Positions 1 to 64,000 of a stretch of DNA of 64,000 bases are shown here, in pieces. Origin of the DNA: Deltaproteobacteria bacterium CG11_big_fil_rev_8_21_14_0_20_47_16. GTDB lineage: Bacteria > UBA10199 > GCA-002796325 > 1-14-0-20-47-16. The notes beneath the pieces are model-generated. The model did not search any database. It had not been told where the DNA came from and saw nothing but the letters and a program-made list of their open reading frames with translations. Numbering within the stretch: position 1 is the stretch's first letter; the number at the start of each line of letters is the position of its first letter. A program made the position numbers and the translations under genes. The stretch spans positions 70,578 through 134,577 of the forward strand of contig PCXA01000006.1 in NCBI GenBank assembly GCA_002796325.1. Direction: 5' to 3'.

Positions 1-663
1 AATTGTCATATGATGTGGGAACATTCCCAAGTTGGTTGCTCGATAATCATCAAATTGCACCTGATAAAGCACCTTTTTATGTAGGTCATTTTTATACCGA
101 ATCATTTCCTGAGGCAAATTGATACCAGGTGTCAATGACATCACGGCATCACCATCGGGACTGGTCGCCATGCCATCGGGATCCACAAACCACTCTTCAT
201 AGTCTTCACTAAACTGACGCGGTGGCAAGCCTTGCAATAACGCAAAGAATTCAGACAAAGTCCAAGGTAGCCTTGTTAGGCGTGCAATAGATTCATCCGT
301 AGAGTCAGTTTCATACACTCGCCCCTGTTGAGGCAACCACAACTCTAGAGCGTCCAGTTTTAAATTCAGACTGACCAAAATTTCACCCACAGGATCCATT
401 AAGTCTAATCGCATCAAATCAATTGGCTGCGCAAGAACAACACCATCAGAAGTTGTTTTTCCCGGCAAAAAAGGTGCAGCAATTTTAATTTGTGCCCGCA
501 TACTGCGACGCTGACGGGAATATTGATCAACGGTTTTCATGGCCACCTTTAATACACGCTCACTGGATACAGGCTCCCAGTCAACGTGATGTGACCCTGT
601 GGTCGCACATGCCGCCAAACACGTGACCAGAACAACAATCGCACTACTTCTTTTCAAGTGCAT
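1..663 (-). CDS. Lipoprotein, probably outer-membrane lipoprotein insertase LolB (5' complete; 3' end runs off the window)
   Basis: This minus-strand ORF is absent from the track because it has no stop inside the window. Its translation starts MHLKRSSAIVVLVTCLAACATTG, which is a lipoprotein signal with lipobox LAAC. Downstream there is a LolB-like motif, LPWTLSEFFALLQGLP, comparable to E. coli LolB PLNSLRQWILGLPGD. It lies directly downstream of a TPR lipoprotein gene, the same neighbourhood as Pseudomonas lolB. The start overlaps the TPR stop by 20 nt. Confidence 0.5.
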   Translation of the reverse strand, partial: MHLKRSSAIVVLVTCLAACATTGSHHVDWEPVSSERVLKVAMKTVDQYSRQRRSMRAQIKIAAPFLPGKTTSDGVVLAQPIDLMRLDLMDPVGEILVSLNLKLDALELWLPQQGRVYETDSTDESIARLTRLPWTLSEFFALLQGLPPRQFSEDYEEWFVDPDGMATSPDGDAVMSLTPGINLPQEMIRYKNDLHKKVLYQVQFDDYRATNLGMFPHHMTI

Positions 664-2278
664 CGAGCGCCTCCACCATGGCATTCACATTTGCATCATC
701 AGATGGCTTGCCTTGGGCAAGTAAAATTGCCTGACGGTACTGTTCAATTGCCTCTTGATTGCGTTCCATTGCCACATACAGCATAGCCAAGTGACGGTGC
801 ACAACGGCCTCGTTGGGAATACGGCGCACAGCCTGCTCCAAAAGTGTTTGTGCCTTGCCATATTCATTCTTTTTAAAATAGAGCCACCCCAAACTATCTA
901 AAATAAATCCATCGCCAGGCTGCAATTCGGCGGCATGCAATAATAAAACTTCGGCTTCGTCTAGATGCTTCCCTTCTTCTGTCCAGATGTAACCAATATA
1001 ATTCATGGCGCTTACATTGTTGGGTTCCAGTATCAGCACCTTTTGCATCAGCTTCACTGCTTTTGAGGTGTCCTTCATGCGGTCGGTCAGTACGGCGAGG
1101 GTATATAAAATCGAGGCATTATCAGGGAGCGCTTTAACACCCTTTTGTAAAGTAGAACGAGCCGCAGGTAGATTATCTACTTCCTCATAGATTATCGCCA
1201 GAAGTGGATAGAACTCATCCACCTTAGGGGCATGCAAAATTCCGGATTGCAAAACTGCAATAGCTGCATTCAATTGCGACTGGCGGTAAAAATGAAGAGC
1301 ACGTCGCAATACTGCATCCTTATAATAATTGGAGTCAGGGGTAATTTTCTGAAACTGGGCATCGGCCTTGTCAAACTCACCATTCTCTTCGTAAATAACA
1401 CCCAAATAGTAATGCACCTTTGAAGAATTGGGTGTACGCTGCAACACCGCCTCAAGAATCTCAGCTGCTTTGCTATATTGCTTTTCCTGATAGTACAATG
1501 CACTCAAGCGTAACTGCATAGTAATATCATCCACACCATTAGTAGAGGCCTCGTTCAGAATCTCAATCGCTTGCCGGATTTGGTTGTGGTCAACGTAGAG
1601 CTGTGCCATTGATGTATAGACCGACACATTTCGAGGGTCTTGTTCCAGTATCTTACGGTACATTTGAATAGCCAACTGAGGGCGATTGAGCGGTCCACCA
1701 TATGCCGCCCCCATATAATAGTAAGCCACCATGGCATCAGGATCGATATCCAATAACTTCTTCATGAGGGGGATGCTACGCGATGCCTTACCAGTATTCA
1801 TATAAGCCAACCCTAAAAGTGAGTAGGCCTCACGATCGTCTGGCGTTGTGCGAATGACATCTTCTAACAAGGGAACCATTTGCGCAAATTTACTCTGCAC
1901 CGACAACAACCGTGCCAATAACAGCTTGGCTTCGGTCAATTTAGGTGCCAACTCCAAGGCCTTCTTACAATCGTCTTCAGCAAGTTGTAATTGTTGGGCA
2001 GCTGCATACGACATGGCGCGATCATAATAAAGATATGCTGAATCGGGATTGTGCTGAATAGCCGCTGTTAGTTCTGGGATGGCTTTCTGTGGCTGCCCTT
2101 CGAGCGCCAAAATATCCCCTTTCATATAGGCATACAATGAATTGGACTGGGAAATATCTGAAGTAGAAAGCGTTTTAACGGGCATTCCAAAGATCGTGCG
2201 ACTGGGTGTCGTGGCATGCGAATGTGCACACCCTCCACAAAATACAATAGCAGCAATGACTCCCAAAAGTCGCTTCAT
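644..2278 (-). CDS. Secreted TPR-repeat protein
   Basis: The ORF is 579 aa, but the likely start is the internal MKRLLGVIAAIVFCGGCAHS signal peptide, whose ATG is at 2276-2278. The whole length is degenerate TPR repeats of the form AxxxY...G. Confidence 0.8.
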   Translation of the reverse strand: MKRLLGVIAAIVFCGGCAHSHATTPSRTIFGMPVKTLSTSDISQSNSLYAYMKGDILALEGQPQKAIPELTAAIQHNPDSAYLYYDRAMSYAAAQQLQLAEDDCKKALELAPKLTEAKLLLARLLSVQSKFAQMVPLLEDVIRTTPDDREAYSLLGLAYMNTGKASRSIPLMKKLLDIDPDAMVAYYYMGAAYGGPLNRPQLAIQMYRKILEQDPRNVSVYTSMAQLYVDHNQIRQAIEILNEASTNGVDDITMQLRLSALYYQEKQYSKAAEILEAVLQRTPNSSKVHYYLGVIYEENGEFDKADAQFQKITPDSNYYKDAVLRRALHFYRQSQLNAAIAVLQSGILHAPKVDEFYPLLAIIYEEVDNLPAARSTLQKGVKALPDNASILYTLAVLTDRMKDTSKAVKLMQKVLILEPNNVSAMNYIGYIWTEEGKHLDEAEVLLLHAAELQPGDGFILDSLGWLYFKKNEYGKAQTLLEQAVRRIPNEAVVHRHLAMLYVAMERNQEAIEQYRQAILLAQGKPSDDANVNAMVEALDALEKK

Positions 2279-2301
2279 ATGAGTGCGGTTTGTACAGAGT
2301 T

Positions 2302-3030
2302 CTACGAATGGAAGCAAGCGAAGTATTCCCGGTTTCCATCGGTGCCAGTGATGGGTGAATCGCACACACCAACAAGTGACCACCCTAAATCCGCGGCTAC
2401 AGATAAAACACCATCAATGGCCTGTTTCTGGGCATCATCATCTTTCACAATGCCCCCTTTGCCAATTTTATCAGGGCCCACTTCAAACTGAGGTTTGATT
2501 AGTGCTAACACGGTGGCATGCGGTGCAACCCAGCGTACAAGTTCTGGCAAAACACGTGCGAGTGAAATGAAAGAACAATCAATCACAATAAGCAATGGGG
2601 CATTGGGAAAATGGCTGGGCTGCAATTCTTTTACATGGGTTTTTTCCATCACCACCACACGAGGATCTTCGCGTAGTTTCCAGGCCAATTGATTGGTCCC
2701 CACATCCACGGCATAGACCTTGGCAGCTCCACGCTGAAGCAAACAATCCGTAAACCCACCGGTCGATGACCCAATGTCCGCACAAATGGTATCTTTGGGA
2801 TTAATCTTGAAGTGATCGAGTGCACCCGCCAGCTTTACACCACCGCGCCCGACATAAGGGTGGTCATGCCCTTTGACACGAATCACTGCATCTTCCGCAA
2901 CTTTATGGCCAGATTTTGTAACCGGAACATCATTGACCAACACCAAGCCCGCCATAATCATGGATTGCGCACGTTCACGTGATGGTGCGAGCCCCTTTTC
3001 AACCAACAACTGATCAATGCGCTGTTTCAT
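2302..3030 (-). CDS. tlyA: TlyA-family rRNA 2'-O-methyltransferase (haemolysin A-like)
   Basis: An N-terminal S4 domain (QRIDQLLVEKGLAPSRERAQ) is followed by an FtsJ-like methyltransferase domain (DIGSSTGGFTDCLLQRGAAKVYAVDVG). Length is 242 aa. Confidence 0.9.
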   Translation of the reverse strand: MKQRIDQLLVEKGLAPSRERAQSMIMAGLVLVNDVPVTKSGHKVAEDAVIRVKGHDHPYVGRGGVKLAGALDHFKINPKDTICADIGSSTGGFTDCLLQRGAAKVYAVDVGTNQLAWKLREDPRVVVMEKTHVKELQPSHFPNAPLLIVIDCSFISLARVLPELVRWVAPHATVLALIKPQFEVGPDKIGKGGIVKDDDAQKQAIDGVLSVAADLGWSLVGVCDSPITGTDGNREYFACFHS

Positions 3031-3659
3031 TGGCAGACATTTGTCATGGCCAGGCGGCCAGGTCCATCAAGTTCTGCTTTGGTGGGAGATAGTTGTTTTA
3101 GAAACATCTTGAGCACGCCATCCACAAGAGTATCGGTATAGCCGTCACCCCCATGACCATCATGTGACCGACAACCCGACACGTCTGATTCTGAAAAGTG
3201 ATGTTTGCAATAAAAGATCTCACTTACAGCAATTTTCAAATTATCCTTCAACACAATTGCCAGCGCCAAAGCCACTTGCGCCTTCAACTGATCATTGCGT
3301 TCCGGTACCCACGGTGATTCCCAAAAGTACCAATCCGACACGCTAGCGGTCATTGCCCCCAAACTTTGCGTTTCGGCATCGTAAGTGAAACTGACTTTTC
3401 CATGATTAAAAAGCGGATGTTTGGCGCTGCTATCAAAGGCAACTGTCAATCGGCACTGGCTGAGCGCACAATCAATCGTGAGTGTTGTGGTGTCACCCAC
3501 ATAATGATCTTTGCTATCAACAATGGCGACAAGGTTAGACCCATCCCCGACAGACTCATAATCAACCGCATTACTCGCCACTTCAAAATGCCCGTGGCGA
3601 TAAAAGTCTGCCGAGTTCGGCCTGGTTACGAGATTATATTGAGGTGCTATTTTGGACAT
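3027..3659 (-). CDS. Hypothetical beta-rich protein (about 210 aa) between the RLP gene and tlyA
   Basis: The ORF is in a coding-like frame. The internal start MSKIAPQ is preceded by an AAGGA ribosome-binding site. Its end overlaps the tlyA start by 4 nt (ATGA), suggesting translational coupling. I recognise no motif. Confidence 0.5.
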   Translation of the reverse strand: MSKIAPQYNLVTRPNSADFYRHGHFEVASNAVDYESVGDGSNLVAIVDSKDHYVGDTTTLTIDCALSQCRLTVAFDSSAKHPLFNHGKVSFTYDAETQSLGAMTASVSDWYFWESPWVPERNDQLKAQVALALAIVLKDNLKIAVSEIFYCKHHFSESDVSGCRSHDGHGGDGYTDTLVDGVLKMFLKQLSPTKAELDGPGRLAMTNVCQ

Positions 3660-3714
3660 ATATATCCTTTGACCATATATCGGATCATGTCCCAATTTGT
3701 TGCGTTAAAAAATG

Positions 3715-4896
3715 TTATATTGGAGCAACATTTTTCCACGCCTGATGCAGGCTGGTAGCCCCTGCACGGGGACCTTGTTCATGGCCAAACACCCCACGGC
3801 CTGAAATAAATCCAAAATCGGGGGACCCCACTTTTTGGGCAACCATCGGGAGCGTTTCAGCGGTGTCACTCCCCCCTGGAATGGGTAGCGCTTGGGCAAT
3901 ATTTCCCATCGGTTCCCAACAGGCCCGCACGTTTGCCATCACTTCTTCGTCGCTGCACTGCATGCGCGGGCCAAACCCCGCAATACCAATCCAGTCGCAA
4001 CCCGCCAGTCGCATGAGCTTGGTCCACACAACGGATGCCACCCCAAAATTGGACACGCGGCCGGAGACCGCAACACCGGCAAAATGACCCATCACTGGCA
4101 CTTCGCTGATGCGGCGCAATTGGCGTGCGGCAGATATGCCAGTGCAAATCGGATTGATCATCACGGCATTCGCACCATTTTCAACAGCGGTCTTATATAA
4201 GGATGGCAGGTCGTAAACTTCATCACTAATGCAGGCCAGGTAACATTTAGGTGTGCCCGTTTCCTTTTCAGCGCGCCGGCGCGCAAGACCCGCTGCACGC
4301 GCACGATCCGCCAATGGGGACCAGGTCATATCACCCAGCATTTCATCATCTTTTGCGATGTCCAAGCCGCCCACCCAACTTTCATAGGCGAGTTCGGCAA
4401 ACTGTTCAGGCGGCAGACCCAAATTGGGTTTCACCACACCAATAAAAAAGGGACGGCCTTCAATTTTGAAAATATCGCGCGAACCTTTGATGCCAAATTG
4501 CGGCCCTTCAAATTGTTTAAGATAAGCGTCAGGAAATTCAATATCCATGAGTTTGATAGCCTTGACCATCGGCGCATAGAACGCGCCTTCGCCGGCTACA
4601 GCTGCAATCAAGTTGGGGAGTTTCGCACCAAAATTTTCCCAAGGGTGAGCAATCGTGACGTCTACCACGCCGCTCTTTGCATTCAACGCCACCACCTTTG
4701 CAGCAAATTGAGGGCGCAAATCTTCGGTGGATCCTGGGCGATGCCACTGGGCGGTACTTTGTTCACTGCACAATGAAGCGGCAGCAAACTTAGGGTCGGC
4801 ATCAGTTTCAAAGCGATAGCGCAGCATCACATAGCGCGACAAATCCAGTGTTGTGCGATCTGCAAAAAATCCGGGGATGTCCTGAGTTTCAATCAT
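3715..4896 (-). CDS. RuBisCO large-subunit-like protein (form IV, RLP)
   Basis: The sequence carries RuBisCO large-chain signatures: VKPNLGL (compare IKPKLGL) and GGLDIAKDDE (compare GGLDFTKDDE, with the carbamylated Lys, Asp and Glu present). LAGCDWIGIAG matches LSGGDHIHSGT. The C-terminal region reads PIPGGSD...GRGVFGHEQG. At 393 aa it is short for a true RuBisCO. The second Lys of the KPK motif is replaced by Asn, and no His is visible where RuBisCO His294 would sit, which is typical of RLPs. The start overlaps the ispA stop by 4 nt. Confidence 0.8.
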   Translation of the reverse strand: MIETQDIPGFFADRTTLDLSRYVMLRYRFETDADPKFAAASLCSEQSTAQWHRPGSTEDLRPQFAAKVVALNAKSGVVDVTIAHPWENFGAKLPNLIAAVAGEGAFYAPMVKAIKLMDIEFPDAYLKQFEGPQFGIKGSRDIFKIEGRPFFIGVVKPNLGLPPEQFAELAYESWVGGLDIAKDDEMLGDMTWSPLADRARAAGLARRRAEKETGTPKCYLACISDEVYDLPSLYKTAVENGANAVMINPICTGISAARQLRRISEVPVMGHFAGVAVSGRVSNFGVASVVWTKLMRLAGCDWIGIAGFGPRMQCSDEEVMANVRACWEPMGNIAQALPIPGGSDTAETLPMVAQKVGSPDFGFISGRGVFGHEQGPRAGATSLHQAWKNVAPI

Positions 4897-5789
4897 GATT
4901 TACGTTCCACAATATAATGTGCCAGTTCTGCTAAAATTGAGTGGCGAGGCTGAAACATCGCCAACGATTCAATCGCTTGCGCCATCAAGGCCTGCGCTTG
5001 GGCACGGGATTCTTCTTTCCCCAACAACGCCGGAAATGTGGATTTATGATTTTCCACATCGCTGCCCGCTGGCTTGCCCAATTCTTCGGTTGTTCCTTCA
5101 ATGTCGAGCAAGTCATCGGCAATTTGGAACGCCAACCCCACACTGTCCCCATAGGTTTCCATGGCACCAATTTGCGCGGCAGTTGCACCTGCGAGCTTGG
5201 CCCCACTCACCACCGAATTGACCAACAGCGCACCCGTCTTTAACTCATGCAAGTGTTCGAGTTCATTCACCGTAATTTTTTTATTTTCAGATTCCAAATC
5301 AATCACCTGACCACCCACCATGCCCCGCGCACCTGTTGCAACAGCCATATCGCACAACACTTCAAGACGCCGCTCCACTGGAACAGCATTATGATGCGCG
5401 GCCATAATGCGAAACGCCTCTGCCAACAATCCGTCCCCTGCCAAAACCGCAATCGCTTCACCAAACACTTTGTGATTGGTGGGTTTGCCACGACGCAGAT
5501 CATCGTCATCCATGCATGGCAAATCGTCATGAATCAGTGAAAACGTGTGAATCATTTCCATGGCGCACGCAAATGGCAACACGGATTTTGTCAGTTCTTC
5601 AGATGGCCCTGCTACCGCTTCGGCCGCTGCAAACATGAGCACCGGGCGAATACGCTTGCCACCCGCATCTAGACTATATTTCATGGCTTTGACAATTGTG
5701 GGCGGATAAACTGCGCTTTCGTTCAAGTAAGCATCCAGTGCGGCATCGACAATTTGTTTTTTCTCTGCGAGATAATTTTTAAGTGACAT
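4893..5789 (-). CDS. ispA: Farnesyl-diphosphate synthase / geranyltranstransferase
   Basis: The FARM motif is LIHDDLPCMDDDDLRRGKPT and the SARM motif is FQIADDLLD. Length is 298 aa. Confidence 0.9.
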   Translation of the reverse strand: MSLKNYLAEKKQIVDAALDAYLNESAVYPPTIVKAMKYSLDAGGKRIRPVLMFAAAEAVAGPSEELTKSVLPFACAMEMIHTFSLIHDDLPCMDDDDLRRGKPTNHKVFGEAIAVLAGDGLLAEAFRIMAAHHNAVPVERRLEVLCDMAVATGARGMVGGQVIDLESENKKITVNELEHLHELKTGALLVNSVVSGAKLAGATAAQIGAMETYGDSVGLAFQIADDLLDIEGTTEELGKPAGSDVENHKSTFPALLGKEESRAQAQALMAQAIESLAMFQPRHSILAELAHYIVERKS

Positions 5790-5792
5790 GAT

Positions 5793-6038
5793 TTACTCTT
5801 CGACGTTGAAAGGTTCACGGCTCAGCTGTCCATCTTCCTTTTGAATCAATTTTTCAATTTTACCTTGAGCAGCTGTCAGTGCGGATTCACATTTTCGCGC
5901 CCACGCAACACCCTCTTCGTACATTTTGAGAGAATCATCTAATGTAAGCGTGCCTGATTCCAATTTTTTGACAGCGCCTTCTAATTGCTCGAGCGATTTT
6001 TCAAATGAAACGGTTTCTTCTGTTTTTTTGGCCGACAT
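5793..6038 (-). CDS. xseB: Exodeoxyribonuclease VII small subunit
   Basis: This is an 81-aa protein with the FEKSLEQLEGAVKKLESG...LDDSLKMYEEG pattern characteristic of XseB. Confidence 0.9.
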   Translation of the reverse strand: MSAKKTEETVSFEKSLEQLEGAVKKLESGTLTLDDSLKMYEEGVAWARKCESALTAAQGKIEKLIQKEDGQLSREPFNVEE

Positions 6039-6045
6039 AATGACT

Positions 6046-6083
6046 ACCCCCTCACCCTAACCCTCTCCCACTGGGAGAGGGGA
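6046..6083. repeat. Palindromic GC-rich repeat element, copy 1 (CCCCCTCACCC-N3-CCCTCTCCC-N4-GGGAGAGGG), intergenic between xseA and xseB
   Basis: A 9-bp stem CCCTCTCCC/GGGAGAGGG with a 4-nt loop, with a CCCCCTCACCC block beside it. The same architecture recurs at 26331-26365 and 26742-26778. Confidence 0.7.
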
Positions 6084-6084
6084 A

Positions 6085-7353
6085 TTAAATCACCTTTGTT
6101 TCAACATGCCCTTTTTCCAAGCGCACATCCAAGACATCGCCGGGCTTTAACTGCGCTGCATCGCGTACCGTGGCGCCATCTTTTTGAACAACGGCATAGC
6201 CTTTGGCCAACACCGCGAGCGGTGACAAATGTTGCAACTGCCCCGCCCACTGGGCGACTGCCTGACGGCGATCCCCTATGCCACGCCGCATGGCCATCTG
6301 CAAGCGCTCCCTTAAACTATCCACCCACTGCAATCCATCGGTAATCCGCTGCGTGGGAAACCGCAACCGCTGGCGCAAATGGTGCAGGCGTTCAGATGCA
6401 CGCGTAATCGCACCGCGCAACCCTTGATCCAATCGGCGCTGGATATTCCCAATCCCCTGCAAGAGTTCTGCACGCACCGGTACCGCAATTTCGGCCGCTG
6501 CTGACGGCGTGGGCGCACGAACATCCGCCACAAAATCCGCAATCGTAAAATCAATTTCGTGTCCCACGGCGCTAATAATTGGTGTTGTCGCTGCAAAAAT
6601 AGCACGTGCAACCACTTCTTCATTAAATGCCCATAAGTCTTCAATCGACCCGCCACCACGCCCCACAATCATGACATCCACATCACCGCGCGCATCTAGC
6701 AATTCAATCGCCCGCGCAATTTCAGCAGCAGAACCATCCCCTTGTACTTTTGCAGGCACCAGACAAATATCCACCGAGGGGAAACGACGCCGTAGCACCG
6801 TGCAAATATCGCGCACCGCAGCCCCCGTGGGCGACGTTACCACACCCACACGCCGTGGCATGTATGGAATTGGTTTCTTTTTGGATTTGTCAAAGAGTCC
6901 TTCGTCAGCAAGCTTCTTCTTAAGCTGTTCGAACGCGAGTTGTAACGCCCCAACCCCTTTGGGTTCACAGTAATCGATGATGATTTGATAACTGCCACGC
7001 GGCGGATAGACCGACAACTTGCCGTGGCAAATGAGTTCCATGCCCTGTTCGACTTTAAACTTCACAGCGCTATTCACACCACGGAACATGACTGCACTGA
7101 GTTGACTGTTGGCGTCCTTCAGAGAAAAATACCAATGCCCCGACGATGCCGGCCGCCAATTGGACACCTCGCCACAGACCCAGACGTCATCGAACGTGCC
7201 TTCCAGAATATTGCGAATCCCTGTGGTAATTTCGGTGACAGATAGAACACGCGGCCCTGCAGGCTTGGGGTCCTCAACCACTTCCGAATGCGCACTATCC
7301 TCTTCGGGCAGCGGCGTTTCGTTCATTAAATCAAACAGGTCCTGTTGACTCAT
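6085..7353 (-). CDS. xseA: Exodeoxyribonuclease VII large subunit
   Basis: An N-terminal OB-fold is followed by the catalytic domain, 422 aa in all. It sits immediately upstream of xseB. Confidence 0.9.
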   Translation of the reverse strand: MSQQDLFDLMNETPLPEEDSAHSEVVEDPKPAGPRVLSVTEITTGIRNILEGTFDDVWVCGEVSNWRPASSGHWYFSLKDANSQLSAVMFRGVNSAVKFKVEQGMELICHGKLSVYPPRGSYQIIIDYCEPKGVGALQLAFEQLKKKLADEGLFDKSKKKPIPYMPRRVGVVTSPTGAAVRDICTVLRRRFPSVDICLVPAKVQGDGSAAEIARAIELLDARGDVDVMIVGRGGGSIEDLWAFNEEVVARAIFAATTPIISAVGHEIDFTIADFVADVRAPTPSAAAEIAVPVRAELLQGIGNIQRRLDQGLRGAITRASERLHHLRQRLRFPTQRITDGLQWVDSLRERLQMAMRRGIGDRRQAVAQWAGQLQHLSPLAVLAKGYAVVQKDGATVRDAAQLKPGDVLDVRLEKGHVETKVI

Positions 7354-7394
7354 ATCGTTCTGTGAATAGTCTGAGGAGTATCGGGAGACAATCT

Positions 7395-8726
7395 TTATTT
7401 AGAGCGCGGTGCTTCGAGAACGGCACGGAGTTGCTTCATATCGGAACCCGCGACCTTGAGGCGCTTCACGTCGACTTCAACGTGACGACGGTTCATGCGG
7501 ACACCATAGCGTGCAAAGATGTCTGCCACTTCTTCGTACCGCTCACCCACCGAATTGCGCACCGATTCAAACCCCAAGCGCGCCGCCTTCAGACGATTAC
7601 TGAAGATCAGTGGATTCAAGTCGAAGAATGCCATGTCGGATGAGCTGGGTTCAATCAAGATGATATCGCCGTGAAAATGCGGATCATACGCATACTGCTC
7701 AATCATATGATGTAGACGGCTATGGAAAACCGTTCGGAAGATCTGACTTAAGATGGTAATGACACCGTTATCTGCCAAGCGGCGCCCCTCACTTACAAAC
7801 TCATTTTTCTCACGCAAAAATTGCAGCATGACTTTATTGTCCACAGGTCTAAATGGATTGTAGCAAACAATCAATTCTGCACCGTGGGACACCGCCACAT
7901 CAAAGTGCGCGGTTTCCAACACATTCCCATCCACATAATCCACGCCGTGAATACGTGCAGGCTTATAAAACCCGGGCATGGCGGTCGATGCCTGTACTGC
8001 TTCTGAAATACTCACATCACTTTTTTCATCGGGGCCAAAAATAACACGATCGGCACCATCCAATGTCATTGCACAAATGTAGAGCTTCTTCCCTGTCATC
8101 TCTTCCATTTTTTTAAAATTGTTCGACAGATGATTGCGTTCAATATTGTGACGCAAATACCGTTCAATACCTGAGTTGTCGAAGAACCCTGATGGCAACA
8201 AACTCAGCAAGCTCGGCATGGGTCGCGTCGCAATGGCACGCGTAACCGTGCGCATCATGGCATCCAAGTGCTCCGCATTGGGTTGCAGCGCCAAACGCCA
8301 GACCTCTGCCGCCAATTGAGGACCAAATTCGCCAAAACCAGACAAAACATCTTTAATCGCACGCGGCACAAACATGGCCTGTTCCACCAAAAAATTGATG
8401 GGACGCAGAATCATTTCTTTCCAGTTGGGCTGATAATAATGCCACGGAGCAAGCTGAGAATAATGTTTGGAACGACCATCCAAACTTTTAAGAACTTCAG
8501 AGGGCGTAATGCCGGCCGCAATGGGCGCCGCAATAAAACTGCCCGAACTAATCCCAACATAAATATCGAACTTGTTCACATTGAAATTGGAAAAATAATC
8601 ATCCAATGCGCGCAAACCACCCGCCTTAAACGCAGCGCCAGTGACTGCGCCACCTGCCAAAATCAGTGCTTTTTTGGCATCACGTGGATTTTTGCGTTTA
8701 TTTTTGCGAACAATCGTCAGTCCCAT
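7395..8726 (-). CDS. Patatin-like phospholipase family protein
   Basis: There is a glycine-rich oxyanion motif (LILAGGAVTGAAFKAGGLRAL), a GxSxG nucleophile (GISSGS) and a DG(N) motif (DYVDGN). A C-terminal extension of about 150 aa follows. Confidence 0.8.
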   Translation of the reverse strand: MGLTIVRKNKRKNPRDAKKALILAGGAVTGAAFKAGGLRALDDYFSNFNVNKFDIYVGISSGSFIAAPIAAGITPSEVLKSLDGRSKHYSQLAPWHYYQPNWKEMILRPINFLVEQAMFVPRAIKDVLSGFGEFGPQLAAEVWRLALQPNAEHLDAMMRTVTRAIATRPMPSLLSLLPSGFFDNSGIERYLRHNIERNHLSNNFKKMEEMTGKKLYICAMTLDGADRVIFGPDEKSDVSISEAVQASTAMPGFYKPARIHGVDYVDGNVLETAHFDVAVSHGAELIVCYNPFRPVDNKVMLQFLREKNEFVSEGRRLADNGVITILSQIFRTVFHSRLHHMIEQYAYDPHFHGDIILIEPSSSDMAFFDLNPLIFSNRLKAARLGFESVRNSVGERYEEVADIFARYGVRMNRRHVEVDVKRLKVAGSDMKQLRAVLEAPRSK

Positions 8727-9938
8727 TCAAGCCCCCAATCGCGCAAGACGTGTCTTTATATCTTTCGCACCATTTTTGTCGAGCTTCAATGCCTTTTCAT
8801 ATTCTACAATCGCGGTGGCACGATCTCCTTGCCATTCCGCAATAACCCCCAACCAATAGTGAGAGGCCGACGACCAAATCTGGATGGGGTGACTGCGCAG
8901 ATACATGTTCAACTGATCTTTTGCACGCACTGCAATATCATCTGGAATTTTTGCGCCCGCGAGTGGCACGCCCGATGCGTCTGATTTAACATATGGCATC
9001 AGACTACTCGTGGCCATCCAATACAAACTGCGTGTTAACTCTGGATCCTGCGCAAACAACTGTGCAAAAATGTCATAGCAATCTTGGTAGCGTTTTTGAA
9101 ACCACGCAATTTCCCCCAATGCCTGCCGTGTCAGCACATTGCGTGGATATTTTGCCGTCAGCACATTTAACGTCGCAATTGCCTGATCGTACTGCTTCAT
9201 TTCCATTTGCATATATGCCAAATTGGCACGCGCTAAATCCTGCACATATTTTCCGTCATGCATGACCTTTTCCACCTTGGCCATACCCGTTGCGCGCTGA
9301 TCACTAAAGAATGGTAACCATCTAAATCGCTGTGTCACCACCGAGCGCCAAAATTCATACATACCAACACCCATTTCGGCATCAACAAAATTAGGGTTCA
9401 GCCACATGAGCCGTTTGTATGTACGCATCGATCGAATCGCACCACCCAAACCTTGTAACCACTTATCGCGACGTGCATCAAAGAATCCCTTCATGCCAAA
9501 CCCAGAACCACAAACAAACATATCCCAATCCGTGGGACCGCTTGTTATAGGGGCTTGCGTCGCCCCCTCCACCGGCAAAGCCGGCGGAGCCTCCCCCTCA
9601 CCGCCGCTGTGCGGCTGACGATTACCCCGCAGTCGCGCATCACACAACGCAGTCATTTTATTTTCAGCAGCGTCATATTGTTTGGTGAATCGAAAGTCGC
9701 GATTCTCAAACATGCGGGTCTGCCATAGGGCCATTTCACCAAATGCACCCGCAGGGGAATCTGGATAGTCTTGCAAGAGTTGCCGGAAGAGCGTTAGAGC
9801 TGCACCATAATCCCGCGCCATAATCAGATGTTCGCCCTGAACACTACGGGCAATCAGATCGGCGTTATCGGCCGCAACTACTTGATTTGAAAGGATAATT
9901 AGAAAGGCCCCCAAGGCCCCAGCCACACAAAATCGCAT
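8727..9938 (-). CDS. Secreted TPR-like / hypothetical protein
   Basis: A signal peptide (MRFCVAGALGAFLIILSNQVVAA) precedes TPR-like helical repeats. The stop abuts the patatin start. Confidence 0.5.
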   Translation of the reverse strand: MRFCVAGALGAFLIILSNQVVAADNADLIARSVQGEHLIMARDYGAALTLFRQLLQDYPDSPAGAFGEMALWQTRMFENRDFRFTKQYDAAENKMTALCDARLRGNRQPHSGGEGEAPPALPVEGATQAPITSGPTDWDMFVCGSGFGMKGFFDARRDKWLQGLGGAIRSMRTYKRLMWLNPNFVDAEMGVGMYEFWRSVVTQRFRWLPFFSDQRATGMAKVEKVMHDGKYVQDLARANLAYMQMEMKQYDQAIATLNVLTAKYPRNVLTRQALGEIAWFQKRYQDCYDIFAQLFAQDPELTRSLYWMATSSLMPYVKSDASGVPLAGAKIPDDIAVRAKDQLNMYLRSHPIQIWSSASHYWLGVIAEWQGDRATAIVEYEKALKLDKNGAKDIKTRLARLGA

Positions 9939-9979
9939 CTTACCATTTTACGTGTGAATACACCGACTTGCAACCCGCT

Positions 9980-11704
9980 TTATTGTGCCATCAAACGCGT
10001 TTCGGCGTTATCCAAAATCGGCAATAGAGGATCAAAAATGGGGTTGTGCAGTATATCAATTTCGACACGCAAGGCCGTAACCAACTCCTGGAGACATGGC
10101 CCTGCCCCAATGCTCTTCAGAATACCCTGTAGTAACTGAACAGGCGCTCGGCCGTCCATTACCATACCAATGACGGCGTCTTTCAATAAAGTTGCAACAC
10201 GTACATCGGATGTTGAATACAAATCAGTCAGCGCAAGGATTGCCTCATGGTCCCCCTCGACCACCTTTGCAATCAGTTGTTTTGCAAAGTTCATTGATTC
10301 TGCAGGATGAAGCGTAATGTAGCGCATCAATGTTGCCACCTCGCTGGAAACAATGACTTCCACAGGACGCAGACCTTCAGGTGCTGTACTCATTTCGGCC
10401 AGACGGCCCAACATCACCACAATGGTTGATTGATGGTGTGGAGAATCTTTGTTTAATTCCTTTAAAACACTGAGTGCCGTTTGGGCCATTTGATCTGTAC
10501 CCGATGCAACCTTGTATAAGGCGTCAATCGCCCCTGTTACCCCATACCGTGCAAATAATCCCAGTGACTGGATATCCCTTGCAATCGGTGTATGCGCACC
10601 TTTCAGAATGTCTCGTGCCAGAATAGCGCCACGCCCCGCTTTAATATCCATCACAGTTACATCATTTGCTACTGCAGGCTCTGCAACGGTCACAACACAT
10701 TGCCTACGCTCCGGTTCCAAACGATACAACGCTTCTTTCGCTGGATCACCAGCAGTTTCCATAAGCGTTACAATGTCTCTATATAGAGAAGTACTACGGC
10801 TCTCATTAGCAATGCTCACAAGGTCATCCCATGGCACATGTAGCCAGAAATCGGGATCGCGTGTCATGGTCACAATCAATGCAGAGCGATACTGCGGCAG
10901 CCGATCCAAGAGCCGCGCCAATGCCCATGCAACTTGCGTATTTCCACTACGCGCCAAAGAAGAGAGCACATAGATCGCATCATCTGAGATTGTACCTGTG
11001 TCCACAACCGCCTTAATGAACATCCTCATGTCTACAACCAATGTCGCAGGTTTCAAAATCAACCATGTCCGCACAAATGGAATCAGCTCTGGTGAAGACC
11101 GACTCAAGAATACACCAACGCTTTCACGAGACATCGTGCCATCAATGGCTTGTTGAGCCATTTGTTCTGGGGTGAGTCGTATTTTGGGCACAACCACCTC
11201 TGGGAAAGTTCCAGATTCTACTGCGGCTGCCGCCGTAACACGCGCCTCTGCAGCAACATTCTGACGTTGAATTGCCGCCTCGCGCTCAACGGCAAACTCA
11301 CGGCCATAACGCGCACCAATACCAATGAAGAAAGTGCCTGTCAGATATTGTGTAAACTCGCGCCAATTACGCGGAGGCGGCGCAAGCAAATCGTTGTCCC
11401 AACCTATCCATTGATTCACAACAACGTGCGGCAATCCACCTGTGACCGTGTTGATTCCCCCATAAACAATGTGGTTCACAATGGTGGGTACACGGGCAAC
11501 ACCATCCCAAACACCATAGTAATGACGAAACACCCCGGACCACGCGGCATTCTGACCCAGGTAATCATCAACACCCAAAATATATTTAAAAGTTAACTCT
11601 GGAAAAGCGAGGATCCCCGTCACAGAATCTACAAGGCCATCTGCACACTGCGCGGCGATCTCTTTGGGAGGAATCAAAAATCCGTTTCGAACTGGCGCTA
11701 CCAT
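9980..11704 (-). CDS. Hypothetical protein, 574 aa, HEAT/ARM-like helical C-terminal half
   Basis: This is a long ORF with coding-like composition. I see no catalytic motif. Confidence 0.5.
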   Translation of the reverse strand: MVAPVRNGFLIPPKEIAAQCADGLVDSVTGILAFPELTFKYILGVDDYLGQNAAWSGVFRHYYGVWDGVARVPTIVNHIVYGGINTVTGGLPHVVVNQWIGWDNDLLAPPPRNWREFTQYLTGTFFIGIGARYGREFAVEREAAIQRQNVAAEARVTAAAAVESGTFPEVVVPKIRLTPEQMAQQAIDGTMSRESVGVFLSRSSPELIPFVRTWLILKPATLVVDMRMFIKAVVDTGTISDDAIYVLSSLARSGNTQVAWALARLLDRLPQYRSALIVTMTRDPDFWLHVPWDDLVSIANESRSTSLYRDIVTLMETAGDPAKEALYRLEPERRQCVVTVAEPAVANDVTVMDIKAGRGAILARDILKGAHTPIARDIQSLGLFARYGVTGAIDALYKVASGTDQMAQTALSVLKELNKDSPHHQSTIVVMLGRLAEMSTAPEGLRPVEVIVSSEVATLMRYITLHPAESMNFAKQLIAKVVEGDHEAILALTDLYSTSDVRVATLLKDAVIGMVMDGRAPVQLLQGILKSIGAGPCLQELVTALRVEIDILHNPIFDPLLPILDNAETRLMAQ

Positions 11705-11733
11705 ACTTCCCTTTCATCCCCGTCTTTTGGTGA

Positions 11734-12882
11734 TTAGCGGACTTTTTCATTTGCTGCAAGCACTTGCTGCAATGCCCATTCCGCATGTTCCCGAATCAGG
11801 GGTTCTGGGTCTTCGACAGCGTGTTGCAGCGCAGGTATCGCAGCAGGGTCCTTACTATTTCCCAACGCCACCGCCACATTGCGCAAAAACCGCGCGCGCT
11901 TAATACGCTTGATGGGGGAATTTTTGAAGCGGGCCCGAAACTCATCGTCGGACATATACATGAGTGGCATCAGCTCTGGATTCAAATTGCCTTTGCGGGG
12001 CTCAAACGCCGCTTCGGGTGTGGGCGTGGCAAAGCGATTCCACGGACAGACATCTTGGCAGATGTCACAGCCATAAATATGATTACCCATCAGCGGACGC
12101 ATTTCGAGTGGGATGCTACCTTTGTGTTCAATGGTGAGATACGAAATACATTTGCGGGGATCGAGTTTGTACGGCGCCATGATTGCGCGCGTGGGGCAGG
12201 CATCAATGCAGCGCGTGCAGGTGCCGCAACTGCCCGTTGAAACGACTGCCTCTCTGGGTCCTGTCACCGAATCACCCCATTTGTCGGCATCGCCTTCGGT
12301 GTGCGCGGAGCTAGATATATCACGGGACTCGGCCTGCTGGCGAAAATGGGGTCCCCATTCGGTGCCACCCAAAGAGGCAGTCGTAATAATTTCTCCAATA
12401 AAAAACCACGAACCCCGTTTGGAATCGATCAAGTTGGTATGCTTGCCCTGCCACCCCAGCCCCGCACGCACCGCCCAGGGTTTTTCCATCACAGGTCCCG
12501 TGTCCACATAGGCCAAACATTCCGCATCGGGATTTTCAGCGACAATCCATTCAGCCAACTGTTTCAACTTAGGCAGAAACACGTCGTGATAGTCATCGCC
12601 CCAGGCATAACGGGAAATGCGTCCATTTCGGGCATTATTGGTTTGGGTGTGTAACGTGTAATAGTTCAGCGTACAGCTGATCAGGGTCTTGGCTCCTGCC
12701 AGCACTTTTCGAGGATCCGCACGACGCGCAGGGTCACGAGTCATCCACAGCATCTCGCCCTGTAGCCCTTCTGCCAACCAAGTATCCAGGTCCCGTGCCA
12801 GCTCTGGTGCGTCAAAGATCGGCGTTAGCGCAACCGACTGCAAACCCAATTCTGACGCCTTTTTTAGCAATTCTTTACTCAT
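11734..12882 (-). CDS. queG: Epoxyqueuosine reductase
   Basis: There are two 4Fe-4S ferredoxin motifs (CGTCTRCIDACP and CDICQDVCPWN) plus C-terminal HEAT repeats. Confidence 0.9.
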   Translation of the reverse strand: MSKELLKKASELGLQSVALTPIFDAPELARDLDTWLAEGLQGEMLWMTRDPARRADPRKVLAGAKTLISCTLNYYTLHTQTNNARNGRISRYAWGDDYHDVFLPKLKQLAEWIVAENPDAECLAYVDTGPVMEKPWAVRAGLGWQGKHTNLIDSKRGSWFFIGEIITTASLGGTEWGPHFRQQAESRDISSSAHTEGDADKWGDSVTGPREAVVSTGSCGTCTRCIDACPTRAIMAPYKLDPRKCISYLTIEHKGSIPLEMRPLMGNHIYGCDICQDVCPWNRFATPTPEAAFEPRKGNLNPELMPLMYMSDDEFRARFKNSPIKRIKRARFLRNVAVALGNSKDPAAIPALQHAVEDPEPLIREHAEWALQQVLAANEKVR

Positions 12883-12964
12883 AGAGATTATTTATGCCAG
12901 TGCGTCATAAAACCCCAGAAAAAAATTGTGGGCCACTCAGGCTCATGCTACGGGAGCGCACCTT

Positions 12965-13609
12965 ATGAAACTCTCTTTTATTTTAGTCACTTTTGTTTCG
13001 ATCTTTACGATCGTCAATCCATTGGGTGCCATTCCAACCTTTTTGATGCATGCTAATGACTGGACACCCGAACAAATGCGCCGCAACGCCTTTCGCGCCA
13101 CATCCACCATGGCCGCGGTTTTGATTTTCTTTGCCCTCACTGGCAATCTTCTGTTTGACCTTATGAACATTACGATGCCCGCCTTTAGAATCGCGGGTGG
13201 TATGATTCTATTTTCAGTGGCATTCAGTATGACACGCGGTGCCAACCAACGTCGCAAACTATTGAAGGAAGAAGTCGCAGACGCTGAGCAGCGTGAAGAC
13301 ATTGCAATCGTACCACTGGCCATTCCCTTATTGGCGGGCCCTGGCTCTATTGGCACTGTTATCTTGCTCATGAGTCAGCATCCTGGCTTTTTGACGGCAG
13401 GCACAGTTATATTCTGCATTCTACTGGTTGCAGGCGTCACATTCCTGATCTTCAGCAATGCGCGTTATCTTTTAAGAATTTTGGGTGCATCGGGTGTTCG
13501 TGTGATGACACGACTCTTTGGGTTGCTACTCGCAGCTATTTCGATTCAATTTATTATCAATGGTATCACGTCTGCACTCCCCGCAATTTCAAAGGGTATA
13601 GACTTATAA
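12965..13609 (+). CDS. MarC-family (UPF0056) integral membrane protein
   Basis: The polytopic membrane protein starts MKLSFILVTFVSIFTIVNPLGAIP, which matches the MarC family NPxG motif. I chose the internal ATG at 12965. Confidence 0.75.
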   Translation: MKLSFILVTFVSIFTIVNPLGAIPTFLMHANDWTPEQMRRNAFRATSTMAAVLIFFALTGNLLFDLMNITMPAFRIAGGMILFSVAFSMTRGANQRRKLLKEEVADAEQREDIAIVPLAIPLLAGPGSIGTVILLMSQHPGFLTAGTVIFCILLVAGVTFLIFSNARYLLRILGASGVRVMTRLFGLLLAAISIQFIINGITSALPAISKGIDL

Positions 13610-14221
13610 TCACTTTGGCGCAGTTCTGCCAGGTTTGCCCTGGCGCTTCTTAAGTTCCGCCAGCACATCCTGCCACGGAACCTCTGCCGCTTCGAGCAAC
13701 ACAATTAAATGAAACATCAAATCTGCAGCTTCCGATGCAGTGCGTTCATGCCCTTCTTCAAGCACTGCACGCGCTACTTCTTCAGCTTCTTCCATGACTT
13801 TATCACCAATATGGGCCGCCCCCTGGTTAAATAATGTGGTGGTATAAGACCGTTCAGGCCGTTCCTTATTACGGATGCGCGCAATTTCTAAAACATGTGC
13901 CAGCACATGACAGTCTGCATCTTCGGCATCAGCAAAGCAGCTTGCAGTACCTTTGTGACACGTGTGACCGTGGGGATTAGCCAATACGAGTAACGCGTCA
14001 TGGTCACAGTCTTCATGAATCGATACCAAATCCAGAAAGTGACCCGAGGTTTCGCCTTTGGTCCACAAGCGATTCTTGCTGCGACTAAAAAAAGTAACAC
14101 ACTTATCTCGAATCGTCTTTTGGTAAGCAGCTTCATCCATATACCCCAACATCAATACACGTCCTGTTTTGGCGTCTTGAACAATTGCCGGCACCAAACC
14201 CTTTGAGAAATCAACCGTCAT
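13610..14221 (-). CDS. hisI: Bifunctional phosphoribosyl-AMP cyclohydrolase / phosphoribosyl-ATP pyrophosphatase
   Basis: The N-terminal half matches HisI ([11 protein letters not shown]...TKGETSGH) and the C-terminal half matches HisE ([10 protein letters not shown]...EAADLMFHL). Confidence 0.9.
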
Positions 14222-14973
14222 AATCGCACCCCTACTCCTTCGCGCTTTAAATATTCTTTTGTTTGATGAATACTCAATGTACCAAAGTGAAATACGGATG
14301 CTGCAAGCACTGCATCTGCACCACCTTTCACAACCGCATCTCTAAAATGAGATAATTCACCTGCACCACCCGACGCAATCACGGGCACCGACACGGCATC
14401 GCTCATTTGCCGAAGCAAGGTGCAATCAAACCCACTCTTTTGTCCATCTTGGTCCATAGAAGTAAGCAGAATTTCCCCAGCACCCAATGCAACGGCCTCG
14501 CGTGCCCAAGTCATTACATCTTTTCCTGTGGCAGTACGACCCCCATGGGTGAACACTTCGTAATGATCGCCAACACGCTTGGCATCAATCGCCACCACAG
14601 CACATTGACTGCCGCATAACGATGCCACATCTGATATTAACTTTGGATTGGCAACAGCTGCTGTGTTCATACCCACCTTATCGGCACCCGCACGCAGAAG
14701 CGCACGCGCATCATCACGCGACCGCACGCCGCCACCGACAGTGAATGGGATTGCAATACTATCGGCCACACGCTCCACCATTTCAATGAGCGTTCCACGT
14801 CCTTCGTGTGATGCAGAGATATCCAGAAAAACCAATTCATCCGCACCTGCTTCACTATAGGCCCTGCCCAAACTGACGGGATCACCTGCATCGACCAAAT
14901 TAACAAATGACACACCTTTGACCACGCGGCCATCTTTGACATCCAGACACGGAATGATGCGTTTGGTTAGCAT
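14218..14973 (-). CDS. hisF: Imidazole glycerol phosphate synthase cyclase subunit
   Basis: The opening [20 protein letters not shown] is the HisF signature. Confidence 0.95.
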
Positions 14974-15704
14974 GCCGTTTCTCCTGCGACCTTAAGACAG
15001 TCAGCCAACTGCAAACGCCCTTCGGCCAAGGCCTTGCCAACAATGACTGCTGTTGCACCCGACTGATGAAGTGAGCGAATATCATCCAGTGTGGTCACAC
15101 CACCTGCGGCAACCGCTTTGAAATTTTTATTGGCCATATTGGCGATTGCATCACACTGAAAGGGGCTTACCGAAGTCAACGTGCCATCGCGTGCCACGTC
15201 GGTTAAAATGAGCCATGATATTTTTTCGCGCTGAAGCATTGGTACACAGCTTTCCAAACTGGCGTCTCCACCCGCCAACCAGCCGCGCGTTAGGACCTGT
15301 CCATGGCGATGATCCAATGAAACCATAATACGATCGGATCCAAAACTAGAAATAAGTGCGGTCAAAATCTCAGGCGTTTCAATTGCGGCCGTGCTCAAGA
15401 TGACGCGTGCCACTCCGGCATCCAAATATGCAGCGGCCTGTTCCAGCGACCGAATACCACCACCCACCTGAACAGATACATCGGGGACCGTTGCCAACTG
15501 CAAAATAAGTGATTGGTTCACCGGTTGCCCCTGCTTGGCACCATCCAAGTCCACCACGTGCACCGTAGACACACCAGCGTCCTTATAGCGCCCCATCACC
15601 GTTTCCGGCGAATCACCATAGGTGGTCACTTGATCATACTGGCCTTGAGTCAGGCGCACGCACTGACCACCAATCACATCAATTGCGGGAAAAACTTCCA
15701 TCAC
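14967..15704 (-). CDS. hisA: ProFAR isomerase
   Basis: It has a HisA-type TIM-barrel sequence ([13 protein letters not shown]...GGGIRS) and sits in the operon position expected between hisH and hisF. Confidence 0.9.
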
Positions 15705-16300
15705 GACACCATCCTGGCAAAATTGGTTAGCACCTGCATCCCCACATCTCCAGATTTTTCAGGATGACATTGGATGCCCCAAAAATTATTTTTACGAATC
15801 ACAACGGGTATTTGCGAATCATACATACATGAGGCCACCACATACGCAGCATCTGTATCGGCTGCATAGCTATGTGCAAAGTAAAAATATGAGGGATTGG
15901 GCACGTCTGCCAAAAGTGGCAGCGCCTTTTCTGTAAACTGCACAGAATTCCATCCCATGTGCGGCAATTTTAATGCTGTTGTAACGAGTCGCACCGTTCC
16001 CGGGAAAATACCCAACGTATCCACATGGCCCTCTTCTGAATGCGTAAGCATCAACTGCATCCCCAAACAGATTCCCAACGTGGGGGCGGTACAACGGGGC
16101 AATACCGACGCAATGCCGGTTTCCTGCAGATGGCGCATGGCCTCGGCTGCAGCACCAACACCAGGCAAAATGAGTGGCTGATCAATTTTAATATCATCGC
16201 CCGAGCGAACAATTTGAATATCAATATCCAGACGCTTCAGCGCAGATGCCACACTTCGCAAATTACCCGCACCGTAGTCCACCAATTGAATCCGGCTCAT
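15701..16300 (-). CDS. hisH: Imidazole glycerol phosphate synthase glutaminase subunit
   Basis: A class-I glutamine amidotransferase with the catalytic cysteine in GICLGMQ and the catalytic histidine in the conserved HPE motif (QCHPEKS). Confidence 0.95.
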   Translation of the reverse strand: MSRIQLVDYGAGNLRSVASALKRLDIDIQIVRSGDDIKIDQPLILPGVGAAAEAMRHLQETGIASVLPRCTAPTLGICLGMQLMLTHSEEGHVDTLGIFPGTVRLVTTALKLPHMGWNSVQFTEKALPLLADVPNPSYFYFAHSYAADTDAAYVVASCMYDSQIPVVIRKNNFWGIQCHPEKSGDVGMQVLTNFARMVS

Positions 16301-17382
16301 AAGACGCCCTTGGTGCTGGCCACTTTTTGAGGATTGCGCACATCCACTTCGCAGGCCATTCGCAACGCGCGACCAAATGCCTTGAAAATTGCCTCAACCG
16401 CATGATGGGTGTTTTTTGAATATTTTAAATCGATGTGAATGTTTGCCTTAAGCTGCATGGCAAGCGTGTAGAAAAAGTGTTCCACCATTTCAGTCGGCAT
16501 GTCCCCCACATATTCCCTATCAAATTTGGCATTAAACACACAGTAGGGACGCCCACCCAAATCAATGGCCACCTGCGCTAACGATTCATCCATCGGGAGC
16601 AAAAAGCCAAAACGCATGACACCCTTCCGCTCGCCCAACGCCTTGGCAATGGCATCACCCAGAACAATTGCCACATCTTCAATGGTGTGATGTTCATCCA
16701 CATGCAAATCACCTTTTGAAAACACCCAATGATCAATTGAGGCATGATGCAACATGGCAGTAAGCATGTGATTAAAAAAATCAATGCCGGTTTGAATCAC
16801 ACCCGCGCCATGCCCGTCCAAATTTAAACGCACTGTAATATCTGTCTCTTTGGTTTTACGTGACACATCTACCACGCGATCCGTCGAAGGTGATAAAACT
16901 CGGGCAACAACGTTGTCCCACGATTTTTCTTCAAGCAAATTGCGTGAAACCTGAATGGGGCGGGCTCCAAGTGCCAGCGCCAACTGTGTATCAGTTGCAC
17001 GGTCGCCCACCACACAACACGATGGCCAATCAATTTTTGCGTTGTTCAAATAGCCTGTTAGTAATCCCAACTTGGGCTTACGGCACTCACAGGCATCCTT
17101 TGGAAAGTGAGGACACATCAATGTTTCCCGAATATGCACACCCGATTTTTCCAGATCCGCCATCATGCGCTTTTGAATATCATCATATGCACGCTGCGGA
17201 TATCCATCTTTGCCAAGTCCATCTTGATTGGTGACCAAAACAATTTCATACCCCGCATCCATTAATTGTTTGAGACCAGCGCCCGCTCCCGAAAGCAACC
17301 GATACTTCTCAAGTGTATCAATCTGCTCATCGGCCGGTTCTTCAATGAGTGTTCCATCCCGATCTACGAATGCAATTTTCAT
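16297..17382 (-). CDS. hisB: Bifunctional histidinol-phosphatase / imidazoleglycerol-phosphate dehydratase
   Basis: The N-terminal HAD motif is FVDRDGTLI. The C-terminal IGPD domain carries histidine-rich motifs (HVDEHHTIED). The start is taken at MKIAF. Confidence 0.9.
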   Translation of the reverse strand: MKIAFVDRDGTLIEEPADEQIDTLEKYRLLSGAGAGLKQLMDAGYEIVLVTNQDGLGKDGYPQRAYDDIQKRMMADLEKSGVHIRETLMCPHFPKDACECRKPKLGLLTGYLNNAKIDWPSCCVVGDRATDTQLALALGARPIQVSRNLLEEKSWDNVVARVLSPSTDRVVDVSRKTKETDITVRLNLDGHGAGVIQTGIDFFNHMLTAMLHHASIDHWVFSKGDLHVDEHHTIEDVAIVLGDAIAKALGERKGVMRFGFLLPMDESLAQVAIDLGGRPYCVFNAKFDREYVGDMPTEMVEHFFYTLAMQLKANIHIDLKYSKNTHHAVEAIFKAFGRALRMACEVDVRNPQKVASTKGVL

Positions 17383-18425
17383 ATGCGCTCCATCCATTTT
17401 TTAATTTCTAAAACGAGACGTTGATTCTCTTCGGGTGTCCCCACTGTAATGCGCAACGTATCCGGAATGCGCGCACTTATATCACGCAGCACAATTCCAG
17501 ACATGGTTTTAAGATGCGCGTACAGCTCTGACGCGTTGGGAATGGGAACCAGCAAAAAGTTGGCATCGCTGGGCATCGGATTCAACCCAATATCACGCAA
17601 AGCCGCATCTAACCACTTACGCCCGTCACAAATTTTAGCCACCAGCTGTCTCATTTTGCCTGCCTGGGCAACGCCCTGCGTGGCATAGACAATTGAAGGA
17701 CTGGACAGGGGATACGGTTTTCGAATTGATTGTAGTAACCGGATCACCACAGGCGATGCCGCCACATAGCCCACGCGCAACCCCGCCAATCCCCACGCCT
17801 TGGCCAATGTACGCAACACTACCAAATTAGGCTGGCTCACGACATCCGTGCAAAGCGACTCCTTTTCACTAAAATCCACATAGGCTTCATCCACCACCAC
17901 CATGCCATCAAAGCCACGACAGATTTCCAAAATAGTGTCGCGGGGAATGGAGTTACCGGTAGGATTATTGGGCGAGCATAAAAACAGAATTTTGCATGCA
18001 GGTGTTACGCGCGACAGCACCAGCTGTGCATCCACTAAAAACTGCGGACCTGCATCAATGGTCATCACATCGGCCGCATTAATTTCTGCCATCGTTCGGT
18101 ATAACGAAAACGTGGGTTCCACCACCATCACCGTGTCCCCCGGCCCCGCCGTCAATCGAATCAACAGATCAATCGCTTCATTTGATCCACTGGTCGCCAA
18201 GACATTTTCCAACGGCAGATTCAGAAAGGCAGCAAGTGCATCCCGCAACATGCGACCATCTGGGTCTGGATAACGTCGCAAATCCACACCACCCACTGAT
18301 GGCAAAACACTTTCAAACGCATTTTCATTGGCATCCAAAAAAAGACCTTCAGTCGCCAAATCGCGTGCAGTTGTGTACGGTTTCAATTTTGCAAAATGCG
18401 GTCGAATGTAACGTGGCAAATTCAT
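17379..18425 (-). CDS. hisC: Histidinol-phosphate aminotransferase
   Basis: A class-II aminotransferase of 348 aa, in the expected operon position. Confidence 0.9.
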   Translation of the reverse strand: MNLPRYIRPHFAKLKPYTTARDLATEGLFLDANENAFESVLPSVGGVDLRRYPDPDGRMLRDALAAFLNLPLENVLATSGSNEAIDLLIRLTAGPGDTVMVVEPTFSLYRTMAEINAADVMTIDAGPQFLVDAQLVLSRVTPACKILFLCSPNNPTGNSIPRDTILEICRGFDGMVVVDEAYVDFSEKESLCTDVVSQPNLVVLRTLAKAWGLAGLRVGYVAASPVVIRLLQSIRKPYPLSSPSIVYATQGVAQAGKMRQLVAKICDGRKWLDAALRDIGLNPMPSDANFLLVPIPNASELYAHLKTMSGIVLRDISARIPDTLRITVGTPEENQRLVLEIKKWMERI

Positions 18426-19696
18426 TTTTTCCCCCGAATGAGAACCGCATTTTTATGAGCATCCAAACCTTCGGCATCTGCAAGCGTTGCCACAATCGGT
18501 GCCAGCCGCTTGAGCCCTGCGCGCGACACATCTTGCACCTGCATCCACTTGCCAAACGACTCAATTCCCAGCGGACCAAATGCCCGCGCCCCACCTGAAG
18601 TGGGCAAGGTGTGATTGGCGCCTGTGGCGTAATCCCCGAGTGGCTCGCTGCTCCATCGACCTAAAAATACTGATCCCGCATGACGAATGCGTTTGAGGCA
18701 CGCACGTGGATTACGCGTCATCAGTTCCAAATGTTCAGGCGCATATGCATTAGCCATTTCCACCATTGACGCCTCATTGGGTGCTATGATCACTGCCGAC
18801 TTTTTCAGAGCAGCCATCACAATATCGCAACGTGACAGGTGTTGGAGTTGTGTTTTAATTTCCGTCTGCACCGCCATTGCAAGCGCAGCATCTGTTGTCA
18901 CCAGCACAGCCTGTGCATCAGGCGCATGTTCTAACTGCGACAACATATCTGCCGCCACATAAGACGCCTCTGCGGTGTGATCCGCCAAGACCATGACTTC
19001 TGATGGCCCCGCTGGCATATCGATGTCCACCACACCATAGACCTGACGTTTGGCCTCGGTTACCCAGCGATTCCCCGGGCCCACAATTTTATGAACAGAA
19101 ATGACTGTTTCAGTGCCATATGCGAGTGCGGCAATCGCATGCGCCCCACCCATGGCATAGACCGTATCCACACCTGCAATCTCGCACGCCGCAGCAACTG
19201 CTGGCGCAATTTTCCCTGAAATGGGTGTGGCCACGACCACTTCGCGGCAGCCCGCCACCCGCGCCGGAATGGCGCCCATTAATAATGATGAAGGATAACT
19301 GGCACGACCACCTGGCACATAGACACCCACGCGATCAATCGCCCGAAACTCGCGCCAAACCTGCACCCCACTTTCAACAGTGCACACGCGCTCTCGTTTC
19401 AAACAGTGGCTGTGGAACTTTTGAATATTGCGCGCCGCTCGCGTAAGCGCAGAACGCAACTTGGGACTACAGCGTGCCGCCTGACGGCGGATATCTGCCG
19501 CACTATATATAATAGAGGGACGTGCCACCTGATCAAGCTTGTGGATACAGTCTTTGAGCGCCTTGTCCCCACCACGGCGCACACGCGAGACAATACGCGC
19601 CACCTGCTCTGGCAACTGACGTTCGTCATCACTGCTGCGCTTGAGCCACGCCATCACATCTTCAATTTCAGCGGTTTTAAGATCAAATTGTTTCAT
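18422..19696 (-). CDS. hisD: Histidinol dehydrogenase
   Basis: This 424-aa protein has conserved HisD motifs. Confidence 0.95.
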   Translation of the reverse strand: MKQFDLKTAEIEDVMAWLKRSSDDERQLPEQVARIVSRVRRGGDKALKDCIHKLDQVARPSIIYSAADIRRQAARCSPKLRSALTRAARNIQKFHSHCLKRERVCTVESGVQVWREFRAIDRVGVYVPGGRASYPSSLLMGAIPARVAGCREVVVATPISGKIAPAVAAACEIAGVDTVYAMGGAHAIAALAYGTETVISVHKIVGPGNRWVTEAKRQVYGVVDIDMPAGPSEVMVLADHTAEASYVAADMLSQLEHAPDAQAVLVTTDAALAMAVQTEIKTQLQHLSRCDIVMAALKKSAVIIAPNEASMVEMANAYAPEHLELMTRNPRACLKRIRHAGSVFLGRWSSEPLGDYATGANHTLPTSGGARAFGPLGIESFGKWMQVQDVSRAGLKRLAPIVATLADAEGLDAHKNAVLIRGKK

Positions 19697-20553
19697 ACGA
19701 TCATCTTCTCAATGTTCATGACCAAAATATCGGTTGCGCCAAACGATTTGAGTTTCTCCATCTTCTCCCAAAATTCATCTTCAGCGACTACAGCATGCAC
19801 GGCCACCAAGCCAGTGTCTGCCAACGGCACGATGGTTGGGCTTTTGGATCCCCCCATAATGTCGCGGATTTTTTCGGTGGCAGATTGTGGTGCGTTGAGC
19901 ATGACATATTTTTTGGAACGCGCATTGATTACACCATCCAAGCGCATGACCAAATCGCGAATGCGCGCCCCCGTGTCTGCAGCCTTGCAGCGTTCCGGAT
20001 TAGCAATCAGCGCTGCTTCGGATTCCATAACCGTTGCAATGGGTACAAGATTGTGGGTGGTGAGCGTGGTGCCAGTGCTCACCAAATCACAAATGGCATC
20101 GGCCACATTCAAGCTGGGCGTAATTTCAACCGAACCGGAAATTGGCACCAGTTCTGCCTTAACGCCCTCTTTCTTTAAATAAGATGACAAGATCGTGGGA
20201 TACGTCGTGGCAATCCGCATACCGTTTAACTCTTTCACGGTCTTGATTTTGCCCGACTGCGGCACCGCAATCTGCAACCGACACAAACCAAATCCCAATG
20301 GACGCAGGCGATCCACCTTTGCCGCACGTTCATTCACGACATTATCACCGACAATACCCAAATCCACGATGCCATCCTGCACATATTCCGGAATATCATC
20401 ATCGCGCAAAAACAGAATATCCACATCGTGATTGCGACACGGTGCAATCAACAAACGTTTATAGGTATCGAAGCGCAGGCCCATCTGACGAAGCAAGTCG
20501 ACACTCCATTCGGACAAGCGCCCTTCTTTTTGAATTGCGATACGAAGTTTCAT
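19693..20553 (-). CDS. hisG: ATP phosphoribosyltransferase (long form)
   Basis: The true start is the internal MKLRIAIQKEG, whose ATG is at 20551-20553. At 287 aa it includes the C-terminal regulatory domain, so no hisZ is needed. Confidence 0.9.
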   Translation of the reverse strand: MKLRIAIQKEGRLSEWSVDLLRQMGLRFDTYKRLLIAPCRNHDVDILFLRDDDIPEYVQDGIVDLGIVGDNVVNERAAKVDRLRPLGFGLCRLQIAVPQSGKIKTVKELNGMRIATTYPTILSSYLKKEGVKAELVPISGSVEITPSLNVADAICDLVSTGTTLTTHNLVPIATVMESEAALIANPERCKAADTGARIRDLVMRLDGVINARSKKYVMLNAPQSATEKIRDIMGGSKSPTIVPLADTGLVAVHAVVAEDEFWEKMEKLKSFGATDILVMNIEKMIV

Positions 20554-20885
20554 GCGGTTTTCCCTTTCACACGTTGAGTGCGGGCCAATGCCATGCGATA
20601 GCCCCCTTTTCCAAAGCGCAACCACTGGGCCACGCGTGTTATTGTCGCAGTTGAAACGCCAGTGGCTTGGTTGATTGAGCGGTACGATTCGCCTTTGGAC
20701 AGGCGCCGCACGACTTCCCAACGCTCTGCCATCGCGGCCAATTCTGTGCGCGTGCATAGATCTTCAAAAAACATGGCACACTCTTCTGCCGTTTTTAAAG
20801 ACGCAACAACGCGATACAATCGCTTCAAATCGGCCTCTAAGTCTATGTTTGCGGCGGATGCCCCACCTTTTGACTGTTTTAACAT
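20550..20885 (-). CDS. YerC/YecD-family TrpR-like DNA-binding protein
   Basis: This 111-aa protein (LYRVVASLKTAEECAMFFEDLCT...ELAAMAERWEVVRRL...SYRSINQATGVSTATITRV) is a Trp-repressor-like helix-turn-helix. Its stop overlaps the hisG start by 4 nt. Confidence 0.75.
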   Translation of the reverse strand: MLKQSKGGASAANIDLEADLKRLYRVVASLKTAEECAMFFEDLCTRTELAAMAERWEVVRRLSKGESYRSINQATGVSTATITRVAQWLRFGKGGYRMALARTQRVKGKTA

Positions 20886-21018
20886 GGTAGCACACTAAAA
20901 CACCATTTTTACGACCCGGTCAAGTGTTTTTCCAGAGGGCGTTTTGCTTTTGACAAACAGTGCCAAATCCCTTTAGAATACGCCAACTTTTAACCATTCC
21001 TTAAAGAAAGAAGCATTC

Positions 21019-23469
21019 ATGGGGGCATCCAAATCTACATCTGCAACAATTCGCCAACGCCGGCTCAAAGAACTCTATGGCGTCCTCTTTTCTGCATTGG
21101 GCGTCTTCTTTGCACTCTGTCTCATCTCTTATGACCCCGCAGATCCCGCACTGTCCGCTGTTTCAAACGTCCAAAATGTCAGCAACCTGGCGGGACGCGT
21201 TGGTGCTTACACTGCAGACATTCTCTTTTTAACCTTTGGCGTTGGCAGCTATTTCCTCTGCGGCGTTTTCTTTCTGGTTGCGGTCATGCAGTTCATGGGC
21301 CGCTCTATTTCCATGCAATGGAAAGAATTGCTAGCCTGTGCAGGCATCGTCATTTCAGCCGCCATGCTCATGCACTTGCGCTTTGACACCATTCACATTG
21401 CAGGTACCGCCATTGAATCCGGTGGATTCCTGGGCTCTTTTTTCTCCGAAGTACTCCGGCACTACTTGAACACTGCTGGGGCCTACATTGTGTCTGCAAC
21501 ACTCCTGATGGGATGCTTACTGTTTGCTACAAAGCTCTCACTGGTGACTGTATTCAAAGCAATCTGGGCCGCCATGCTGTGGACCTGGGAAGGTCTCTCA
21601 CAAAATGCCGTCATCTATTTAGAACGCAGCAAAAAGTGGCTGCCCAAACTGGGTCGCCTTATCATGAGCCTCTTTGGCAAGCTGGAAACATTGGCTCAAT
21701 ACCGTCCTGCACAATCATCCAACTCAAAAGTGGTGTCCATCAAGAGCAAGGTCAAAGTTAATCGTCCGAAGCCCATGGTGGAAGAAGCGCCTGCACCCGC
21801 TCGCAAAATTATCAAAGCCGCTGAGGCTGAAAAATTATTGGCGGGCGCCAGTGCCAGCGCTGCACCAGCTGCCCCTATATCCAAAACAGATACCGCTACT
21901 GCGGGTGGCCCCAAAATCTTTGAACGCGTCGATATTAAAGAGAAGCGATCTGCCAACGAAGAACAGCTGGAACTCAATCGCATGCACAGCAACTACGAGT
22001 TCCCATCATTGGCATACTTGGATTCACCGGAACAAAAAACCACCGAGGTGGACGAAGAACAACTGCGCCAACAGGCCGAAATTCTTGAGCGCAAATTGCA
22101 GGACTATAATGTGGATGGCCGCGTCACCGAAATTCACCCAGGCCCTGTCGTTACCATGTATGAATACGAGCCTGCACCTGGCGTGAAGGTCAACAAGATC
22201 GTCAATTTGTCCGACGACTTGAGTGTTTCCATGGGCGGTCGCTCCACCCGTATTGTGCCCCATCTGCCCGGCAAAGCAGCCATTGGTATTGAAATCCCCA
22301 ACATGATTCGCGAAACCGTGTGGCTGAAGGAAATTATTGGCGACAGCAAGTTCCGCAAGGCACAAACCAAATTGCCATTGGCCATTGGTAAAAACATTGA
22401 AGGCCATCCGGTTGTTGCCGACTTAACCAAGATGCCCCACTTGTTGGTGGCCGGTGCCACCGGTGCTGGTAAATCCGTGGCCATCAACAGCATGATCTGC
22501 AGTATTTTGTACAAGGCCACACCAGCCGAAGTACGCATGATCTTGGTGGATCCCAAAATGTTGGAACTCTCCATTTACGAAGGTATTCCCCACTTGCTGT
22601 TGCCCGTTGTCACCAAACCCAAAAAGGCCACACTCGCACTCAATTGGGCCGTTCGTGAAATGGAACGCCGCTATCGTCACCTGTCCGCTGCGGGCGTGCG
22701 CAACATTATTGGCTACAACGAAAAGATCGAAAAGAAGCAGTTGGATACAGTGTCACCGGAAGAAGCTGAAAAAATCACCATAGCCAATCCCGAAGCCGTG
22801 GCCCACACCGGAAAATTACCTTACATTGTCATCATCATCGATGAAATGGCGGACCTGATGATGGTGGCATCACGCGATATTGAAGAGTCGGTCACACGAC
22901 TTGCGCAGATGGCACGTGCTGCGGGTATTCACTTGATTCTGGCCACACAGCGGCCATCCGTGGACGTGATCACCGGTATCATCAAAGCCAACTTCCCAGC
23001 GCGTATTTCATTTAAGGTGAGCTCCAAACATGACTCGCGCACCATTATTGATACCGTTGGTTCTGAACACCTGTTGGGCAATGGTGACATGCTCTTTTTA
23101 CCGCCATCCGCCAGCGGTCTTGTGCGTATTCACGGCGCGTTCATTTCCGAAGATGAAATCCATCGCATCGTGGGTCACTTAAAAGAACAAGGCAAACCCA
23201 TCTATGACGAAAGCATTTTGGCAGCCAATCCCGCCGGAGAAGGTGCTGCGGAAGATAGCGAACAAGATGAAATGTATGATCAGGCTGTTGCTCTTGTTGC
23301 AGAAAGCCAACAGGCATCCATTTCAATGGTGCAGCGCCGCCTGCGCATTGGCTATAACCGTGCCGCCCGCATGATTGAACGCATGGAGGCTGAAGGTATT
23401 ATTGGCCCCCAAGTCGGCAGCAAACCCCGCGAGGTCTTGGTCTCTCATCATGAAGCTGAAAATTCTTAG
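21019..23469 (+). CDS. ftsK: DNA translocase FtsK
   Basis: An N-terminal 4-TM domain is followed by a Pro/Ala-rich linker. The RecA-like motor has Walker A (GATGAGKS) and Walker B (IIIDEMAD) motifs, and there is a C-terminal gamma domain. Confidence 0.9.
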   Translation: MGASKSTSATIRQRRLKELYGVLFSALGVFFALCLISYDPADPALSAVSNVQNVSNLAGRVGAYTADILFLTFGVGSYFLCGVFFLVAVMQFMGRSISMQWKELLACAGIVISAAMLMHLRFDTIHIAGTAIESGGFLGSFFSEVLRHYLNTAGAYIVSATLLMGCLLFATKLSLVTVFKAIWAAMLWTWEGLSQNAVIYLERSKKWLPKLGRLIMSLFGKLETLAQYRPAQSSNSKVVSIKSKVKVNRPKPMVEEAPAPARKIIKAAEAEKLLAGASASAAPAAPISKTDTATAGGPKIFERVDIKEKRSANEEQLELNRMHSNYEFPSLAYLDSPEQKTTEVDEEQLRQQAEILERKLQDYNVDGRVTEIHPGPVVTMYEYEPAPGVKVNKIVNLSDDLSVSMGGRSTRIVPHLPGKAAIGIEIPNMIRETVWLKEIIGDSKFRKAQTKLPLAIGKNIEGHPVVADLTKMPHLLVAGATGAGKSVAINSMICSILYKATPAEVRMILVDPKMLELSIYEGIPHLLLPVVTKPKKATLALNWAVREMERRYRHLSAAGVRNIIGYNEKIEKKQLDTVSPEEAEKITIANPEAVAHTGKLPYIVIIIDEMADLMMVASRDIEESVTRLAQMARAAGIHLILATQRPSVDVITGIIKANFPARISFKVSSKHDSRTIIDTVGSEHLLGNGDMLFLPPSASGLVRIHGAFISEDEIHRIVGHLKEQGKPIYDESILAANPAGEGAAEDSEQDEMYDQAVALVAESQQASISMVQRRLRIGYNRAARMIERMEAEGIIGPQVGSKPREVLVSHHEAENS

Positions 23470-24055
23470 TCTATCGCTCCTGGTATCAGTCACATGTCAC
23501 GCCATGTCGCTCGATGATGCAATCGACATTGTGCAGAATAAATATCGCTCGCTCAACACACTCTCGGCAACATTCACACAGAGCACACGCCTTAAACTGT
23601 TGAATAAAAATGTCACGTCAACGGGGACACTCGAACTTAAAAAACCTGGCAAGATGCGCATTGCGTACGACGACGCCCATGGCAAAATTTATATCAGCGA
23701 TGGCAAAATATTGTGGGTTGCTGACAAGGCCACTCACCAGGCAGACAAATACAAGATCGGTGCCAGCGAAGTTCCCAAAGAAGCGCTTACATTTTTGAAT
23801 GGCTTTGGCGACATTCGTGAAACCTTTGGCGTGGCCACGTGGTCAGCGGACAAAATCAAAACCAAAGGCATTATGTTGCAACTGGTTCCCCAAAAGGAAA
23901 CGTCATACACAGCACTCGATGCCACGTTTAGCGCAGATGGCATTCTTACACAGCTCACCATCTATAACCGATCCGGAAACACCTCCCATTATCGCTTCAG
24001 TCAAATCACTGAGAACATGCCCCTGTCAGACAATCTATTTCGTCTGACGCAGTAA
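23450..24055 (+). CDS. lolA: Outer-membrane lipoprotein carrier protein LolA
   Basis: A signal peptide (MKLKILSLSLLVSVTCHA) is followed by the LolA fold motif FTQ. It sits immediately after ftsK, as in E. coli. Confidence 0.85.
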   Translation: MKLKILSLSLLVSVTCHAMSLDDAIDIVQNKYRSLNTLSATFTQSTRLKLLNKNVTSTGTLELKKPGKMRIAYDDAHGKIYISDGKILWVADKATHQADKYKIGASEVPKEALTFLNGFGDIRETFGVATWSADKIKTKGIMLQLVPQKETSYTALDATFSADGILTQLTIYNRSGNTSHYRFSQITENMPLSDNLFRLTQ

Positions 24056-24149
24056 AATATTATTTATTTTCATATAGTTATACATTAGCAACTTTTTGGG
24101 CTCCCTGCCGATACATAGAGCCTAGCGACCATACAGGAGTAATACTGCA

Positions 24150-25739
24150 ATGTCAGATTTGAATATTCGCAATTGTGTCGGACCCTGCATGCCATTGGAC
24201 GACACATTGGCACGTCTTCAATTTCAAGCCTCAGTTGATTTGGGCAATGAGTCCAACGTCACCACTGTTGATAGACACTGGGCATCACTCACCGCACCAA
24301 TCAATCAGTTGGATGACGGAGACCTCTTTTTTGCACTCGCCCATCCTTCATTTTATGGAGATACCCCTGAAGTAAGTCAAAAGCTGCAACACCAATTGGG
24401 TTATAACCGCTTCGACAGAATTCAATTTAAAACCTTCCCCCTTTCCAACACCGCACAATTGGCCATGGTGGTAATTGAACCAGAAAAAATCGACCCCAGC
24501 GCACCACCGATTATTTTTGGAACCGGATTCGCGCATCCCAGCGCACTATACGTGCGTAGTATGGAAAAATTGGCCAAAGAAATGCAGTGCAAGGTTATTT
24601 TATTTGATCAACCCGGAAACGGTGGCAGCCAAAGCGCATCTACCGTTAACCAAGTCGATTTTTATAACGCCTTGAAGGAAGCCATTCGTATCAATGTACC
24701 AGAAGATGGCCGCTACTATGTGGCTGCCCACAGCCTGGGTAGCAGCGGTGCCTATCAACTGTTCAATGACATTCACGCTGGCAAAACCCCTGTTGGCAAT
24801 CGCAGACTTGTACGCATGATGCTGATCAATCCCATCCCCACCAAGTTTCAGGAAAGTACTGAAAAGGGAAAACTAGCCCGCACATTTTTATGGAGTGGTC
24901 TGGGAAGCCAAGTGGCACATGGTTTTACAGCCATGCGTGCTGGCACATTGGATTTATTTGATAACGGACTATCCGAATACATGCGCCCCCAAACACGTGC
25001 CAGAATTGCACGTGAACAACCCAACATTTCACTCGCAGGTGTTATCAGCACGTTGGGCAATTTGGATTTACAGGCCCCACTCGACGCCGTGGGCCACGAT
25101 GATCGCTTGGTGATTGTTCTGGGCAAAGATGACCAGTTAATGAATTGGGATGTTGATGCATACCAAGGTAAGCGCGGCTATTATGTGATCAATAGCGACC
25201 ACGGTGGCCTTTTGATTGACGGTATGGCTAATGATGCTGACATTAAAAGCTATGCAAAAATTTTAACTCAAGCACCTGACCCAAAATTAGCGAGTATTAG
25301 CAAAGAGAGCGCCTATCGATCAATGGGCGGCATCATTCGCCTGGGCCTGCTTTCAACCACTCAAACCCCATCGATGTGGCTTGTTCCAGAACTAACCGTG
25401 CGGCGCGGCTTAACTACATTGCCGGGTGACTTTGGCATTTTTGCAGGCGGTGGATTCTTTGCCGAACTGGGACACGCTTACACACAAAACTTGTGGCACG
25501 CCAATACCCAAGCACAAGCATTTGTTGGCATCGAACATTTGCGTCTGCCCATTGAAGCACAAGTCGGTATTCGCGGTGGTGTGAACTATATTGATCCCTT
25601 CCACCCATTCACCACAGGCGCCTACACCACCCTGCGAATCAATGCTGCACGAATTGTAGATCTTGAGGCCCAGATCCGTTGGGACTTGCATGGCCACTTC
25701 CAGGACTTTATTGCCGGCTTACGCTTGCGGGTGCTTTAG
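24150..25739 (+). CDS. Alpha/beta-hydrolase-fold protein with a C-terminal beta-rich domain
   Basis: A GxSxG nucleophile elbow (AAHSLGSS) is followed by an extra C-terminal domain of about 150 aa. There is no signal peptide. Confidence 0.5.
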   Translation: MSDLNIRNCVGPCMPLDDTLARLQFQASVDLGNESNVTTVDRHWASLTAPINQLDDGDLFFALAHPSFYGDTPEVSQKLQHQLGYNRFDRIQFKTFPLSNTAQLAMVVIEPEKIDPSAPPIIFGTGFAHPSALYVRSMEKLAKEMQCKVILFDQPGNGGSQSASTVNQVDFYNALKEAIRINVPEDGRYYVAAHSLGSSGAYQLFNDIHAGKTPVGNRRLVRMMLINPIPTKFQESTEKGKLARTFLWSGLGSQVAHGFTAMRAGTLDLFDNGLSEYMRPQTRARIAREQPNISLAGVISTLGNLDLQAPLDAVGHDDRLVIVLGKDDQLMNWDVDAYQGKRGYYVINSDHGGLLIDGMANDADIKSYAKILTQAPDPKLASISKESAYRSMGGIIRLGLLSTTQTPSMWLVPELTVRRGLTTLPGDFGIFAGGGFFAELGHAYTQNLWHANTQAQAFVGIEHLRLPIEAQVGIRGGVNYIDPFHPFTTGAYTTLRINAARIVDLEAQIRWDLHGHFQDFIAGLRLRVL

Positions 25740-25741
25740 AA

Positions 25742-27961
25742 TTACAGGAATTCCGTCAACGTCTCTGGGATTTTGCCAAATAAAATGCCATCGACAGCAT
25801 GGTAGGCGGGATCACGGCGCACATCCGACTCGTTTTCACCAGTCGCCAATACAACTCTGCGAGCACCATTTTCCTTCAAATAGCCCAGCATCTGCGCCCC
25901 ATTGTACTGAGAATTTTCAATATTCTTGTCAATGACACACAGATCGCAACTTGCAAGATCGATGTCCGCCTGAATCGCAGCCTCCAGATTTGGAAAACTG
26001 TGCAGCGTGACAATACCAAGACGATTTTTAAGTGCGTTCCAGGTGACGCGAATGGCGTTGTCGTCGTCGATTAAAAGGACAGTGTGCCCAGCTTTGTCAT
26101 TCTGAGGGAGCGTAGCGACCGAAGAATCTAGACTCCTCACCACCACCTTGGGCAACGGTTTGGGGCACAAGGTCACGTTGAGCTTCTGTGCAGCTTCTTT
26201 AATTGCCGGCTTCCAGTATTCCGCGGTTGCCAAAACACACTGCACGGCACCCTTTTCTTTTAGACGACGGATGATTTCCAGGCCATCAACGATGCTGTTG
26301 TCAAAGTGGTAGTCGATGATGAAGGTATTTCCCTCTCCTTGTGGGAGAGGGCCAGGGTGAGGGGGCAGTGCACTCGCATACTCTTCCCAGCAAGTATAAA
26401 TCTCCGGCGTCACCCCCTGCGCCTTCAACGTTAACCGCCATTGCTCGCGCAGACTGGATTCGTCGTCGATGACAACAACTTTGGAATCTGCATTGACTGG
26501 GATTGTAATAAGCATTTCTTCATTTTGAATTGTTGCGGGGAGCGTGATGATGAACGTGGTGCCCACACCCACTTTAGACTCAATGGCCAGTGAACCCTTA
26601 TGGGCATCCACCATGTCGCGCACCACTTTGGTGCCAATGCCGTGGCCATCTTCTTTGCCTTCGCTGTGACCACCTTGCAAAATGAGTGAAATTTTATCGG
26701 CAGGAATACCCGGGCCAGTGTCGGTGATGCGAATAGAAACTCCCTCTCCCCCCGTGGGAGAGGTTTGGGGTGAGGGGGTCTTGAGTGTTGTCGACACTGT
26801 GAGCTGTTTAACTTTGTCGGAAGTATTCTGCTGCATCGCCTCTAGCGCGTTTTTAATGATATTCCCAATGGCACGGGCCATGCCCGTTTTGTCACCGGTC
26901 ACATACAAAGCTTCTGTATGGTACTGCTTTTTAAACTCTGTTCCTTGACCCAGTGGCGACGCACGTAGTTCGCCGATCAACTCGTCCAATACTTCGTGGA
27001 TTGAAAATAGCTGTTCAGCCGCCGATTCACCCATATGATTTGAGAGCAGGCCGTTTGCGATATTGTCTAACCGATTGCTGGACAATTGAAGTAAGTTGAA
27101 TAGCTCTTCAGCATCTTTGTCGTTTCCAAATTTATCACGTAGCAACATTAAAGCTGCACGCATTGATGACAATGGGGAGCGGATGTCGTGGGCAACCCGC
27201 GAAGAAAGCTTTCCAAGTTCAGCATCAAATTCAAGCTGCTTGGCCTGTTCTTGATATTCTTTGTTGGCGTTGAGGCTTTTTTGTAGTGATAATGCCAATG
27301 CTCTCAGTTCTTTTAATCGAAAATTATTAACACCTATGCCAATATCGTCACCGCCTTTAATCAATTCAATCATGCGTTTTGTTGGGCGCATAACAAATTG
27401 ACGAAGGATGAAAAGGGCTGCAATTACTATTGCAACGAGCCAAATTAGCACAAGCGTCAGGTATTGTAGAAATGCAGTGTTTCTAAAACGCTGAAATGGT
27501 TTAAGGTCCATTTCCTTTACGAGATAACCCACGTTCTGACCTGCTGAAAGCAGCTCGTGGTAAATGCGAAATGATGTCGGTGTATATTCGTAACAGGTTG
27601 GGGATTGACGAAAATATGTTTTGAAACTTCCCACCTGACATGTTTCCAGTACATGCGTAGAAATGGCTGATTGGGGCAAAATGTAAGCAGCCCTAAGTCC
27701 TTCTCCCTCTTTTATTCCTTGTAAGAGGTTGTTTACTTCGTCCTGTTTGTCTAAGATAATCTTCGGAGTTATTACTGCATAGTATGATGAGGTATAAGCG
27801 GCACTCTTTGAAAGATTATCGTTTCGCCATGCCGTATTGTATCTCTCGGCTTCTTTATTCACCATGACATAACCGATTCCTATCGTTGCGCAAGCACCAA
27901 CCAGCAGTATGCACGCAAGCACCTGATTCAGTGTAAATTGCGTGGGCGGCCTTTTGTTCAT
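25742..27961 (-). CDS. Hybrid sensor histidine kinase with two receiver domains
   Basis: Two TM segments flank a periplasmic sensor domain. The H-box is HDIRSPLSSMRAAL. The HATPase domain has a G1 box (ITDTGPGI) and a G2 box (GHGIGT). Two receiver domains follow (VVVIDDESS and VLLIDDDNA). The gene contains two in-frame copies of the palindromic repeat. Confidence 0.85.
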   Translation of the reverse strand: MNKRPPTQFTLNQVLACILLVGACATIGIGYVMVNKEAERYNTAWRNDNLSKSAAYTSSYYAVITPKIILDKQDEVNNLLQGIKEGEGLRAAYILPQSAISTHVLETCQVGSFKTYFRQSPTCYEYTPTSFRIYHELLSAGQNVGYLVKEMDLKPFQRFRNTAFLQYLTLVLIWLVAIVIAALFILRQFVMRPTKRMIELIKGGDDIGIGVNNFRLKELRALALSLQKSLNANKEYQEQAKQLEFDAELGKLSSRVAHDIRSPLSSMRAALMLLRDKFGNDKDAEELFNLLQLSSNRLDNIANGLLSNHMGESAAEQLFSIHEVLDELIGELRASPLGQGTEFKKQYHTEALYVTGDKTGMARAIGNIIKNALEAMQQNTSDKVKQLTVSTTLKTPSPQTSPTGGEGVSIRITDTGPGIPADKISLILQGGHSEGKEDGHGIGTKVVRDMVDAHKGSLAIESKVGVGTTFIITLPATIQNEEMLITIPVNADSKVVVIDDESSLREQWRLTLKAQGVTPEIYTCWEEYASALPPHPGPLPQGEGNTFIIDYHFDNSIVDGLEIIRRLKEKGAVQCVLATAEYWKPAIKEAAQKLNVTLCPKPLPKVVVRSLDSSVATLPQNDKAGHTVLLIDDDNAIRVTWNALKNRLGIVTLHSFPNLEAAIQADIDLASCDLCVIDKNIENSQYNGAQMLGYLKENGARRVVLATGENESDVRRDPAYHAVDGILFGKIPETLTEFL
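26331..26365. repeat. Palindromic repeat element, copy 2, inserted in-frame in the first receiver domain of the histidine kinase
   Basis: The sequence CCCTCTCC-ttgt-GGGAGAGGG-cca-GGGTGAGGGGG on the minus strand encodes PPHPGPLPQGEG, placed between helix alpha2 and strand beta3 of the receiver domain. Confidence 0.7.
26742..26778. repeat. Palindromic repeat element, copy 3, inserted in-frame in the HATPase ATP-lid region of the histidine kinase
   Basis: The sequence CCCTCTCCCC-ccgt-GGGAGAGG-tttg-GGGTGAGGGGG encodes TPSPQTSPTGGEG just upstream of the G1 box. Confidence 0.7.
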
Positions 27962-28923
27962 TCCGAATTTCCCTCAAGGGTGGTGGTTGATTTAAGCAGT
28001 GTGACTGGCGTGAGAGTGTTTGTCCTTTCGTGTTTACGCTGGATACATTCAATCAAGTTATCCAGGCCAATTTTACCCATGACTTCGGGTGCCTGCACAA
28101 TAGATGCATCAATTTTTTGAAGAAGCAAGCCTTTTTGACCAACCAGCGTTCCGTCAACACCAACAATGATAGGGCGCTTAAGCGATGGGTGCTCACTGTA
28201 GTAACGGCTGATGCCCAAGGCCATTGGATCGTTATAAGCAAAGATGGCATCAATCGGTTGTTTCTTACTTCGTACAAATGAGGAAAACTCTGTGTGAGCC
28301 GATTCTTCTTCCCACCATCCCTGAACGAATCCAATAAGATGGATATTTTTATGCTGAGACATCTCAGAAACAAAACCATTTTCCCTATCAATACTAGACT
28401 GGTGCTTGTGATTGCCTCGCATTAAAAAGACTGACCCACTAGAAACGTGCTCAATAATGTATTGAGCAGCCAGTTTCCCGGCATAAACATTATCCGTGCC
28501 AACAAACCCACAATCATTCTTAAATGACCTGCTGGTAGCCGTGTCTGATAGTGGTGTATCAATAAGAATAAACGGCATGCCCGCTTTATCGATTGCCTCC
28601 ATGTATGAAACAAGGGCCTCCGAATCATTGGGGGCCAACATAACGCCATCGTATTCTTTACTGCTTGCGATGTCTTTCAGTGCCTGTTTTTGGGTTTCAA
28701 CGTCCTGCTGGCTACTGCCTGAGATGATGTCAACTTGTATGCCGTCCTTGGCCATTTCTTTTCTAACGCCGTTTGCAATACCATCATGAAAGCTTTCACC
28801 CTTGAGTTTTGCAACATAAGCAATTTTCAATACCTTCTGTTGCTGCGCTTTTTGCCCAGAACAGCACATAGATAGCAGTGCTGTTGAAATTAGGGTTGCC
28901 AGTTTGAGAACGTGTTGCGCCAT
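27958..28923 (-). CDS. Periplasmic binding protein (type-I, sugar-binding/TorT-like fold), probable lipoprotein
   Basis: A signal peptide with Cys (LLSMCCSG) precedes a periplasmic-binding-protein fold with sugar-binding-like motifs. It is translationally coupled to the downstream hybrid kinase by a 4-nt overlap. Confidence 0.6.
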   Translation of the reverse strand: MAQHVLKLATLISTALLSMCCSGQKAQQQKVLKIAYVAKLKGESFHDGIANGVRKEMAKDGIQVDIISGSSQQDVETQKQALKDIASSKEYDGVMLAPNDSEALVSYMEAIDKAGMPFILIDTPLSDTATSRSFKNDCGFVGTDNVYAGKLAAQYIIEHVSSGSVFLMRGNHKHQSSIDRENGFVSEMSQHKNIHLIGFVQGWWEEESAHTEFSSFVRSKKQPIDAIFAYNDPMALGISRYYSEHPSLKRPIIVGVDGTLVGQKGLLLQKIDASIVQAPEVMGKIGLDNLIECIQRKHERTNTLTPVTLLKSTTTLEGNSE

Positions 28924-30884
28924 TATTGCTGCCTTCCGGCTTTAATCAGAGCAAGAAGCTCTTTTAAGTCAGTAACAACATAATCAGCGTCAGAGAGCCT
29001 TTCCTTTGGAAATGAAGACGCCACCGCCACAACTTTCATCCCCGCACGTTTTGCAGCTTCAATACCTGCTATGGAATCCTCGATAACGAGACATTGTGAC
29101 GGAGGTACATCTAAATCCTTTGCAGCTTGCAGAAAAATGTCTGGGGCTGGTTTTTTATGTTTAATCACACTGCTATCTACAATGATGTTGAAAGTGTTTG
29201 GTTCAAGACCTGCAATTCCAAAATTAGTCATGACCACCTCGGTGGTGGCGGATGATGCTACTGCTGTTCGGACTCCAAATTTACCAAGATACCCAACCAA
29301 ATCGTGAAGGCCGGGAAATGGTGCTAGCCGTCCTGAGGCTAACTCACGAAATCGCGCCTCTCTTTCCTTCATCAGTTGCTCCACAGTTGTTCCACTAAGA
29401 CTGTATTTTGTCATGGGGTCACTCATGTATTTTGACCCAGCACCGATTCCTTCCTGCACGTCCTGCGGCAATAATTGGACGCCATATTTTTCAAATACCA
29501 GTCGAGCCGCTTCAAAATTGATAGGTTCAGAATCTAGGACAATTCCATCGTTGTCAAAGATGACTGCTCCAAATTCCCTAATATCGAGATTTGATGTTGT
29601 GCTCCGTATAGCGGTGTTCCGTGCAACCCTTTGCACAACAACCAGCGAGCCTGTTTCTTCTACAATATCCCAATTTGGTAGCTTGTTATCTCCACGGAAC
29701 AATTCATCAACCACTCTGGTAGGTCCCGGCCAGCCATCCCACTCATCCGTGTTCGGTTTCCCCATTCTTGCATCATGAAACATAACAATGCCGCCTGCTA
29801 CTACATGGCTATGCCACTTATCCCAATCGGATCTTGTACCCCTATATGAATGGTCACCATCGATAAAAAGTAAATCAATCGGTTGGTTCCATTCTGAAGC
29901 AACGTTATCACTGTGGTCTTGGTGCCATTTTACAGTTCCATTATGTGAGCGCATTAGGTTGAGTTTAGCCATCCAGGGCCGTGCAGTTAATCCGCTATCG
30001 GGTACAACAATATATGGGTCAATCAGATGCAACGTGCCATTGGGGGACATTGCTCTCCGAAATATGACAGCTGACGCCCCCTCAAAAACGCCAATTTCAA
30101 CAATGCTCGTCTTATCGGCAGCCCATCTAATAAAAAACGGCTTTTCAGCAGGAAAACTAAGGTCACGCGGAAGTGGAAAATAATTTGACCGTTTAAATGT
30201 GCTGTTGACCGCGAGTCCATTTTTAACACTTCTTTGGACGGCTCTCAACTCAGCATCACTCAACGTCGCCAACTCTTCATCACTAAACCCTCCACGCTTA
30301 ATAAAATCGTGATCTATTGGCTCGTCACGGGCAATTGATTCGGCTACCGTTGTTGCTTCTGTTGCCTCGGCGTTAGCCGTTGAACTTACGATCTGCGGCC
30401 TTCTTTCTATTTCCATATTGCTCTCCCCTTGAGTATCAAAAACAAGCACCGGCAATGGCACATTTTCACCATTGGCACGCTTACGAACGGCTTCCAAATA
30501 GTCCTGAATATATTGTGAATACTTCTCAACGACATCATCGTCACTTAATTTATTCTCAGCTTTATCTGCTTCGTTTTGCCGTCTGCCAAGTTCAATTTCA
30601 ATTAGACGCTTTTCGTCTTCGGCTCGTTTGTGTGTTGGCTGTCTTGGAATACCGTATTCCCACATTTCTTTCACAACCAACGCTCCTGGTTCTTGACCTT
30701 CGAGTGGAACCCATACCCAATTGCCATCCTTACCTTGAATCACCAATGTACGAGAAAATCGATCTTGGCTGGGGCTGTACGGAACCGATTGTTTCTCACG
30801 AATATATAACAGTTGTCCCAAAGACGCCGTGTCCACAATCATCCTTTCTTGTTGGAGAGTTGTCTTGTCATAAGCAACCCCCAT
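28923..30884 (-). CDS. Multidomain fusion: unknown N-terminal domain, class-I SAM methyltransferase (TylF/Methyltransf_24-like), HAD-family phosphatase/phosphomutase
   Basis: Centrally the methyltransferase-like motif is IVEIGVFEGASAVIF...LLFIDGDHSY. C-terminally, HAD motif I is VIFDNDGIVLDSE, motif II is VASSAT and motif IV is IEDSIAGIEAA. Length is 653 aa. The stop overlaps the binding-protein start by 1 nt. Confidence 0.6.
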   Translation of the reverse strand: MGVAYDKTTLQQERMIVDTASLGQLLYIREKQSVPYSPSQDRFSRTLVIQGKDGNWVWVPLEGQEPGALVVKEMWEYGIPRQPTHKRAEDEKRLIEIELGRRQNEADKAENKLSDDDVVEKYSQYIQDYLEAVRKRANGENVPLPVLVFDTQGESNMEIERRPQIVSSTANAEATEATTVAESIARDEPIDHDFIKRGGFSDEELATLSDAELRAVQRSVKNGLAVNSTFKRSNYFPLPRDLSFPAEKPFFIRWAADKTSIVEIGVFEGASAVIFRRAMSPNGTLHLIDPYIVVPDSGLTARPWMAKLNLMRSHNGTVKWHQDHSDNVASEWNQPIDLLFIDGDHSYRGTRSDWDKWHSHVVAGGIVMFHDARMGKPNTDEWDGWPGPTRVVDELFRGDNKLPNWDIVEETGSLVVVQRVARNTAIRSTTSNLDIREFGAVIFDNDGIVLDSEPINFEAARLVFEKYGVQLLPQDVQEGIGAGSKYMSDPMTKYSLSGTTVEQLMKEREARFRELASGRLAPFPGLHDLVGYLGKFGVRTAVASSATTEVVMTNFGIAGLEPNTFNIIVDSSVIKHKKPAPDIFLQAAKDLDVPPSQCLVIEDSIAGIEAAKRAGMKVVAVASSFPKERLSDADYVVTDLKELLALIKAGRQQ

Positions 30885-31084
30885 GCCAAAAACATGAAAA
30901 AATTAATTTAATAAAATCAATAGGTTGAAAAGCAACCACTTTTCTTATCCGTCGATGAGTCCCAAAATCCGGATTTCAGGACTATGTGTGTTCGGAAAAG
31001 CGAATGCGCTCACAACAGCGAGTTCACTTTAGTATCGTCAGTGGTCCAAAAATGTTGCCTATTTGTCACAAGAATAATGAAAAA

Positions 31085-31120
31085 CAACCCTGCACCTAAG
31101 GTGTGGGACACCGAGGGTTC
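31085..31120. terminator. Terminator hairpin of the GGTGTGGGACACC-core repeat family (copy A), downstream of the 31166-33013 gene
   Basis: The sequence AACCCTGCACCTAAGGTGTGGGACACCGAGGGTT forms a hairpin (AACCCT...AGGGTT outer stem, GGTGT/ACACC inner stem). It is followed by a T5 run on the minus strand. Confidence 0.6.
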
Positions 31121-31165
31121 AAAACCTCAAGCAGCGTTAATTCGAATCAAATAGCAGAGGGATAC

Positions 31166-33013
31166 CTACTTCACACTCCGTCTCACAACGATTGGGACCA
31201 AAGTGAGGAGTGTGAGCATCAGTGGGAGTGCTTGCATGGGCAGGCTTGGGGCGCCCCACATCATCATGGCACCACAACCCGATGCGCCGCTGGCAGCAGA
31301 TGGTGCACCGTCACTACCCATGGAAATAAAGCTGCCGGTCATGTTAGAGCCACCGCTGCCTTCACCAATGGATGGCTCATCTACACTCGGTATGCTGGGA
31401 AGATTGGAATCATTGCCGCCACCGAATCCGGTGTCACCCAGGTCGCCGCCCAGGGGCAGGCTCACCGGTTGACTGGCGGCGATTGTAACCTTACCTTCAC
31501 TTGTCATGTCAGCCATTTGAGCTACTTGGATTGCATCAGACATGAGACTTACTGTAGGTCTATTTGACAATACCCTGAGCGTACGAGGCCAAGGAAATCC
31601 ATTCTCACCCCCATCACATTTAAAGAATTTTTCGCCCTTTAAGATTTTCTTAGTAGATTCCACACCCTCTGCAGAAACCGAACGCAACGGAATATCATCA
31701 TCCGCAACCAAGACATCGCAATTGAGTTTATAGTTTAAACGGCTTTCATCCACTGCATCCACCTGCCCTTCTTTCTTATCAGATGATGCCTCAAGTAAAT
31801 TCAATTCCACTTTATTGGACGTGTTTGCTTGGTCCATTAACTTACCAATAATATAATCTGCTGCTGTTGCATCCTCGCTCGGCTTGTGTTTACCCATCCA
31901 CTCCGTACTAAAGAGCTGGCGCTGCTTGCTTTCATTGGAATCCGTATAAACAATTGTGTTGGCAGATTTAAAGTTGTTTTGGGTGACACCCACAGGGGAT
32001 GCCCCCTGCATAATCATCACCGCAGGGTTCCCATCGAGCGTGTTTTTTTGGATCATCGCAGATCCCTTCACATAGACTGTTCCAACTACGGTACTCGACA
32101 TTAACTTTGGAATATCCGCAAACACAGGCGCCACATTGGGGTCAGGATTAACATACGACATGTCAATCGGACCGTTTGTATTGACGAAACTTGCAGATGA
32201 ATGGTTCATGAGAATCAATGCATCATCGTAACCTTCAATTTTGTTACTCTGAACAACGCCCCCTTCGGCATCTGTGATTGCGCTTAGGGTGCTATCGGCA
32301 AGAATGATTCCCTTGCCGCCGTTCATATCAAATGGGGATTGGGTTTTATCAAATGTGACTGTAAACCCTTTTGCCACATTGTCAGACCCATAAATGTTCG
32401 CGGCTTCGTTACAATTGGCGATTGTCACTTTCAAAAACGTGGAGTCGCTGGCCGCCGCCGTCAGTGCTGTTTTGGGATAAAAATCATTTTGCTTCATGCC
32501 CTTATCCAAATAGCAACTGATATGCGCATCATTCATACCCACATTGTTACCCATCAACATAATAGGGCCACGCAAATTATTGGCATGGAAATTTTGTAAC
32601 AACACCTTTCCACCCATCACCGTGAGCATTTTTGCGCCAGTGCTTGCAAGATAGTTTTGTGCATCATCTTTGGCCACACCATCAATTGTCAGCCCATAAA
32701 TGATGACAGGATATTGTGAGGCGTTGGTGATGAGTGTTTGTGTTTTAAGTTTTGGGTACTCTTTATCCTTTTCGGCATCAGTTGTTCCCAAACAAAATAC
32801 AAATCGTTTCTTATCCTGTTGAAAATTTGACTGGAAGTTTGAGTCTGTAATGGGAGTCGACCGTAGTACTTCAAAGATTTTACCAACTTGGTCAGGTTTA
32901 AGATTAGGACACTCCGCCTCGGAGGCGATTCCCTCAATGGCCGCATGGGCCATTGCTGGCAACGCCATCCCCACCAAAACCACCATCAATCCCAAAATCA
33001 TCACTTGTCGTTT
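31166..33013 (-). CDS. Secreted parallel beta-helix repeat protein with a C-terminal sorting-signal-like tail
   Basis: A signal peptide (MKRQVMILGLMVVLVGMALPAMAHA) is followed by repetitive Asn/Gly-rich beta-helix-like segments. A Gly/Ser-rich linker leads to the tail GCGAMMMWGAPSLPMQALPLMLTLLTLVPIVVRRSVK, which has a Cys, a hydrophobic helix and basic end residues. The tail resembles MYXO-CTERM or PEP-CTERM-type sorting signals. Confidence 0.5.
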   Translation of the reverse strand, partial: KRQVMILGLMVVLVGMALPAMAHAAIEGIASEAECPNLKPDQVGKIFEVLRSTPITDSNFQSNFQQDKKRFVFCLGTTDAEKDKEYPKLKTQTLITNASQYPVIIYGLTIDGVAKDDAQNYLASTGAKMLTVMGGKVLLQNFHANNLRGPIMLMGNNVGMNDAHISCYLDKGMKQNDFYPKTALTAAASDSTFLKVTIANCNEAANIYGSDNVAKGFTVTFDKTQSPFDMNGGKGIILADSTLSAITDAEGGVVQSNKIEGYDDALILMNHSSASFVNTNGPIDMSYVNPDPNVAPVFADIPKLMSSTVVGTVYVKGSAMIQKNTLDGNPAVMIMQGASPVGVTQNNFKSANTIVYTDSNESKQRQLFSTEWMGKHKPSEDATAADYIIGKLMDQANTSNKVELNLLEASSDKKEGQVDAVDESRLNYKLNCDVLVADDDIPLRSVSAEGVESTKKILKGEKFFKCDGGENGFPWPRTLRVLSNRPTVSLMSDAIQVAQMADMTSEGKVTIAASQPVSLPLGGDLGDTGFGGGNDSNLPSIPSVDEPSIGEGSGGSNMTGSFISMGSDGAPSAASGASGCGAMMMWGAPSLPMQALPLMLTLLTLVPIVVRRSVK

Positions 33014-33160
33014 CATACGGTCCCCCCAATCACGCTGGCTTATACAAGCAAAGGGGATGCCAAGATGGTCACAAAAATAATTATTATTTTTCAAATAGTT
33101 ATACGGCGTTTATTCTAAAGGTAGGGTGAACACCCACCCAGGGCAGGTGTTAGTTTTGAC

Positions 33161-36100
33161 TCATTTTGAGAGATAATCATATACGCAGCCGGCTTGCTGG
33201 ATGTGCATGGTTTCGCAGGCAACTTTGTTGGTGGTGGTGCACGGGTCCACAACGTATTGCTTGCGCACCTTGTTCGCACATTGCGGAAAGTAAGGGCTTA
33301 CGGGTGCGGGTGTCATGGTGACAAGCGAGCATGGCGCATTGTTACCAGACGGAGCCAATGTGGGACACAGATAGTTAACTGTTTCAAAAATCTCTTTCTC
33401 TTCTTTAAAGCTAATGCCACCGGGATACACAAACCCGGGTAATGGATCGGATGGTTTCTGACCATGATTGAGTTTGCGATAAATATCACTCACCGCAACC
33501 TGCTTTTTGCTTCCATCAGCTTCAGTAATGGTAATCGTCGCTGTATTTTTGAGATTCATGTTAACGGGGTACTTGGTGCTGGTATAAGAAATACGCCACT
33601 CACCATTGTTGCACAACACGGCACGGTCGTCGTAACCATCGCCATCATAATCACCGGGAATGGGGCGGCAGTTCACACCATCAAAATTAATGTAGGGGTT
33701 GACGTAGATTTGGTCGTCCCAGTCTTTGCTGTCGTGTGAAATTTGCCACAACCAGATGTCATTGTTATTGGGATCAGAGCGTGCCTTGGTACCCAAGTCG
33801 GCATGGTACGTTGTCAAAAACCGAGCCTGCATAAAGTAGTTGGCATTATCACCTCGATTAACATTATCGAGTAATGTCCAACCAGATTCGCCATAGAAAC
33901 TACCAATAAGACGATTAGTATCTTCCGATACAACTGAATCAGGAATCTTTAACCTAAACCCAGAACCTGAATTTGATTTGTTTTGATACAAACTATATGT
34001 TCCAGGATAAACTACAGGTAGGAACGCCCACGCCGGAACATCAGAAATATATTTATCAAAAAATGTTCCTGTCGTTGCATCATAATCATCATAGGTAATG
34101 TTGCCGCTTACTGTTGACTGTATGATCGAATCAAATGACCCATAGTTTGCATTAATGTTTTGCCCACCAAAATCAACAAGCCACCATCCATCTGGAGTGA
34201 TGATTGCGAGATCCATATAGTGATCAAGTGTTATCGGATCATTATCCTGCCCATTGTAATCCTGCACAATCGGTCGGCTATAGGGCTGCCAGTGGGGCTG
34301 AGTGCTGTAATCCAAAATCATATCCCAACCGGGCCAGGGGTTCACACCATTGACCATGTTGTCGGTGTTCAGTGTATTCCCTGACGTAAAGTGCACATAC
34401 CACTTGCCGTGCACGGAATCATACAGGCCCAAGTCCGCTTTGCCGTCGGTGTTGTAGTCGGCCACCACGGGGAAGAGCATGGCATCATCGGGAATGGGAT
34501 TTTTCACATCCTTCTTCAGATCAAACACCAAATTCCAAGTGCCAAAGTTATCCTTGGGATCACTAGCACCCAGCGTGCCCCCATCAAACGTTGTGGGTCC
34601 CACACTCGACAAGTCCACATACCATTTGCGATCACGGCCAAACGCAATCAAGTCCGCACGGCCATCGCCGTCCAGATCCATCATCTTGCCAATTTCAGGC
34701 TGAATGGGTCCTGTCTTGGGACACCACTCTGCTTTTTTGGGAGTGGGATTTGCAAGTGTTGGCGCAGGGCAATTGGCCGCCAGGTCTTTATCTTTTACAG
34801 TGGCCTTCACGCCGGTGGGCTTGCCTTCACATCCATCCTTAATAATTTGCATGGCCTTGGCCAGATCGGGTTGCATGCCAATGTTACACCCAACGGGGCT
34901 AGGATCTTGCAATCCATTCCACCACACGGGGTCACTCACATAAGGCTTGGCGGGGGTTCCGGATTTAACCATGACCTCTCGCATTTGTTGGCTGGACAGA
35001 TACATATATTCCCAGCTCTTGATTTTACAGACCGAGTTGGGATCGTTGTACAGTTGACGTGCATATTGTTGCAACAACACCGCGCTGCCCCCGATGATGG
35101 CTGTGGCAGAAGACGTGCCTGCAAAGGTGCCAGTATACCATTGGTTTTTATCGGAGGGCGCACTGATGGGATGATTGCCATAACCTGCGGTGGTGACGCC
35201 AAGACCCCAGGCAAAGACATCCACGCGACTGCCGCAGTTGGAAAATGGTGCCTTCTCATAAGCATGCTTACCACCAAAAGTGGTGGTGCCGCCCATGCTG
35301 GCGCCCACCATGATGGCGCCGGAACTTTCTTTGGAAAGGTCCACTCCAATTTGATACTTGGGGTCATCCAGATTCCAACCGCTGTTGCCGGATGCCTCTA
35401 CAACGATATATCCTTGATAGTCGATCAACTCCTTCAAGACCTTCATGTCTAGTTTGTATGCTTCCATAGGGGCACAATTTTTCCCTAGTGGACTGGTTTC
35501 TGAGCCTTGGCAATCAATGCCTCCAAATCCAGGTAACCCGTCTCCCATCTCAATCACAAACACATCACCGGGCCGCATGTTCCACATCTTGGGGTTGCCA
35601 TCGGCATACTTGGCCTGGCTATCACCCAACTGTGGTTCCCAACTTACAATGGGCCAACCACCCGCCCACTGACCCAAATATAATTTGCCCGCTGGTGCCA
35701 TACCTGTAATGCCAAAACCATTGTCCTTGCCCACCAACACACCCGCAACTGCTGTGCCGTGTTGTTTGTTATCATCGGATTGGGCTTGTTGATATCCTGG
35801 ATCACCCGGCTTGAGTGAACTGACAAAATCCTTTGCGCTCAGGGGAAGATCCACGTGGTTGACATTCCAGTTGGTTTCAATGTCTTCCATGATCACGCCC
35901 GTGCCATCCAACCCAGCGTCCCACGCTGCCTTGACGTTCACGCCACCGGTACTCGCGGGATCCAGCAAGTAATCTTGGCCCGGCCCCGGATTGATATTGG
36001 GGACTTTAATGGTTGTTGCCTGCATGAGTGGCAGTGGGTGTGTAAAGTCCAGCAATGCGGGCTGATGTTGCAGTCCGTTCAAAATTTCCAACGCCTCATC

Positions 36101-36580
36101 GGCATCCATGACATTGATAATAAACAAGCTGCCCCAATCGGTCATGGGATAGCCTTGCGTCATGCGCACATCTTGCACATGTTGGTCTAATGCATCGGCA
36201 TCCAGGTTGGGAAAACCGCGCTGGATTCTGGCTTCGGGGTGCGCTGCAAACAGCGCATTCAGTGCAGATACATCGACGTTGGTTTTGCTTCGGAATGTGG
36301 TCGTCATGCCGGCCCCTGAGCCGGCATCCAGATTGTTCAACCGCACCGCCGCGCTCTCTTGAAACATCACAGCAATTTGTCCGGTATAACTTTTGGAACG
36401 CAGCAACGGTTCCCAACGTTTGGCAAGTGGATCCATGTCCACACTCGCGGTGGGAGCTGCAGGTGGTGTTGTGAGATCAGAATTGAAATCGGTTTGTGGT
36501 GCAACAGATGACCCACTACCACACGCCGCCAAAAGAGTGGCAAGGAGAACAACGCACGTTGTTGCTATTCGCGAGTTCAT
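33161..36580 (-). CDS. Large secreted lipoprotein: S8 subtilisin-like serine peptidase with FG-GAP/VCBS-like repeats
   Basis: The lipoprotein signal is LLATLLAACGSGS. The S8 catalytic motifs are His (QHGTAVAGVLVG) and Ser (GTFAGTSSATAIIGG). Repeated calcium-binding-like motifs occur (DLDGDGRADL, ADYNTDGKADL, GDYDGDGYDDRAV). Length is 1139 aa. Confidence 0.6.
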   Translation of the reverse strand: MNSRIATTCVVLLATLLAACGSGSSVAPQTDFNSDLTTPPAAPTASVDMDPLAKRWEPLLRSKSYTGQIAVMFQESAAVRLNNLDAGSGAGMTTTFRSKTNVDVSALNALFAAHPEARIQRGFPNLDADALDQHVQDVRMTQGYPMTDWGSLFIINVMDADEALEILNGLQHQPALLDFTHPLPLMQATTIKVPNINPGPGQDYLLDPASTGGVNVKAAWDAGLDGTGVIMEDIETNWNVNHVDLPLSAKDFVSSLKPGDPGYQQAQSDDNKQHGTAVAGVLVGKDNGFGITGMAPAGKLYLGQWAGGWPIVSWEPQLGDSQAKYADGNPKMWNMRPGDVFVIEMGDGLPGFGGIDCQGSETSPLGKNCAPMEAYKLDMKVLKELIDYQGYIVVEASGNSGWNLDDPKYQIGVDLSKESSGAIMVGASMGGTTTFGGKHAYEKAPFSNCGSRVDVFAWGLGVTTAGYGNHPISAPSDKNQWYTGTFAGTSSATAIIGGSAVLLQQYARQLYNDPNSVCKIKSWEYMYLSSQQMREVMVKSGTPAKPYVSDPVWWNGLQDPSPVGCNIGMQPDLAKAMQIIKDGCEGKPTGVKATVKDKDLAANCPAPTLANPTPKKAEWCPKTGPIQPEIGKMMDLDGDGRADLIAFGRDRKWYVDLSSVGPTTFDGGTLGASDPKDNFGTWNLVFDLKKDVKNPIPDDAMLFPVVADYNTDGKADLGLYDSVHGKWYVHFTSGNTLNTDNMVNGVNPWPGWDMILDYSTQPHWQPYSRPIVQDYNGQDNDPITLDHYMDLAIITPDGWWLVDFGGQNINANYGSFDSIIQSTVSGNITYDDYDATTGTFFDKYISDVPAWAFLPVVYPGTYSLYQNKSNSGSGFRLKIPDSVVSEDTNRLIGSFYGESGWTLLDNVNRGDNANYFMQARFLTTYHADLGTKARSDPNNNDIWLWQISHDSKDWDDQIYVNPYINFDGVNCRPIPGDYDGDGYDDRAVLCNNGEWRISYTSTKYPVNMNLKNTATITITEADGSKKQVAVSDIYRKLNHGQKPSDPLPGFVYPGGISFKEEKEIFETVNYLCPTLAPSGNNAPCSLVTMTPAPVSPYFPQCANKVRKQYVVDPCTTTNKVACETMHIQQAGCVYDYLSK

Positions 36581-36695
36581 GAGATGGCTTCTTACTCCCC
36601 TTATATTATGGATACAACCCCCAAAATACCCCTGGGCGCCGTATAAGGGTGTTATCGGCTAAAGTTAGGAAAAGTTGCTCACAAATTGTAAGTTG

Positions 36696-36747
36696 TTGAT
36701 TTTAAAGATAAACAGCCCTGCACCGCCGGTGTGGGACACCAGAGTGA
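36696..36747. terminator. Terminator hairpin of the GGTGTGGGACACC-core repeat family (copy B)
   Basis: The sequence is TTGATTTTAAAGATAAACAGCCCTGCACCGCCGGTGTGGGACACCAGAGTG. It is almost identical over about 45 nt to copy C. It lies immediately 3' of the small ORF and STK operon on the minus strand, and is followed by a U-rich tract. Confidence 0.6.
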
Positions 36748-36748
36748 A

Positions 36749-36931
36749 TTAACCCTCGCCGTGCAGCACATCCAGCTCATCGGTCAGCTGATCCAGTTCG
36801 GTCAGCTTGGCTTCGGCTGCGGTCTTAATGGTGGGATCATCCAACATGCCAGGATGAAGGGCCACTTTGAGCACTGCAATGGCGCCGCGAATTTGGTGGG
36901 CAATGTGTTTTAAATTGGGCGTATCGGCCAT
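36749..36931 (-). CDS. Small ORF (about 60 aa) with weak Hpt-like HxxRG motif; uncertain
   Basis: The peptide MADTPNLKHIAHQIRGAIAVLKV...ELDQLTDELD is alpha-helical. It is too short for a full Hpt domain and may be a remnant or a small regulator. The track's 103-aa version overlaps the kinase 3' end. Confidence 0.25.
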   Translation of the reverse strand: MADTPNLKHIAHQIRGAIAVLKVALHPGMLDDPTIKTAAEAKLTELDQLTDELDVLHGEG

Positions 36932-36974
36932 GGCGGATGAATGCCACAGGTGAGAAACGGGGGTCAACTGTAAA

Positions 36975-39900
36975 TCACTCCTGATCTTCCATTGTCGTTT
37001 CGGTAATGTCCAGATGATGAATTTCTTCGGGCGTGGATGCAATTTTGCGCAGACCTGCAATCAACTTCTTGGCACCAGGCTTGTCACCCATGTCACGGTG
37101 CATTTCAGCACGGGTTAACTGAATCGAAAACAGCAGCGGTCCACAGTTGGCATATTTGCGCACATAAGTTTCGGCCTGATCCAAATGCTCCCGCGCATCG
37201 GGGAAGCGTGAGGCCTTCACATACATATCCCCCAACTCCAAGTGGGCGCGGCACGCATACATCTGCGCCAAGGCCGACGATGGCGGATGTTGCCGCATAT
37301 AATCAATCACCGCCGACAACTCGCGCTCGGCAATATCCTGGCGCCCCAACTTCATGTGCAAAATACCCAGATTGGTTTTGATCGCCACGCTTTGTGCGGG
37401 GTCTCCCAGTCGCCCCGCCAACTCCAGCGCGCGTTCATACTGGCGCACGCCCTCTTCATACTCACCCATGTCGCTGTAAAGGCCACCCAATCCCTGGTAG
37501 TTATAGAACAGATACTCGCTATCGTGTTTGCTGCGCGCCAGATCAATTCCTTTTTCAAACACACTGCGCGCCTTTTGATTCTTGCGCAGGTTGCGATAGG
37601 CATTCGCCATTAGCAAATAAATCTGCCGCATCTTAAGCGTGCCTTCGTAAAATACCAAATCATGCGTCGCTTCAGATACCACGCCAGCATAATCGCCCTT
37701 TTGGAACAGGGCATGACACAATTCATTATTGGTCACTTGCAAACGCTCATCTGTTGGTAACTGGGCGGCTTCGTCACGTGTGCGACGGAAGAGTTCAATC
37801 GCACGATCCACCGCACTACTTGCCAAAAAGACTTGGCCCAAATAATTTTCAGTGCGCAACAATTGCACACGATTCTCAGGGTGCTTCTTCAGCAACTGCA
37901 ATCCGCGCATACAGGCACGATCCGCATCTTTGAAATGACCTTGCTTAATATCTGTAATCGCCATCTCTTCCCAAATACGGGCATGCAAGATGTCGTGATT
38001 GCCAGCGGCTTGCAGTTCATGTTCGATCTTTTGCAGAAGTACCATAGTCTCATCAAACCGGCGAATCGCACGATACGTGCGCGCCAACATCAGATTGGCC
38101 TGAATATATTTATCGCCATCATGTTTATTGGTGGGTGCGGGCAATTTTGAAATCAACTTGAGCAATGTGCTAATCGCAACCAATGGTCGGTCTGTGGCCA
38201 CATAGTGTTCAGCTAAAATCCACAAACTCTCTGTTGACCGTTTGGGATCCGACCCATTGGCAATGTGCCAGTGCAGCAACTCAGGATCAACACCCTCTTC
38301 ATTGCCCAAGACCTGCGCAATCGCATGATGCAAATGCTCCCGGTGTGTTGCCGACAACAAAGTCTCCACAGCAGCACGGCGATTGGGATTGGGAATCACC
38401 ATGCTGGCATTTTCCAAATCCATGTCGATCCATCCCTTTTTCAAAAGTCGAATCGGCGTTGCAGAATTCAACGGATGATTTAACACTGCTTCCAGTTGTT
38501 GCGCAGTCGCAGCCGCATTCCACACTGCCAACAAGCCCAACAACTCCTGCTCTGGCGATGAAAGCTGATTGTATTCCAACGAAATGGCATCTGCCAAACT
38601 GCCCGGCACTCGAATGGCTGAAAAATCCACACCCAAATCTTCAAACGTGGTGGCCTTCCAACGACCAACTGAATCAAAAAGAATATTTTGATCGATGAGG
38701 GTCTTCATCAGCTCCGTCACAAAATACGGGTTCCCTTCGGTGTGTCGCATCATCTCTGTCACAAAACCCTTGGGCGTTGTTTCAAATCCAGTCACTGATA
38801 AAATGTAGTCTTCCAATTCCTTGTCAGTGAATGATTTTAAAGGCAGCTGCAGGACCTCTTGCGACTGCACCGACTTTGGCAGGTCTCGTGCGGCAATCAC
38901 CAAGCAAATACGGAGCGGTCCCGCGCCCAAACCTTTAGCCGACACCAAAAAGTCCTGTAGCTTGGCAATATCATCCAGTAGCGGTTTTGCGGCCGAATCT
39001 TGATTCAACGTTCCAAAACTATCCACCCACAACAGTGCGGGCTCCGACGGATGTTCCATGGCCTTGTGAATCGCCACGCGCAAATTATCCCATGACGCGG
39101 GATCAGAGGCCTCAGCACCTGCAATCGCAAATCCATTGAGTTGCGCAGTGTGACGTGCTTCACCCAAAAGTCGCGACTTACCCATTCCCTTGTCGCCCGT
39201 GATCCATACCATGTCGACAGTTTCACCATCCGATGTCTGCGCACTGTCATCGGCATGCAACATGTGAGCTTGCAAAAAATTGCGCAACTGGGCGAGCGCC
39301 GCTTCACGCCCCACAAATCGGGCAGCTGTTGGAATATAGCTCTGGCGTGTTTCGCGCGTTTCAACATCATACCGATCCGCACGTTTGGATTTATGTAAAT
39401 TAATTTCAGAAATCACTGCAGCAGCGTAAGGGAAGCGTTCTTCAGTGCGCTTTTCCAAAAGTCGCGCAATAATATGATCCACGTACCCTGGCACTTCATG
39501 GTGAACTTTGTGCAGCGGTGGTAACGTCATGGTCTGGTGATTCATAAACGTCACTTCGCGCGCGCCCCCGCGAAATGGGCTATCGGGCAGGCCCGCTAAA
39601 ACTTGATACCACATCACCCCCAATGAATAGAGGTCTGCGCGCTGGTCTGGAATTTCACGACGTGTCATTTCAGGCGCCATATAGCTGGGTGTTCCCACCA
39701 AGCGCCCCTTGGATCCAAAGTCAGCCACACCAAAGTCAATCACCTTGGCCACCAACTTGCCATCCGAAGCTTCCGTGATCAAAACATTTCCAGGTTTGAT
39801 ATCAAAGTGCATGAGGTGGTGATTGTGCAAATACTCCAATGCGCGCAGCGTTTGCACAATGAGCGCTTCGATAGCCAACGGATCCAGTCCACGCGTTCCT

Positions 39901-40229
39901 TCAAAGAACGTGCGCCCATCAATCAACTCGGTTGTGAAGAAATGCAAATCGTGATCTGCATCAAATCCAAAATCATACACTGCGGAAATGTTAGGATGCG
40001 GGAACTGAGCCAATTTTGCAAATTCGGATTTGAAACGATCCAGTGCATGGGGTTTGTCTTTGGGAACAATCAGATATTTGAGCGCGAGATCTTTTTGCAG
40101 AGTGCTATCGTGGACTTTGAAAACCTGACCCATGCCCCCTTTACCGAGTTTATTTAAAATCCGGTAACGTCCATTAACAACGTCACCGGTATCAGGAAGC
40201 GTAAGGCTGTGGGCTGCATCGGCCGACAT
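36975..40229 (-). CDS. Ser/Thr protein kinase with AAA/STAND-type NTPase and TPR domains (PknK-like)
   Basis: The N-terminal Hanks kinase has a Gly-rich loop (LGKGGMGQV), a VAIK-type lysine motif (ALKYL), the HRD-type catalytic loop (MHFDIKPGNV), a DFG motif and an APE-type activation-loop motif (SYMAPE). A P-loop follows (VWITGDKGMGKSRLLGEA), then a long TPR region. Length is 1084 aa. Confidence 0.85.
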   Translation of the reverse strand: MSADAAHSLTLPDTGDVVNGRYRILNKLGKGGMGQVFKVHDSTLQKDLALKYLIVPKDKPHALDRFKSEFAKLAQFPHPNISAVYDFGFDADHDLHFFTTELIDGRTFFEGTRGLDPLAIEALIVQTLRALEYLHNHHLMHFDIKPGNVLITEASDGKLVAKVIDFGVADFGSKGRLVGTPSYMAPEMTRREIPDQRADLYSLGVMWYQVLAGLPDSPFRGGAREVTFMNHQTMTLPPLHKVHHEVPGYVDHIIARLLEKRTEERFPYAAAVISEINLHKSKRADRYDVETRETRQSYIPTAARFVGREAALAQLRNFLQAHMLHADDSAQTSDGETVDMVWITGDKGMGKSRLLGEARHTAQLNGFAIAGAEASDPASWDNLRVAIHKAMEHPSEPALLWVDSFGTLNQDSAAKPLLDDIAKLQDFLVSAKGLGAGPLRICLVIAARDLPKSVQSQEVLQLPLKSFTDKELEDYILSVTGFETTPKGFVTEMMRHTEGNPYFVTELMKTLIDQNILFDSVGRWKATTFEDLGVDFSAIRVPGSLADAISLEYNQLSSPEQELLGLLAVWNAAATAQQLEAVLNHPLNSATPIRLLKKGWIDMDLENASMVIPNPNRRAAVETLLSATHREHLHHAIAQVLGNEEGVDPELLHWHIANGSDPKRSTESLWILAEHYVATDRPLVAISTLLKLISKLPAPTNKHDGDKYIQANLMLARTYRAIRRFDETMVLLQKIEHELQAAGNHDILHARIWEEMAITDIKQGHFKDADRACMRGLQLLKKHPENRVQLLRTENYLGQVFLASSAVDRAIELFRRTRDEAAQLPTDERLQVTNNELCHALFQKGDYAGVVSEATHDLVFYEGTLKMRQIYLLMANAYRNLRKNQKARSVFEKGIDLARSKHDSEYLFYNYQGLGGLYSDMGEYEEGVRQYERALELAGRLGDPAQSVAIKTNLGILHMKLGRQDIAERELSAVIDYMRQHPPSSALAQMYACRAHLELGDMYVKASRFPDAREHLDQAETYVRKYANCGPLLFSIQLTRAEMHRDMGDKPGAKKLIAGLRKIASTPEEIHHLDITETTMEDQE

Positions 40230-40328
40230 GCGGAAATTGTAGCATATCTATTATAGGCGCCCAAAAGGGAAAGATTGGGCACCGCCATGATTCACATCAT
40301 GAACGTAAAAATAGTCCTTATTTTTCAA

Positions 40329-42224
40329 TTATTTATCGCCGATTAATTTTAAGAAGGCTGATTCAGAAAGGATCCTAAGCGGAGCGCCTTCCGCAACCAG
40401 CTTTTCGGCCTTGGTGAGTTTACTGCCTGCACCCCCGCCATCACCCACCACCAGATAATCGAGCGTTTTGGAGACGCCACTGGCATTCACCCCTCCGTGT
40501 TGGGCCACCAATTCTTGCGCGCGTTTGCGTTCCATGTGTTCGAGCGCACCAGTGAATAGAAAACTTTTGTCATTCAACTTGTGGCTTGCCGCTTTAGGTG
40601 CCGCGACAATTTTGATTTGTTTGAGCAAGCGATGAATCAACTCTTTATGCTCGTGCAAACCATGAACAACTGATTTCGCAATCGACGGACCAATGGAATG
40701 AATGGCGAGCAGTTCATCTTCCGTGACTTTCATGATGCGATCCATCGTTCCCATCTTGGCCAAAATGGCAGCGGTGTGTTGCGCTAGTTCGGGAATACCC
40801 AATGCCTGCAAAAAAATGGCGAGTGGCAAATCGCGCTTTGCTTGAATATTGCGCACTAATTTTTCGGCCAAGGTTTTTCCCATGCGTTCAAGTGGCAATA
40901 ATTCATCAACCGTCAGCGCGTATAAATCAGCCGCATCCACCACCAATTCACTTAGATATAATTGCTCCAAAATCTTTTCGCCAAAACCATCACAGTCAAT
41001 TGTTTTCACAAAGTGAGACAGTTCACCCAGCTTGGTTTTCAAACAACCTTTGGGATTGGTGCAATACAAAAAGTCATCGCGCATTTCCACAGGAGCCCCA
41101 CACGACGGGCATTTGCGAGGGATTGGAACGGGGTGTTTTCCCTTTGTCACGACGGTTTCCAAATGGGGAATTACACCGCCACGACGCATCACCACGACTT
41201 CACTTCCAATCCCCAACTTCCATTTTTTAACCATCGCCGCATGATGTAGAGACACACGTGTAATCGTTGCACCAGAAAGTTCCACCGGCTTCACAATTCC
41301 CACCGGCGTGATGATACCAGTGCGCGACACACTCCACTCGACTTCTTCTAATTTTGTTTTGGCAGAGTCCCCTTGGTACTTATACGCAATGGCAAAGCGC
41401 GGATGATGGGCCGTTGACCCCACACGTTCTTGTTCGCTAACAGAATCTATACGATACACGACACCATCGGTTTCAAAATCATATTGATCGCGTTTATCTA
41501 AAAAATACTGAAAGACAGAATGAAGTTTATCGTGTGCAACACACTTGGTTTCAACCACTTGAAACTGATTCTTTTTAAGCAGTGTACGCTTTTCCGTTTC
41601 GGTCTTAGCACCCGCATTCAACAACTCATATCCCCAGAACTTCAGCGTGTACGCACCTGTCTTTTCAGGGTCCTTTTGCTTAATAGCGCCAGCCGCCAAG
41701 TTGCGCGGATTGGCAAAGTCTGATTTGTAACGTGCAAACACCGAGAGCGGCATGTAAATTTCGCCGCGCACTTCCACATTTTTGAGCGCAATCTTCTGAG
41801 GGATGTCTTTAATGAAACGAACGTTCTCGGTAATATCTTCGCCCACCGTGCCCGTGCCACGCGTGGCTGCAACCGACAGATTGCCATGGGCATCGTACTG
41901 CATGGCGACGGCACACCCGTCAATTTTGGGAGAAACCACAACATCGCCCTTAAACTTGCTCGCCCAATCATCGAGTGTTTCATCATCATAGCATTTATCA
42001 AGCGAGAGCATCGGCACTGCGTGGCGAATTTCAACGCGCTCGCCACTCACATCCGATCCCAACTCTTGCAGCACCTTGGACTTAGGCGACTTCTTGCGCA
42101 GCGCTTCTACCAGTTGATCAAAATCATAATCACTGATCACCGGCTTATTTTTGACAAAATACCGCTCGTTGTGCTCACGCACATGTTTTTCAAGCTCAGC
42201 AATTGACAGTTTGTCCCAATTCAT
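40329..42224 (-). CDS. ligA: NAD-dependent DNA ligase
   Basis: The start is the internal MNWDKLSIAELEKHV, with ATG at 42222-42224. The KxDG adenylation motif (KIDGCAV) is present. Zn-finger cysteines are CPSCG...C...C. HhH motifs and a C-terminal BRCT domain follow. Confidence 0.95.
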   Translation of the reverse strand: MNWDKLSIAELEKHVREHNERYFVKNKPVISDYDFDQLVEALRKKSPKSKVLQELGSDVSGERVEIRHAVPMLSLDKCYDDETLDDWASKFKGDVVVSPKIDGCAVAMQYDAHGNLSVAATRGTGTVGEDITENVRFIKDIPQKIALKNVEVRGEIYMPLSVFARYKSDFANPRNLAAGAIKQKDPEKTGAYTLKFWGYELLNAGAKTETEKRTLLKKNQFQVVETKCVAHDKLHSVFQYFLDKRDQYDFETDGVVYRIDSVSEQERVGSTAHHPRFAIAYKYQGDSAKTKLEEVEWSVSRTGIITPVGIVKPVELSGATITRVSLHHAAMVKKWKLGIGSEVVVMRRGGVIPHLETVVTKGKHPVPIPRKCPSCGAPVEMRDDFLYCTNPKGCLKTKLGELSHFVKTIDCDGFGEKILEQLYLSELVVDAADLYALTVDELLPLERMGKTLAEKLVRNIQAKRDLPLAIFLQALGIPELAQHTAAILAKMGTMDRIMKVTEDELLAIHSIGPSIAKSVVHGLHEHKELIHRLLKQIKIVAAPKAASHKLNDKSFLFTGALEHMERKRAQELVAQHGGVNASGVSKTLDYLVVGDGGGAGSKLTKAEKLVAEGAPLRILSESAFLKLIGDK

Positions 42225-42335
42225 AGCAGTTGAGCCTTGTATTAGCGGGTGGCACCGAGGTGATGCCAACAAATGGGGTAATTCGGTGACAGGACCCGCT
42301 ACAGAGATCGCGTTAATCTTAAATCGGGGGAAGCT

Positions 42336-44885
42336 ATGCCACAAGTTCATACGTTAGACAACGGTCTTACAATTGTTCTGGTCGAAAATCACACCGCGCC
42401 GGTAATTTCTTTTAACGCACTCGTTCGCGTGGGCAGCGCCTGCGAAACCGACGCCGAAGCGGGCATCTCCCATTTTATCGAACACATGCTCTTTAAAGGA
42501 ACGCCCAATTATCCGGTGGGCGAAATTGCCAAGCGCGTTGAAGCCGCGGGCGGCGATATCAATGCCTACACCTCATTTGATCAGACCGTTTACTACATTA
42601 ACATGGCCAGTCGCTATGCCGATACCGGGCTTGCTATTTTAACAGATGCCATCCAGCACCCCCTCTTCGATGCCGAAGAACTTAGCCGTGAATCCGAAGT
42701 TATTTTGGAAGAAATTCGCCGCAGCAAGGATAGCCCCGAACACGAAGTCAGCGAAAAACTCTTTGCTACCCATTATGGCAAGCACCCATACGGGCGTCCC
42801 ATCATTGGATTTGAAAAAACGGTCAAATCCTTCACGCGCGACTCTCTCGTGAGCTATTTTAACAAATGGTATGTACCCACCAATATGGTGTTCATTGTGG
42901 TTGGCGACTTTGAACCCAAGGAAATGCTCAAAAAATTAGCGAAGGCATTTTCCAGCACGCTCCACAAAGACAAACCTGCACACAATATGGAGCAGCTCAC
43001 CACACCACCGCAGGTGACAGGCACTCATATCATTCATGATACTGCCGATATTCAAGCCACGTACTTTAATTTGGGATTCACCATTCCCCACTTTACAGAC
43101 CGCGACACTGCCACCATGGACTTGCTCTCCCAAATCATGGCCGGCGGTGAAAGCAGCCGTCTCGAACAAGTCATTCGTCAGAAAAAACACTTGGTGCAGC
43201 AAATTTACACATACTCATTCACACCCAAGGGTGCCGGCATCTTCATTGTGGGCGGGCTTTTGCAAGCCGACAAGATGGAAAAGACCATCGACGCCATCTG
43301 GCAGGAAATTTCACTTCTGCACACCGCGCCTGTTAGCCAAGAAGAGCTCGACCGTGCCAAACTCAACCTGCGCAGTAATCGCATTTATGAAAAGGAAACA
43401 GTCGGTGGCGAAGCCGGAAAATACGCATCGTTCCTGGCTGTAACAGACGATGCTAATTTTGAAGATCAGTATTATCGCTGGATCGAAGAAACCAGCGTCG
43501 AAGATTTAATGGACGCCGCACATCGCTATTTGCGCCCCGAACTGATGAGCGGTGTGATCCTTACCCCCAAAGGCACACCAATCAATACCCAAAACATTCT
43601 TAAACTTTGTAAATCACCCAAGTCGGAAAATGCAAATCGTGCAAAGACAACTGCAAAACCAAAGGCACAAATCGTCAAAATGCCCACCGGACTTCGTTTG
43701 GTGCTCATTGAAAACCATCACCTGCCCATGACATCCATCACACTGGCCTGCATGGGTGGACTACGCGCGGAAACCGCTGCCAACAACGGCATCAACACCT
43801 TAATTTCACAATCGCTCACGAAGGGAACCAAGTCGCGCAATGCCTTGCAGATTGCCGAAACAATCGATGCATTTGCAGGCTCCCTCAACGCTTTTAGCGG
43901 TCGCAATACCATCGGGCTGCGTTGCGAATTTTTGAGCGACAAACAAGACAAGGCACTCGATTTGTTTTTTGATGTTTTGAAAAATCCCAGCTTCCCTGCC
44001 AAAGAAGTTGAAAATGATAAACACGATGTTTTGGAAGCCATTAAAAACCAGCAAGATCAGCTGGCATCGCTCGCATTTTACCATTTCTGCAACACCCTCT
44101 ACGGCGCCCACCCATATGGTATGCGCCTTCTCGGCACAGCCGATGTCGTCAAACGCCTGCGTCCCAAACATTTGGCAGACTATTTTGGCCGCGCATTGCA
44201 GTCCAAAAGCGCAGTGTTGACGATTGCAGGTGATTTCAATTCACGCGACATGATTGAACTTGTCCGTAAACAGGGTCGCTTCGGTAAAGGGGCCGCACTC
44301 AAAGTCCCCAAAATTGCCATTCCCACACACCGCAAACCACAAACGGTTGAAACAATTCGTAGTGGTAAGCAACAAGCCCACATTGTATTGGGATTCCTCG
44401 GCGCAAAATTTGTATCACCCGATTACTATCCACTATTGGTATTAAATCAAATTCTGGCAGGCCAAGGGGGCCGTCTCTTTTTGGAACTGCGCGATAAGAT
44501 GAGCTTGGCTTATACCGTGAGTTCCAGCCTGCAAATGGGCGTGGATCCTGGCTTCTTTGCCGTCTACATTGGTACCGATCCCAGCAAGGTCGACACGGCC
44601 ATCGCTGCCATGCGCCAGGAATTGAACCATATGGTCACCGAACTAGTGCGCCCCGAAGAGCTATCCCGCGCTCAGGAATATTTAATCGGTTCGCATGCAC
44701 TTGAACAACAACGTATGAGCAGCCTGACCGGTAACTATACCTTTAATCTATTATATGGACTGGGTCCCAAGAACGTTGAAGAGCATCCCAAAAAAGTGGC
44801 CGCTGTCACACGTGAACAGGTCTTGAAAGCCGCAAAGAAATACTTCCAATTTGATCGAGAAGTGTTGTCGGTTGTAAAGCCGTAA
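42336..44885 (+). CDS. M16-family zinc metallopeptidase (pitrilysin-like, two tandem M16 halves)
   Basis: The inverted zinc motif HxxEH is present as HFIEHMLFKGT. The second half is inactive. Length is 849 aa. Confidence 0.85.
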   Translation: MPQVHTLDNGLTIVLVENHTAPVISFNALVRVGSACETDAEAGISHFIEHMLFKGTPNYPVGEIAKRVEAAGGDINAYTSFDQTVYYINMASRYADTGLAILTDAIQHPLFDAEELSRESEVILEEIRRSKDSPEHEVSEKLFATHYGKHPYGRPIIGFEKTVKSFTRDSLVSYFNKWYVPTNMVFIVVGDFEPKEMLKKLAKAFSSTLHKDKPAHNMEQLTTPPQVTGTHIIHDTADIQATYFNLGFTIPHFTDRDTATMDLLSQIMAGGESSRLEQVIRQKKHLVQQIYTYSFTPKGAGIFIVGGLLQADKMEKTIDAIWQEISLLHTAPVSQEELDRAKLNLRSNRIYEKETVGGEAGKYASFLAVTDDANFEDQYYRWIEETSVEDLMDAAHRYLRPELMSGVILTPKGTPINTQNILKLCKSPKSENANRAKTTAKPKAQIVKMPTGLRLVLIENHHLPMTSITLACMGGLRAETAANNGINTLISQSLTKGTKSRNALQIAETIDAFAGSLNAFSGRNTIGLRCEFLSDKQDKALDLFFDVLKNPSFPAKEVENDKHDVLEAIKNQQDQLASLAFYHFCNTLYGAHPYGMRLLGTADVVKRLRPKHLADYFGRALQSKSAVLTIAGDFNSRDMIELVRKQGRFGKGAALKVPKIAIPTHRKPQTVETIRSGKQQAHIVLGFLGAKFVSPDYYPLLVLNQILAGQGGRLFLELRDKMSLAYTVSSSLQMGVDPGFFAVYIGTDPSKVDTAIAAMRQELNHMVTELVRPEELSRAQEYLIGSHALEQQRMSSLTGNYTFNLLYGLGPKNVEEHPKKVAAVTREQVLKAAKKYFQFDREVLSVVKP

Positions 44886-44891
44886 AAAAAA

Positions 44892-44922
44892 GTTGCCCGT
44901 ATCAGTGACTGATACGGGCAAC
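44892..44922. terminator. Bidirectional intrinsic terminator (perfect 15-bp palindrome)
   Basis: The palindrome is GTTGCCCGTATCAGT-G-ACTGATACGGGCAAC. An A8 run lies to its left and an AT-rich run to its right. It sits between the convergent M16 gene and the small Cys-rich gene. Confidence 0.8.
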
Positions 44923-44932
44923 TTGAATAAAA

Positions 44933-45181
44933 TTAATTACCCTTCTTTTCTTCCATCTTCTCTTCTGCCTTTTCGGCAATTTTGGCCTTACAACCATCAG
45001 ATAGTTCAGAACCATGGTCTTTCAAACAGTTGATAATGCGACCATCGCCTCTTTTCACATCTTTACAGAACTTTTGAATATCTGGCTTACATGGGCCTTC
45101 CATACCACCAAACGCGTGAACCGTTCCGATCATCATCATCACTGCTGCAACAGCACCAACACCAGCGACCCACTTTTTCAT
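44933..45181 (-). CDS. Small secreted Cys-rich protein (82 aa)
   Basis: A signal peptide (MKKWVAGVGAVAAVMMMIGTVHA) is followed by four Cys (C-x8-C-x12-C-x11-C) and Lys/Glu-rich segments. Its function is unknown. It is divergent from the CsoR-linked operon. Confidence 0.4.
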   Translation of the reverse strand: MKKWVAGVGAVAAVMMMIGTVHAFGGMEGPCKPDIQKFCKDVKRGDGRIINCLKDHGSELSDGCKAKIAEKAEEKMEEKKGN

Positions 45182-45307
45182 ACATCCCCCTTATTGAAGA
45201 CCTTCTAGAAACATGCACTGCACTCGCAATGCGCATTTTGTTTATACTGAAAAGTAACAGAGATGTTCAATTGAATTCTAAGGTGGCGTGAAAAAACAGC
45301 TATTGAC

Positions 45308-45328
45308 ATATACCCCACTGGGGTATAT
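45308..45328. promoter_or_regulatory. Putative CsoR-type operator palindrome overlapping a sigma70-like promoter (TTGACA at 45303-45308)
   Basis: The palindrome is ATATACCCC-ACT-GGGGTATAT, a 9-bp inverted repeat of the ATACCC...GGGTAT type described for CsoR operators. It lies 10 nt upstream of the ATG of the first gene in the operon, which ends in csoR. Confidence 0.5.
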
Positions 45329-45337
45329 CGTGGCCTT

Positions 45338-45967
45338 ATGAAATACCTACTTTCACTTTTAGCATTAATCATCGCCCTTCCCGCGCATGCCCACCCCGTC
45401 TCATATAAGGGTGGTACCATGGTTATGCTGGGGGCGGAAACTGACCGTTATGATGCCCAGGCCAACTTCACGTTTTCGCGGCACTTTGCAGTGGGCACCA
45501 GTTATATGCAAATCCATACGGGCGGCGCCTATGCCAACTTTGCATTCCCCCAACTTAACTGGCTGGTAAAACGATGGAATAATCCCGACTCCCAAGCCAA
45601 TGTCTATTTCTATGGCGGACTTGGGTTTCGCAATTACAAAGATACAAATAAGGTTGCTGGATTTGTTGGCGCCGAGGCTGATTATGAAACGCGCCGCTTC
45701 TACACCTCGATTCAACAAATGTCGCTTCTGTCAGACGGCATTAATGCCTACCGCACCTACGTCAAAGTCGGTGGTGCACCTTATTTGGCGGATTACAAGC
45801 AAGTCGCCACGTGGCTTATTTTTAAAACTGAATACGCGTCTTACATGAAGCCCGAGCAAAAGCTCTCATTCATCCCAGGACTACGGCTATTTTATAAGGG
45901 GTGGTTTGTGGAAGGTGGCTATGGCGTTTATGGCGTTTGGTACGCCAACCTAATGGCCGTCTTTTAA
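45338..45967 (+). CDS. Secreted protein, probable small outer-membrane beta-barrel (C-terminal Phe)
   Basis: A signal peptide (MKYLLSLLALIIALPAHA) is followed by alternating aromatic/Gly-rich beta-strand patterns. The C-terminus LMAVF ends in Phe, typical of outer-membrane proteins. Confidence 0.5.
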   Translation: MKYLLSLLALIIALPAHAHPVSYKGGTMVMLGAETDRYDAQANFTFSRHFAVGTSYMQIHTGGAYANFAFPQLNWLVKRWNNPDSQANVYFYGGLGFRNYKDTNKVAGFVGAEADYETRRFYTSIQQMSLLSDGINAYRTYVKVGGAPYLADYKQVATWLIFKTEYASYMKPEQKLSFIPGLRLFYKGWFVEGGYGVYGVWYANLMAVF

Positions 45968-45978
45968 AAGGAGGTTAT

Positions 45979-46266
45979 ATGAAACGATTGAGCATCATTG
46001 CAATGGTAGTGGCATTCCTCATTATTTCAGCCAGCGCATTCGCCGCCCAAATCAAAGTCGATGTGAATGGCATGGTCTGCTCATTTTGTGCCCAAGGCAT
46101 TGAAAAAAAGTTCAAATCCGACCCGGCGGTTGAAAAGGTCGATGTCGATCTAACCAAGAAAACAGTCTTACTCACCACACGCGATGGAAAAACTTTAAGT
46201 GAAGCGGACATTCGCAAGCGCATCACTGATGCAGGCTTCAAAGTCGAAAAGGTGGAATACCAATGA
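45979..46266 (+). CDS. Periplasmic heavy-metal-associated (HMA) domain protein, MerP/CopZ-like
   Basis: A signal peptide precedes an HMA fold with the metal-binding motif GMVCSFCA. A strong ribosome-binding site (AAGGAGG) is present. Length is 95 aa. Confidence 0.75.
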   Translation: MKRLSIIAMVVAFLIISASAFAAQIKVDVNGMVCSFCAQGIEKKFKSDPAVEKVDVDLTKKTVLLTTRDGKTLSEADIRKRITDAGFKVEKVEYQ

Positions 46267-46628
46267 AGCGCTTTGTCACCACACTATCGCTCTTCACATC
46301 CCTCAGCACACTCATCTGCTGTGCGCTGCCCGCACTCCTTGTCACATTGGGGTTGGGAGCCGCAATGGTGGGCCTCATATCCGCAGTGCCACAACTGATC
46401 TGGCTTTCAGAACACAAGGTCTTGGTCTTTGGTGTTGCAGGTACCATGTTGCTGCTATCAGGAATCTTACAATGGCGCGCCCGCAGCCTTTCCTGCCCCA
46501 CCGATCCTGCACTGCGCGATAGCTGTACGCGTTCACGAAAGTGGTCCGTCATTATTTATGTGATTTCAATTGTAATCTACCTCATTGGAGTCTTCTTCGC
46601 ATTCGCCGCGCCAATTATTTTTGAATAG
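46263..46628 (+). CDS. MerT-like heavy-metal transport membrane protein
   Basis: There are about three TM helices. The first helix has a vicinal Cys pair (LICCALPALL). A second Cys pair lies in the loop (SLSCPTDPALRDSC). Size and topology match MerT. Confidence 0.6.
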   Translation: MKRFVTTLSLFTSLSTLICCALPALLVTLGLGAAMVGLISAVPQLIWLSEHKVLVFGVAGTMLLLSGILQWRARSLSCPTDPALRDSCTRSRKWSVIIYVISIVIYLIGVFFAFAAPIIFE

Positions 46629-46637
46629 GAGGTTGTT

Positions 46638-46928
46638 GTGGCCACAAAAACTAAAAATAGTTACCCAGATCATGCAAGCGAATTAAAGCGCATCAATCGT
46701 GTCATAGGACAACTCGAAGGTATCAAGCGAATGATCGAAGAAAAACGTTATTGCCCAGACATTTTGATGCAAACACGTGCCATCAGCGCTGCACTTCGCA
46801 GCTTGGAAACGGAAATTTTGGATAAACACCTTCATTGCTGCGTGATGGCCGCCATTAAATCGGGCGACCGCAAAGAAGCAGACAGCAAAATGAAAGAGTT
46901 GTTGGATTTATTTCAAAAGCGCGGCTAA
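46638..46928 (+). CDS. csoR: CsoR/RcnR-family metal-sensing transcriptional repressor
   Basis: It is a DUF156-type protein. The first ligand Cys is in YCPDIL and the conserved H-C pair is in KHLHCC, giving the Cu(I)-binding C-H-C arrangement. It uses a GTG start after AGGAGG. Confidence 0.85.
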   Translation: MATKTKNSYPDHASELKRINRVIGQLEGIKRMIEEKRYCPDILMQTRAISAALRSLETEILDKHLHCCVMAAIKSGDRKEADSKMKELLDLFQKRG

Positions 46929-46930
46929 TT

Positions 46931-47617
46931 TTATTTTTTAGAATCCCAATTCACACCATTTAACGGGCAGTTTTCACACTGGGGCTTGGGTTTGCAAAAC
47001 TCCTTCCCCACTCGCACCAGCAACGCATGGTATTCGTTATAGTACTGGATTGCTTCGGGGCGATCACCCCTCGCAATGACATCACTGAGCGCCGACGTCA
47101 TTGTTTCCTGCATTTCAGTATAATCAGCTTCTTCGGTAATCAAAAAGTGACGCGACAACACGCGGTGCGTGTAAGCATCAATTACAAAACTCGGTTGATC
47201 CAACGCGTAGAGCAAAATGGAATCGGCTGTTTCCGGCCCAATTCCCTTCACCGCCAGCAACTCCTCGCGCAGTGTGGCCAGGGACTTATCGCGCATTCGC
47301 GTAACGTCACCGCCATAAGTGTCCACAAAGTATGTCAGAAAATGATGTAAGCGATTCGCCTTGATATTGAAATATCCTGCGGGTCGAATCAACTCCGCCA
47401 AATCCTCATGTGATAGCCGTCGCATGGCATGCGGCGTCAGCACCCCGCGCAACTTTAAATTTGCAATCGCCTTTTCAACATTTCCCCAATTGGTATTCTG
47501 GGTAAGAATCGCCCCCACCATCACTTCGAATGGCGTCTCTCCCGGCCACCAGCGTTGGGGACCAAATGCGTTGAATAATTTGGAATAAATTTCAGTGATA
47601 AAGTCACTGCGTGACAT
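46931..47617 (-). CDS. HhH-GPD superfamily DNA glycosylase (endonuclease III-like)
   Basis: The helix-hairpin-helix motif is LLAVKGIGPETAD and the catalytic Asp is in SFVIDAYTHRV. A C-terminal partial Cys cluster (CKPKPQCENC) is present. Confidence 0.75.
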   Translation of the reverse strand: MSRSDFITEIYSKLFNAFGPQRWWPGETPFEVMVGAILTQNTNWGNVEKAIANLKLRGVLTPHAMRRLSHEDLAELIRPAGYFNIKANRLHHFLTYFVDTYGGDVTRMRDKSLATLREELLAVKGIGPETADSILLYALDQPSFVIDAYTHRVLSRHFLITEEADYTEMQETMTSALSDVIARGDRPEAIQYYNEYHALLVRVGKEFCKPKPQCENCPLNGVNWDSKK

Positions 47618-47619
47618 AA

Positions 47620-47988
47620 TTATTTTTTAACAGGGATTGGTGATGATTTTACTGTACGAGTAGAAGGCTGGTGTTGTGTATCATCACCCCGAATTAAAGC
47701 ATCTAACTTCTTTTGGTCATCTGCTGTAATGCCTTCTTGAATTTTCTTACCAGAAGCTTGCAGCAATTGCCCCACCCACATGCGCAAATCCTTGGTAGCT
47801 TCTTGCAAACTGGGTGAGCGATAAATTTGAATGGCCCACTCCTGATAGGTTTTGCCTTGGTAACGGAAATGCCCAGATGCCCACCAAAGCGCCACAATCA
47901 CCATGCCGAATACAACAATATTTTTAATCCAGCGGAAGATAAACATATTCCCCAAGTAACCGAATTTATTGCGCATTGCAATAGACAT
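47620..47988 (-). CDS. Small membrane-anchored hypothetical protein
   Basis: One N-terminal TM helix (IVVFGMVIVALWW) is followed by a charged tail. Confidence 0.4.
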   Translation of the reverse strand: MSIAMRNKFGYLGNMFIFRWIKNIVVFGMVIVALWWASGHFRYQGKTYQEWAIQIYRSPSLQEATKDLRMWVGQLLQASGKKIQEGITADDQKKLDALIRGDDTQHQPSTRTVKSSPIPVKK

Positions 47989-48019
47989 TCCAGCATTGAT
48001 TTGTTACCGTCTCTCCATC

Positions 48020-48982
48020 ATGCATTACCAAGCTAAAATTTTAGTCGTCGACGATAATAAAGTAAACGTGGAGCTCATCCGCGCCCAACTCAAGGCATTT
48101 CCATACGAAGTTATCCCTGCATACGATGGCGAAGACGCCCTCAAAAAAGTAGAAACACACAATCCTGATTTGGTTTTGCTGGATTTGATGATGCCCAAGG
48201 TCAGTGGCTACGAAGTATGCAAAGCCATTAAACAGAATATCAAAACACAATTTATTCCGGTCATTGTCATTACCGCTTTGCACGAACTGGATGACAAGCT
48301 CAAAGCCATCGAATTGGGTGCCGACGACTTTCTTGTAAAGCCATTCAACAAACTAGAACTCACCACACGCATCAAGTCACTCTTGCATGTCAAAACATTG
48401 CACGACGACTTGGATCACACTGAAAGCATTCTCTTTAGCCTTGCCAACGCACTGGAAGCCAAGGATGTCTATACACATGGTCACTCAGGGCGCGTGGCCA
48501 AATATGCCGTGTGCCTAGCCAAAGCGCTTACATTATCACCACGCGAAATCGAGCACATTCGTCGTGGCGCACTATTGCATGACATTGGAAAAATTGGAGT
48601 TAAAGAAGATGTCTTGCTCAAACCAGGCAAGCTCACTCCCGAAGAAATGGAACATATCAAGAGCCACGCCATTCGTGGTTACGATATTTGCGTGCCACTC
48701 AAATCGTTGCACGATGTGCTGCCCTGCATTCGTTGCCACCATGAGCGCTACGATGGAAGCGGCTATCCGGATGCACTTATAGGTGATAACATCCCTCTCA
48801 AAGGTCAAATCACTGCTATCGCCGATGCATTTGACGCCATGACCAGTGACCGACCATACCGTAAAGGCTTTACTCAAGATATTGCTGCCAAAATTCTAGA
48901 AGATGAAATTTCGAGTGGTCAGTGGAACCCTGCCATTGTTCGCGTTTTCCTGGATCTTATCAAACGCAATTTTAATATTTAA
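48020..48982 (+). CDS. Response regulator with HD-GYP phosphodiesterase domain (RpfG-like)
   Basis: The receiver domain has ILVVDD...D(54)LMMP. The HD-GYP motifs are HDIGKIGV and HHERYDGSGYP. The start is taken at MHYQAK. Confidence 0.85.
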   Translation: MHYQAKILVVDDNKVNVELIRAQLKAFPYEVIPAYDGEDALKKVETHNPDLVLLDLMMPKVSGYEVCKAIKQNIKTQFIPVIVITALHELDDKLKAIELGADDFLVKPFNKLELTTRIKSLLHVKTLHDDLDHTESILFSLANALEAKDVYTHGHSGRVAKYAVCLAKALTLSPREIEHIRRGALLHDIGKIGVKEDVLLKPGKLTPEEMEHIKSHAIRGYDICVPLKSLHDVLPCIRCHHERYDGSGYPDALIGDNIPLKGQITAIADAFDAMTSDRPYRKGFTQDIAAKILEDEISSGQWNPAIVRVFLDLIKRNFNI

Positions 48983-48988
48983 TATCAT

Positions 48989-50311
48989 CTAACGACGTGC
49001 AGCTTCCCGCAATCGTTCTTCAAATCGCTCCCGAAGACTAGTCGTTACAACTACCGGCAAATGACGACTTAATTTTCCAACACCCTCAAATCCCACTTCA
49101 CGACGAATTGCCATAGACAAAACAAAGTGCTGCCCCGGATCATGGATAGCCGCCTCTATCTCTGACATTGGCACATGTAGTCGCAGCGATAAGTGGCGCA
49201 CAAGCTCCATTGCGCCACGGGGATTATTGACGGGTGGATAGTGTGTAAAAGGCCCGCGCCACTCATTAACCGTTGTCACGCGCATCCTAACATCTTCCCT
49301 TAGCAAATCAATTGCGTGCTCTGCTTGCTCCAGAAAACGATCCACACGACCAGGCAACGCAGATCCAGGAACCCAAGCAACACCTGTCTGCAACAAAAGA
49401 TTGGCCATTTTGACATTATAAACAACCAGTGGACGCGGATCTACAGGGGCATAACGACTCAAGACATCGGCAATTACTTGATAGTGAGATGGCATGGGGT
49501 CGCCCACCCATTCAACAGATGCCGACAATCCACTATCCAACAACCCCATCCCTGCAGCCTTCTCCAATACCAGAGAACGACTCGTCACAACATCCCCATT
49601 GCGCCATCGGATATCAAGAGTCTCCGCATAACGCTGGGCAATTTGATCAAAATAACTGAGATCCCGAAGTACAAAATTGATTAATAGTGCATCTACAAGC
49701 AAATATGGGTTCTTCAAACGATCCCCAAATATATCAAGCGTATGTACAGCCTCTATTAAAAGTCGAACAAACAAATCCTTATGCCCCAACAATAGGGCAT
49801 ACGCAGCTGCATACATCTTGTGATTCACAGACATGAGAAAATCATCGTGACCATGTGCATAGTAATCCGAGATTGATCGATGTGTTGTTTCAAGTTGTCC
49901 CAGAACAGACCGAAGATCATTGGTATCTTGTCGTGTCATCAGCAGCACATCACGCCCCATTGCAAAGGCCTGAACTGCCAATGGGAGTGCTTCAAGATCA
50001 TTCGACATACCGTTCAAAACAAACTCGCCAACCAAACCCAATCCCCCTACAATCATTTTTGGGAGTGGCGTCTCTAAAATACTCAACCCACGCCCACCAG
50101 CCTTACGGGCAGCATGAGCTTCGCGAAACAATCCCGTTCGCATTTCTGGAATATTCGTGAGCAGCGCCTGAAGTTGGGCATACCTCTGCCAATGACTGGC
50201 TGCATTGTCATGGAGATGGGCTTTATCCGCGGCAACCGCCTCACCGTACACAAACCCAGCAATGCCTCGAGCCAGTTCTTGCAAACGTTCTGGTATTGTT
50301 AATACACTCAT
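48989..50311 (-). CDS. Hypothetical alpha-helical protein (440 aa), paralogue of the upstream gene
   Basis: It shares collinear similarity with the 50321-51664 product, for example the C-terminal RFEERLREAARR versus RFKETWEHARR, and AAYALLLGHKDLFVRLL versus AAYFYALEQADLFVQGL. Confidence 0.5.
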   Translation of the reverse strand: MSVLTIPERLQELARGIAGFVYGEAVAADKAHLHDNAASHWQRYAQLQALLTNIPEMRTGLFREAHAARKAGGRGLSILETPLPKMIVGGLGLVGEFVLNGMSNDLEALPLAVQAFAMGRDVLLMTRQDTNDLRSVLGQLETTHRSISDYYAHGHDDFLMSVNHKMYAAAYALLLGHKDLFVRLLIEAVHTLDIFGDRLKNPYLLVDALLINFVLRDLSYFDQIAQRYAETLDIRWRNGDVVTSRSLVLEKAAGMGLLDSGLSASVEWVGDPMPSHYQVIADVLSRYAPVDPRPLVVYNVKMANLLLQTGVAWVPGSALPGRVDRFLEQAEHAIDLLREDVRMRVTTVNEWRGPFTHYPPVNNPRGAMELVRHLSLRLHVPMSEIEAAIHDPGQHFVLSMAIRREVGFEGVGKLSRHLPVVVTTSLRERFEERLREAARR

Positions 50312-50320
50312 AAAAGTAAT

Positions 50321-51664
50321 TTAGCGCCTGGCGTGTTCCCATGTTTCTTTGAAACGCATATGTAGTTCCGGCAGACGCACCGCCGGCAATTCTGCCCGCA
50401 ATTGACGATACTGCTCTCGTGTTACCAATTGTTGAAGTTTAATATCCAAAAAACCACCATCGGGACGCAACAATGCAATTTCAACATCAGTTGGCATGAC
50501 GTTCAAACGAAAAGATATCATACGTACCAAACGCATTGCATCAACCGGTCTCGACACCACAAGCCGTCGGATCTCACGGACAGACACTCGATAATCGGAT
50601 GGATAAACCATAATCTGTCGCTGAGCAACAGTATGCGCATCATTCGCCAAATATAAAAATTCGGTCACACGCCTGGCCAATTGAGAATGACGATTCATCG
50701 TCTTCACTTTTCGAAGTATAAAATCGACTTGATCCATTGCATAGATCAGCGTGGGAATTGGATTGATGTCAATCATCTGACACAAAACTGCCATCACAAT
50801 CGCATTCCAACTGGGCGACACCCCACCACGCCACTCCTGCGCCACTGTTTTTAATTGTGTATCAAATAATCCATACTCAGCCATCAGTGCATATAATCGA
50901 TCACGGCTCTCTTGGCGGAAAAACTCATTTGGTACATCTTCATCAGGCTCCAACATACTCGTCACGATCGACAACTGATTCAAAGTACATACTGCATCAA
51001 GGGACTGGCGGGCTTTCCCTTGAGCCTCTTGCAGTCGCAACAAACCAGCCGTTGATTTGTTTAGGCCCTGGACAAACAAATCGGCCTGTTCAAGTGCATA
51101 AAAATATGCCGCAGAAAACATTGCATGTTTAGTGGCATTACGCACACCAGCAATAGAATCATCCAGAGCATAAATGCTTGTCAGTTTCTCGTGAGCCAGT
51201 CCAATTTTAAAATTGACCTCATAAACTGCATCTTCGGATGGATTAATTGCTTGCATGACATCACGCGCCAAAAGCAGTGTTCGTAACGCATGCCGTACAA
51301 CCGCAATATCGTTGTCACCACTGGTCTCAAGAAGCATCTTACCTAAAAAGAAAATGGCATCCGCCAGTACTTGTTCGGTGGGAACCTCCGTTGTCCAGCG
51401 CGCATCTTCATCATTGTAATCAGCCGTTTGGGGATGGCGCATCATTTGTGCAGCTCGAAACAGTGCTTGTCGCGAATCACTAACATTCCCCGTAATCGCT
51501 GTCATACGCGCAACGGTCAACCAAGATGCCACTTGCAAGCTGGGGTCTGAAATGGTTGGCTCTTGCAGCTCTTGCTTAGCGCGCAAGTGTAGTCCATCCG
51601 CATATTTTCTAATGAATGGTGGAATCGATATTTGAAACGGGGATAGTTGATTAGGGGCAGCCAT
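50321..51664 (-). CDS. Hypothetical alpha-helical protein (447 aa), tandem paralogue
   Basis: See the paralogue at 48989-50311. No motif is recognisable. Confidence 0.5.
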   Translation of the reverse strand: MAAPNQLSPFQISIPPFIRKYADGLHLRAKQELQEPTISDPSLQVASWLTVARMTAITGNVSDSRQALFRAAQMMRHPQTADYNDEDARWTTEVPTEQVLADAIFFLGKMLLETSGDNDIAVVRHALRTLLLARDVMQAINPSEDAVYEVNFKIGLAHEKLTSIYALDDSIAGVRNATKHAMFSAAYFYALEQADLFVQGLNKSTAGLLRLQEAQGKARQSLDAVCTLNQLSIVTSMLEPDEDVPNEFFRQESRDRLYALMAEYGLFDTQLKTVAQEWRGGVSPSWNAIVMAVLCQMIDINPIPTLIYAMDQVDFILRKVKTMNRHSQLARRVTEFLYLANDAHTVAQRQIMVYPSDYRVSVREIRRLVVSRPVDAMRLVRMISFRLNVMPTDVEIALLRPDGGFLDIKLQQLVTREQYRQLRAELPAVRLPELHMRFKETWEHARR

Positions 51665-51669
51665 AAAAG

Positions 51670-53034
51670 TTACCGGCTGGCCGCACCAGCAAGCGCACCT
51701 GCAAAGCCCATTCTAGCCACGACCACGCCCACCAATTCACCGCCGATTAAGGAATCTATCCCTGCAGCGACTGCCAACTCAGGCCCTACAATGGCACCGA
51801 CAGCAATCACACCACCTGCAATAAAAACAAGATCCAGATAACCTTTGCCGCCCTTCATTTCGGGATCGCCAATTTCGGCATTCGTACGGCGGCCGCTTTC
51901 CACAGCAAGATCCACCGCAACAAACTCGTCAGGTAATGGAGTTTCTGGGGCATCTGCAGCAGCTGGCGCTTCCTCATTTTTTGGTGCAGCAGTAGCAGCA
52001 GCTGCTGCTGTAGCTTCTGCAATATGTGCCATGAAACCATGACCACCTGTCATTGGAGTATCATTGGGTGGATCTTTGCGAAAAATTGCCTTAATACCTT
52101 CCACAATTTTGTGCACAGTTTGAATTGGATGAGTAATCAAGCGCACGTCACGAATGAAGAGGTCACCTCCACCACGCAACGCCCACCCGAATGAAATACG
52201 CCCCACACTCAAAGCTGTGAGCAACAGGCCAACGCCAACTTTTAACTGCTTTTCTAATGGGTATTGGAAAAATACTTCCAACGCATTGGGATCTTGCAAA
52301 ATATGTGTACGGACTGCATCCACCTGATAGGTCAAATTCTGAATACCATGGTACGCTTCAATTTGACCGTCCAACTTCAAGGCATTCGCAACTGCGATCA
52401 GAACACCATACAGACGCATCATCGACTCAAGGTCTTTACTAAAATAGTATGTACCCCGCGGCCCTCTACGAAAAATGTCACTCTCATCGGAATCACCCAC
52501 AGTCCAACGAATCTGTGCGACCAGATGTTCCGTCAATGCATCTGAAATAATTTCCCAACCAGATTGGGGATCCCCATTCATCTCCTTGGGTGGACTCTTT
52601 TCAAAATACGCAATAGATGTTTCTTTACGCACATGGCTTCCGCCCCAATAACGATCATCGACGACGATGACCTTGTCTGCGATCTCACTATCAGATCGTA
52701 ATCGTGGATGCGGAAACGCAATTGGCAATTGAGGCAACGTCACTGCTGGTGCAACTTGAGACTGAGGATGTGGATTCACAATCCCGGCCAGAAGGGTATT
52801 TAAGAATGGCATTGCATCTTTTTGAGCATAGATTTTACCATCCTTGGTATCCTGACAGACAAACCGTGAACTTTGTGGATCCATCTGACCCAACAGATCT
52901 GGCGTCACAATCGTCAAAAATGGCGTCTTACCATCGGGCCCTGGAAAGGCAATCATGGGAAATTCTTGAAACTGCTCAGGAATAGGTGTCGGACAGGATT
53001 GTACAGGTGTTATTGGTTTGTCGTTACTTCCCAT
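51670..53034 (-). CDS. Hypothetical protein (454 aa) with an Ala/Pro-rich linker and a C-terminal glycine-zipper hydrophobic domain
   Basis: The C-terminus is GYLDLVFIAGGVIAVGAIVGPELAVAAGIDSLIGGELVGVVVARMGFAGALAGAASR, with GxxxG/A zipper repeats. There is no N-terminal signal peptide. Confidence 0.5.
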   Translation of the reverse strand: MGSNDKPITPVQSCPTPIPEQFQEFPMIAFPGPDGKTPFLTIVTPDLLGQMDPQSSRFVCQDTKDGKIYAQKDAMPFLNTLLAGIVNPHPQSQVAPAVTLPQLPIAFPHPRLRSDSEIADKVIVVDDRYWGGSHVRKETSIAYFEKSPPKEMNGDPQSGWEIISDALTEHLVAQIRWTVGDSDESDIFRRGPRGTYYFSKDLESMMRLYGVLIAVANALKLDGQIEAYHGIQNLTYQVDAVRTHILQDPNALEVFFQYPLEKQLKVGVGLLLTALSVGRISFGWALRGGGDLFIRDVRLITHPIQTVHKIVEGIKAIFRKDPPNDTPMTGGHGFMAHIAEATAAAAATAAPKNEEAPAAADAPETPLPDEFVAVDLAVESGRRTNAEIGDPEMKGGKGYLDLVFIAGGVIAVGAIVGPELAVAAGIDSLIGGELVGVVVARMGFAGALAGAASR

Positions 53035-53198
53035 GGGCTAAGCCTCCTCTTACAAGATATATTGAATTATCGGCATTCTCGCCAAAAAGTTGCGTCAATG
53101 TAGGACAAATAGGCGAATTAAAAGAACATTAATCTTAGAAATCTTTGACATTCACAGAAAAGTCACCGATAATTGGGCCCTACCCAAAGGAAAATAAC

Positions 53199-54623
53199 AT
53201 GAGTAACCACGCAAAAATGATCTGCACCATCGGACCCGCCACCAATACCCCCATACGCATTCGACAGCTAATCCAGTCTGGAATGAGGGTTGCGCGACTT
53301 AACTTTTCACATGCTGCCCATGCAGACCATGCCAAAGTGATTCGCATTGTGCGCGAGGAAAGCAATAAACTTAAAGTCCCTGTAGCCATTTTGCAGGACT
53401 TGCAAGGACCCAAAATTCGTCTCGGTAAAATCGCCGAAGGCACTCATACCCTTCGCCCCGGTGATACTTTTATTTTAACGACACACAACCTCATTGGTAA
53501 TCGTCAGATTGCATCGGTCACCTATAAAAAATTAGCGGATGAAGTCAGCGCAGGCGATACCATTTTTATGAGTGACGGCATCATGGAGCTCAAAGTAACG
53601 CGTGTTCGCAGAACCGATGTTTACTGCAAGGTTATTCAGGGTGGTATTATTGGATCTCACATGGGACTCAACCTGCCCAATACGCGCCTATCCACGCCAT
53701 CCATGACTGCCAAAGATAAACGTGACCTGGCCTTCGGCATTAAAATGAAGGTGGATTATGTTGCACTTTCATTTGTACGCGACGCATCAGATGTCATCCG
53801 TTTACGCAAGATGATCAAAAAACTACATGGCTCAGCACGTATCATTGCAAAACTTGAATTGGCCATGGCCGTTTCAGCTGAACATTTGGATCCCATTATT
53901 GAAGCAGCAGACGCAGTAATGATTGCCCGTGGCGATCTGGGTGTAGAACTACCATTAGAAGAAGTACCAATGTCTCAAAAGACCATTATTCAACACGCCT
54001 TTACCCTGGCAAAGCCGGTCATCGTTGCAACACAGATGCTGGAAAGCATGACGATTCATCCGCGCCCTACCCGCGCAGAAGTCTCAGACGTTGCCAACGC
54101 TATTTTTGATGGTGCCGATGCTGTTATGCTTTCGGGTGAAACCGCACGTGGCAAACACCCACTACAAGCTGCCCGCACGATGGTTCGCATTGTTGAGCGA
54201 ACAGAACGAGCCATTGCACGCCGCCATACATCCACATTGGAGCACTTACCTGAAACAGCACCTGTCACAGAACACTTGTGCTATTCAGCATCTATTTTGG
54301 CACAACACTTGGGAGTGAAGGCCATTGTGGCTTTCACAGAAAGTGGCACAACCGCACGTTACATCTCAAAATTTCATCCACGTGTTCCCATTTATGTGCT
54401 CAGCCCAAAACACCATGTCGTGAATCAATCCCAATTATTCTGGGGTGCTCAATCCATGTTCTTCCGACGCGGTCGCCATAGTGAAGCGCTCATTCGTCGT
54501 ATGGAACATTTATTACTATCTAAAAAATTGGTGTCCCATGGTGATCGCATCATCATGCTTTTGGGTATGCCGCTTTCCAGCCACGGCCCAACCAACACCA
54601 TCAAAATACACACCATTCACTAA
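53199..54623 (+). CDS. pyk: Pyruvate kinase
   Basis: Pyruvate kinase barrel motifs are present (KMICTIGPA, RLNFSHG and the MIARGDLGVELP active site). A ribosome-binding site (AAAGGA) precedes it. Length is about 474 aa. Confidence 0.9.
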   Translation: MSNHAKMICTIGPATNTPIRIRQLIQSGMRVARLNFSHAAHADHAKVIRIVREESNKLKVPVAILQDLQGPKIRLGKIAEGTHTLRPGDTFILTTHNLIGNRQIASVTYKKLADEVSAGDTIFMSDGIMELKVTRVRRTDVYCKVIQGGIIGSHMGLNLPNTRLSTPSMTAKDKRDLAFGIKMKVDYVALSFVRDASDVIRLRKMIKKLHGSARIIAKLELAMAVSAEHLDPIIEAADAVMIARGDLGVELPLEEVPMSQKTIIQHAFTLAKPVIVATQMLESMTIHPRPTRAEVSDVANAIFDGADAVMLSGETARGKHPLQAARTMVRIVERTERAIARRHTSTLEHLPETAPVTEHLCYSASILAQHLGVKAIVAFTESGTTARYISKFHPRVPIYVLSPKHHVVNQSQLFWGAQSMFFRRGRHSEALIRRMEHLLLSKKLVSHGDRIIMLLGMPLSSHGPTNTIKIHTIH

Positions 54624-54627
54624 TTCT

Positions 54628-54690
54628 TTGATTTTAAATGCAAAGAGCCCTGCACCTGAGGTGTGAGACACCTGCTACAGTGCAAGGCCG
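54628..54690. terminator. Terminator hairpin of the GGTGTGGGACACC-core repeat family (copy C), shared by convergent pyk and the 54675-55379 gene
   Basis: The sequence is TTGATTTTAAATGCAAAGAGCCCTGCACCTGAGGTGTGAGACACCTGCTACAGTGCAAGG. It forms an imperfect long hairpin. On the minus strand it is followed by a U-rich tract (CTCTTTGCATTT). Confidence 0.6.
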
Positions 54691-55379
54691 ACGCGCAACA
54701 CAACTGCCGCTGCGGCATCACCAAATGGCAAGGGGCCATCTGCAATTGCGAGAGCACCTGCTACGGCAACAAACCCAACAATGGGCCAAATAGAGGGCGC
54801 GAGTGATGGCGCATGATAATGTGGCGATGGCTGCACGCGAAACACCGCCGTCTTCACTGCAAACTTAACTGCCACTGTCAGTGCTGCAATCTCATCCAAT
54901 GAGTGGGCACACAGCGCAAGACCGGTTGATGCAACTTGATCTGTTGCTGTTTGCACCAAGGCTTTCCCTTGAACAGTCATCCATTGCCCCATGCGAGATG
55001 GCATATGGGCTGACCATCGAATCAATTGATGTCCCAGGGATTCCAAAAAAACACCCATATAGCGATCGCCCACAAACTTCGTTGTCACCAACATACCGCC
55101 AAGTGTAGCGGAATGTGCGACTTCATAATTATCATGTGTATACAAACCATAGACCGCCTTACCTCCGGTAATACCCAGACCCACATAATACATGGCGCGC
55201 ATACCATCGCGCATAACCCAACAAGTAGCGCCCTTAATGCGTGGAAATCGATTTTGATTCATTGCGAGGGGACCGAGAGTTGTAACAAGCGCAAAGGTCC
55301 CTACTGTCCAAGGATTGGCAACCACGTCCAACAGTGCATCAGTAATACCTTCTCTGATGGGGTAGCGAGTTACTTCCAC
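54675..55379 (-). CDS. Hypothetical protein (234 aa)
   Basis: A long ORF with an Ala/Gly-rich C-terminus. I recognise no motif. Confidence 0.4.
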   Translation of the reverse strand: MEVTRYPIREGITDALLDVVANPWTVGTFALVTTLGPLAMNQNRFPRIKGATCWVMRDGMRAMYYVGLGITGGKAVYGLYTHDNYEVAHSATLGGMLVTTKFVGDRYMGVFLESLGHQLIRWSAHMPSRMGQWMTVQGKALVQTATDQVASTGLALCAHSLDEIAALTVAVKFAVKTAVFRVQPSPHYHAPSLAPSIWPIVGFVAVAGALAIADGPLPFGDAAAAVVLRVGLAL

Positions 55380-55702
55380 AGGACTTCAGACGGTTGGCCC
55401 AAACGCCCATTAACCACGGGGTATACCACTGAATACAATCCATGAATCGCCCAACCAACCTTAGTGATTTTGCGCCACTGCACAATGGCATCGTTCAGTT
55501 GTTCCTGGGAAGGTTGGGTTGTCTCTGATGAGACACAAATTGTCTGGGTAATTTCTTCTGCGCTACAGCGCGCAACGCGGATCCCCCCCCGATAGCGATG
55601 TGTACATTCCGAAACAGATTTTGTGGCTTCCATGCAACGATCCATAACAATGCCCTCCATTGGCTTGGGGGGCCTGCTATGATCTTTAAGGGTTACTGTC
55701 AA
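55370..55702 (-). CDS. Small hypothetical Cys-containing protein; contains a G8/C8 homopolymer tract
   Basis: The track gives 110 aa. The likely start is an internal Met. A C8 run at 55583-55590 encodes RGG. Confidence 0.3.
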   Translation of the reverse strand: MTVTLKDHSRPPKPMEGIVMDRCMEATKSVSECTHRYRGGIRVARCSAEEITQTICVSSETTQPSQEQLNDAIVQWRKITKVGWAIHGLYSVVYPVVNGRLGQPSEVLWK

Positions 55703-55724
55703 TAATAATTTAGGGTGCCCTAAA

Positions 55725-57047
55725 CTATCTTAAAGGGTCGCCTGTGATGCCTGCATAAATGATCTTGGCAATCTTGAACTTGTGCTCGTAGCTCGTTTTG
55801 GGGTCATTCACCATAATCACAAACGACACATCTCCACCGCCAGGTGCTTGAAAAAAGCCCACAAATGACGACACATCTGCTAATGTTCCCGTCTTGGCTT
55901 GAAAGACACGTTCTTTGGTTGGTAACAATGATTGGTAGGGTTTAAAGTAATTAAGCAGCCTCATCATATCCATTGCCGTCACATACGTGTGGCGCGACAA
56001 ACCCGATCCTTCTGCGACGGTAAAATTTTTCCAACCCACACTTTGCTTGAGAAATGCCGTCTCTGCATTTACTGACTTTGCAATGGTCGCTGGCGCGCCC
56101 ATTTGAGCTGCTCCCGTTGCCAAGAAAAGTTGATTGGCCGTAAAGTTATTTGAAAACTCCAACATCCCAATAATAATACCCCTCAAACTGTTACTGGATA
56201 AATGATGATAAATGGGCTGCATCCCAGCAGGTACTTTGCCGGACACAATATCACCCGATGTGGCAATCCCTGCCTGCTGCAAAAAGGCAGCGATCATTTC
56301 GCCCGAAAAGCGCAATAGCTCCTGAGGATTTTTCGCAATATCCAGATTGTATGTGCCTGCGCGCAAATGCGCCGCACGCTCTTCCACAATAGGTACCAGC
56401 GGCGTCATAGGATCTGCTGAACTCACCCGACGATGCTTGCCACGCCCCGTCACGCGTACCGCAGCGGTATTAAAGTTCACAATAAGCGCACCATTATCCG
56501 CATCAAATGGATTACTGCGACCATTAAAACCACTCACATCAATATTGAGATTAGAAGCAAAGTAACTGGCATCCAGGCGGATCTTGGTGACTTTTTTAAC
56601 ACCCAAACGCTTAAGTTGTGCTGCAATACGCACCAAGTCTTCTGATGTTAATGATGGATCCCCATATCCCTTCACCGTCAGCACACCATCCGATGTCCAA
56701 TAGAAGTCTGTTGGGAAATGGTAATCCGGCCCCAACACTTTAAGCGCCCATGCAGCTGTCGCTACTTTAATAGTAGAGGCTGGCATGCGTGGAATATCCG
56801 CATCATGTGACAATAAGACACGGCCTTGGGCATCAATGACCAAGAGACTGCCATTCCCCATCACCTGCACAGCTGCCTCACGCCAATCTTCCGGTAATGG
56901 GGGCTCTTTTACCCGCGATGCACGCCGAGACGCGTGCTTCTTTTTCACATAATGACTGTGGTGCTTAGTGGATTTACTATGAGGCTTGGCGTGAACTACA
57001 GGCGTAATAATTAAGAGTATTCCCAAACAAATCAGTAATTTTTTCAT
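55725..57047 (-). CDS. dacB: D-alanyl-D-alanine carboxypeptidase/endopeptidase (PBP4 family, peptidase S13)
   Basis: A signal peptide (MKKLLICLGILLIITPVVHA) is followed by the SxxK active site (PASTIKVATA). The S13 PBP4 layout spans 440 aa. Confidence 0.8.
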   Translation of the reverse strand: MKKLLICLGILLIITPVVHAKPHSKSTKHHSHYVKKKHASRRASRVKEPPLPEDWREAAVQVMGNGSLLVIDAQGRVLLSHDADIPRMPASTIKVATAAWALKVLGPDYHFPTDFYWTSDGVLTVKGYGDPSLTSEDLVRIAAQLKRLGVKKVTKIRLDASYFASNLNIDVSGFNGRSNPFDADNGALIVNFNTAAVRVTGRGKHRRVSSADPMTPLVPIVEERAAHLRAGTYNLDIAKNPQELLRFSGEMIAAFLQQAGIATSGDIVSGKVPAGMQPIYHHLSSNSLRGIIIGMLEFSNNFTANQLFLATGAAQMGAPATIAKSVNAETAFLKQSVGWKNFTVAEGSGLSRHTYVTAMDMMRLLNYFKPYQSLLPTKERVFQAKTGTLADVSSFVGFFQAPGGGDVSFVIMVNDPKTSYEHKFKIAKIIYAGITGDPLR

Positions 57048-57150
57048 TTTTGCATTATGCGGATGCAGTCAGCACAGGTCAAGAAAAACAAAATAACCAA
57101 TAAAAATCAAATACTTAAAACTCTCACTCCCAACACCCCCTGCATCACAA

Positions 57151-57179
57151 TTGACAAGTGAACGATCGTTCACCATAAT
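57151..57179 (+). promoter_or_regulatory. lexA promoter with embedded LexA (SOS) box of the GAAC-N4-GTTC type
   Basis: The -35 element is TTGACA (57151-57156). The -10 element is CATAAT (57174-57179). Between them lies the perfect palindrome GTGAACGATCGTTCAC (57158-57173). The ATG is only about 7 nt downstream of the -10 element, so the transcript is leaderless or has a very short leader. Confidence 0.75.
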
Positions 57180-57185
57180 GTAATT

Positions 57186-57773
57186 ATGAAAATGGAGACC
57201 CACAATATCCCCCCTGAAGTGATCAACAGCCTCCGCAACTTTTATCACGCTCACGGACGTGCGCCGTCATTTGCAGAGCTTGCCAAGCTAGCGGGATATG
57301 CCTCCAAAAATGCTGCGTTTCGTTTGGTCAATAAACTTGTTGATGCTGGAATCGTTGAAAAAGATGCGAGCGGTCGCATCCGGCTACGCGGGAACCGGCT
57401 TGGACTTCCCCTCCTTGGTTATGTCCAGGCTGGTTTTCCCACGCCCGCCGAAGAAGATCTTTTAGATACCATTTCACTCGATGATTTTTTAATTCGCAAG
57501 CCCCAGGCCAGCTTCATGCTCAAGGTCAGCGGTGATTCTATGATTGATGCCGGTATTCAGCCCGGCGACATGGTCATCATTGAACGTGGCACGGCCTACA
57601 AACATGGCGATATCGTTCTTGCACAGGTCGATAATGATTGGACACTCAAGTACTACGAACGTCGTGGCAACCAGGTTGTTTTGGTACCTGCCAACAAAAA
57701 CTACCCTGAAATTTTTGCCAAACAAGAACTCAAGATTGAAGGCGTTGTTCGCAGTGTCATGCGTCGCTACTAA
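57186..57773 (+). CDS. lexA: LexA repressor
   Basis: An N-terminal winged helix-turn-helix is followed by the S24 peptidase catalytic Ser (KVSGDSM). The predicted Ala-Gly autocleavage site is in GYVQAGFP, and the catalytic Lys of the Ser-Lys dyad lies in DWTLKYY. Confidence 0.9.
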   Translation: MKMETHNIPPEVINSLRNFYHAHGRAPSFAELAKLAGYASKNAAFRLVNKLVDAGIVEKDASGRIRLRGNRLGLPLLGYVQAGFPTPAEEDLLDTISLDDFLIRKPQASFMLKVSGDSMIDAGIQPGDMVIIERGTAYKHGDIVLAQVDNDWTLKYYERRGNQVVLVPANKNYPEIFAKQELKIEGVVRSVMRRY

Positions 57774-57782
57774 GGAGGCTTT

Positions 57783-59039
57783 ATGAAAAATGAACCACTC
57801 ACCATTCGCCGCTGGCCCCGCGCCATCTTACATGTCGACGCCGATTCTTTTTTTGCAAGCGTTGAACAAACCGTCAATCCAGAGCTTAAAGGGAAACCGA
57901 TTGTAACAGGTGCCGAACGTGGGATTGTAACTGCTGCCAGCATTGAGGCGCGTGCACTGGGCATCAGTCGCGGTATGTCGCTATCAGAAGTCACCGCACG
58001 CTGCCCACAATGCCTACTCATCTCCAGTAATTTTGAAAATTACGGCCTTTATTCCAAAGCCATCTTCAATATCCTGCGGCGCTACACACCCGACGTCGAA
58101 GAATATTCAATCGATGAAGCTTTTGCGGATTTGACTGGTACACGCCGCATGCATCACAAATCCTATATCGATATCGCACATGACATTCAAAATACAATCC
58201 ACACCGAATTGGATATTCCTGTCTCTGTTGGTGTCAGCCTTTCCAAAAGCTTAGCCAAATTATGCTCCAAATTCAGAAAGCCACGCGGCATGACTTGTGT
58301 CCCGGGATATTTAATTCACGAACTCCTTGCACGCACACCCGTGGGCAGCATTTGGGGGGTGGGACACAACACCGAAGCCTTACTCAAGAAACACTCTATC
58401 AAAACAGCTCTCGATTTTGTGCGACGCCCGCTCTATTTTGCAGAAGAGCTTCTGGGAAAAGTGGGGGTTGATCTTTGGCAAGAGCTCCGTGGCGACGTTC
58501 GGTATGGTGTCGATGCCTCCGCCAAACAAACCTATGGGTCTATCAGTCGCACCCGCACCTTCACACCACCTTCTTCCAGCCGTGATTATGTCTTTGCACA
58601 ACTGATTCGCAATCTCGAATATGCCATGGCAAAGGCGCGGCGATTTGGTTTGGCAACGTCACGACTCACTGTCTATGCCAAGCAGCAAAACTTTCGCAGC
58701 ACAGCCATTGAATTACAACTTTCCCAACCCAGCAGTTCTCCATTAGATGTCACCGCTCTATTAAGAGAACACTTTCACCACATCTTTAAAGAAGGACACT
58801 TCTATCGGGCAACTGGGGTTACACTTCATCAACTCACACCTCAATCGGGTACCCAATTTAGCCTCTTCGAAGATCCCATGCGCAGCCTCAAAGCCGAATC
58901 AGCGGCACAAGCCATGGATAGCATCACCGCACAATTTGGTCCTGGCAGTGTCTTTTTAGCTGAACGCCTGCATTTAGGATGCCATGCCACCAGCAACAAG
59001 GCCTCTCCACTCCCAACTCTGGAAAAAATCGCCGTCTAA
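57783..59039 (+). CDS. dinB: Y-family DNA polymerase (DinB/UmuC-like, catalytic residues intact)
   Basis: The catalytic acidic residues are HVDADSFFASVE and SIDEAFADLTG. There is a 9-nt gap after lexA, with an AAGGAGG ribosome-binding site. Confidence 0.85.
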   Translation: MKNEPLTIRRWPRAILHVDADSFFASVEQTVNPELKGKPIVTGAERGIVTAASIEARALGISRGMSLSEVTARCPQCLLISSNFENYGLYSKAIFNILRRYTPDVEEYSIDEAFADLTGTRRMHHKSYIDIAHDIQNTIHTELDIPVSVGVSLSKSLAKLCSKFRKPRGMTCVPGYLIHELLARTPVGSIWGVGHNTEALLKKHSIKTALDFVRRPLYFAEELLGKVGVDLWQELRGDVRYGVDASAKQTYGSISRTRTFTPPSSSRDYVFAQLIRNLEYAMAKARRFGLATSRLTVYAKQQNFRSTAIELQLSQPSSSPLDVTALLREHFHHIFKEGHFYRATGVTLHQLTPQSGTQFSLFEDPMRSLKAESAAQAMDSITAQFGPGSVFLAERLHLGCHATSNKASPLPTLEKIAV

Positions 59040-59136
59040 CCCTCTGATTTTTCAGAAACATTATGAAAAATGGGGACTTGACTTCCCAACTCTATAGGGG
59101 ATAATAGTCCCCAGGGGATTAAAGAGAGGGTTCACG

Positions 59137-59412
59137 ATGCCGATCTACGAATATACGTGTCAGTCCTGCCACCATCACTTTGAGGAGATTCAAAAAATCA
59201 GTGATCCCGTGGTAATGGCATGCCCAAAATGTGGCAAAGATGCCTCACGACAAATTTCGCAGACCAGTTTCTCTCTCAAAGGTGAGGGTTGGTATAAAGA
59301 CGGTTATGCCAAACCCGCAAAGAAGGATGCCACAACCTCAACGGCACCCAGCGCAGCACCTGAAAAACCAGTAGCGACCACTTCAAAGCCACCCCCCTCC
59401 AAGGGAGAGTAG
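59137..59412 (+). CDS. FmdB-family zinc-ribbon protein
   Basis: It starts MPIYEYTCQSCHHHFE and has CPKCG further on, giving the CxxC...CxxC ribbon. The tail is Pro/Ala/Lys-rich. Confidence 0.8.
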   Translation: MPIYEYTCQSCHHHFEEIQKISDPVVMACPKCGKDASRQISQTSFSLKGEGWYKDGYAKPAKKDATTSTAPSAAPEKPVATTSKPPPSKGE

Positions 59413-59415
59413 TGT

Positions 59416-60021
59416 ATGGTCGATAAAATTGATCGCCCGGATCCTATTTCCAAATATGAAATTCAAAAAAGCGCTGAAACTCACGACGAGAAGCAGCGCC
59501 AACATGATGAGCGCCATGAGGAGGAAGACGAATTCACCTCTCCCGGCATTGAGACCTCTTGGAATAAATTTCGAGAAGACACACCACGTCGTCAGGTCAT
59601 TACCCTCCAAAGAGATGATGTACGCCAGGCCATTTTTAGACAGGCATCACTCAAACATCGCTCAACCGTTTTAGAGGCCGACCTCATACTCAAAGATGGT
59701 CGCACATTGTCGCATGCCGCCTACGTCTCAAACAATATGGATGATTACTGGAAGTGGAAGGGCTGGGTACCTGGACAAGTTGTCCCCATTGAACTCATGG
59801 TTCAGGGACAAGTCATGCAAGTCAGTATCCCCATGCCGGGTACCAACAAAGTTATATCCAAGGAAGGCACCGGTTCTTCTCGCATTGCTGGAGTACCTTC
59901 CAAAGCAAAACTTTGGCAAGACAGCAAAACGGGTCAGCTCAATTGGTTATGGCTCAGCAAAGTCGGTGCAGCAGTTATCGTTGGATTGTGGGTTGTCGGT
60001 AAACTGGCGAGGTGGTGGTAG
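59416..60021 (+). CDS. Hypothetical protein with acidic N-terminus and C-terminal TM helix
   Basis: The N-terminus is HDEKQRQHDERHEEEDE. The C-terminus is VGAAVIVGLWVVGKLARWW. Confidence 0.4.
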   Translation: MVDKIDRPDPISKYEIQKSAETHDEKQRQHDERHEEEDEFTSPGIETSWNKFREDTPRRQVITLQRDDVRQAIFRQASLKHRSTVLEADLILKDGRTLSHAAYVSNNMDDYWKWKGWVPGQVVPIELMVQGQVMQVSIPMPGTNKVISKEGTGSSRIAGVPSKAKLWQDSKTGQLNWLWLSKVGAAVIVGLWVVGKLARWW

Positions 60022-60023
60022 TC

Positions 60024-62570
60024 ATGGCAGAGTTTGAACCCAAACAATTTGGCAAGTTCTTCCTCCTCGATAAGCTGGCCATTGGCGGCATGGCCGAGAT
60101 TTATAAAGCCAAAACCTTTGGTGCTGAAGGTTTTGAAAAATTACTCGCCATTAAGCGCATCCTGCCCCACTGCGCCGCTGACAAAGATTTTATTTCCATG
60201 CTCATCGATGAAGCCAAACTGTCCGTGCTTCTCTCACATGCCAACATTGTGCAAGTATACGACCTGGGCAAGGTGGGCGATGACTACTTCATCTCAATGG
60301 AGTACATCAGCGGGGTCAATTTACGCGACCTCGTGTACCGCTGCCGAGAACTAGGGCGCACCATTCCCACCGACATTGCCGTCTACATCATCAGCGAAAT
60401 TTGTAAGGGATTGGACTACGCCCATCGCAAAACTGACACGGGCGGACAGCCCCTTCACTTGGTCCATCGCGATATTAGCCCACAGAACGTCCTGATTTCC
60501 TATGAAGGTGAAGTTAAAATCGTGGACTTCGGTATTGCCAAAGCCGCGATGAACATCTCCCATACGATGGCGGGCATCTTGAAGGGAAAGATTGCCTATA
60601 TGTCGCCGGAACAGGCGCTGGGGAAATCCATCGATCACCGCACTGATATTTTTTCCACGGGCATTCTGCTGTATGAGGCTTTAACAGGTGAAAAGCTATT
60701 CTCCGGTGAAAGCCAATTTGAAGTCCTTAAAAAAATTCGGTCCACAAAAATTGATTTATCCCGGCTGCCTACATCAATTCCTAAACCATTGCAGGTCATT
60801 TTGGCACGTGCACTGGCCTATTTTCCAAAAGATCGATTCCAAAGCGCTGGCGACATGCAGATTGAACTCACCAAGTTTTTGTACTCAACATATCATGATT
60901 TTTCACCACAAAAACTTGCGGGCTTTGTTCGAGAAACATTTTCAAATCAGCTCACTCATCAGAATATCCGCGCCCAAACCAGTGCATTACGCGAATCCAA
61001 AACAGGTTCCATCAGCCTGGCCCAAGAAGCCTTGCAAGAAGACATTGTCCATCGGGATGAAACAGGCGCTGCACTCCGAAAATCATCACTCTCTTCACGC
61101 ACACAAAGACCTCTCAAACCATTAGAATCTATTTCGGAACCAACCGATCGTACTGATAATACGCAGCGATCAATCGTATGGCGCATGGGAATCATTGTTG
61201 CCACACTCACTATCCTGGCCAGCCTAGGCGGCATTTACTGGATGCTCATTCATCCCCGACTATTTCCTCCCGTCGTTACTTCTGAACCCATTTTGGGCGA
61301 GGCCATTATTGACTCCACGCCTCCTGGCGCAGCCATTACACTAAATGGAACGGATACCACCAAAACAACACCGGCTCGGCTCACTGACTTGCAGGTTGGT
61401 GAAAGCTATACACTCAAGCTCAGTAAACCTGGCTACGAATCTCAAGAACTACCGCTAGTGGTGACCAACAGTACCACCCCAACCAGCATCACGATTACGC
61501 TGATGGAAGCACGGGGAGTACTTGATTTAAGCACTGTACCCGCGGGCGCTGAAATTCTTTTAGATGGTGCCCCCACCGGAAAATTCACACCTGACACTAT
61601 AAACAATATTACATTGAACGCTAATCATCGCCTTCTTCTTAGAAAAGAAGGCTACACTGATTATGAGCAAATTTTTAATCTCACTAACGATACACCTCAA
61701 ACTGTGGAAATTACGCTTCAATCAAAACCTGAAATCCCAGCCACCCCACCACCGGCTGTAGAACCTGAGAAGCCCGTACAAAAGGTTGAAGAGAAAATTG
61801 AAGAGAAAAAGGTCGAGCCCGTCAAACAGCTTACCCTTTCTGTACGCTCCACTCCTGCAGGCGCTAAAATGGTTTTGGATGGACGTAGCGTGGGTACCAC
61901 ACCAGGAAAACTTCCCGCGCTTGACGTCGGCAGCACCCATACCCTCATTCTTGAGAAGGATGGCTTCACCAGTTCCCGTCGGAAATTTACAGTTTCTGAC
62001 AAGACATCCACGCTCTCTGTAACAATGAAGGAAGTAATTCAACCTCAAGAAAAACCACAGGAACCTATTATTCCACAACCGAAACCCAAAGAAGAACCAA
62101 CCAAGCCGGCAGAGCAACCTAAAAAGGCAATTGCAGGTGGTGTTGGTACAATTAAAGTCAGTTCATCTCCAAGTGGCGCAGATGTCTTCATCAATGGCGA
62201 AATGCGTGGTACCACACCCACGACTGTTTCGGGAGTGTCATCTGGAACAGTGAAAATTATTGTCAGCAAAGAGGGGCAAGCCCGTTACACAACGCAAGTA
62301 TCTCTAAACCCTGGTGAAACAAAAAATTTGGGAACGGTAACCCTTGGGAATATTTATGGTGAAGTTTCAGTGTCCAGCTCCCCCGCAGGTGCAAGCGTGT
62401 CTTTAGATGGCACCAATTATGGTACAACCCCCATCAATATCCGAAAGGTGAAGCGCGACCGACCACACCGTATCCGCATCACGCTTGATGGACATCAGCC
62501 TTGGGAAAGAGCGTTTACATTTGATAACGACGATGTGAAAAAATTTAATGTATCACTAGAAGCACAGTGA
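60024..62570 (+). CDS. Ser/Thr protein kinase with a TM segment and multiple C-terminal PEGA domains
   Basis: The kinase has a Gly-rich loop (LAIGGMAEIYKA), a VAIK-type lysine motif (LAIKRI), the HRD-type catalytic loop (VHRDISPQNVL) and a DFG motif. The TM helix is IVATLTILASLGGIYWMLI. PEGA-like repeats recur (PPGAAITLNG...TTP, PAGAEILLDG, PAGAKMVLDG, PSGADVFINGE...GTTP, PAGASVSLDG...GTTP). The ATG at 60024 follows a GAGGTGG ribosome-binding site. Confidence 0.85.
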   Translation: MAEFEPKQFGKFFLLDKLAIGGMAEIYKAKTFGAEGFEKLLAIKRILPHCAADKDFISMLIDEAKLSVLLSHANIVQVYDLGKVGDDYFISMEYISGVNLRDLVYRCRELGRTIPTDIAVYIISEICKGLDYAHRKTDTGGQPLHLVHRDISPQNVLISYEGEVKIVDFGIAKAAMNISHTMAGILKGKIAYMSPEQALGKSIDHRTDIFSTGILLYEALTGEKLFSGESQFEVLKKIRSTKIDLSRLPTSIPKPLQVILARALAYFPKDRFQSAGDMQIELTKFLYSTYHDFSPQKLAGFVRETFSNQLTHQNIRAQTSALRESKTGSISLAQEALQEDIVHRDETGAALRKSSLSSRTQRPLKPLESISEPTDRTDNTQRSIVWRMGIIVATLTILASLGGIYWMLIHPRLFPPVVTSEPILGEAIIDSTPPGAAITLNGTDTTKTTPARLTDLQVGESYTLKLSKPGYESQELPLVVTNSTTPTSITITLMEARGVLDLSTVPAGAEILLDGAPTGKFTPDTINNITLNANHRLLLRKEGYTDYEQIFNLTNDTPQTVEITLQSKPEIPATPPPAVEPEKPVQKVEEKIEEKKVEPVKQLTLSVRSTPAGAKMVLDGRSVGTTPGKLPALDVGSTHTLILEKDGFTSSRRKFTVSDKTSTLSVTMKEVIQPQEKPQEPIIPQPKPKEEPTKPAEQPKKAIAGGVGTIKVSSSPSGADVFINGEMRGTTPTTVSGVSSGTVKIIVSKEGQARYTTQVSLNPGETKNLGTVTLGNIYGEVSVSSSPAGASVSLDGTNYGTTPINIRKVKRDRPHRIRITLDGHQPWERAFTFDNDDVKKFNVSLEAQ

Positions 62571-62580
62571 GGGAGGCAGC

Positions 62581-63969
62581 ATGACACGCGATACTGAACA
62601 TACGACACAGGTCATTAAAACCGAGGAGACTGGTGATGTTATTAGCCTGCGCAAAGGCCAACTAGTCGTCATCGAAGGCGAAGATAAAGGTCGAAAATTT
62701 CGCTTAGAAAAACCGCAAATTAAAATCGGCAAGAAGGAAGGTAACGATCTGTTGCTTTCCGACAAGACCGTGTCACGCAATCACATTGAGATTGAATATA
62801 CTTCTGACAGCTTCCTTTTACGCGACCTAGGGTCAACCAACGGTACCTATCTCAATGGTACACGTGTTAAGGAGGCCTACTTGGCACCTGGCGATGTCAT
62901 TAAGCTGGGGAACACCTCAATTGAATTTCAAGCATTCAGTGAAACTGTTAAAATTGAACCATCTGAAAACGAATCTTTCGGCAGTATGGTCGCAAAGAGT
63001 CGCAAGATGCGACAAATCTTCGGCATTCTTGAAAAAATTGCCCCTACATTTGCAACAGTTGTTATCGAAGGTGAAACTGGAACGGGTAAAGACCTTGTCG
63101 CGCAGGCTATCCACCACTTTAGCACACGCAAGAATCGTCCATTTATTGTCTTTGACTGTAGCGCCGTGGCATCCAACCTTATTGAAAGTGAACTATTTGG
63201 CCATGAAAAGGGAGCTTTCACGGGTGCGATCAAATCACGCAAAGGCGCATTTGAAGAAGCGGCGGGTGGTACCATATTCCTAGACGAAATTGGCGAACTC
63301 CCCCTAGACTTGCAGCCCAAATTACTTCGTGCGTTGGAACAACGTGAAATTCGCCGTGTAGGTTCCAACATTGCTACTGATATTGATGTTCGTGTTCTCT
63401 GCGCAACTAATCGCGATCTCAAAAAGGAAGTTGCTGAAGGCCGCTTTCGCGAAGATTTATACTACCGCCTATCCGTAGTTAAAATCAACATCCCCCCCCT
63501 ACGCGATCGCCCAGAAGACATCCCCATGATCATTGAGAAAATCCTCAAAGATGCCAAATTTAACCGTACAGTTGATGGAGGCCTGCGCGTCGTACGCGTA
63601 GAAGATGATGCCCTCAAAGTATTACAGCGCTACCAATGGCCAGGAAACGTGCGCGAGCTGGCAAACATTGTAGAACGAGCTGTATCCTTTGCTGAAGGTA
63701 ACAGTATTGCAAAATCCCATCTGGATTATGTGTTTTCGGAACTAGATGCGGAAGAAGAGCACACCGAAAAGCTGGTCATGGATACAGATCTCCCATTCAA
63801 GGAAGCCAAGCAAAAATTGTTGGATGTCTTTGAAAAGGATTATCTCATCGACCTACTCAAGCGAAACAACAACAATCTTTCCAAAGCCGCCCGTGAGGCC
63901 AAGATTGATCGCAAACACATTCGCAATCTTCTTAAAAAGTACGGCATCTCCGTCCGCGATGACGATTAA
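62581..63969 (+). CDS. Sigma-54-dependent transcriptional activator with N-terminal FHA domain
   Basis: The FHA domain has GKKEGNDLLLSDKTVSRNHIEI...LGSTNGTYLNG. The AAA+ sigma-54 interaction domain has GETGTGKDLVAQAIH, ESELFGHEKGAFTGA and the GAFTGA motif. A C-terminal Fis-type helix-turn-helix is present. Confidence 0.9.
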   Translation: MTRDTEHTTQVIKTEETGDVISLRKGQLVVIEGEDKGRKFRLEKPQIKIGKKEGNDLLLSDKTVSRNHIEIEYTSDSFLLRDLGSTNGTYLNGTRVKEAYLAPGDVIKLGNTSIEFQAFSETVKIEPSENESFGSMVAKSRKMRQIFGILEKIAPTFATVVIEGETGTGKDLVAQAIHHFSTRKNRPFIVFDCSAVASNLIESELFGHEKGAFTGAIKSRKGAFEEAAGGTIFLDEIGELPLDLQPKLLRALEQREIRRVGSNIATDIDVRVLCATNRDLKKEVAEGRFREDLYYRLSVVKINIPPLRDRPEDIPMIIEKILKDAKFNRTVDGGLRVVRVEDDALKVLQRYQWPGNVRELANIVERAVSFAEGNSIAKSHLDYVFSELDAEEEHTEKLVMDTDLPFKEAKQKLLDVFEKDYLIDLLKRNNNNLSKAAREAKIDRKHIRNLLKKYGISVRDDD

Positions 63970-64000
63970 CTAACATATAACCGATTATACGTCGCTCGCC

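What the first reader, a model, noticed from the sequence alone, without database searches (positions are those of the whole stretch)
2302..7353. RuBisCO-like protein (plus an unknown 210-aa protein) sits where dxs sits in the conserved xseA-xseB-ispA-dxs-tlyA block
The sequence shows the order xseA, xseB, ispA, RLP, a 210-aa unknown protein, tlyA, all on one strand. The ispA/RLP and unknown/tlyA junctions overlap by 4 nt. In E. coli the operon is xseB-ispA-dxs, and in Bacillus subtilis it is xseA-xseB-ispA-dxs-tlyA (yqxC). Here the dxs slot holds a form-IV RuBisCO-like protein instead. The only biochemically characterised link between an RLP and isoprenoid metabolism is the Rhodospirillum rubrum MTA-isoprenoid shunt, where an RLP plus a cupin sulfurylase turn methylthioribulose-1-P into 1-deoxyxylulose-5-P. 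That product is exactly what Dxs makes. The synteny therefore suggests, as an inference, that this RLP and perhaps the adjacent unknown protein supply or replace DXP synthesis for ispA. Alternatively they may represent an undescribed RLP-dependent route tied to isoprenoid metabolism.
Basis: partly seen in the sequence, partly recalled or inferred. Interest (0 to 1): 0.75.

Follow-up and report, generated by a model that had tools for sequence, protein, structure and literature searches.

The report
Photo-type RuBisCO-like protein in dxs slot
A non-carboxylating RuBisCO relative of the long-mysterious "Photo" type sits, in an uncultured non-phototrophic bacterium, exactly where the first enzyme of isoprenoid precursor synthesis (dxs) normally sits; comparison with relatives gives new, testable clues to what this enzyme family does, but does not show that it replaces dxs.

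Summary
On the minus strand lie xseA, xseB, ispA, a 393-aa RuBisCO-like protein (RLP), a 210-aa orphan and tlyA, with ATGA overlaps at ispA/RLP and orphan/tlyA.

The RLP is not a carboxylase, not MtnW, and not the R. rubrum DeepYkr isomerase. It is a form IV-Photo-type RLP, with E about 1e-135 to the C. tepidum RLP and R. palustris RLP2 and the same active-site substitutions. It belongs to a non-phototroph subclade.

In 13 of 14 related MAG loci the RLP follows ispA in the dxs slot. Family-wide, the conserved partner is YjbQ, found directly upstream in 65 of 69 non-Chlorobiaceae loci. YjbQ is missing in this window. The 210-aa protein is a fast-evolving, sublineage-specific orphan with no detectable fold.

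Two other contexts arose independently: IPP isomerase downstream in Chromatiaceae, and an LsrF-like thiolase plus aldolase/SDR in Chlorobiaceae. Both fit 1-deoxypentulose-5-phosphate-type chemistry.

Published work shows that R. palustris RLP2 does not run the MTA-isoprenoid shunt. Whether this genome has dxs could not be tested.

Verdict: partly supported. This is a new variant of a known family of unknown function, and a good experimental lead.

The parts
6085..7353 (-). xseA, exodeoxyribonuclease VII large subunit; first gene of the conserved block
   Evidence: TIGR00237 scores 499.5 bits against a cut-off of 180; PF02601 and PF13742 also match.
5793..6038 (-). xseB, exodeoxyribonuclease VII small subunit
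   Evidence: TIGR01280 scores 73.1 bits against a cut-off of 35; NF002140 scores 78.4 against 71.
4893..5789 (-). ispA, farnesyl diphosphate synthase; its TGA stop overlaps the ATG of the RLP (ATGA)
   Evidence: NF045485 (FPPsyn) scores 379.6 bits against a cut-off of 275; PF00348 matches at 3e-62. The junction was read.
3715..4896 (-). Form IV-Photo-type RuBisCO-like protein, 393 aa (GenBank PIR20953.1), in the position where dxs usually lies
   Evidence: PDB matches: 2qyg 7e-137 and 1tel 2.9e-135, with the next best at 1e-43. Against RuBisCO numbering: K175, K201, D203, E204, H294, E60 and W66 are kept; K177N, R295F, H327G, K334R, S379G, G381S, G404R, T65Q and N123E are changed. All NCBIfam equivalogs score below their cut-offs. 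The NJ tree places it in a non-phototroph subclade.
3027..3659 (-). 210-aa orphan protein (PIR20952.1, COV45_03565); AAGGA ribosome-binding site before the ATG; its stop overlaps the tlyA start (ATGA). It belongs to a small, fast-evolving family found only downstream of the RLP in the window's sublineage.
   Evidence: No Pfam, NCBIfam or PDB hit. The 5.8-billion-protein search found only the protein itself. The exhaustive search of representatives added only P0123, at 29% identity and E about 1e-3. P0123 sits after an 81%-identical RLP in L167. A homologue at 26-33% identity sits after the RLP in L003. The AF2 model has pLDDT 36.6. hhalign against YjbQ gives probability 0.1%.
2302..3030 (-). 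tlyA, 23S/16S rRNA cytidine-2'-O-methyltransferase family; last gene of the canonical block
   Evidence: TIGR00478 scores 247.1 bits against a cut-off of 185.8; PF01728 and PF01479 match.
7395..8726 (-). Patatin-like phospholipase immediately upstream of xseA; part of the lineage-specific conserved backbone
   Evidence: PF01734 matches at 6e-21. It occupies the same position in L001, L003, L015, L019, L028 and L043.
644..2278 (-). TPR-repeat (lipo)protein downstream of tlyA; conserved backbone gene. The likely start is the internal ATG of MKRLLGV...; the GTG-extended ORF runs to 2383.
   Evidence: Many TPR Pfam hits. The same position is occupied in L003, L004, L006, L009-L012, L015 and L028 (cluster 7).

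Best explanation
SHOWN. The 393-aa protein is a form IV RuBisCO-like protein of the Photo type (the C. tepidum RLP / R. palustris RLP2 family), from a subclade carried by non-phototrophic, uncultured 'delta/Myxococcota-like' bacteria. It keeps the carbamate lysine, the metal ligands (K201, D203, E204) and the enolising base K175. It has lost the residues that bind the second phosphate and stabilise the carboxylation intermediate (R295F, H327G, K334R, K177N, S379G). It is therefore an enolising isomerase or tautomerase for a monophosphorylated ketose, not a carboxylase. In this lineage the gene lies directly after ispA in the slot that dxs normally fills, and in this window the two genes are translationally coupled (in most relatives YjbQ sits between ispA and the RLP). 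It is co-oriented in one block with xseAB and tlyA, with no terminator-like site inside the block.

INFERRED. The ancestral unit is a two-gene cassette, YjbQ-RLP, that became lodged between ispA and tlyA. The window's sublineage then lost the adjacent yjbQ and gained a fast-evolving orphan gene downstream.

INFERRED MECHANISM, my committed guess. Photo-type RLPs carry out a 1,3-proton-transfer isomerisation of a 5-deoxy or 5-substituted pentulose 1-phosphate. The most economical candidate is 5-deoxyribulose-1-P, derived from the radical-SAM by-product 5'-deoxyadenosine. The product would be a 1-deoxypentulose 5-phosphate, that is DXP or its C3 epimer. In most lineages YjbQ would act on the step before or after. 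Placing the gene behind ispA (or next to idi in Chromatiaceae) then makes regulatory sense. Chlorobiaceae would instead degrade the product through an SDR and an LsrF-like thiolase. On this reading the route supplements Dxs and does not replace it.
For: Clade and active site:
- Clade assignment.
- Active-site pattern identical to the C. tepidum RLP.

Slot conservation:
- ispA lies directly upstream in 13 of 14 non-phototroph MAG loci, plus L001, L003 and L004. This holds even where tlyA or xseA have moved (L013, L043, L049).
- ATGA coupling of ispA and the RLP.
- The canonical block carries dxs in that slot.

YjbQ as the conserved partner:
- YjbQ lies directly upstream of the RLP in 65 of 69 assessable non-Chlorobiaceae loci.
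- The RLP-linked YjbQ subfamily is found essentially only in RLP-bearing taxa.

Independent contexts:
- A type 1 IPP isomerase lies downstream of the RLP in 10 of 29 Chromatiaceae-type loci (NF002995, 178 bits against a cut-off of 127), in the order pufLMC-YjbQ-RLP-idi-lipA.
- In Chlorobiaceae, 9 of 9 loci have an LsrF-like 3-hydroxy-5-phosphonooxypentane-2,4-dione thiolase (NF006081, 508 bits against 297) directly upstream of the RLP. The loci in which the wider flanks could be read also carry a bifunctional class II aldolase/SDR upstream of the thiolase and a second SDR downstream of the RLP.

Literature:
- R. palustris RLP2 slowly converts 5-methylthioribulose-1-P to 1-methylthioxylulose-5-P in vitro. 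The chemistry is therefore accessible to this active site, although that compound is not the physiological substrate (PMC5893883).
Against: - No biochemical evidence exists for any physiological substrate of a Photo-type RLP. The R. palustris rlp2 deletion has no phenotype in MTA or sulfur metabolism (PMC5893883).
- The xseA-xseB-ispA-dxs-tlyA block is itself functionally heterogeneous, so membership of it is weak evidence of shared function.
- The ispA context traces to essentially one evolutionary event in one lineage.
- idi in Chromatiaceae may simply belong to the neighbouring photosynthesis gene cluster.
- Ectothiorhodospira, alphaproteobacterial and Gemmatimonadota loci show no isoprenoid gene next to YjbQ-RLP.
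- Other lineages carry unrelated small membrane proteins between ispA and dxs, and 7 of 54 loci have ispA-tlyA directly adjacent. The slot is therefore permissive and dxs often lives elsewhere.
- Phototrophs with Photo RLPs are known to have a canonical Dxs (background knowledge, not tested here).
- Presence or absence of dxs, MEP genes or 5'-dAdo/MTA salvage genes in this genome could not be checked.
Confidence: 0.35

Rival explanations
1. Incidental synteny. A YjbQ-RLP cassette of unknown function unrelated to isoprenoids (for example the stress or sulfur-related role inferred for C. tepidum) landed in a permissive intergenic site of a housekeeping operon after dxs had moved elsewhere. It stayed there through operon inertia.
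For: - The block already mixes unrelated functions: exonuclease VII, FPP synthase and an rRNA methyltransferase.
- 7 of 54 IspA-anchored loci have ispA-tlyA with no dxs, and 5 of 54 carry other inserts.
- All ispA-linked RLPs share one backbone (patatin-xseAB-ispA...tlyA-TPR-SBP), which points to a single insertion event.
- Most phototroph loci have no isoprenoid gene nearby.
- The rlp2 deletion in R. palustris has no MTA-isoprenoid phenotype (PMC5893883).
Against: - ispA-(YjbQ)-RLP adjacency survives rearrangements that broke the RLP-tlyA and xseA links (L013, L043, L049), across RLP divergence down to about 54% identity.
- The ispA and RLP genes are translationally coupled in this window.
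- Two further independent contexts point to C5 deoxy-ketose-phosphate or isoprenoid chemistry: idi in Chromatiaceae and the LsrF-like thiolase in Chlorobiaceae.
Confidence: 0.42
2. [quoted passage not shown]
For: The RLP occupies the dxs slot and no dxs is present in the 64-kb window or in any of the 85 RLP-centred loci. The Photo-type RLP2 has trace MTRu-1P isomerase activity in vitro (PMC5893883).
Against: - The RLP is in the Photo clade, not DeepYkr.
- RLP2 was shown in vivo and in vitro not to take part in the shunt.
- The 210-aa protein has no cupin or any other Pfam signal. It is absent from most relatives, which carry YjbQ instead, and it evolves too fast for a core enzyme (26-33% identity between genomes whose RLPs are 76-81% identical).
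- No mtnP, mtnA or cupin gene lies in the window.
Confidence: 0.06
3. The protein is a bona fide form III RuBisCO (carboxylase), or a YkrW/MtnW enolase of the classical methionine salvage pathway.
For: The best NCBIfam rows by E-value are rubisco_III (2.6e-58) and PRK04208. The GenBank name is 'ribulose 1,5-bisphosphate carboxylase'.
Against: - Every NCBIfam score is far below its cut-off: 197.9 against 497 for form III; 113.9 against 513.6 and 148.9 against 409 for MtnW.
- Nine catalytic or phosphate-binding residues are replaced, including K177, R295, H327, K334 and S379.
- PDB similarity to MtnW (2oek) is 127 bits, against 460 bits to Photo RLPs.
- No mtnX, mtnB or mtnD gene is nearby.
Confidence: 0.02

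Closest known systems
Form IV-Photo RuBisCO-like proteins (Chlorobaculum tepidum RLP, PDB 1TEL/1YKW; Rhodopseudomonas palustris RLP2, PDB 2QYG)
   Same: About 53-56% identity over the full length. The pattern of retained and replaced active-site residues is identical. The N-terminal CSEQSTAQW motif and the KDDE motif are invariant.
   Different: - It comes from a non-phototroph MAG and falls in a sister subclade.
- It is about 35-40 residues shorter, lacking an N-domain loop (alignment).
- It lies after ispA in the dxs slot and not next to puf genes or sugar-phosphate genes.
- It lacks the adjacent YjbQ found in 65 of 69 non-Chlorobiaceae relatives.
- The physiological function of the whole family is still unknown (PMC5893883).
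R. rubrum / R. palustris RLP1 (IV-DeepYkr) plus cupin methylsulfurylase: the MTA-isoprenoid shunt
   Same: Same superfamily. That is the only characterised RLP route ending in DXP. The proposed chemistry (1,3-isomerisation of a 5-substituted ribulose-1-P to a 1-substituted xylulose-5-P) is the model for my inferred mechanism.
   Different: It is a different clade (94 bits to 3qfw against 460 bits to Photo RLPs). No cupin partner is present. Photo-type RLP2 was shown not to function in the shunt. If the substrate were the 5-deoxy analogue, no sulfurylase would be needed.
Canonical xseA-xseB-ispA-dxs-tlyA gene block (E. coli xseB-ispA-dxs; Bacillus-type five-gene block)
   Same: Same gene order and strand for xseA, xseB, ispA and tlyA.
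   Different: The dxs position is filled by the RLP plus an orphan here, and by YjbQ plus RLP in relatives. No dxs lies within 64 kb.
YjbQ/UPF0047 ('secondary thiamine-phosphate synthase') family
   Same: It is the conserved upstream partner of Photo-type RLPs. Its known promiscuous activities touch thiamine and PLP synthesis, both of which consume DXP (PMC3010111).
   Different: It is absent from this window and was not detected on the window's 816-kb contig (the second search is limited by its word index). Its physiological function is unknown. It is unrelated to the 210-aa orphan.

Membership tests
Form IV-Photo RLP | Closest solved or characterised relatives are the C. tepidum RLP and R. 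palustris RLP2, well separated from other RLP clades | tested here: met
   2qyg 7e-137 and 1tel 2.9e-135, against 1e-43 for the next clade. The NJ tree groups it with Photo RLPs, far from 3nwr and 2cwx.
Form IV-Photo RLP | Characteristic active-site pattern: K175, K201, D203, E204 and H294 kept; K177N, R295F, H327 lost, K334R, S379G | tested here: met
   Residue-by-residue alignment to 1tel, 2qyg and the P. horikoshii RuBisCO 2cwx; these columns are invariant in a 15-sequence alignment.
Form IV-Photo RLP | Host is an anoxygenic phototroph (origin of the clade name) | tested here: inconclusive
   No puf, bch or crt genes in the 64-kb window or in the 17 loci of the same subclade. The record names say Deltaproteobacteria, Myxococcota or Pseudomonadota MAGs.
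Form IV-Photo RLP | YjbQ gene immediately upstream (an empirical feature found here: 65 of 69 non-Chlorobiaceae loci) | tested here: not met
   The ispA stop overlaps the RLP start, leaving no room. There is no YjbQ by tblastn anywhere in the window.
Bona fide RuBisCO (form III) | All catalytic and both phosphate-binding residues conserved; score above the family cut-off | tested here: not met
   TIGR03326 scores 197.9 against a cut-off of 497.45. Nine key residues are substituted.
IV-YkrW / MtnW DK-MTP-1P enolase | Score above the MtnW equivalog cut-off; mtnX, mtnB or mtnD context | tested here: not met
   TIGR03332 scores 113.9 against 513.6; NF007095 scores 148.9 against 409. No mtn genes appeared among the window ORFs scanned.
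IV-DeepYkr RLP / MTA-isoprenoid shunt | Orthology to R. rubrum RLP / R. palustris RLP1, with an adjacent cupin 1-methylthioxylulose-5-P methylsulfurylase | tested here: not met
   Only 94 bits to 3qfw; that 3qfw is the R. palustris RLP1-type structure is my recollection. No cupin domain in either neighbour. The literature places Photo RLP outside the shunt (PMC5893883).
IV-DeepYkr RLP / MTA-isoprenoid shunt | Enzyme converts 5-methylthioribulose-1-P to 1-methylthioxylulose-5-P at physiological rates | not testable with these tools
   This needs an enzyme assay. The published RLP2 rate is negligible.
OiaX 3-oxo-isoapionate-4-P decarboxylase RLPs | Score above the NF042437 cut-off | tested here: not met
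   174.9 bits against a cut-off of 700.
xseA-xseB-ispA-dxs-tlyA conserved block | Order and orientation of xseA, xseB, ispA and tlyA | tested here: met
   compared with 19 five-gene loci.
xseA-xseB-ispA-dxs-tlyA conserved block | dxs between ispA and tlyA | tested here: not met
   tblastn with E. coli Dxs finds nothing in the window or in 85 RLP loci.
Functional replacement of Dxs | The genome lacks dxs but keeps DXP-consuming pathways (dxr-ispH, thiG, pdxJ) | not testable with these tools
   Only 64 kb of an 816-kb contig is held.

The most novel reading that the evidence does not exclude
Photo-type RLPs, normally together with YjbQ, form a previously unrecognised salvage route. It would convert the 5-deoxypentulose-1-phosphate derived from the radical-SAM by-product 5'-deoxyadenosine directly into 1-deoxy-D-xylulose-5-phosphate. 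In this non-phototrophic lineage the route would have displaced dxs from the ispA operon. If the genome lacks dxs, the route could even be the sole DXP source, with the orphan 210-aa protein substituting for YjbQ. That would assign a function to the IV-Photo family, which has had none since it was first described.
Probability: 0.15. Interest if true: 0.88.

Novelty: new variant of a known kind. Interest (0 to 1): 0.6.

Why it matters
The IV-Photo RuBisCO-like proteins have solved structures and knockout phenotypes, but their biochemical function was still described as unknown in the 2018 study read here, and no later assignment turned up in the searchable literature.

This window belongs to a non-phototroph branch of that family whose gene sits, translationally coupled, behind FPP synthase in the place of DXP synthase.

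Three other contexts add to this: the near-universal YjbQ partner, idi in Chromatiaceae, and the LsrF-like thiolase with aldolase/SDR in Chlorobiaceae. Together they narrow the substrate search to monophosphorylated 1-deoxy or 5-deoxy C5 ketoses.

That turns an open question into a handful of direct enzyme assays. If the route is confirmed, it would add a second RLP-based, Dxs-independent entry into DXP for isoprenoid, thiamine and PLP synthesis, and it would give YjbQ/UPF0047 a physiological role.

Tried and rejected
1. True RuBisCO, MtnW or OiaX. Rejected on NCBIfam cut-offs and active-site residues.
2. DeepYkr-type shunt enzyme. Rejected on clade placement, the absence of a cupin and published RLP2 data.
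3. Fold and function of the 210-aa protein.
- Pfam, NCBIfam and PDB sequence searches were empty.
- The 5.8-billion-protein search found only the protein itself.
- The exhaustive 1.84-billion-representative search gave one marginal relative.
- The AF2 model had pLDDT 36.6, so it was unusable and no fold search was run.
- hhalign against YjbQ gave probability 0.1%.
4. dxs, yajO or YjbQ in the window or in the 85 RLP loci: none found.
5. MEP, MVA or mtn genes among the window ORFs scanned: none found. The last two calls used E <= 1e-30, so weak hits were not listed.
6. YjbQ elsewhere on the window's contig. No hit had longest_contig = 816089, but the search is limited by its word index, so this is inconclusive.
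7. Finding the window's own genome in genome contigs. It is not there; the best hit is 60% identical.
It served as a control for the canonical block, not as a sister-group test.
9. Literature. No paper in the searchable library links Photo RLP with YjbQ/UPF0047, LsrF, 5-deoxyribulose or gene-neighbourhood evidence for isoprenoids. Tabita 2007 and Erb 2012 are not held. My recollection that Rhodobacter has dxsA downstream of pufX could not be verified and is given no weight.

Full report
OBSERVATION

The six genes are on the minus strand exactly as described:
- xseA 6085-7353
- xseB 5793-6038
- ispA 4893-5789
- a 393-aa RuBisCO-family protein, 3715-4896
- an unknown protein, 3027-3659
- tlyA 2302-3030

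Pfam and NCBIfam confirm each flanking gene above its curated cut-off. The RuBisCO-family protein has both RuBisCO large-chain domains (PF00016 1.1e-38, PF02788 2.3e-08). The unknown protein hits nothing.

I read the junctions directly. The ispA TGA overlaps the RLP ATG, and the unknown's TGA overlaps the tlyA ATG; both are ATGA. The unknown's ATG at 3659 has an AAGGA ribosome-binding site 6 nt upstream. No terminator-like site lies inside the block.

The reference arrangement is real. E. coli has xseB-ispA-dxs. Among 54 assessable IspA-anchored metagenome loci:
- 23 have ispA-dxs adjacent, and 19 of these continue into tlyA;
- 5 have an insert before dxs;
- 7 have ispA-tlyA directly adjacent;
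- 19 have some other arrangement downstream of ispA;
- none has an RLP.

WHAT THE RLP IS

Every NCBIfam equivalog scores far below its cut-off: form III 197.9 against 497, OiaX 174.9 against 700, and MtnW 113.9 against 513.6.

Against PDB sequences the protein matches R. palustris RLP2 (2qyg, 7e-137) and the C. tepidum RLP (1tel/1ykw, about 3e-135). The next clade scores only 1e-43, MtnW (2oek) 6e-36 and 3qfw 9e-26.

I aligned it residue by residue with these proteins and with the genuine P. horikoshii RuBisCO. In spinach numbering:
- Retained: E60, W66, K175, K201, D203, E204, H294 and G403.
- Changed: T65Q, N123E, K177N, R295F, H327G, K334R, S379G, G381S and G404R.

This is the same pattern as in the C. 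tepidum RLP, and these columns are invariant in a 15-sequence alignment of relatives. The protein is therefore a form IV-Photo-type RLP. It keeps the enolisation machinery but has lost the second phosphate site and the carboxylation residues.

The source record is a Crystal-Geyser-type MAG named 'Deltaproteobacteria bacterium CG11_big_fil_rev...'. The protein is PIR20953.1 on an 816-kb contig.

An NJ tree of 86 family members with two outgroups puts the window protein in a subclade made only of non-phototroph MAG sequences. This subclade is sister to the classical phototroph Photo RLPs.

GENE CONTEXT ACROSS THE FAMILY

I fetched three close relatives by exact-protein look-up and 80 species-representative loci by a genome scan. 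I then mapped their neighbours with tblastn and clustering. Four results stand out.

1. ispA context. In the non-phototroph MAGs, 13 of 14 loci have ispA directly upstream. The backbone is shared: patatin-xseA-xseB-ispA-[YjbQ]-RLP-tlyA-TPR-...-SBP. The ispA-RLP link persists even where tlyA or xseA have moved (L013, L043, L049).

2. YjbQ. Across Chromatiaceae, Ectothiorhodospira, Alphaproteobacteria, Gemmatimonadota, Chloroherpetonaceae and the non-phototroph MAGs, a YjbQ/UPF0047 gene lies immediately upstream of the RLP in 65 of 69 assessable loci. It matches TIGR00149 at 101 bits against a cut-off of 67.75. A search with the RLP-linked YjbQ returns almost only proteins from RLP-bearing taxa. 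These include Chlorobiaceae, where the gene is unlinked.

3. Chromatiaceae. In 10 of 29 loci the order is pufL/M-pufC-YjbQ-RLP-idi-lipA-DUF218. The idi product is a type 1 IPP isomerase above cut-off.

4. Chlorobiaceae. In 9 of 9 loci an LsrF-like 3-hydroxy-5-phosphonooxypentane-2,4-dione thiolase (508 bits against 297) lies directly upstream of the RLP. In the loci where the wider flanks could be read, a bifunctional class II aldolase/SDR precedes the thiolase and a second SDR follows the RLP.

The window's own sublineage (window, L001, L003, L167) is the exception to the YjbQ rule. There is no room for YjbQ between ispA and the RLP. No YjbQ is found anywhere in the 64 kb. None was detected on the 816-kb contig, although that search is sensitivity-limited.

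THE 210-aa PROTEIN

This protein is an orphan:
- The word-indexed search of 5.8 billion proteins found only the protein itself.
- The exhaustive search of 1.84 billion representatives added only one marginal relative, P0123 (29% identity, E about 1e-3).
- P0123 lies directly after an 81%-identical RLP and is followed by an ORF with a similar motif, probably a paralogue.
- A homologue at 26-33% identity follows the RLP in L003.

The family shares two cysteines and a PLF...FTFD motif, but it diverges far faster than its neighbours. There is no Pfam, NCBIfam or PDB signal. hhalign against YjbQ gives probability 0.1%. The AlphaFold model is unusable (pLDDT 36.6), so the cupin and isomerase question cannot be answered by fold.

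Its restriction to one sublineage and its rate of change argue against a core catalytic partner.

LITERATURE

Miller et al. 2018 (PMC5893883) report the following:
- R. palustris RLP1 (DeepYkr) runs the MTA-isoprenoid shunt with the cupin.
- The Photo-type RLP2 does not, either in vivo or in vitro.
- RLP2 converts only a trace of 5-methylthioribulose-1-P to 1-methylthioxylulose-5-P over long incubations.
- Its function remains unknown.

YjbQ's physiological role is also unknown. Its known promiscuous rescues concern thiamine phosphate synthesis and a PLP-pathway block (PMC3010111).

I found no searchable paper linking Photo RLPs to YjbQ, LsrF, 5-deoxyribulose or isoprenoid gene neighbourhoods. 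The two key subscription papers could not be opened.

INTERPRETATION

Three things are shown: the clade identity, the non-carboxylase active site, and the conserved placement in the dxs slot.

I infer that a YjbQ-RLP cassette was inserted once between ispA and tlyA and was retained. YjbQ was later lost in cis, and an orphan gene was gained in the window's sublineage.

My committed mechanistic guess (about one in three) is that Photo RLPs isomerise a 5-deoxy or 5-substituted pentulose-1-phosphate into a 1-deoxypentulose-5-phosphate. With 5-deoxyribulose-1-P, derived from 5'-deoxyadenosine, this would give DXP directly, with no need for a sulfurylase. Five observations fit this guess:
- the loss of the second phosphate site, with a hydrophobic replacement (R295F);
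- the trace activity of RLP2 on the methylthio analogue;
- the LsrF-like thiolase and SDRs in Chlorobiaceae, whose substrates are oxidised DXP-like C5 phosphates;
- idi in Chromatiaceae;
- the ispA/dxs-slot placement in this lineage.

The main rival is about equally likely: the synteny is incidental. The block is functionally mixed anyway. The slot is permissive, since other inserts occur and dxs is often elsewhere. The ispA link is a single historical event. idi may simply belong to the photosynthesis cluster.

Whether this genome has dxs is the decisive unknown and could not be tested here.

NOVELTY

The protein is a member of a known family, IV-Photo, but in a new setting. It comes from a non-phototroph subclade, sits in the dxs slot, and lacks the otherwise near-universal YjbQ partner. 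I did not find the YjbQ-RLP pairing or the three lineage-specific contexts described in the literature I could search. Together they make the open question of IV-Photo function directly testable.

Noticed in passing
L006-L085 (genome loci), e.g. L024 7561-9215, L014 7567-9221, L056 7560-9212: A YjbQ/UPF0047 gene lies immediately upstream of the IV-Photo RLP in 65 of 69 assessable non-Chlorobiaceae loci, across Gammaproteobacteria, Alphaproteobacteria, Gemmatimonadota, Chloroherpetonaceae and non-phototroph MAGs. This is a conserved two-gene module, and I could not find it described.
   Followed up: yes
L024, L030, L038, L058, L071, L017, L031, L036, L076 (RLP at about 8001-9220; idi about 9300-9900): In Chromatiaceae the order is pufL/M-pufC-YjbQ-RLP-idi (type 1 IPP isomerase)-lipA-DUF218, all on one strand. 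The RLP module therefore sits at the edge of the photosynthesis gene cluster, next to an isoprenoid gene.
   Followed up: partly
L062, L073, L079, L080, L084, L085 (about 4800-10700): In Chlorobiaceae the RLP is embedded in a four-gene cluster: a bifunctional class II aldolase/SDR (705 aa), an LsrF-like 3-hydroxy-5-phosphonooxypentane-2,4-dione thiolase, the RLP and an SDR. This suggests a catabolic route for a C5 deoxy-ketose phosphate. Their YjbQ orthologue is elsewhere on the same contig.
   Followed up: partly
L167 1157-2250; L001 7233-8619: The orphan family downstream of the RLP appears as two tandem, highly diverged copies in some relatives. In L167 the following ORF carries a motif similar to that of the orphan family.
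   Followed up: partly
window 7395-8726 and 8727-9938: A patatin-like phospholipase and a TPR protein lie upstream of xseA and are conserved in position throughout the RLP-bearing MAG lineage. The backbone extends well beyond the canonical five-gene block.
   Followed up: partly
L121 8664-9293, L159 7854-9649, L141 4571-5164, L144 7863-8333: Other bacteria carry small membrane proteins between ispA and dxs: one of about 150 aa with an SGGMPSSHS motif, and one of about 200 aa with multiple membrane spans. The slot is therefore a recurrent insertion point.
   Followed up: no
window 13610-20757 (minus strand): A complete, compact histidine operon, hisG-D-C-B-H-A-F-IE, with overlapping or abutting reading frames.
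   Followed up: no
window 48989-53034 (minus strand): Three tandem ORFs of similar size (440, 447 and 454 aa) have no NCBIfam hit at E <= 1e-30. They may be a paralogous array. They were not examined further.
   Followed up: no
window 25742-30884 (minus strand): A 653-aa protein with only a C-terminal beta-phosphoglucomutase-like HAD domain is followed by a periplasmic sugar-binding-protein homologue and a 739-aa sensor histidine kinase. This is an unusual sensory cluster.
   Followed up: no
window 36975-40229 and 60012-62570; 33161-36580: Two large Ser/Thr protein kinases (1084 and 852 aa) and a 1139-aa subtilase-like protein. This fits a Myxococcota-like or delta-like lifestyle.
   Followed up: no
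window 57186-59039: A lexA/umuD-like repressor is directly followed by a DinB/UmuC-family translesion polymerase, forming an SOS cassette.
   Followed up: no
L086 2162-3136 (E. coli K-12): RefSeq now names yajO, the gene next to dxs in E. coli, '1-deoxyxylulose-5-phosphate synthase YajO'. This is a reminder that alternative, non-Dxs routes to DXP already have a precedent next to this operon.
   Followed up: no

What the first reader, a model, noticed from the sequence alone, without database searches (positions are those of the whole stretch)
26331..26778. Small GC-rich palindromic repeat inserted twice in-frame inside the hybrid histidine kinase gene
Two copies of a roughly 37-nt element interrupt the kinase ORF at 26331-26365 and 26742-26778. 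The element is CCCTCTCC(C)-N4-GGGAGAGG(G)-N3/4-GGGTGAGGGGG. Neither copy breaks the reading frame. They add the Pro/Gly-rich peptides PPHPGPLPQGEG (in the alpha2-beta3 loop of receiver domain 1) and TPSPQTSPTGGEG (in the ATP-lid just before the G1 box). Both sit in surface-loop positions where insertions are tolerated. This pattern, a mobile palindromic element colonising coding sequence in-frame, is the hallmark of Rickettsia palindromic elements and of a few other MITE-like repeats. It has not been reported for this sequence family as far as I can tell.
Basis: seen in the sequence. Interest (0 to 1): 0.65.

Follow-up and report, generated by a model that had tools for sequence, protein, structure and literature searches.

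The report
BoxC repeats translated inside a kinase
Two copies of BoxC, a small GC-rich repeat known since the 1990s and found across bacteria, sit in frame in two surface loops of a histidine-kinase gene, and following them led to a possible partner nuclease (DUF559) for this unexplained repeat family.

Summary
Two 35-37 nt GC-rich hairpin-plus-tail elements lie at 26331-26365 and 26742-26778. Both are in frame in a 739-aa hybrid histidine kinase gene. Shuffled sequence gives 0 matches.

The family is not new. All three copies fit the published BoxC / PIT / TM_ECO pattern with 0-1 mismatch. That repeat has about 16-18 copies per E. coli genome, and an exact pattern scan found it across many bacterial phyla.

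Most orthologous kinases lack both inserts. Those that carry one keep the nucleotide palindrome: third-codon-position identity is 77% in the inserts against 33-42% in the flanks. So these are secondary element insertions, not an ancestral linker.

A structure model puts both inserts in loops. The second is a beta-hairpin before the G1 box, not the ATP lid.

In-frame BoxC copies also occur in LigA, HsdR, YgiQ, an IcmF-like mutase, GlnE, E3 and MetRS of other phyla. The E. coli literature calls BoxC strictly intergenic.

New lead: DUF559 (YcjD-like) nuclease genes are tightly flanked by inverted, co-varying BoxC copies, as REP sequences flank RAYT genes. Mobilisation is inferred, not shown.

The parts
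26331..26365 (+). BoxC/TM_ECO copy 1. The + strand carries the C-arm, loop, G-arm and G-tail; the kinase mRNA carries the C-rich complement. It encodes PPHPGPLPQGEG in the alpha2-beta3 loop of receiver domain 1.
   Evidence: Sequence. Fits the TM_ECO pattern with 1 mismatch, and the + strand is a canonical G4 motif. In frame. The loop lies between helix 524-530 and strand 545-549 of the model. Absent from P0002 and most orthologues; present at the same site and frame in P0008.
26742..26778 (+). BoxC/TM_ECO copy 2. It encodes (T)PSPQTSPTGGEG in the beta-hairpin loop between the N box and the G1 box of the HATPase_c domain.
   Evidence: Sequence. Fits the TM_ECO pattern with 1 mismatch. The loop lies between strands 385-393 and 406-413 of the model. 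Absent from P0002 and others. P0012 has the same site, frame and ACCTCTCCCAC variant, plus an extra 9 nt in the spacer, which there reads as a small GGCC-TTCG-GCC hairpin.
6047..6082 (-). BoxC/TM_ECO copy 3, intergenic between xseA (6085..7353, minus strand) and xseB (5793..6038, minus strand). It matches the published pattern perfectly and has the 'type A' TTA second loop.
   Evidence: On the xse transcript strand it reads CCCCTCTCCCAGTGGGAGAGGGTTAGGGTGAGGGGG, which is the G-rich, G4-capable strand.
25742..27961 (-). Host gene: a hybrid histidine kinase of 739 aa, with a sensor region, HisKA, HATPase_c, receiver domain 1 and receiver domain 2.
   Evidence: ORF. Pfam finds HisKA 250-306, HATPase_c 356-477 and Response_reg 628-718. 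Receiver domain 1 is recognised from the invariant DD/D/T/K columns and the model's (beta-alpha)5 pattern. The protein is 100% identical to P0001 from a 'Deltaproteobacteria bacterium CG11_big_fil_rev_8_21_14_0' genome assembled from a metagenome (MAG), on an 816-kb contig.
26087..26128 (-). Right arm of a second, unrelated palindromic repeat family, translated in frame as DSSVATLPQNDKAG in the disordered linker between the two receiver domains. It is not part of BoxC. It is listed because it shows the same gene tolerates a second kind of in-frame repeat.
   Evidence: The full hairpin of about 75 nt is in frame at the same place in P0002. The linker has pLDDT below 50.

Best explanation
The two segments are copies of the BoxC / PIT / TM_ECO repeat. 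This is a roughly 35-nt GC-rich unit made of a 9-bp hairpin (CCCTCTCCC-loop-GGGAGAGGG) plus a third block (GGGTGAGGG) that nearly duplicates the G arm. The single strand can therefore form a hairpin, an intrastrand triplex or a G-quadruplex. The copies entered the kinase gene after the gene family diversified. They survive because three conditions hold: five of the element's six reading frames are open, the inserted length keeps the downstream frame, and both landed in solvent-exposed loops. One loop is the alpha2-beta3 loop of receiver domain 1, on the face away from the phospho-acceptor site. The other is a beta-hairpin turn before the G1 box. They are simply translated as Pro/Ser/Gly-rich loop extensions and are most likely passengers, not functional parts of the kinase. 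This much is shown or follows closely from the data. How BoxC copies spread is inferred. My best guess is that a DUF559 (YcjD-like) nuclease acts on them in trans. This nuclease has a Vsr/EDxHD-type PD-(D/E)XK fold, and its gene is typically sandwiched between two inverted BoxC copies. Solitary BoxC copies would then be non-autonomous relatives, as REP/REPIN sequences are to RAYT genes.
For: Identity of the element:
- All three window copies fit Holder et al.'s pattern CCCTCNCCC-N3-6-GGGNGAGGG-N3-GGGNGAGGG with 0-1 substitution (pattern quoted).
- The window copy matches 5401 of 5426 E. coli genomes, median 18 places per genome.
Hits came from Proteobacteria, Cyanobacteria, Chloroflexi, Planctomycetes, Verrucomicrobia, Acidobacteria, Bifidobacterium, Omnitrophica and others.

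Secondary insertion:
- 12 of 15 aligned orthologues lack both segments, including the closest one at DNA level.
- Shared inserts have 77% third-position identity against 33-42% in the flanks. Identical codons for identical residues are 82-90% against 38-48%.
- P0012 has the receiver-domain insert in a different reading frame.
- On the core tree, the N-box/G1 hairpin insert is shared with a protein outside the 100%-supported clade, whose sister protein lacks it.

Amplification within this lineage:
- All three window copies have a loop starting with 'AC', seen in 6% of 161 copies from other genomes.
- Loops are identical in 28% of pairs of copies taken from the same locus and 2.5% of pairs from different loci.

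Tolerated positions:
- The AF2 model (mean pLDDT 83) puts both inserts in loops.

Generality:
- In-frame copies sit between or inside Pfam domain matches in eight other genes: an IcmF-like mutase, YgiQ, LigA, HsdR, a Mo-hydroxylase/cytochrome c fusion, E3, GlnE and MetRS.

DUF559 link:
- All 5 DUF559 hits in the 120 BoxC loci lie within 170 nt of a BoxC. That zone covers 7.2% of the sequence, so p is about 2e-6.
- In 80 metagenomic DUF559 loci, 158 of 183 BoxC hits lie within 200 nt of the gene, a zone covering 16% of the sequence.
- 42 of those loci have the left-minus/right-plus inverted arrangement, with median gaps of 34 and 14 nt. The reversed-sequence control gives 18 hits.
- The two flanks of one gene co-vary: identical loops in 26% against 0.8% between loci.
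- E. coli ycjD lies about 170 nt from the BoxC in the fabI-ycjD gap. I recall fabI/envM as the locus where BoxC was first described; I did not check this.
- The DUF559 profile matches PDB 3hrl and, weakly (E = 0.008), the I-Bth0305I homing-endonuclease domain (PMC3384342).
Against: - No target-site duplication or clean filled-versus-empty junction was seen. The kinase orthologues are too diverged for that (about 66% nucleotide identity). An E. coli test locus (adk-hemH) showed segment replacement, not a clean insertion.
- No DUF559 gene lies in the 64-kb window or in the kinase loci L001-L004.
- The rest of the source genome could not be scanned, so its copy number and intragenic fraction are unknown.
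- Two of the three window copies, and all three copies in the 18-kb P0012 locus, are inside this one gene family. A random passenger model does not predict that.
- The same site, frame and variant in WIN and P0012 could mean an old insertion kept by selection at the nucleotide level.
- The DUF559 query set was chosen from BoxC-adjacent genes, so the reverse test describes one subfamily only.
- In E. coli the ycjD and BoxC-count relation is confounded by phylogroup.
- Holder et al. found no link between the motif and transposons, phages or plasmids.
Confidence: 0.7

Rival explanations
1. The elements are kept in the kinase gene for a function at the nucleic-acid level. A hairpin/triplex/G-quadruplex switch inside the coding sequence could pause transcription or translation between domains, or act as a recombination or indel hotspot that varies the kinase.
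For: The nucleotide sequence of shared inserts is far better conserved than synonymous sites of the flanks. The same two loops are occupied in kinases that are only 45-56% identical. The copies are concentrated in this gene: 2 of 3 in the window and 3 of 3 in L003. In vitro triplex and G4/hairpin switching is published for the E. coli element (PMC4666352, PMC5100583). The + strand of copy 1 is a canonical G4 motif.
Against: 12 of 15 orthologues do without either insert. The P0012 receiver-domain copy is in another frame, and both orientations occur in other genes, so no consistent strand or frame logic emerges. Published work found no promoter or terminator activity and no in vivo triplex footprint for the E. 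coli element. Conservation is equally explained by recent insertion from a conserved master copy.
Confidence: 0.13
2. DUF559 is not the mobilising enzyme. BoxC copies would spread or be regenerated by host replication, repair or recombination. DUF559 would be either a selfish homing-type gene that uses BoxC as its landing site, or a host factor that processes BoxC structures and is autoregulated by flanking copies.
For: The association is structural only. E. coli ycjD is single-copy at one fixed locus. Genomes without ycjD, such as O157:H7, still hold about 12 BoxC places. The filled and empty alleles at adk-hemH look like replacement, not transposition. DUF559 resembles homing endonucleases, which copy themselves and not unrelated repeats (PMC3384342).
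Against: A homing site would not need to be an inverted pair that co-varies within each unit. The arrangement copies the REP-RAYT signature. All 12 sampled E. coli genomes with 8 or fewer BoxC places lack ycjD, although this is confounded by phylogroup.
Confidence: 0.3
3. The Pro/Gly-rich segments are ancestral linker or loop peptides of this kinase family, and the palindrome is incidental.
For: The segments lie in loops, where length variation is common.
Against: The segments are absent from most orthologues. Wherever they are present, the full nucleotide palindrome and tail are present too. The same 35-nt unit occurs in an intergenic spacer of the window and in hundreds of unrelated genomes.
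Confidence: 0.02
4. The segments are removed before or during protein synthesis, by splicing or by translational bypass as in T4 gene 60 or the mitochondrial byp elements, and never appear in the protein.
For: The elements are small, GC-rich and hairpin-forming inside coding sequence, which resembles byp elements (from my own knowledge).
Against: All seven copies in the kinase family, and all validated copies in other genes, are stop-free and keep the downstream frame. Bypass would not require that, although the sample was selected for open frames. No matching take-off and landing codons were seen. No Rfam family matches anywhere in the window.
Confidence: 0.02

Closest known systems
BoxC / PIT (potential intrastrand triplex) / TM_ECO / HPGQ repeats of E. 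coli and other bacteria (Holder et al. 2015, PMC4666352; Kaplan et al. 2016, PMC5100583; earlier papers as cited there)
   Same: The three-block sequence, lengths and spacings are the same: C arm, 3-6 nt loop, G arm, 3 nt, second G block. The window's intergenic copy even has the 'type A' TTA second loop. The element is dispersed, occurs in both orientations and is much more GC-rich than its surroundings.
   Different: In E. coli the element is reported as always intergenic. Here two of three copies are in frame inside a gene. The host is an uncultured deltaproteobacterial lineage. Density in the window is 3 copies per 64 kb, roughly ten times that of E. coli, though the sample is small.
Rickettsia palindromic elements (RPE), from my own knowledge (Ogata et al. 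2000)
   Same: Both are palindromic repeats inserted in frame in protein-coding genes, translated, and located at surface positions tolerated by the fold.
   Different: As far as I recall, RPEs are about 100-150 bp and confined to Rickettsia and its relatives. BoxC is about 35 nt, carries a third triplex/G4-forming block and occurs across bacteria. I made no sequence comparison with RPEs.
REP/REPIN sequences and their RAYT (IS200/IS605-type Y1) transposases, from my own knowledge (Nunvar 2010; Bertels and Rainey 2011)
   Same: Short GC-rich hairpin repeats are present in many copies. A usually single-copy nuclease gene is flanked by two inverted copies of the genome's own repeat variant. This is the pattern seen here for DUF559 and BoxC.
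   Different: The enzyme fold differs: a Vsr/EDxHD-like PD-(D/E)XK nuclease instead of a Y1 HUH transposase. BoxC has no conserved 5' GTAG. BoxC has the same consensus across phyla, whereas REPs are species-specific. No activity has been shown.
EDxHD homing endonucleases (I-Bth0305I; PMC3239194, PMC3384342) and the Vsr nickase
   Same: The DUF559 profile matches the I-Bth0305I catalytic domain (3r3p, E = 0.008) and 3hrl (E = 6e-38). YcjD detects Vsr in profile searches. A conserved E-x-D-G-x-Q-H block is present.
   Different: The homing endonucleases sit in introns or inteins and have a large DNA-binding domain. The DUF559 units here are about 110-aa free-standing ORFs bounded by inverted repeats.
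Small dispersed repeats (SDR) of heterocystous cyanobacteria, from my own knowledge (Elhai et al. 2008)
   Same: They are very small (about 20-30 nt) mobile-looking repeats found inside genes as well as between them, with no known transposase.
   Different: The sequence families differ, and SDRs are lineage-restricted.

Membership tests
BoxC / PIT / TM_ECO | Sequence pattern CCCTCNCCC-N3-6-GGGNGAGGG-N3-GGGNGAGGG, with one mismatch allowed (Holder et al. 2015) | tested here: met
   copy 3 has 0 mismatches, and copies 1 and 2 have 1 mismatch each. The pattern is quoted.
BoxC / PIT / TM_ECO | Dispersed in multiple copies, in both orientations, far above chance | tested here: met
   3 copies in 64 kb in both orientations against 0.00 expected. 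The rest of the genome was not available.
BoxC / PIT / TM_ECO | Direct similarity to the E. coli elements | tested here: met
   window:6040-6090 matches 5401 of 5426 E. coli genomes, median 18 places, 84-90% identity over 78-84% of the query in the listed rows.
BoxC / PIT / TM_ECO | Intergenic location (descriptive in E. coli: 'always intergenic') | tested here: not met
   Two of three copies are inside an ORF. I treat this as a property of the E. coli sample, not a defining feature. Eight other intragenic copies were validated.
BoxC / PIT / TM_ECO | The single strand forms an intrastrand triplex or a G-quadruplex/hairpin switch in vitro | not testable with these tools
   Only the hairpin could be predicted (-15.6 to -24 kcal/mol). 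A G4 motif is present in copies 1 and 3.
Rickettsia palindromic elements | Element of about 100-150 bp belonging to the RPE sequence families of Rickettsia | tested here: not met
   The length here is 35-37 nt, and the host is a deltaproteobacterial MAG. Sequence similarity to RPEs was not tested.
REP / REPIN-RAYT | Conserved 5' GTAG tetranucleotide on the hairpin, and a flanked Y1 (RAYT) transposase gene | tested here: not met
   No GTAG borders any of the three copies. The gene found flanked by BoxC is DUF559 (PF04480), not a Y1 transposase. RAYT presence in the source genome was not tested.
MITE (miniature inverted-repeat transposable element) | Terminal inverted repeats plus a target-site duplication, and clean empty sites | tested here: inconclusive
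   The hairpin arms could count as inverted repeats. No duplication is visible at either kinase site. The orthologues are too diverged for exact junctions. The E. coli adk-hemH alleles are replacements.
DUF559-BoxC unit (proposed here) | A DUF559 ORF bounded within about 200 nt on both sides by inverted BoxC copies with the tails facing inward | tested here: not met
   No DUF559 ORF lies in the window or in L001-L004. The window copies are solitary. The unit itself is documented in L019, L023, L059 and 42 of 80 metagenome loci.

The most novel reading that the evidence does not exclude
BoxC/PIT/TM_ECO repeats have been unexplained since the 1990s. On this reading they are the inverted terminal repeats, and solitary or paired non-autonomous derivatives, of a selfish or domesticated module found across bacteria. 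Its enzyme would be the DUF559 (YcjD-like) nuclease, which is related to Vsr and to EDxHD homing endonucleases. This would be a second system of the REPIN-RAYT type, built on a different nuclease fold. Its copies, and in one case (metG, L023) the whole unit, colonise protein-coding genes in frame in many phyla, including the two loops of this kinase.
Probability: 0.4. Interest if true: 0.8.

Novelty: new member of a known kind. Interest (0 to 1): 0.5.

Why it matters
Taken alone, the finding is two more copies of a known repeat in an unusual but harmless place. It matters in three ways.

1. It shows that BoxC is not confined to intergenic DNA, as the E. coli literature states. BoxC adds Pro/Gly/Ser-rich loops to real enzymes in several phyla: LigA, HsdR, MetRS, an IcmF-like mutase and this kinase. 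Annotators and structure predictors should recognise these segments as repeat-derived.

2. Presence and absence among orthologues, together with genome-specific loop variants, give direct comparative evidence that BoxC copies are gained and amplified within lineages.

3. The tight, co-varying inverted BoxC flanks of DUF559 genes provide a concrete candidate enzyme that can be tested in E. coli (ycjD). That bears on a question open since the 1990s: what BoxC/PIT elements are and how they spread.

Tried and rejected
- **Fold significance.** The hairpins are stable, but z-scores against shuffles are weak (-0.8 to -2.6). I did not use folding energy as evidence.
- **Rfam.** No family reaches its gathering score anywhere in the window.
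- **Clean empty site in E. coli.** At adk-hemH, 2913 genomes have the K-12-type (BoxC-containing) allele. The others carry a segment of about 55 nt in place of about 160 nt. This is uninformative about target-site duplication.
- **ycjD presence against BoxC number in E. coli.** The difference is striking: median 17 against 8 places, and all 12 low-count genomes lack ycjD. However, ycjD follows phylogroups A, B1 and C and replaces the eefRABC operon. I count this as consistent only.
- **ORF-span screen of 161 copies from other genomes.** 46 copies sit in stop-free frames with at least 60 codons on both sides. Many genomes are 60-70% GC, and four of the top candidates (L015, L032, L107, L066) read as nonsense Arg/Ala-rich frames. 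Only Pfam-validated cases are counted.
- **Literature.** No paper in the held library mentions the BoxC-derived peptides, or links DUF559 or ycjD with BoxC. Subscription journals are not covered.
- **Parsimony on the kinase tree.** The receiver-domain insert fits one gain. The N-box/G1 hairpin insert needs either two gains at the same site and frame or at least four losses. I could not decide between them. The 9-nt spacer difference between WIN and P0012 hints at common descent.
- **Searching the source genome.** It was not possible to look for DUF559 or further BoxC copies elsewhere in the source genome with the tools. The single genome-contig scan went to the pattern search.
Full report
**1. 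What is in the sequence**

- On the + strand, positions 26331-26365 read CCCTCTCC-TTGT-GGGAGAGGG-CCA-GGGTGAGGGGG. Positions 26742-26778 read CCCTCTCCC-CCCGT-GGGAGAGG-TTTG-GGGTGAGGGGG.
- Both lie in the 739-codon ORF 25742..27961 on the minus strand. Pfam finds HisKA, HATPase_c and a C-terminal receiver domain in it.
- The ORF is read straight through both segments, giving ...ALPPHPGPLPQGEGNTF... and ...LKTPSPQTSPTGGEGVSI....
- The hairpin core CCTCTCC-N2-10-GGAGAGG occurs three times in the window, against 0.00 in 100 dinucleotide-preserving shuffles.
- The third copy is at 6047-6082 in the opposite orientation: CCCCCTCACCC-TAA-CCCTCTCCC-ACT-GGGAGAGGGG. It fills the 46-nt gap between xseB and xseA.
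- The window is 48.5% G+C, so these units stand out.
- Predicted hairpins are stable (-15.6 to -24 kcal/mol). They are not strongly better than shuffles of the same C-run and G-run composition.

**2. What it is**

A full-text search for the sequence blocks led to two papers.
- Holder et al. 2015 (PMC4666352) define TM_ECO as CCCTCNCCC-N3-6-GGGNGAGGG-N3-GGGNGAGGG. This is the element earlier called BoxC, and PIT for 'potential intrastrand triplex'. MG1655 has 23 copies, 'always located intergenically', and 262 proteobacterial genomes hold 3610 copies. The element forms a triplex in vitro but gave no in vivo footprint. It is associated with small intergenic indels, and no link to transposons, phages or plasmids was found.
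- Kaplan et al. 2016 (PMC5100583) describe the same element as a G-quadruplex/hairpin switch, with 'all motifs flanking ORFs and none within'.

All three window copies fit the published pattern: copy 3 perfectly, with the 'type A' TTA second loop, and copies 1 and 2 with one substitution each. Two of the three canonical G4 motifs in the window are BoxC copies.

The window's intergenic copy matches 5401 of 5426 complete E. coli genomes, median 18 places per genome.

Hits came from Alpha-, Beta-, Gamma- and Deltaproteobacteria, Cyanobacteria, Chloroflexi, Planctomycetes, Verrucomicrobia, Acidobacteria, Bifidobacterium, Omnitrophica, Bipolaricaulota and others.

So the family is old and occurs across bacteria.

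**3. Insertion, not ancestral linker**

- The kinase is 100% identical to a protein of a 'Deltaproteobacteria bacterium CG11_big_fil_rev_8_21_14_0' genome assembled from a metagenome (MAG). It has clear orthologues at 45-72% identity.
- In a 16-sequence alignment, 12 of 15 orthologues lack both segments. For the closest one, P0002, this was confirmed at DNA level.
- P0008 has the receiver-domain insert at the same site and frame. Its sequence is CCCCCTCACCCTAGCCCTCTCCCAAAGGGAGAGGG.
- P0012 has three copies. One is the insert in the beta-hairpin between the N box and the G1 box (below, 'the N-box/G1 hairpin insert'). It has the same site, frame and ACCTCTCCCAC variant as the window, plus an extra 9 nt in the spacer, which there reads as a small GGCC-TTCG-GCC hairpin. 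The second is a receiver-domain insert in a different reading frame (PLTPALSHEGRGG). The third is a variant copy in the linker.
- P0017 has a copy in the linker.
- Shared inserts are far more conserved than the coding flanks. Third-position identity is 77% against 33-42%. Identical codons at identical residues are 82-90% against 38-48%.
- On a neighbour-joining tree of the kinase core, the window protein and P0008 are the two basal branches of a 90%-supported clade. The receiver-domain insert therefore needs one gain, plus at most one loss.
- The N-box/G1 hairpin insert is shared with P0012. P0012 lies outside the 100%-supported 11-member clade, and its sister protein lacks the insert. That needs two gains at one site or at least four losses.
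- Copies within one genome resemble each other. All three window copies have a loop starting 'AC', which occurs in 6% of 161 copies from other genomes. In general, loops are identical in 28% of pairs of copies taken from the same locus and 2.5% of pairs from different loci.

The element is repeated elsewhere, and no orthologue carries the peptide without the palindrome.

**4. Where the inserts sit in the protein**

An AlphaFold2 model was built from a 43-sequence alignment (mean pLDDT 83). Its numbering is the protein's minus one.
- The receiver-domain insert lies between helix 524-530 and strand 545-549. This is the alpha2-beta3 loop of a complete (beta-alpha)5 receiver domain with the DD, D, T and K residues conserved. 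From established knowledge of CheY-like domains, this loop is on the face away from the phospho-acceptor pocket.
- The other insert is the turn of a beta-hairpin (strands 385-393 and 406-413). It lies between the N-box helix (357-376) and the G1 box DTGPG.
- The ATP lid is the following segment, about 414-442. The 'ATP-lid' label is therefore wrong, though the conclusion that this is a tolerated surface loop stands.

Translating the copy 1 sequence in all six frames by hand, I find five open; the sixth contains TGA. Together with loop positions, this explains why copies can persist in coding sequence.

**5. The behaviour is general**

I screened the 161 copies from other genomes for long open frames and tested ten candidates against Pfam. 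Eight lie in genes with domain matches on both sides of the element or spanning it.
- IcmF-like fused mutase (Acidobacteriota): between the MeaB and mutase domains.
- YgiQ radical-SAM protein (Anaerolineales): inside PF08497.
- LigA: the insert splits the adenylation domain match.
- HsdR: inside the SWI2/SNF2 ATPase match, in a 38% G+C stretch of DNA.
- Mo-hydroxylase/cytochrome c fusion.
- Lipoyl-E3: in the linker.
- GlnE.
- MetRS.

Both orientations occur. I found no paper in the held library that mentions such in-frame copies or their peptides.

**6. How it might spread (inference)**

In the MetRS case (L023), two inverted BoxC copies bracket a DUF559 (PF04480) domain. The whole unit is in frame in metG.

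Forward test:
- Searching all held loci, every DUF559 ORF among the 120 BoxC loci lies within 170 nt of a BoxC. The five loci are L019 Acinetobacter, L023 betaproteobacterium, L059 Beijerinckiaceae, L069 Sphingomonadaceae and L066 Dyella (a fragment).
- That zone covers 7.2% of the sequence, so p is about 2e-6.

Reverse test:
- I fetched 80 metagenomic loci encoding relatives of these DUF559 proteins.
- 158 of 183 BoxC hits fall within 200 nt of the gene, a zone covering 16% of the sequence. Only about 11 loci have none.
- 42 loci have the full arrangement: [hairpin-GGGTGAGGG] - about 34 nt - DUF559 ORF - about 14 nt - [CCCTCACCC-hairpin].
- The reversed-sequence control gives 18 hits.
- The two flanks of one gene share their variable parts. 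Loops are identical in 26% against 0.8% between loci, and spacers in 19% against 2.8%.

Other observations:
- In E. coli K-12 the DUF559 gene ycjD lies about 170 nt from the BoxC in the fabI-ycjD gap. I recall fabI/envM as the locus where BoxC was first described; I did not check this.
- ycjD is present in 3378 of 5426 genomes.
- In a 60-genome spread sample, ycjD-positive genomes have 11-24 BoxC places (median 17). ycjD-negative genomes have 1-18 (median 8), and all 12 genomes with 8 or fewer places lack ycjD.
- That contrast follows phylogroups, because ycjD replaces the eefRABC operon in groups A, B1 and C (PMC12817139). It is therefore not independent evidence.
- DUF559/YcjD is a Vsr-like PD-(D/E)XK protein. 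Its profile matches PDB 3hrl and, weakly, the catalytic domain of the EDxHD homing endonuclease I-Bth0305I (PMC3384342).

A nuclease gene flanked by inverted copies of the genome's own repeat variant is the signature that linked RAYT transposases to REP sequences (my own knowledge). I therefore propose DUF559 as the enzyme partner of BoxC.

Nothing here shows activity. No DUF559 gene lies in the window. No paper in the held library links the two.

**7. What remains unexplained**

- Why this kinase family collects copies: 2 of 3 in the window, and all 3 in the 18-kb P0012 locus.
- Whether the same-site, same-frame copies in distant orthologues reflect old insertions kept by selection at the nucleotide level, recurrent insertion filtered by protein tolerance, or exchange between kinases.
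- No target-site duplication is visible. An E. coli filled-versus-empty comparison at adk-hemH showed segment replacement, not a clean insertion.
- The same gene also carries, in its disordered inter-receiver linker, half of a second, unrelated palindromic repeat family that most orthologues have in fuller form.

**8. Verdict**

The element is a secondary, in-frame, loop-located insertion of a dispersed palindromic repeat. It is the well-known BoxC/PIT/TM_ECO family, not a new one, and one structural placement was wrong.

As an object it is a new member of a known kind, in an unreported context: coding sequence, in an uncultured deltaproteobacterium. The more interesting product of the follow-up is the DUF559-BoxC association, which is a hypothesis that can be tested in E. 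coli.

Noticed in passing
window 26087-26128 (minus strand); L001 about 11790-11870: A second palindromic repeat family sits in frame in the same kinase, in the disordered linker between the two receiver domains. The window keeps only the right arm: GATTCTTCGGTCGCTACGCTCCCTCAGAATGAC, translated as DSSVATLPQNDKAG. P0002 has a full hairpin of about 75 nt (GTCATTGCGA...GAAGCAATC...GATTGCTTCG...TCGCAATGAC). Most orthologues carry versions with peptides such as CHPEPKAKDL..DSS..PQNDK. The arm pattern occurs 14 times in 10 of 209 held sequences, against 1 in the reversed control.
   Followed up: partly
window 47048-47080, inside ORF 46931..47617 (minus strand), an HhH-GPD protein: A possible half-copy of that second repeat family is read in frame as DVIARGDRPEAIQ inside an endonuclease-III-like gene. 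It could be a chance match.
   Followed up: no
L023:1777-4515 (minus strand), betaproteobacterial MAG: A complete BoxC-DUF559-BoxC unit of about 190 codons lies in frame inside metG, between the anticodon-binding domain and the C-terminal tRNA-binding domain.
   Followed up: partly
L126-L205 (80 metagenome loci); L019, L023, L059, L069: DUF559 (PF04480) ORFs are sandwiched by inverted BoxC copies with the tails facing inward. Median gaps are 34 and 14 nt, and the two flanks of each unit co-vary. No paper in the held library describes this.
   Followed up: yes
E. coli genomes; L125 (NC_000913.3 1349500-1352500), L209, L210: ycjD (DUF559) is present in 3378 of 5426 complete E. coli genomes, always between fabI and sapF. 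Genomes that lack it have the eefRABC efflux operon there instead. In a 60-genome sample, all 12 genomes with very few BoxC copies (1-8) lack ycjD, but this follows phylogroup.
   Followed up: partly
L206/L207/L208 (E. coli adk-hemH intergenic region): Alleles with and without BoxC differ by replacement of about 160 nt (BoxC plus a terminator-like hairpin) with an unrelated segment of about 55 nt. There is no clean empty site.
   Followed up: yes
L003:7240-7290; L032, L052, L144, L147, L167, L173: A BoxC subfamily carries a small extra GC hairpin in the spacer between the tail and the stem (for example CCCTCACCC-GGCCTTCGGCCG-ACCTCTCCC). The window's copy 2 has the same ACCTCTCCC stem start without the spacer hairpin, a 9-nt in-frame difference from P0012.
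   Followed up: partly
window 27958-28923 (minus strand) and L001 9039-10004: The kinase gene overlaps by 4 nt the end of an upstream periplasmic-binding-protein gene (Peripla_BP_4). This gene pair is conserved in the P0002 locus.
   Followed up: no

Follow-up and report, generated by a model that had tools for sequence, protein, structure and literature searches.

Bacterial C-tail-anchored proteins of the inner membrane, such as ElaB/YqjD and TssL, recruit cytoplasmic partners. These proteins lack a signal peptide and consist of a cytoplasmic N-terminal domain and a flexible linker followed by a C-terminal hydrophobic segment that is preceded by basic residues. This architecture is shared by protein A, the first product of a three-gene cassette (A-B-C, Table 1) from an uncultivated bacterium, a groundwater MAG that has a full his operon and is catalogued as deltaproteobacterial. 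However, A has no sequence relation to these families, and they possess a single transmembrane helix as opposed to the two-lobed 54-aa tail of A with its internal charges. Protein B resembles the alpha-solenoid adaptors of the TPR, SNAP and Sel1 types, its best, even if weak, structural neighbors, in that its helices are stacked as hairpins; the difference is that the TPR, Sel1 and SNAP models of Pfam do not match A, B or C even at E<=1.

A signal-peptide-less hydrophobic protein coupled to an all-helical TPR-type partner is also found in the translocator-chaperone pairs of type III secretion systems (T3SS), namely YopB/D-SycD, IpaB/C-IpgC and CopB/D-LcrH. The SycD/LcrH chaperones differ from B/C in size (~160 aa vs ~440 aa), B/C are duplicated, and there is no detectable similarity between them. 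The SseC/YopB/IpaB families do not match A, and their hydrophobic region is central whereas that of A is C-terminal; furthermore, the A-B-C cassette is located outside the T3SS locus. The T3SS-delivered Inc proteins of Chlamydiae contain a bilobed hydrophobic domain of 40-60 aa that consists of two helices and a short loop (PMC3048545). The corresponding domain of A (40-54 aa) likewise has two helices and a short turn, which in this case contains proline, and A is also similar to Inc proteins in the absence of a signal peptide, the S/T/P-rich N-terminus and the little or no conservation beyond a narrow lineage (PMC3048545). The Inc proteins, however, are defined as Chlamydiae-specific and reside in the inclusion membrane, whereas the organism that encodes A is catalogued as deltaproteobacterial.

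Organization and relatives of the cassette

Independent gene callers predict the same three consecutive minus-strand genes on public contigs, in agreement with the ORFs, the junctions and the earlier note, which described genes of 454, 447 and 440 aa with 5-9 nt spacers. The junction ACTTTTATG is shared, the only strong Shine-Dalgarno sequence of the cassette lies in front of A, and neither a promoter nor a terminator that would be convincing is found inside A-B-C. The 5-nt (A/B) and 9-nt (B/C) spacers and the shared junction suggest one operon that would be expressed as a single transcript with coupled translation. The divergent pyk gene has its own sigma-70 promoter, distinct from that of A, and the convergent downstream gene encodes a response regulator with REC and HD/HD_5 domains (HD-GYP type), as had been proposed from the sequence. 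The codon usage of A-B-C is within the host range and GC3 is slightly low (0.40-0.42); the locus is identical across all sampled contigs, and neither flanking repeats nor mobility genes are found around it. The paralogy of B and C, the existence of an A homologue, the AGGAGG sequence and the host-range codon usage indicate that these are more than chance ORFs; judging by their sequences, A, B and C are real genes under selection.

Table 1. Genes and sequence elements of the A-B-C cassette, in window coordinates
Feature	Coordinates	Strand	Details
Gene A	51670..53034	minus	454 aa; NCBI PIR20993.1, COV45_03770; ORF and called gene
Gene B	50321..51664	minus	447 aa; PIR20992.1; start 5 nt past the A stop (TAACTTTTATG)
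Gene C	48989..50311	minus	440 aa; PIR20991.1; paralogue of B; start 9 nt past the B stop (ACTTTTATG)
Shine-Dalgarno AGGAGG	53043..53048	minus	8 nt 5' of the A ATG
A aa 11-66, conserved N-terminal block	52837..53004	minus	A/P0003 alignment
A aa 127-323, conserved core domain	52066..52656	minus	P0003 profile match spans A 129-345; alignment
A aa 262-286, internal hydrophobic Gly-rich segment	52177..52251	minus	Hydropathy
A aa 324-396, low-complexity Ala/Pro/Glu linker	51847..52065	minus	Sequence; P0003 alignment
A aa 397-454, bilobed hydrophobic tail	51673..51846	minus	Hydropathy; putative membrane anchor/insertion hairpin
Alternative-sigma promoter GCAACTTT-N11-GCCGATAA	53067..53093	minus	Ends 32 nt before the A ATG
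-35-like element GCAACTTT	53093..53086	minus	Sequence read
-10 element GCCGATAA	53074..53067	minus	Sequence read

Searches of Pfam, NCBIfam, PADLOC, PHROGs and PDB place neither A nor B nor C in a family, and the first four detect no catalytic motif, which agrees with the claim that none is recognizable. When 1.84 billion representative proteins are scanned exhaustively with HMMER, a single relative of A emerges, P0003 from a different organism (27% identity, E=7e-33), and no relatives of B or C; no phage or plasmid relatives of the cassette are found. P0003 is encoded on a 1.7-kb contig, where it is followed by a tightly coupled gene that shows no detectable similarity to B/C over its first 166 aa.

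Domain architecture of the proteins

Protein A contains no N-terminal signal peptide and carries an Ala/Pro-rich linker followed by a hydrophobic C-terminal domain, as originally described. The alignment with P0003 delineates, in a Pro-rich region, an N-terminal block with conserved residues Q12, C14, P15, PG..G.T, TPxLxxQxxP and C60-Q61, which is the sole part of the AlphaFold model of A with pLDDT >60 and could conceivably be a docking peptide for B/C. The core domain contains the conserved motifs VAQIR, GxYY, VGRIxFG, HPxQT and KDPP. The Ala/Pro/Glu linker of A is replaced by a Gly/Ser linker in P0003, which suggests a flexible tether of variable length. Basic residues (R382, R383, K394, K397) are located ahead of the Gly/Ala/Val-rich tail, where KD hydropathy exceeds 1.5 over aa 397-453 (a second such segment spans aa 264-286) and two hydrophobic helices are broken at Pro418. 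Charged residues (E419, D427, E433, R441) are present in the second lobe of the tail, an unusual feature if this were a plain transmembrane helix. The helix-Pro-helix tail is conserved in P0003, including the proline and the small residues. The designation of this domain as a glycine zipper turns out to be compositional only: the pattern small-xxx-small-xxx-small occurs 7 times, against 4.9 +/- 2.1 in shuffled sequences (p ~0.22), and the strict pattern (G/A/S)xxxGxxxG is found once in A and not in P0003. Nor is A matched by the glycine-zipper and 17-kDa-antigen families of Pfam. At the other end of the protein, 17 of the first 30 residues are S/T/P/N/Q/I, and Leu is absent.

Proteins B and C are collinear paralogues, as the earlier note held, with 24% identity over ~400 aa in BLASTP (E=3e-20). 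Their alignment extends to a conserved block at the C-terminus (A.M.LVR..S.RL.V....E.A) with an HTH-like pattern and pLDDT 58-80; B/C are not matched at E<=1 by HTH, GerE or other DNA-binding families of Pfam or NCBIfam. Structure prediction, which had been proposed as a check, is informative for B and not for A, the AlphaFold model of which (pLDDT 36) is unusable. The B model is all helix, with residues 11-215 at pLDDT 70-89 and residues 216-360 modelled without confidence. The ~20-aa helices of the N-terminal half are stacked as hairpins, and this half models as a TPR-like helical-hairpin array. The Foldseek matches, namely LGN/Pins TPR, alpha/gamma-SNAP (Sec17), sNASP, Rap and Sel1, are weak and not significant (best E ~6e-3 in PDB and 2e-3 in BFVD; TM <=0.25). 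A single KD segment above the threshold is seen in B (aa 288-307, max 1.69) and none in C. On the strength of the hydropathy and the B model, B and C are best read as soluble TPR-like alpha-solenoid paralogues.

The promoter upstream of A

The full 16 bases of the motif GCAACTTT-N11-GCCGATAA occur exactly twice in the window (the whole 64,000-nt stretch of DNA analyzed), ahead of A and at 36652..36678. With up to 3 mismatches, there are 5 matches vs 0.69 expected in the window, a number that none of 100 shuffles attains, and GCAAC-N16-CGAT is found 8 times vs 0.70 expected. The second exact copy precedes a large lipoprotein subtilase gene, a copy with 1 mismatch precedes an alpha/beta-hydrolase gene, and one with 3 mismatches is located at 31032..31058, ahead of a third gene; these three and the A promoter are all (4/4) intergenic and correctly oriented. 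The motif is also present, with 1 mismatch, 28 nt 5' of P0003, and is thus kept in a different organism despite the low protein identity and the difference in contig GC (56% vs 48%).

The sigma-28 consensus is TAAAGTTT-n11-GCCGATAA (PMC2859248, PMC12784957). The A promoter matches it in 8/8 positions of the -10 octamer, shared with the sigma-28 (FliA/WhiG/chlamydial sigma-28) regulons at the canonical 11-nt spacing, but in only 5/8 positions of the -35 element. This -35 sequence resembles the ECF -35 element (G[GC]AACTT). No fliA or flagellar genes are seen. Many non-flagellar genes of Bdellovibrio, those for proteases and uncharacterized proteins among them, are driven by promoters of the sigma-28 type (TTAAG-N16-CCGATA), and the non-flagellar members of its attack-phase regulon parallel the protease and hydrolase genes preceded by the motif here (PMC3627812). 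As far as the sequence statistics go, the A promoter is of the alternative-sigma type, with a sigma-28-like -10 and an ECF-like -35 element.

Functional hypotheses

The explanation that we prefer, with a probability of about 0.4, is that the operon is expressed from the alternative-sigma promoter, A is tethered to the membrane, and B/C bind A as a scaffold. The promoter would give rise to a single A-B-C transcript with coupled translation. A, synthesized in the cytoplasm as a protein that lacks a signal peptide, would be held in the bacterium's own inner membrane by the helix-Pro-helix tail, probably helped by the aa 262-286 segment, with its conserved domain (~320 aa) in the cytoplasm on a flexible 45-70 aa linker. 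Produced alongside, B and C would bind A, most plausibly its Pro-rich N-terminal block, and the three proteins may form a membrane-tethered scaffold. The module would be switched on within a sigma-factor-controlled program, the motif being common to the subtilase, hydrolase and P0003 genes. No homology points to the putative interaction between A and B/C, with no relatives of B or C found, which counts against this explanation. Also counted against the scaffold are the dissimilarity of the P0003-coupled gene, the charged residues in the second lobe of the tail, the A model, the poor middle of the B model and the Foldseek matches.

A competing destination for A is the injectisome-family T3SS, the cluster of which lies ~11 kb from the A start on the same contig, just outside the window. 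The SctR of this cluster scores above the curated cut-offs of NCBIfam (TIGR01102, 231.9>208.6; NF009438, 245.5>179) whereas the flagellar FliP model fails the cut-off at this gene (194.9<217.45). The cluster further encodes SctQ, SctS, SctT, an ATPase and a FliK-like protein. The locus includes two pairs of genes, 0-21 nt apart, in which a family-less protein is followed by a SycD/LcrH-like TPR protein, and one of the two family-less members contains a low-complexity stretch and then a hydrophobic block; this substrate-then-chaperone gene order mirrors A followed by B/C. A might, then, be a T3SS substrate, that is, a membrane-inserting effector or translocator-like protein that would insert its bilobed tail into the membrane of a target cell and that B/C, as oversized TPR-like chaperones or adaptors, would keep soluble and secretion-competent in the cytoplasm. 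We consider this doubtful, and the effector/chaperone part of the earlier proposal is possible but circumstantial. The FHA-sigma-54 activator that adjoins the T3SS, together with a promoter of the alternative-sigma type on the putative substrate genes, is reminiscent of HrpR/S, HrpL and the hrp box. The T3SS connection is also compatible with the first 30 residues of the signal-peptide-less A, which are like those of a 296-aa protein of the T3SS locus, with the extreme sequence divergence typical of effectors and with the fit of the A tail to the described Inc domain (PMC3048545). Against it, the cassette is separated from the T3SS by ten unrelated genes, among them those for pyk, PBP4, lexA, dinB and a Ser/Thr kinase, and it is not very rare for a random locus to lie within ~15 kb of some machinery for secretion or motility. 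B/C are ~2.7x as large as class-II chaperones, and their sequences are not similar to those of the two SycD/LcrH-like proteins of the locus, nor is that of A to the local translocator-like protein. The PxLxxP chaperone-binding motif is missing from A and P0003, but it is missing from the presumed translocators of the T3SS locus as well. The promoter motif is not found in the portion of the T3SS locus that was analyzed, and the motif-bearing subtilase carries the signal peptide of a lipoprotein and hence is Sec-dependent.

The toxin/immunity part of the earlier proposal, with A permeabilizing membranes through a glycine-zipper tail and B/C as duplicated immunity proteins, fares worse. The Gly/Ala-rich hydrophobic C-terminus of A, the two tandem paralogues behind it, the orphan status of the genes and the slightly low GC3 fit this scheme. 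However, Pfam, NCBIfam and PADLOC yield no toxin, delivery (PAAR, Rhs, LXG, WXG, MIX, CdiA) or immunity match, and neither T6SS, T4SS or Rhs genes, the neighbors that the earlier note had looked to, nor T5SS or T7SS genes are present in the window or the 10-kb flanks. In P0003, the tail is retained along with the N-terminal domain and not swapped like a toxin tip; its zipper periodicity does not exceed chance, a size of 440 aa is atypical of immunity proteins, as already noticed, and the locus is invariant and free of mobility features. With every defining domain absent, a toxin/immunity locus is already weakly refuted, and we regard it as very improbable. The same low rank goes to a multi-component alpha-helical pore-forming toxin. 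The tripartite AhlABC/SmhABC/Hbl/Nhe and binary YaxAB/XaxAB toxins are co-transcribed proteins of ~350-450 aa, two of them paralogous in the tripartite systems, and the Gram-negative ones lack signal peptides; A-B-C similarly are three helical proteins of similar size without signal peptides, two paralogous and one with a hydrophobic segment. Yet the Pfam HBL and ClyA/HlyE families do not match even at E<=1, no ClyA/Ahl/Yax/Hbl-like chain is among the top 50 Foldseek PDB matches, and B is modelled as a solenoid of hairpin repeats and not as the elongated bundle of the ClyA type. Moreover, the hydrophobic element is at the extreme C-terminus of A and not in B/C, whereas the hydrophobic heads of tripartite toxins are internal and belong to the paralogous components. 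Somewhat less remote, albeit still improbable, is that the co-transcribed genes are functionally separate, with B/C as TPR-type sensors or regulators that use the conserved C-terminal 70 aa as a small helical module for binding DNA or protein and A as an unrelated membrane protein, or that the ORFs are decaying or non-functional. The HTH-like C-terminal block of B/C, with its moderate pLDDT, and the partner of P0003 point in the direction of separate functions; the lack of any DNA-binding family match does not, and the tight coupling with the shared junction argues for stoichiometric co-production. Decay is at odds with the long intact ORFs, the kept paralogue pair, and the promoter and architecture conserved in a second organism.

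Since no library or database places A, B or C in a family, the label of a candidate uncharacterized system was right: these are orphan genes with almost no relatives anywhere. They are best read as a lineage-specific, sigma-controlled operon that would encode a C-tail-anchored membrane protein and two alpha-solenoid partners.

Gene arrangement and isolation of the cassette

Three consecutive minus-strand genes, A, B and C, are found in the public gene calls on nine contigs, in all cases without Pfam annotation, and exactly as tightly spaced as the earlier note had them (see the table); the NCBI records come from a Crystal Geyser MAG, Deltaproteobacteria bacterium CG11_big_fil_rev.... The ATG of A is preceded by AGGAGG at a distance of 8 nt, B starts 5 nt past the stop codon of A and C 9 nt past that of B, and both junctions have the common form ACTTTTATG. 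This spacing and the shared junction indicate a single predicted operon with translational coupling; the junction further indicates that a tandem duplication probably copied it together with the gene. B and C are genuine paralogs, as proposed before (24% identity over ~400 aa, E=3e-20), with a well conserved C-terminal block of ~70 aa, whereas a relationship of A to either of them is rejected. A stem-loop spans the stop codon of A and could tune the A:B stoichiometry or translational coupling, the count of such terminator-like sites being not above that in shuffled sequences. The GC3 and codon usage of the cassette fall within the range of the host, near its lower limit, so that there is little to suggest recent horizontal transfer. 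The locus is 100% identical in all Crystal Geyser contigs, which leaves no strain variation for dN/dS analysis. No repeats were found flanking the cassette, and a comparison with Rfam detects no structured RNA in the window.

Coordinates of the genes, sites and other features discussed in the text (L008, the stretch extending past the right edge of the window; L007, the contig of the A relative P0003)
Feature	Position	Strand	Description
Gene A	51670..53034	-	454 aa, PIR20993.1, COV45_03770, hypothetical protein
Gene B	50321..51664	-	447 aa, PIR20992.1, COV45_03765, hypothetical protein
Gene C	48989..50311	-	440 aa, PIR20991.1, COV45_03760, hypothetical protein
Stem-loop	51670..51692	-	8 bp, over A stop codon, directly ahead of B start; TTGCTGGTGCGGCCAGCCGGTAA CTTTTATG
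Orphan gene	54675..55379	-	234 aa, between PBP4 and pyruvate kinase
Orphan gene	55370..55645	-	91 aa, overlaps the preceding gene
Promoter motif, exact	53067..53093	-	32 nt ahead of the ATG of A
Promoter motif, exact	36652..36678	-	71 nt ahead of 1139-aa lipoprotein S8 subtilase
Promoter motif, one mismatch	24088..24114	+	35 nt ahead of 529-aa alpha/beta-hydrolase without signal peptide
Promoter motif, three mismatches	31032..31058	-	147 nt upstream of methyltransferase-HAD fusion gene
Promoter motif, <=3 mismatches	3577..3603	+	inside minus-strand ORF
Promoter motif	L007:22-48		upstream of P0003, conserved in the other organism
Sigma-70 promoter	53145..53173	+	TTGACA-17-GATAAT, pyruvate kinase gene
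ORF	3027..3695	-	222 aa, no Pfam family
RuBisCO large-subunit-family protein	3715..4896	-	393 aa, between polyprenyl synthase and unknown gene
ORF	9980..11704	-	574 aa, no Pfam family
ORF	31166..33094	-	642 aa, no Pfam family
ORF	59416..60021	+	201 aa, no Pfam family
FHA-domain sigma-54 enhancer-binding protein	62581..63969	+	directly between PEGA-domain Ser/Thr kinase and T3SS locus
T3SS cluster, injectisome-family (predicted)	L008:11893-21389		window-equivalent ~64.5-74 kb, just beyond right edge
T3SS-locus protein	L008:12407-13297	-	296 aa
T3SS-locus protein	L008:13970-15103	-	377 aa

Searches of Pfam, NCBIfam, PADLOC and PHROGs give no meaningful match for A, B, C or the 234-aa product of the upstream ORF, and nothing was found for the cassette proteins among PDB sequences in single-sequence and profile searches. 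An exhaustive HMMER search with one concatenated profile (A+B; A+C, alignment A1) against 1.84 billion representatives identifies A, two fragments whose sequences are fully contained in B or C, and P0003, a 366-aa protein from another organism that is the one true relative of A in this set. Among 5.8 billion protein clusters, a word-indexed search retrieved nothing but A, and it gave no match for B because a fragment represents its cluster. A profile of A and P0003 added nothing, four degenerate-pattern scans (A3 and A2 profiles) of genome and metagenome contig collections yielded no relatives, and plasmid and phage genomes, searched in translation, contained none either. Of ~15 billion public proteins, only two belong to the A family; B and C have no relatives other than each other. 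A represents a new protein family and B/C a new paralog pair, which at most work like the known modules that combine a hydrophobic protein with a helical-repeat partner. With no family match in any searched library, the label "uncharacterised" is correct.

Architecture of protein A and predicted structure of B

Protein A has no signal peptide. Its N-terminus is Pro-rich, aa 262-286 form a hydrophobic, Gly-rich internal segment, and a low-complexity Ala/Pro/Glu linker at aa 324-396 leads into a hydrophobic tail, aa 397-454, that consists of two lobes, ~399-417 and 420-452, split at P418-E419. This architecture is wholly shared by P0003 (27% identity, E=7e-33 in a BLASTP search). The N-terminal blocks of the two proteins have in common Q-x-C-P, PG..G.T, TPxLxxQxxP and CQ, and the core domains VAQIR, GxYY, VGRIxFG, HPxQT and KDPP; the linker is Gly/Ser in P0003 and Ala/Pro in A, and the hydrophobic tail is bilobed in both (~327-343 and 352-366 in P0003). 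The earlier note had correctly read the missing signal peptide and the low-complexity linker leading into a hydrophobic C-terminus, but its glycine zipper is not confirmed. The small-xxx-small ladders in the tail of A (7, compared to 4.9 +/- 2.1 in shuffles, p ~0.22) do not exceed the number predicted from composition; the strict zipper motif, (G/A/S)xxxGxxxG or GxxxGxxx(G/S/T), occurs once in A and is absent in P0003; and A has no Pfam match to the Gly-zipper_Omp/OmpA/YMGG or Rick_17kDa_Anti families at E<=1. The feature that is kept in the A family is instead a bilobed, helix-Pro-helix hydrophobic tail.

P0003 is encoded on a 1.7-kb contig with 56% GC, where it is followed by a partial gene that overlaps it by 4 nt. 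The search for a B/C counterpart in this gene was negative, with a Smith-Waterman z of ~0 over the available 166 aa compared to 8.7 for the B-versus-C control. Upstream of the cassette lie two overlapping orphan genes, the larger of which encodes a protein with Gly/Ala-rich hydrophobic C-terminal segments, no family matches and no significant similarity to A; its C-terminus shares with the tail of A a compositional likeness only.

The AlphaFold model of A, based on a two-sequence alignment, is unusable (pLDDT 36). The model of B, also from two sequences, is all-helical, with 9-10 consecutive helices in residues 11-215 (pLDDT 70-89), a C-terminal module (361-428) of moderate confidence and a poor middle part. 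TPR-like alpha-solenoids are superhelices of stacked antiparallel helical hairpins; the Foldseek neighbors of B are all TPR, SNAP or Sel1 proteins, the matches being weak (E>=2e-3, TM<=0.25).

A bipartite promoter motif

The regions upstream of A and P0003 have GCAACTTTTT(T)GGCGA...CGATAA in common, located at a nearly equal distance from the ATG. In the window, GCAAC-N16-CGAT occurs 8 times, compared to 0.70 expected, and none of 100 shuffles reaches this number; one match is located right at the 5' end of the 222-aa ORF. The motif was defined as the 16-base bipartite GCAACTTT-N11-GCCGATAA. Its sites ahead of A and of the subtilase, hydrolase and methyltransferase-HAD genes are all intergenic and correctly oriented, whereas the remaining site in the window is inside an ORF on the opposite strand and probably due to chance. 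By these occurrences the motif defines a small predicted regulon, and its retention upstream of P0003, despite the protein identity of 27%, ties the A family to the putative sigma regulon.

The sigma-28 consensus is TAAAGTTT-n11-GCCGATAA (PMC2859248; PMC12784957), and the A promoter matches it in 8 of the 8 positions of the -10 element GCCGATAA, in the 11-nt spacing and in 5 of the 8 positions of the -35 element GCAACTTT; the -35 element looks ECF-like, so that an ECF-type promoter would fit the sequence as well. Many non-flagellar genes of Bdellovibrio, among them those for proteases and uncharacterised proteins, are governed by a sigma-28-type motif, TTAAG-N16-CCGATA (PMC3627812). The GG/GC spacing does not suit a sigma-54 promoter, and this reading was rejected; no sigma gene was found in the window or in the 10 kb on each side. 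Back-to-back with the A promoter, ~50 bp apart, is a near-consensus sigma-70 promoter (11/12 positions) that belongs to the divergent pyruvate kinase gene. This near-perfect element shows that housekeeping genes of the organism are served by standard sigma-70 elements and that the A promoter belongs to a distinct class.

The neighboring T3SS cluster and functional interpretation

The window is ordinary chromosome, with the his operon, ftsK, ligA, xseAB, M16 peptidases, pyk, lexA-dinB, PBP4 and Ser/Thr kinases. It also encodes a RuBisCO large-subunit-family protein of moderate score, which is probably RuBisCO-like (form IV) and not a carboxylase, and, in addition to the 222-aa ORF, three ORFs without a Pfam family, of which the 642-aa one apparently has an internal-start signal peptide. 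The check for T6SS, T4SS and Rhs genes advised by the earlier note yields none in the 64-kb window, and no mobile-element genes; neither are there T6SS, T5SS, T7SS or Rhs loci or orphan toxin-tip/immunity arrays in the window and 10 kb on either side.

Just past the right edge, a cluster encodes a T3SS ATPase, FliJ/YscO-like, FliK-C-terminal-like and FliM-like proteins, SctQ, a FliO-like protein, SctR, SctS and SctT, and ends with two pairs that each consist of a family-less protein followed by a small SycD/LcrH-like TPR chaperone. The FliP-family protein clears the curated SctR cut-offs (TIGR01102, 231.9>208.6; NF009438, 245.5>179) and misses that for FliP (194.9<217.45), and the best match of both TPR proteins, TPR216 and TPR170, is the SycD/LcrH translocator chaperone family TIGR02552 (E=3.7e-21 and 1.7e-17, respectively). 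This evidence points to an injectisome-family T3SS and argues against a flagellar one; in still having FliM- and FliO-like components, the cluster resembles the early-branching NF-T3SSs of deltaproteobacteria (PMC3459982). Among the family-less proteins of this locus, the 377-aa one, whose Gly/Ser/Pro low-complexity region is followed by a Met/Ala/Gly-rich hydrophobic block (MMMLFMYFAMMAMSGDIGAMAGFMQFITTII) and whose C-terminus is helical, is a candidate novel translocator; neither this protein nor the 296-aa one shows family matches or PxLxxP. The FHA-domain sigma-54 enhancer-binding protein encoded next to the locus is a possible T3SS regulator by analogy with HrpR/S.

These observations appear best compatible with a scaffold in the bacterium's own membrane, under alternative-sigma control, in which A would be anchored by its tail and bound by B and C as TPR-like partners. 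We assign this tentative reading a probability of about 0.4 and rank it first because it involves the fewest unshown steps. An effector/chaperone locus, suggested by the earlier note, translates here into A as T3SS cargo and B/C as chaperone-like partners, and the evidence for it is circumstantial. The module end is ~11.4 kb from the start of A, the gene grammar is alike (substrate, then TPR partner, as in A followed by B/C), A has no signal peptide, and the tails of A and P0003 fit, as a descriptive match only, the Inc bilobed domain, which has 40-60 aa with two 15-32-aa helices and a 3-22-aa loop (PMC3048545). However, ten unrelated genes intervene, the GCAACTTT-N11-GCCGATAA motif is missing from the T3SS genes covered, and homology is entirely absent: hhalign finds no relationship of B/C to the two local SycD/LcrH-like proteins (E=0.51 and 0.56) or of A to the 377-aa protein (E=0.48), and A matches no SseC/IpaB/YopD-type translocator family in Pfam or NCBIfam. 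Class-II chaperones (SycD/LcrH/IpgC/CesD) have ~150-220 aa, three TPRs and a TIGR02552 match, whereas B and C have 447 and 440 aa and no NCBIfam or Pfam TPR match, even though the positive controls TPR216 and TPR170 do match TIGR02552. The N-terminal class-II chaperone-binding motif of T3SS translocators, PxLxxP (PMC4536800), is absent in A and P0003, which carry the conserved TPxLxxQxxP in its place, but it is also absent in the 377- and 296-aa proteins of the locus and so does not discriminate. Inc proteins, moreover, are specific to Chlamydiae, whereas A comes from a groundwater MAG that is listed as deltaproteobacterial and has biosynthetic operons. On balance, the assignment of A as T3SS cargo is unlikely. 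Its extended form, quite unlikely, would make the cassette an unseen class of cargo module in environmental, non-pathogenic bacteria: an Inc-like effector that an early-branching injectisome-family T3SS would place in the membrane of a target, prey or host, with giant duplicated TPR-like chaperones and a sigma-28/ECF-type "effector-box" promoter marking further candidates, such as the alpha/beta-hydrolase without a signal peptide.

The toxin/immunity analogy drawn by the earlier note fares far worse. No toxin, delivery or immunity family and no T6SS, T5SS, T7SS or Rhs locus nearby lends it support; A has no relevant toxin or delivery domain (PAAR, Rhs/YD, LXG, WXG100, MIX, CdiA/TPS) at E<=1 in Pfam, NCBIfam or PADLOC; and, whereas polymorphic toxins are expected to have a variable C-terminal tip, P0003 keeps the A-type tail and architecture, a weak test with two sequences. 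With all testable defining features lacking, this reading of the cassette is very improbable. Just as improbable is a multi-component alpha-pore-forming toxin (Hbl/Nhe/AhlABC/SmhABC, YaxAB/XaxAB or ClyA), whose testable defining features are likewise all missing: there is no HBL or ClyA family match in Pfam, no ClyA, Ahl, Yax or Hbl chain among the top 50 Foldseek PDB matches, and the partly confident B model is a hairpin-repeat solenoid rather than a ClyA-type elongated helical bundle, in which an internal hydrophobic head would be expected. That the genes are co-transcribed yet functionally separate, or decaying, is improbable as well. The earlier observation is largely correct in its genes, paralogy and uncharacterised status, and is unsupported in the glycine zipper and toxin/immunity parts.

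As it stands, the cassette is a sequence-orphan operon, and such isolation is common in poorly sampled lineages. The enriched two-organism motif groups it, the hydrolase and the large subtilase into one putative alternative-sigma regulon and is a direct handle for genome-wide regulon prediction. The cassette is located near an apparent injectisome-family T3SS of an uncultivated groundwater bacterium and has the same substrate-then-TPR-partner order. If the link to this T3SS is false, A, B and C would be a lineage-specific membrane scaffold; if it is true, they would be a rare candidate cargo for environmental T3SSs, the substrates of which are, to our knowledge, essentially unknown.
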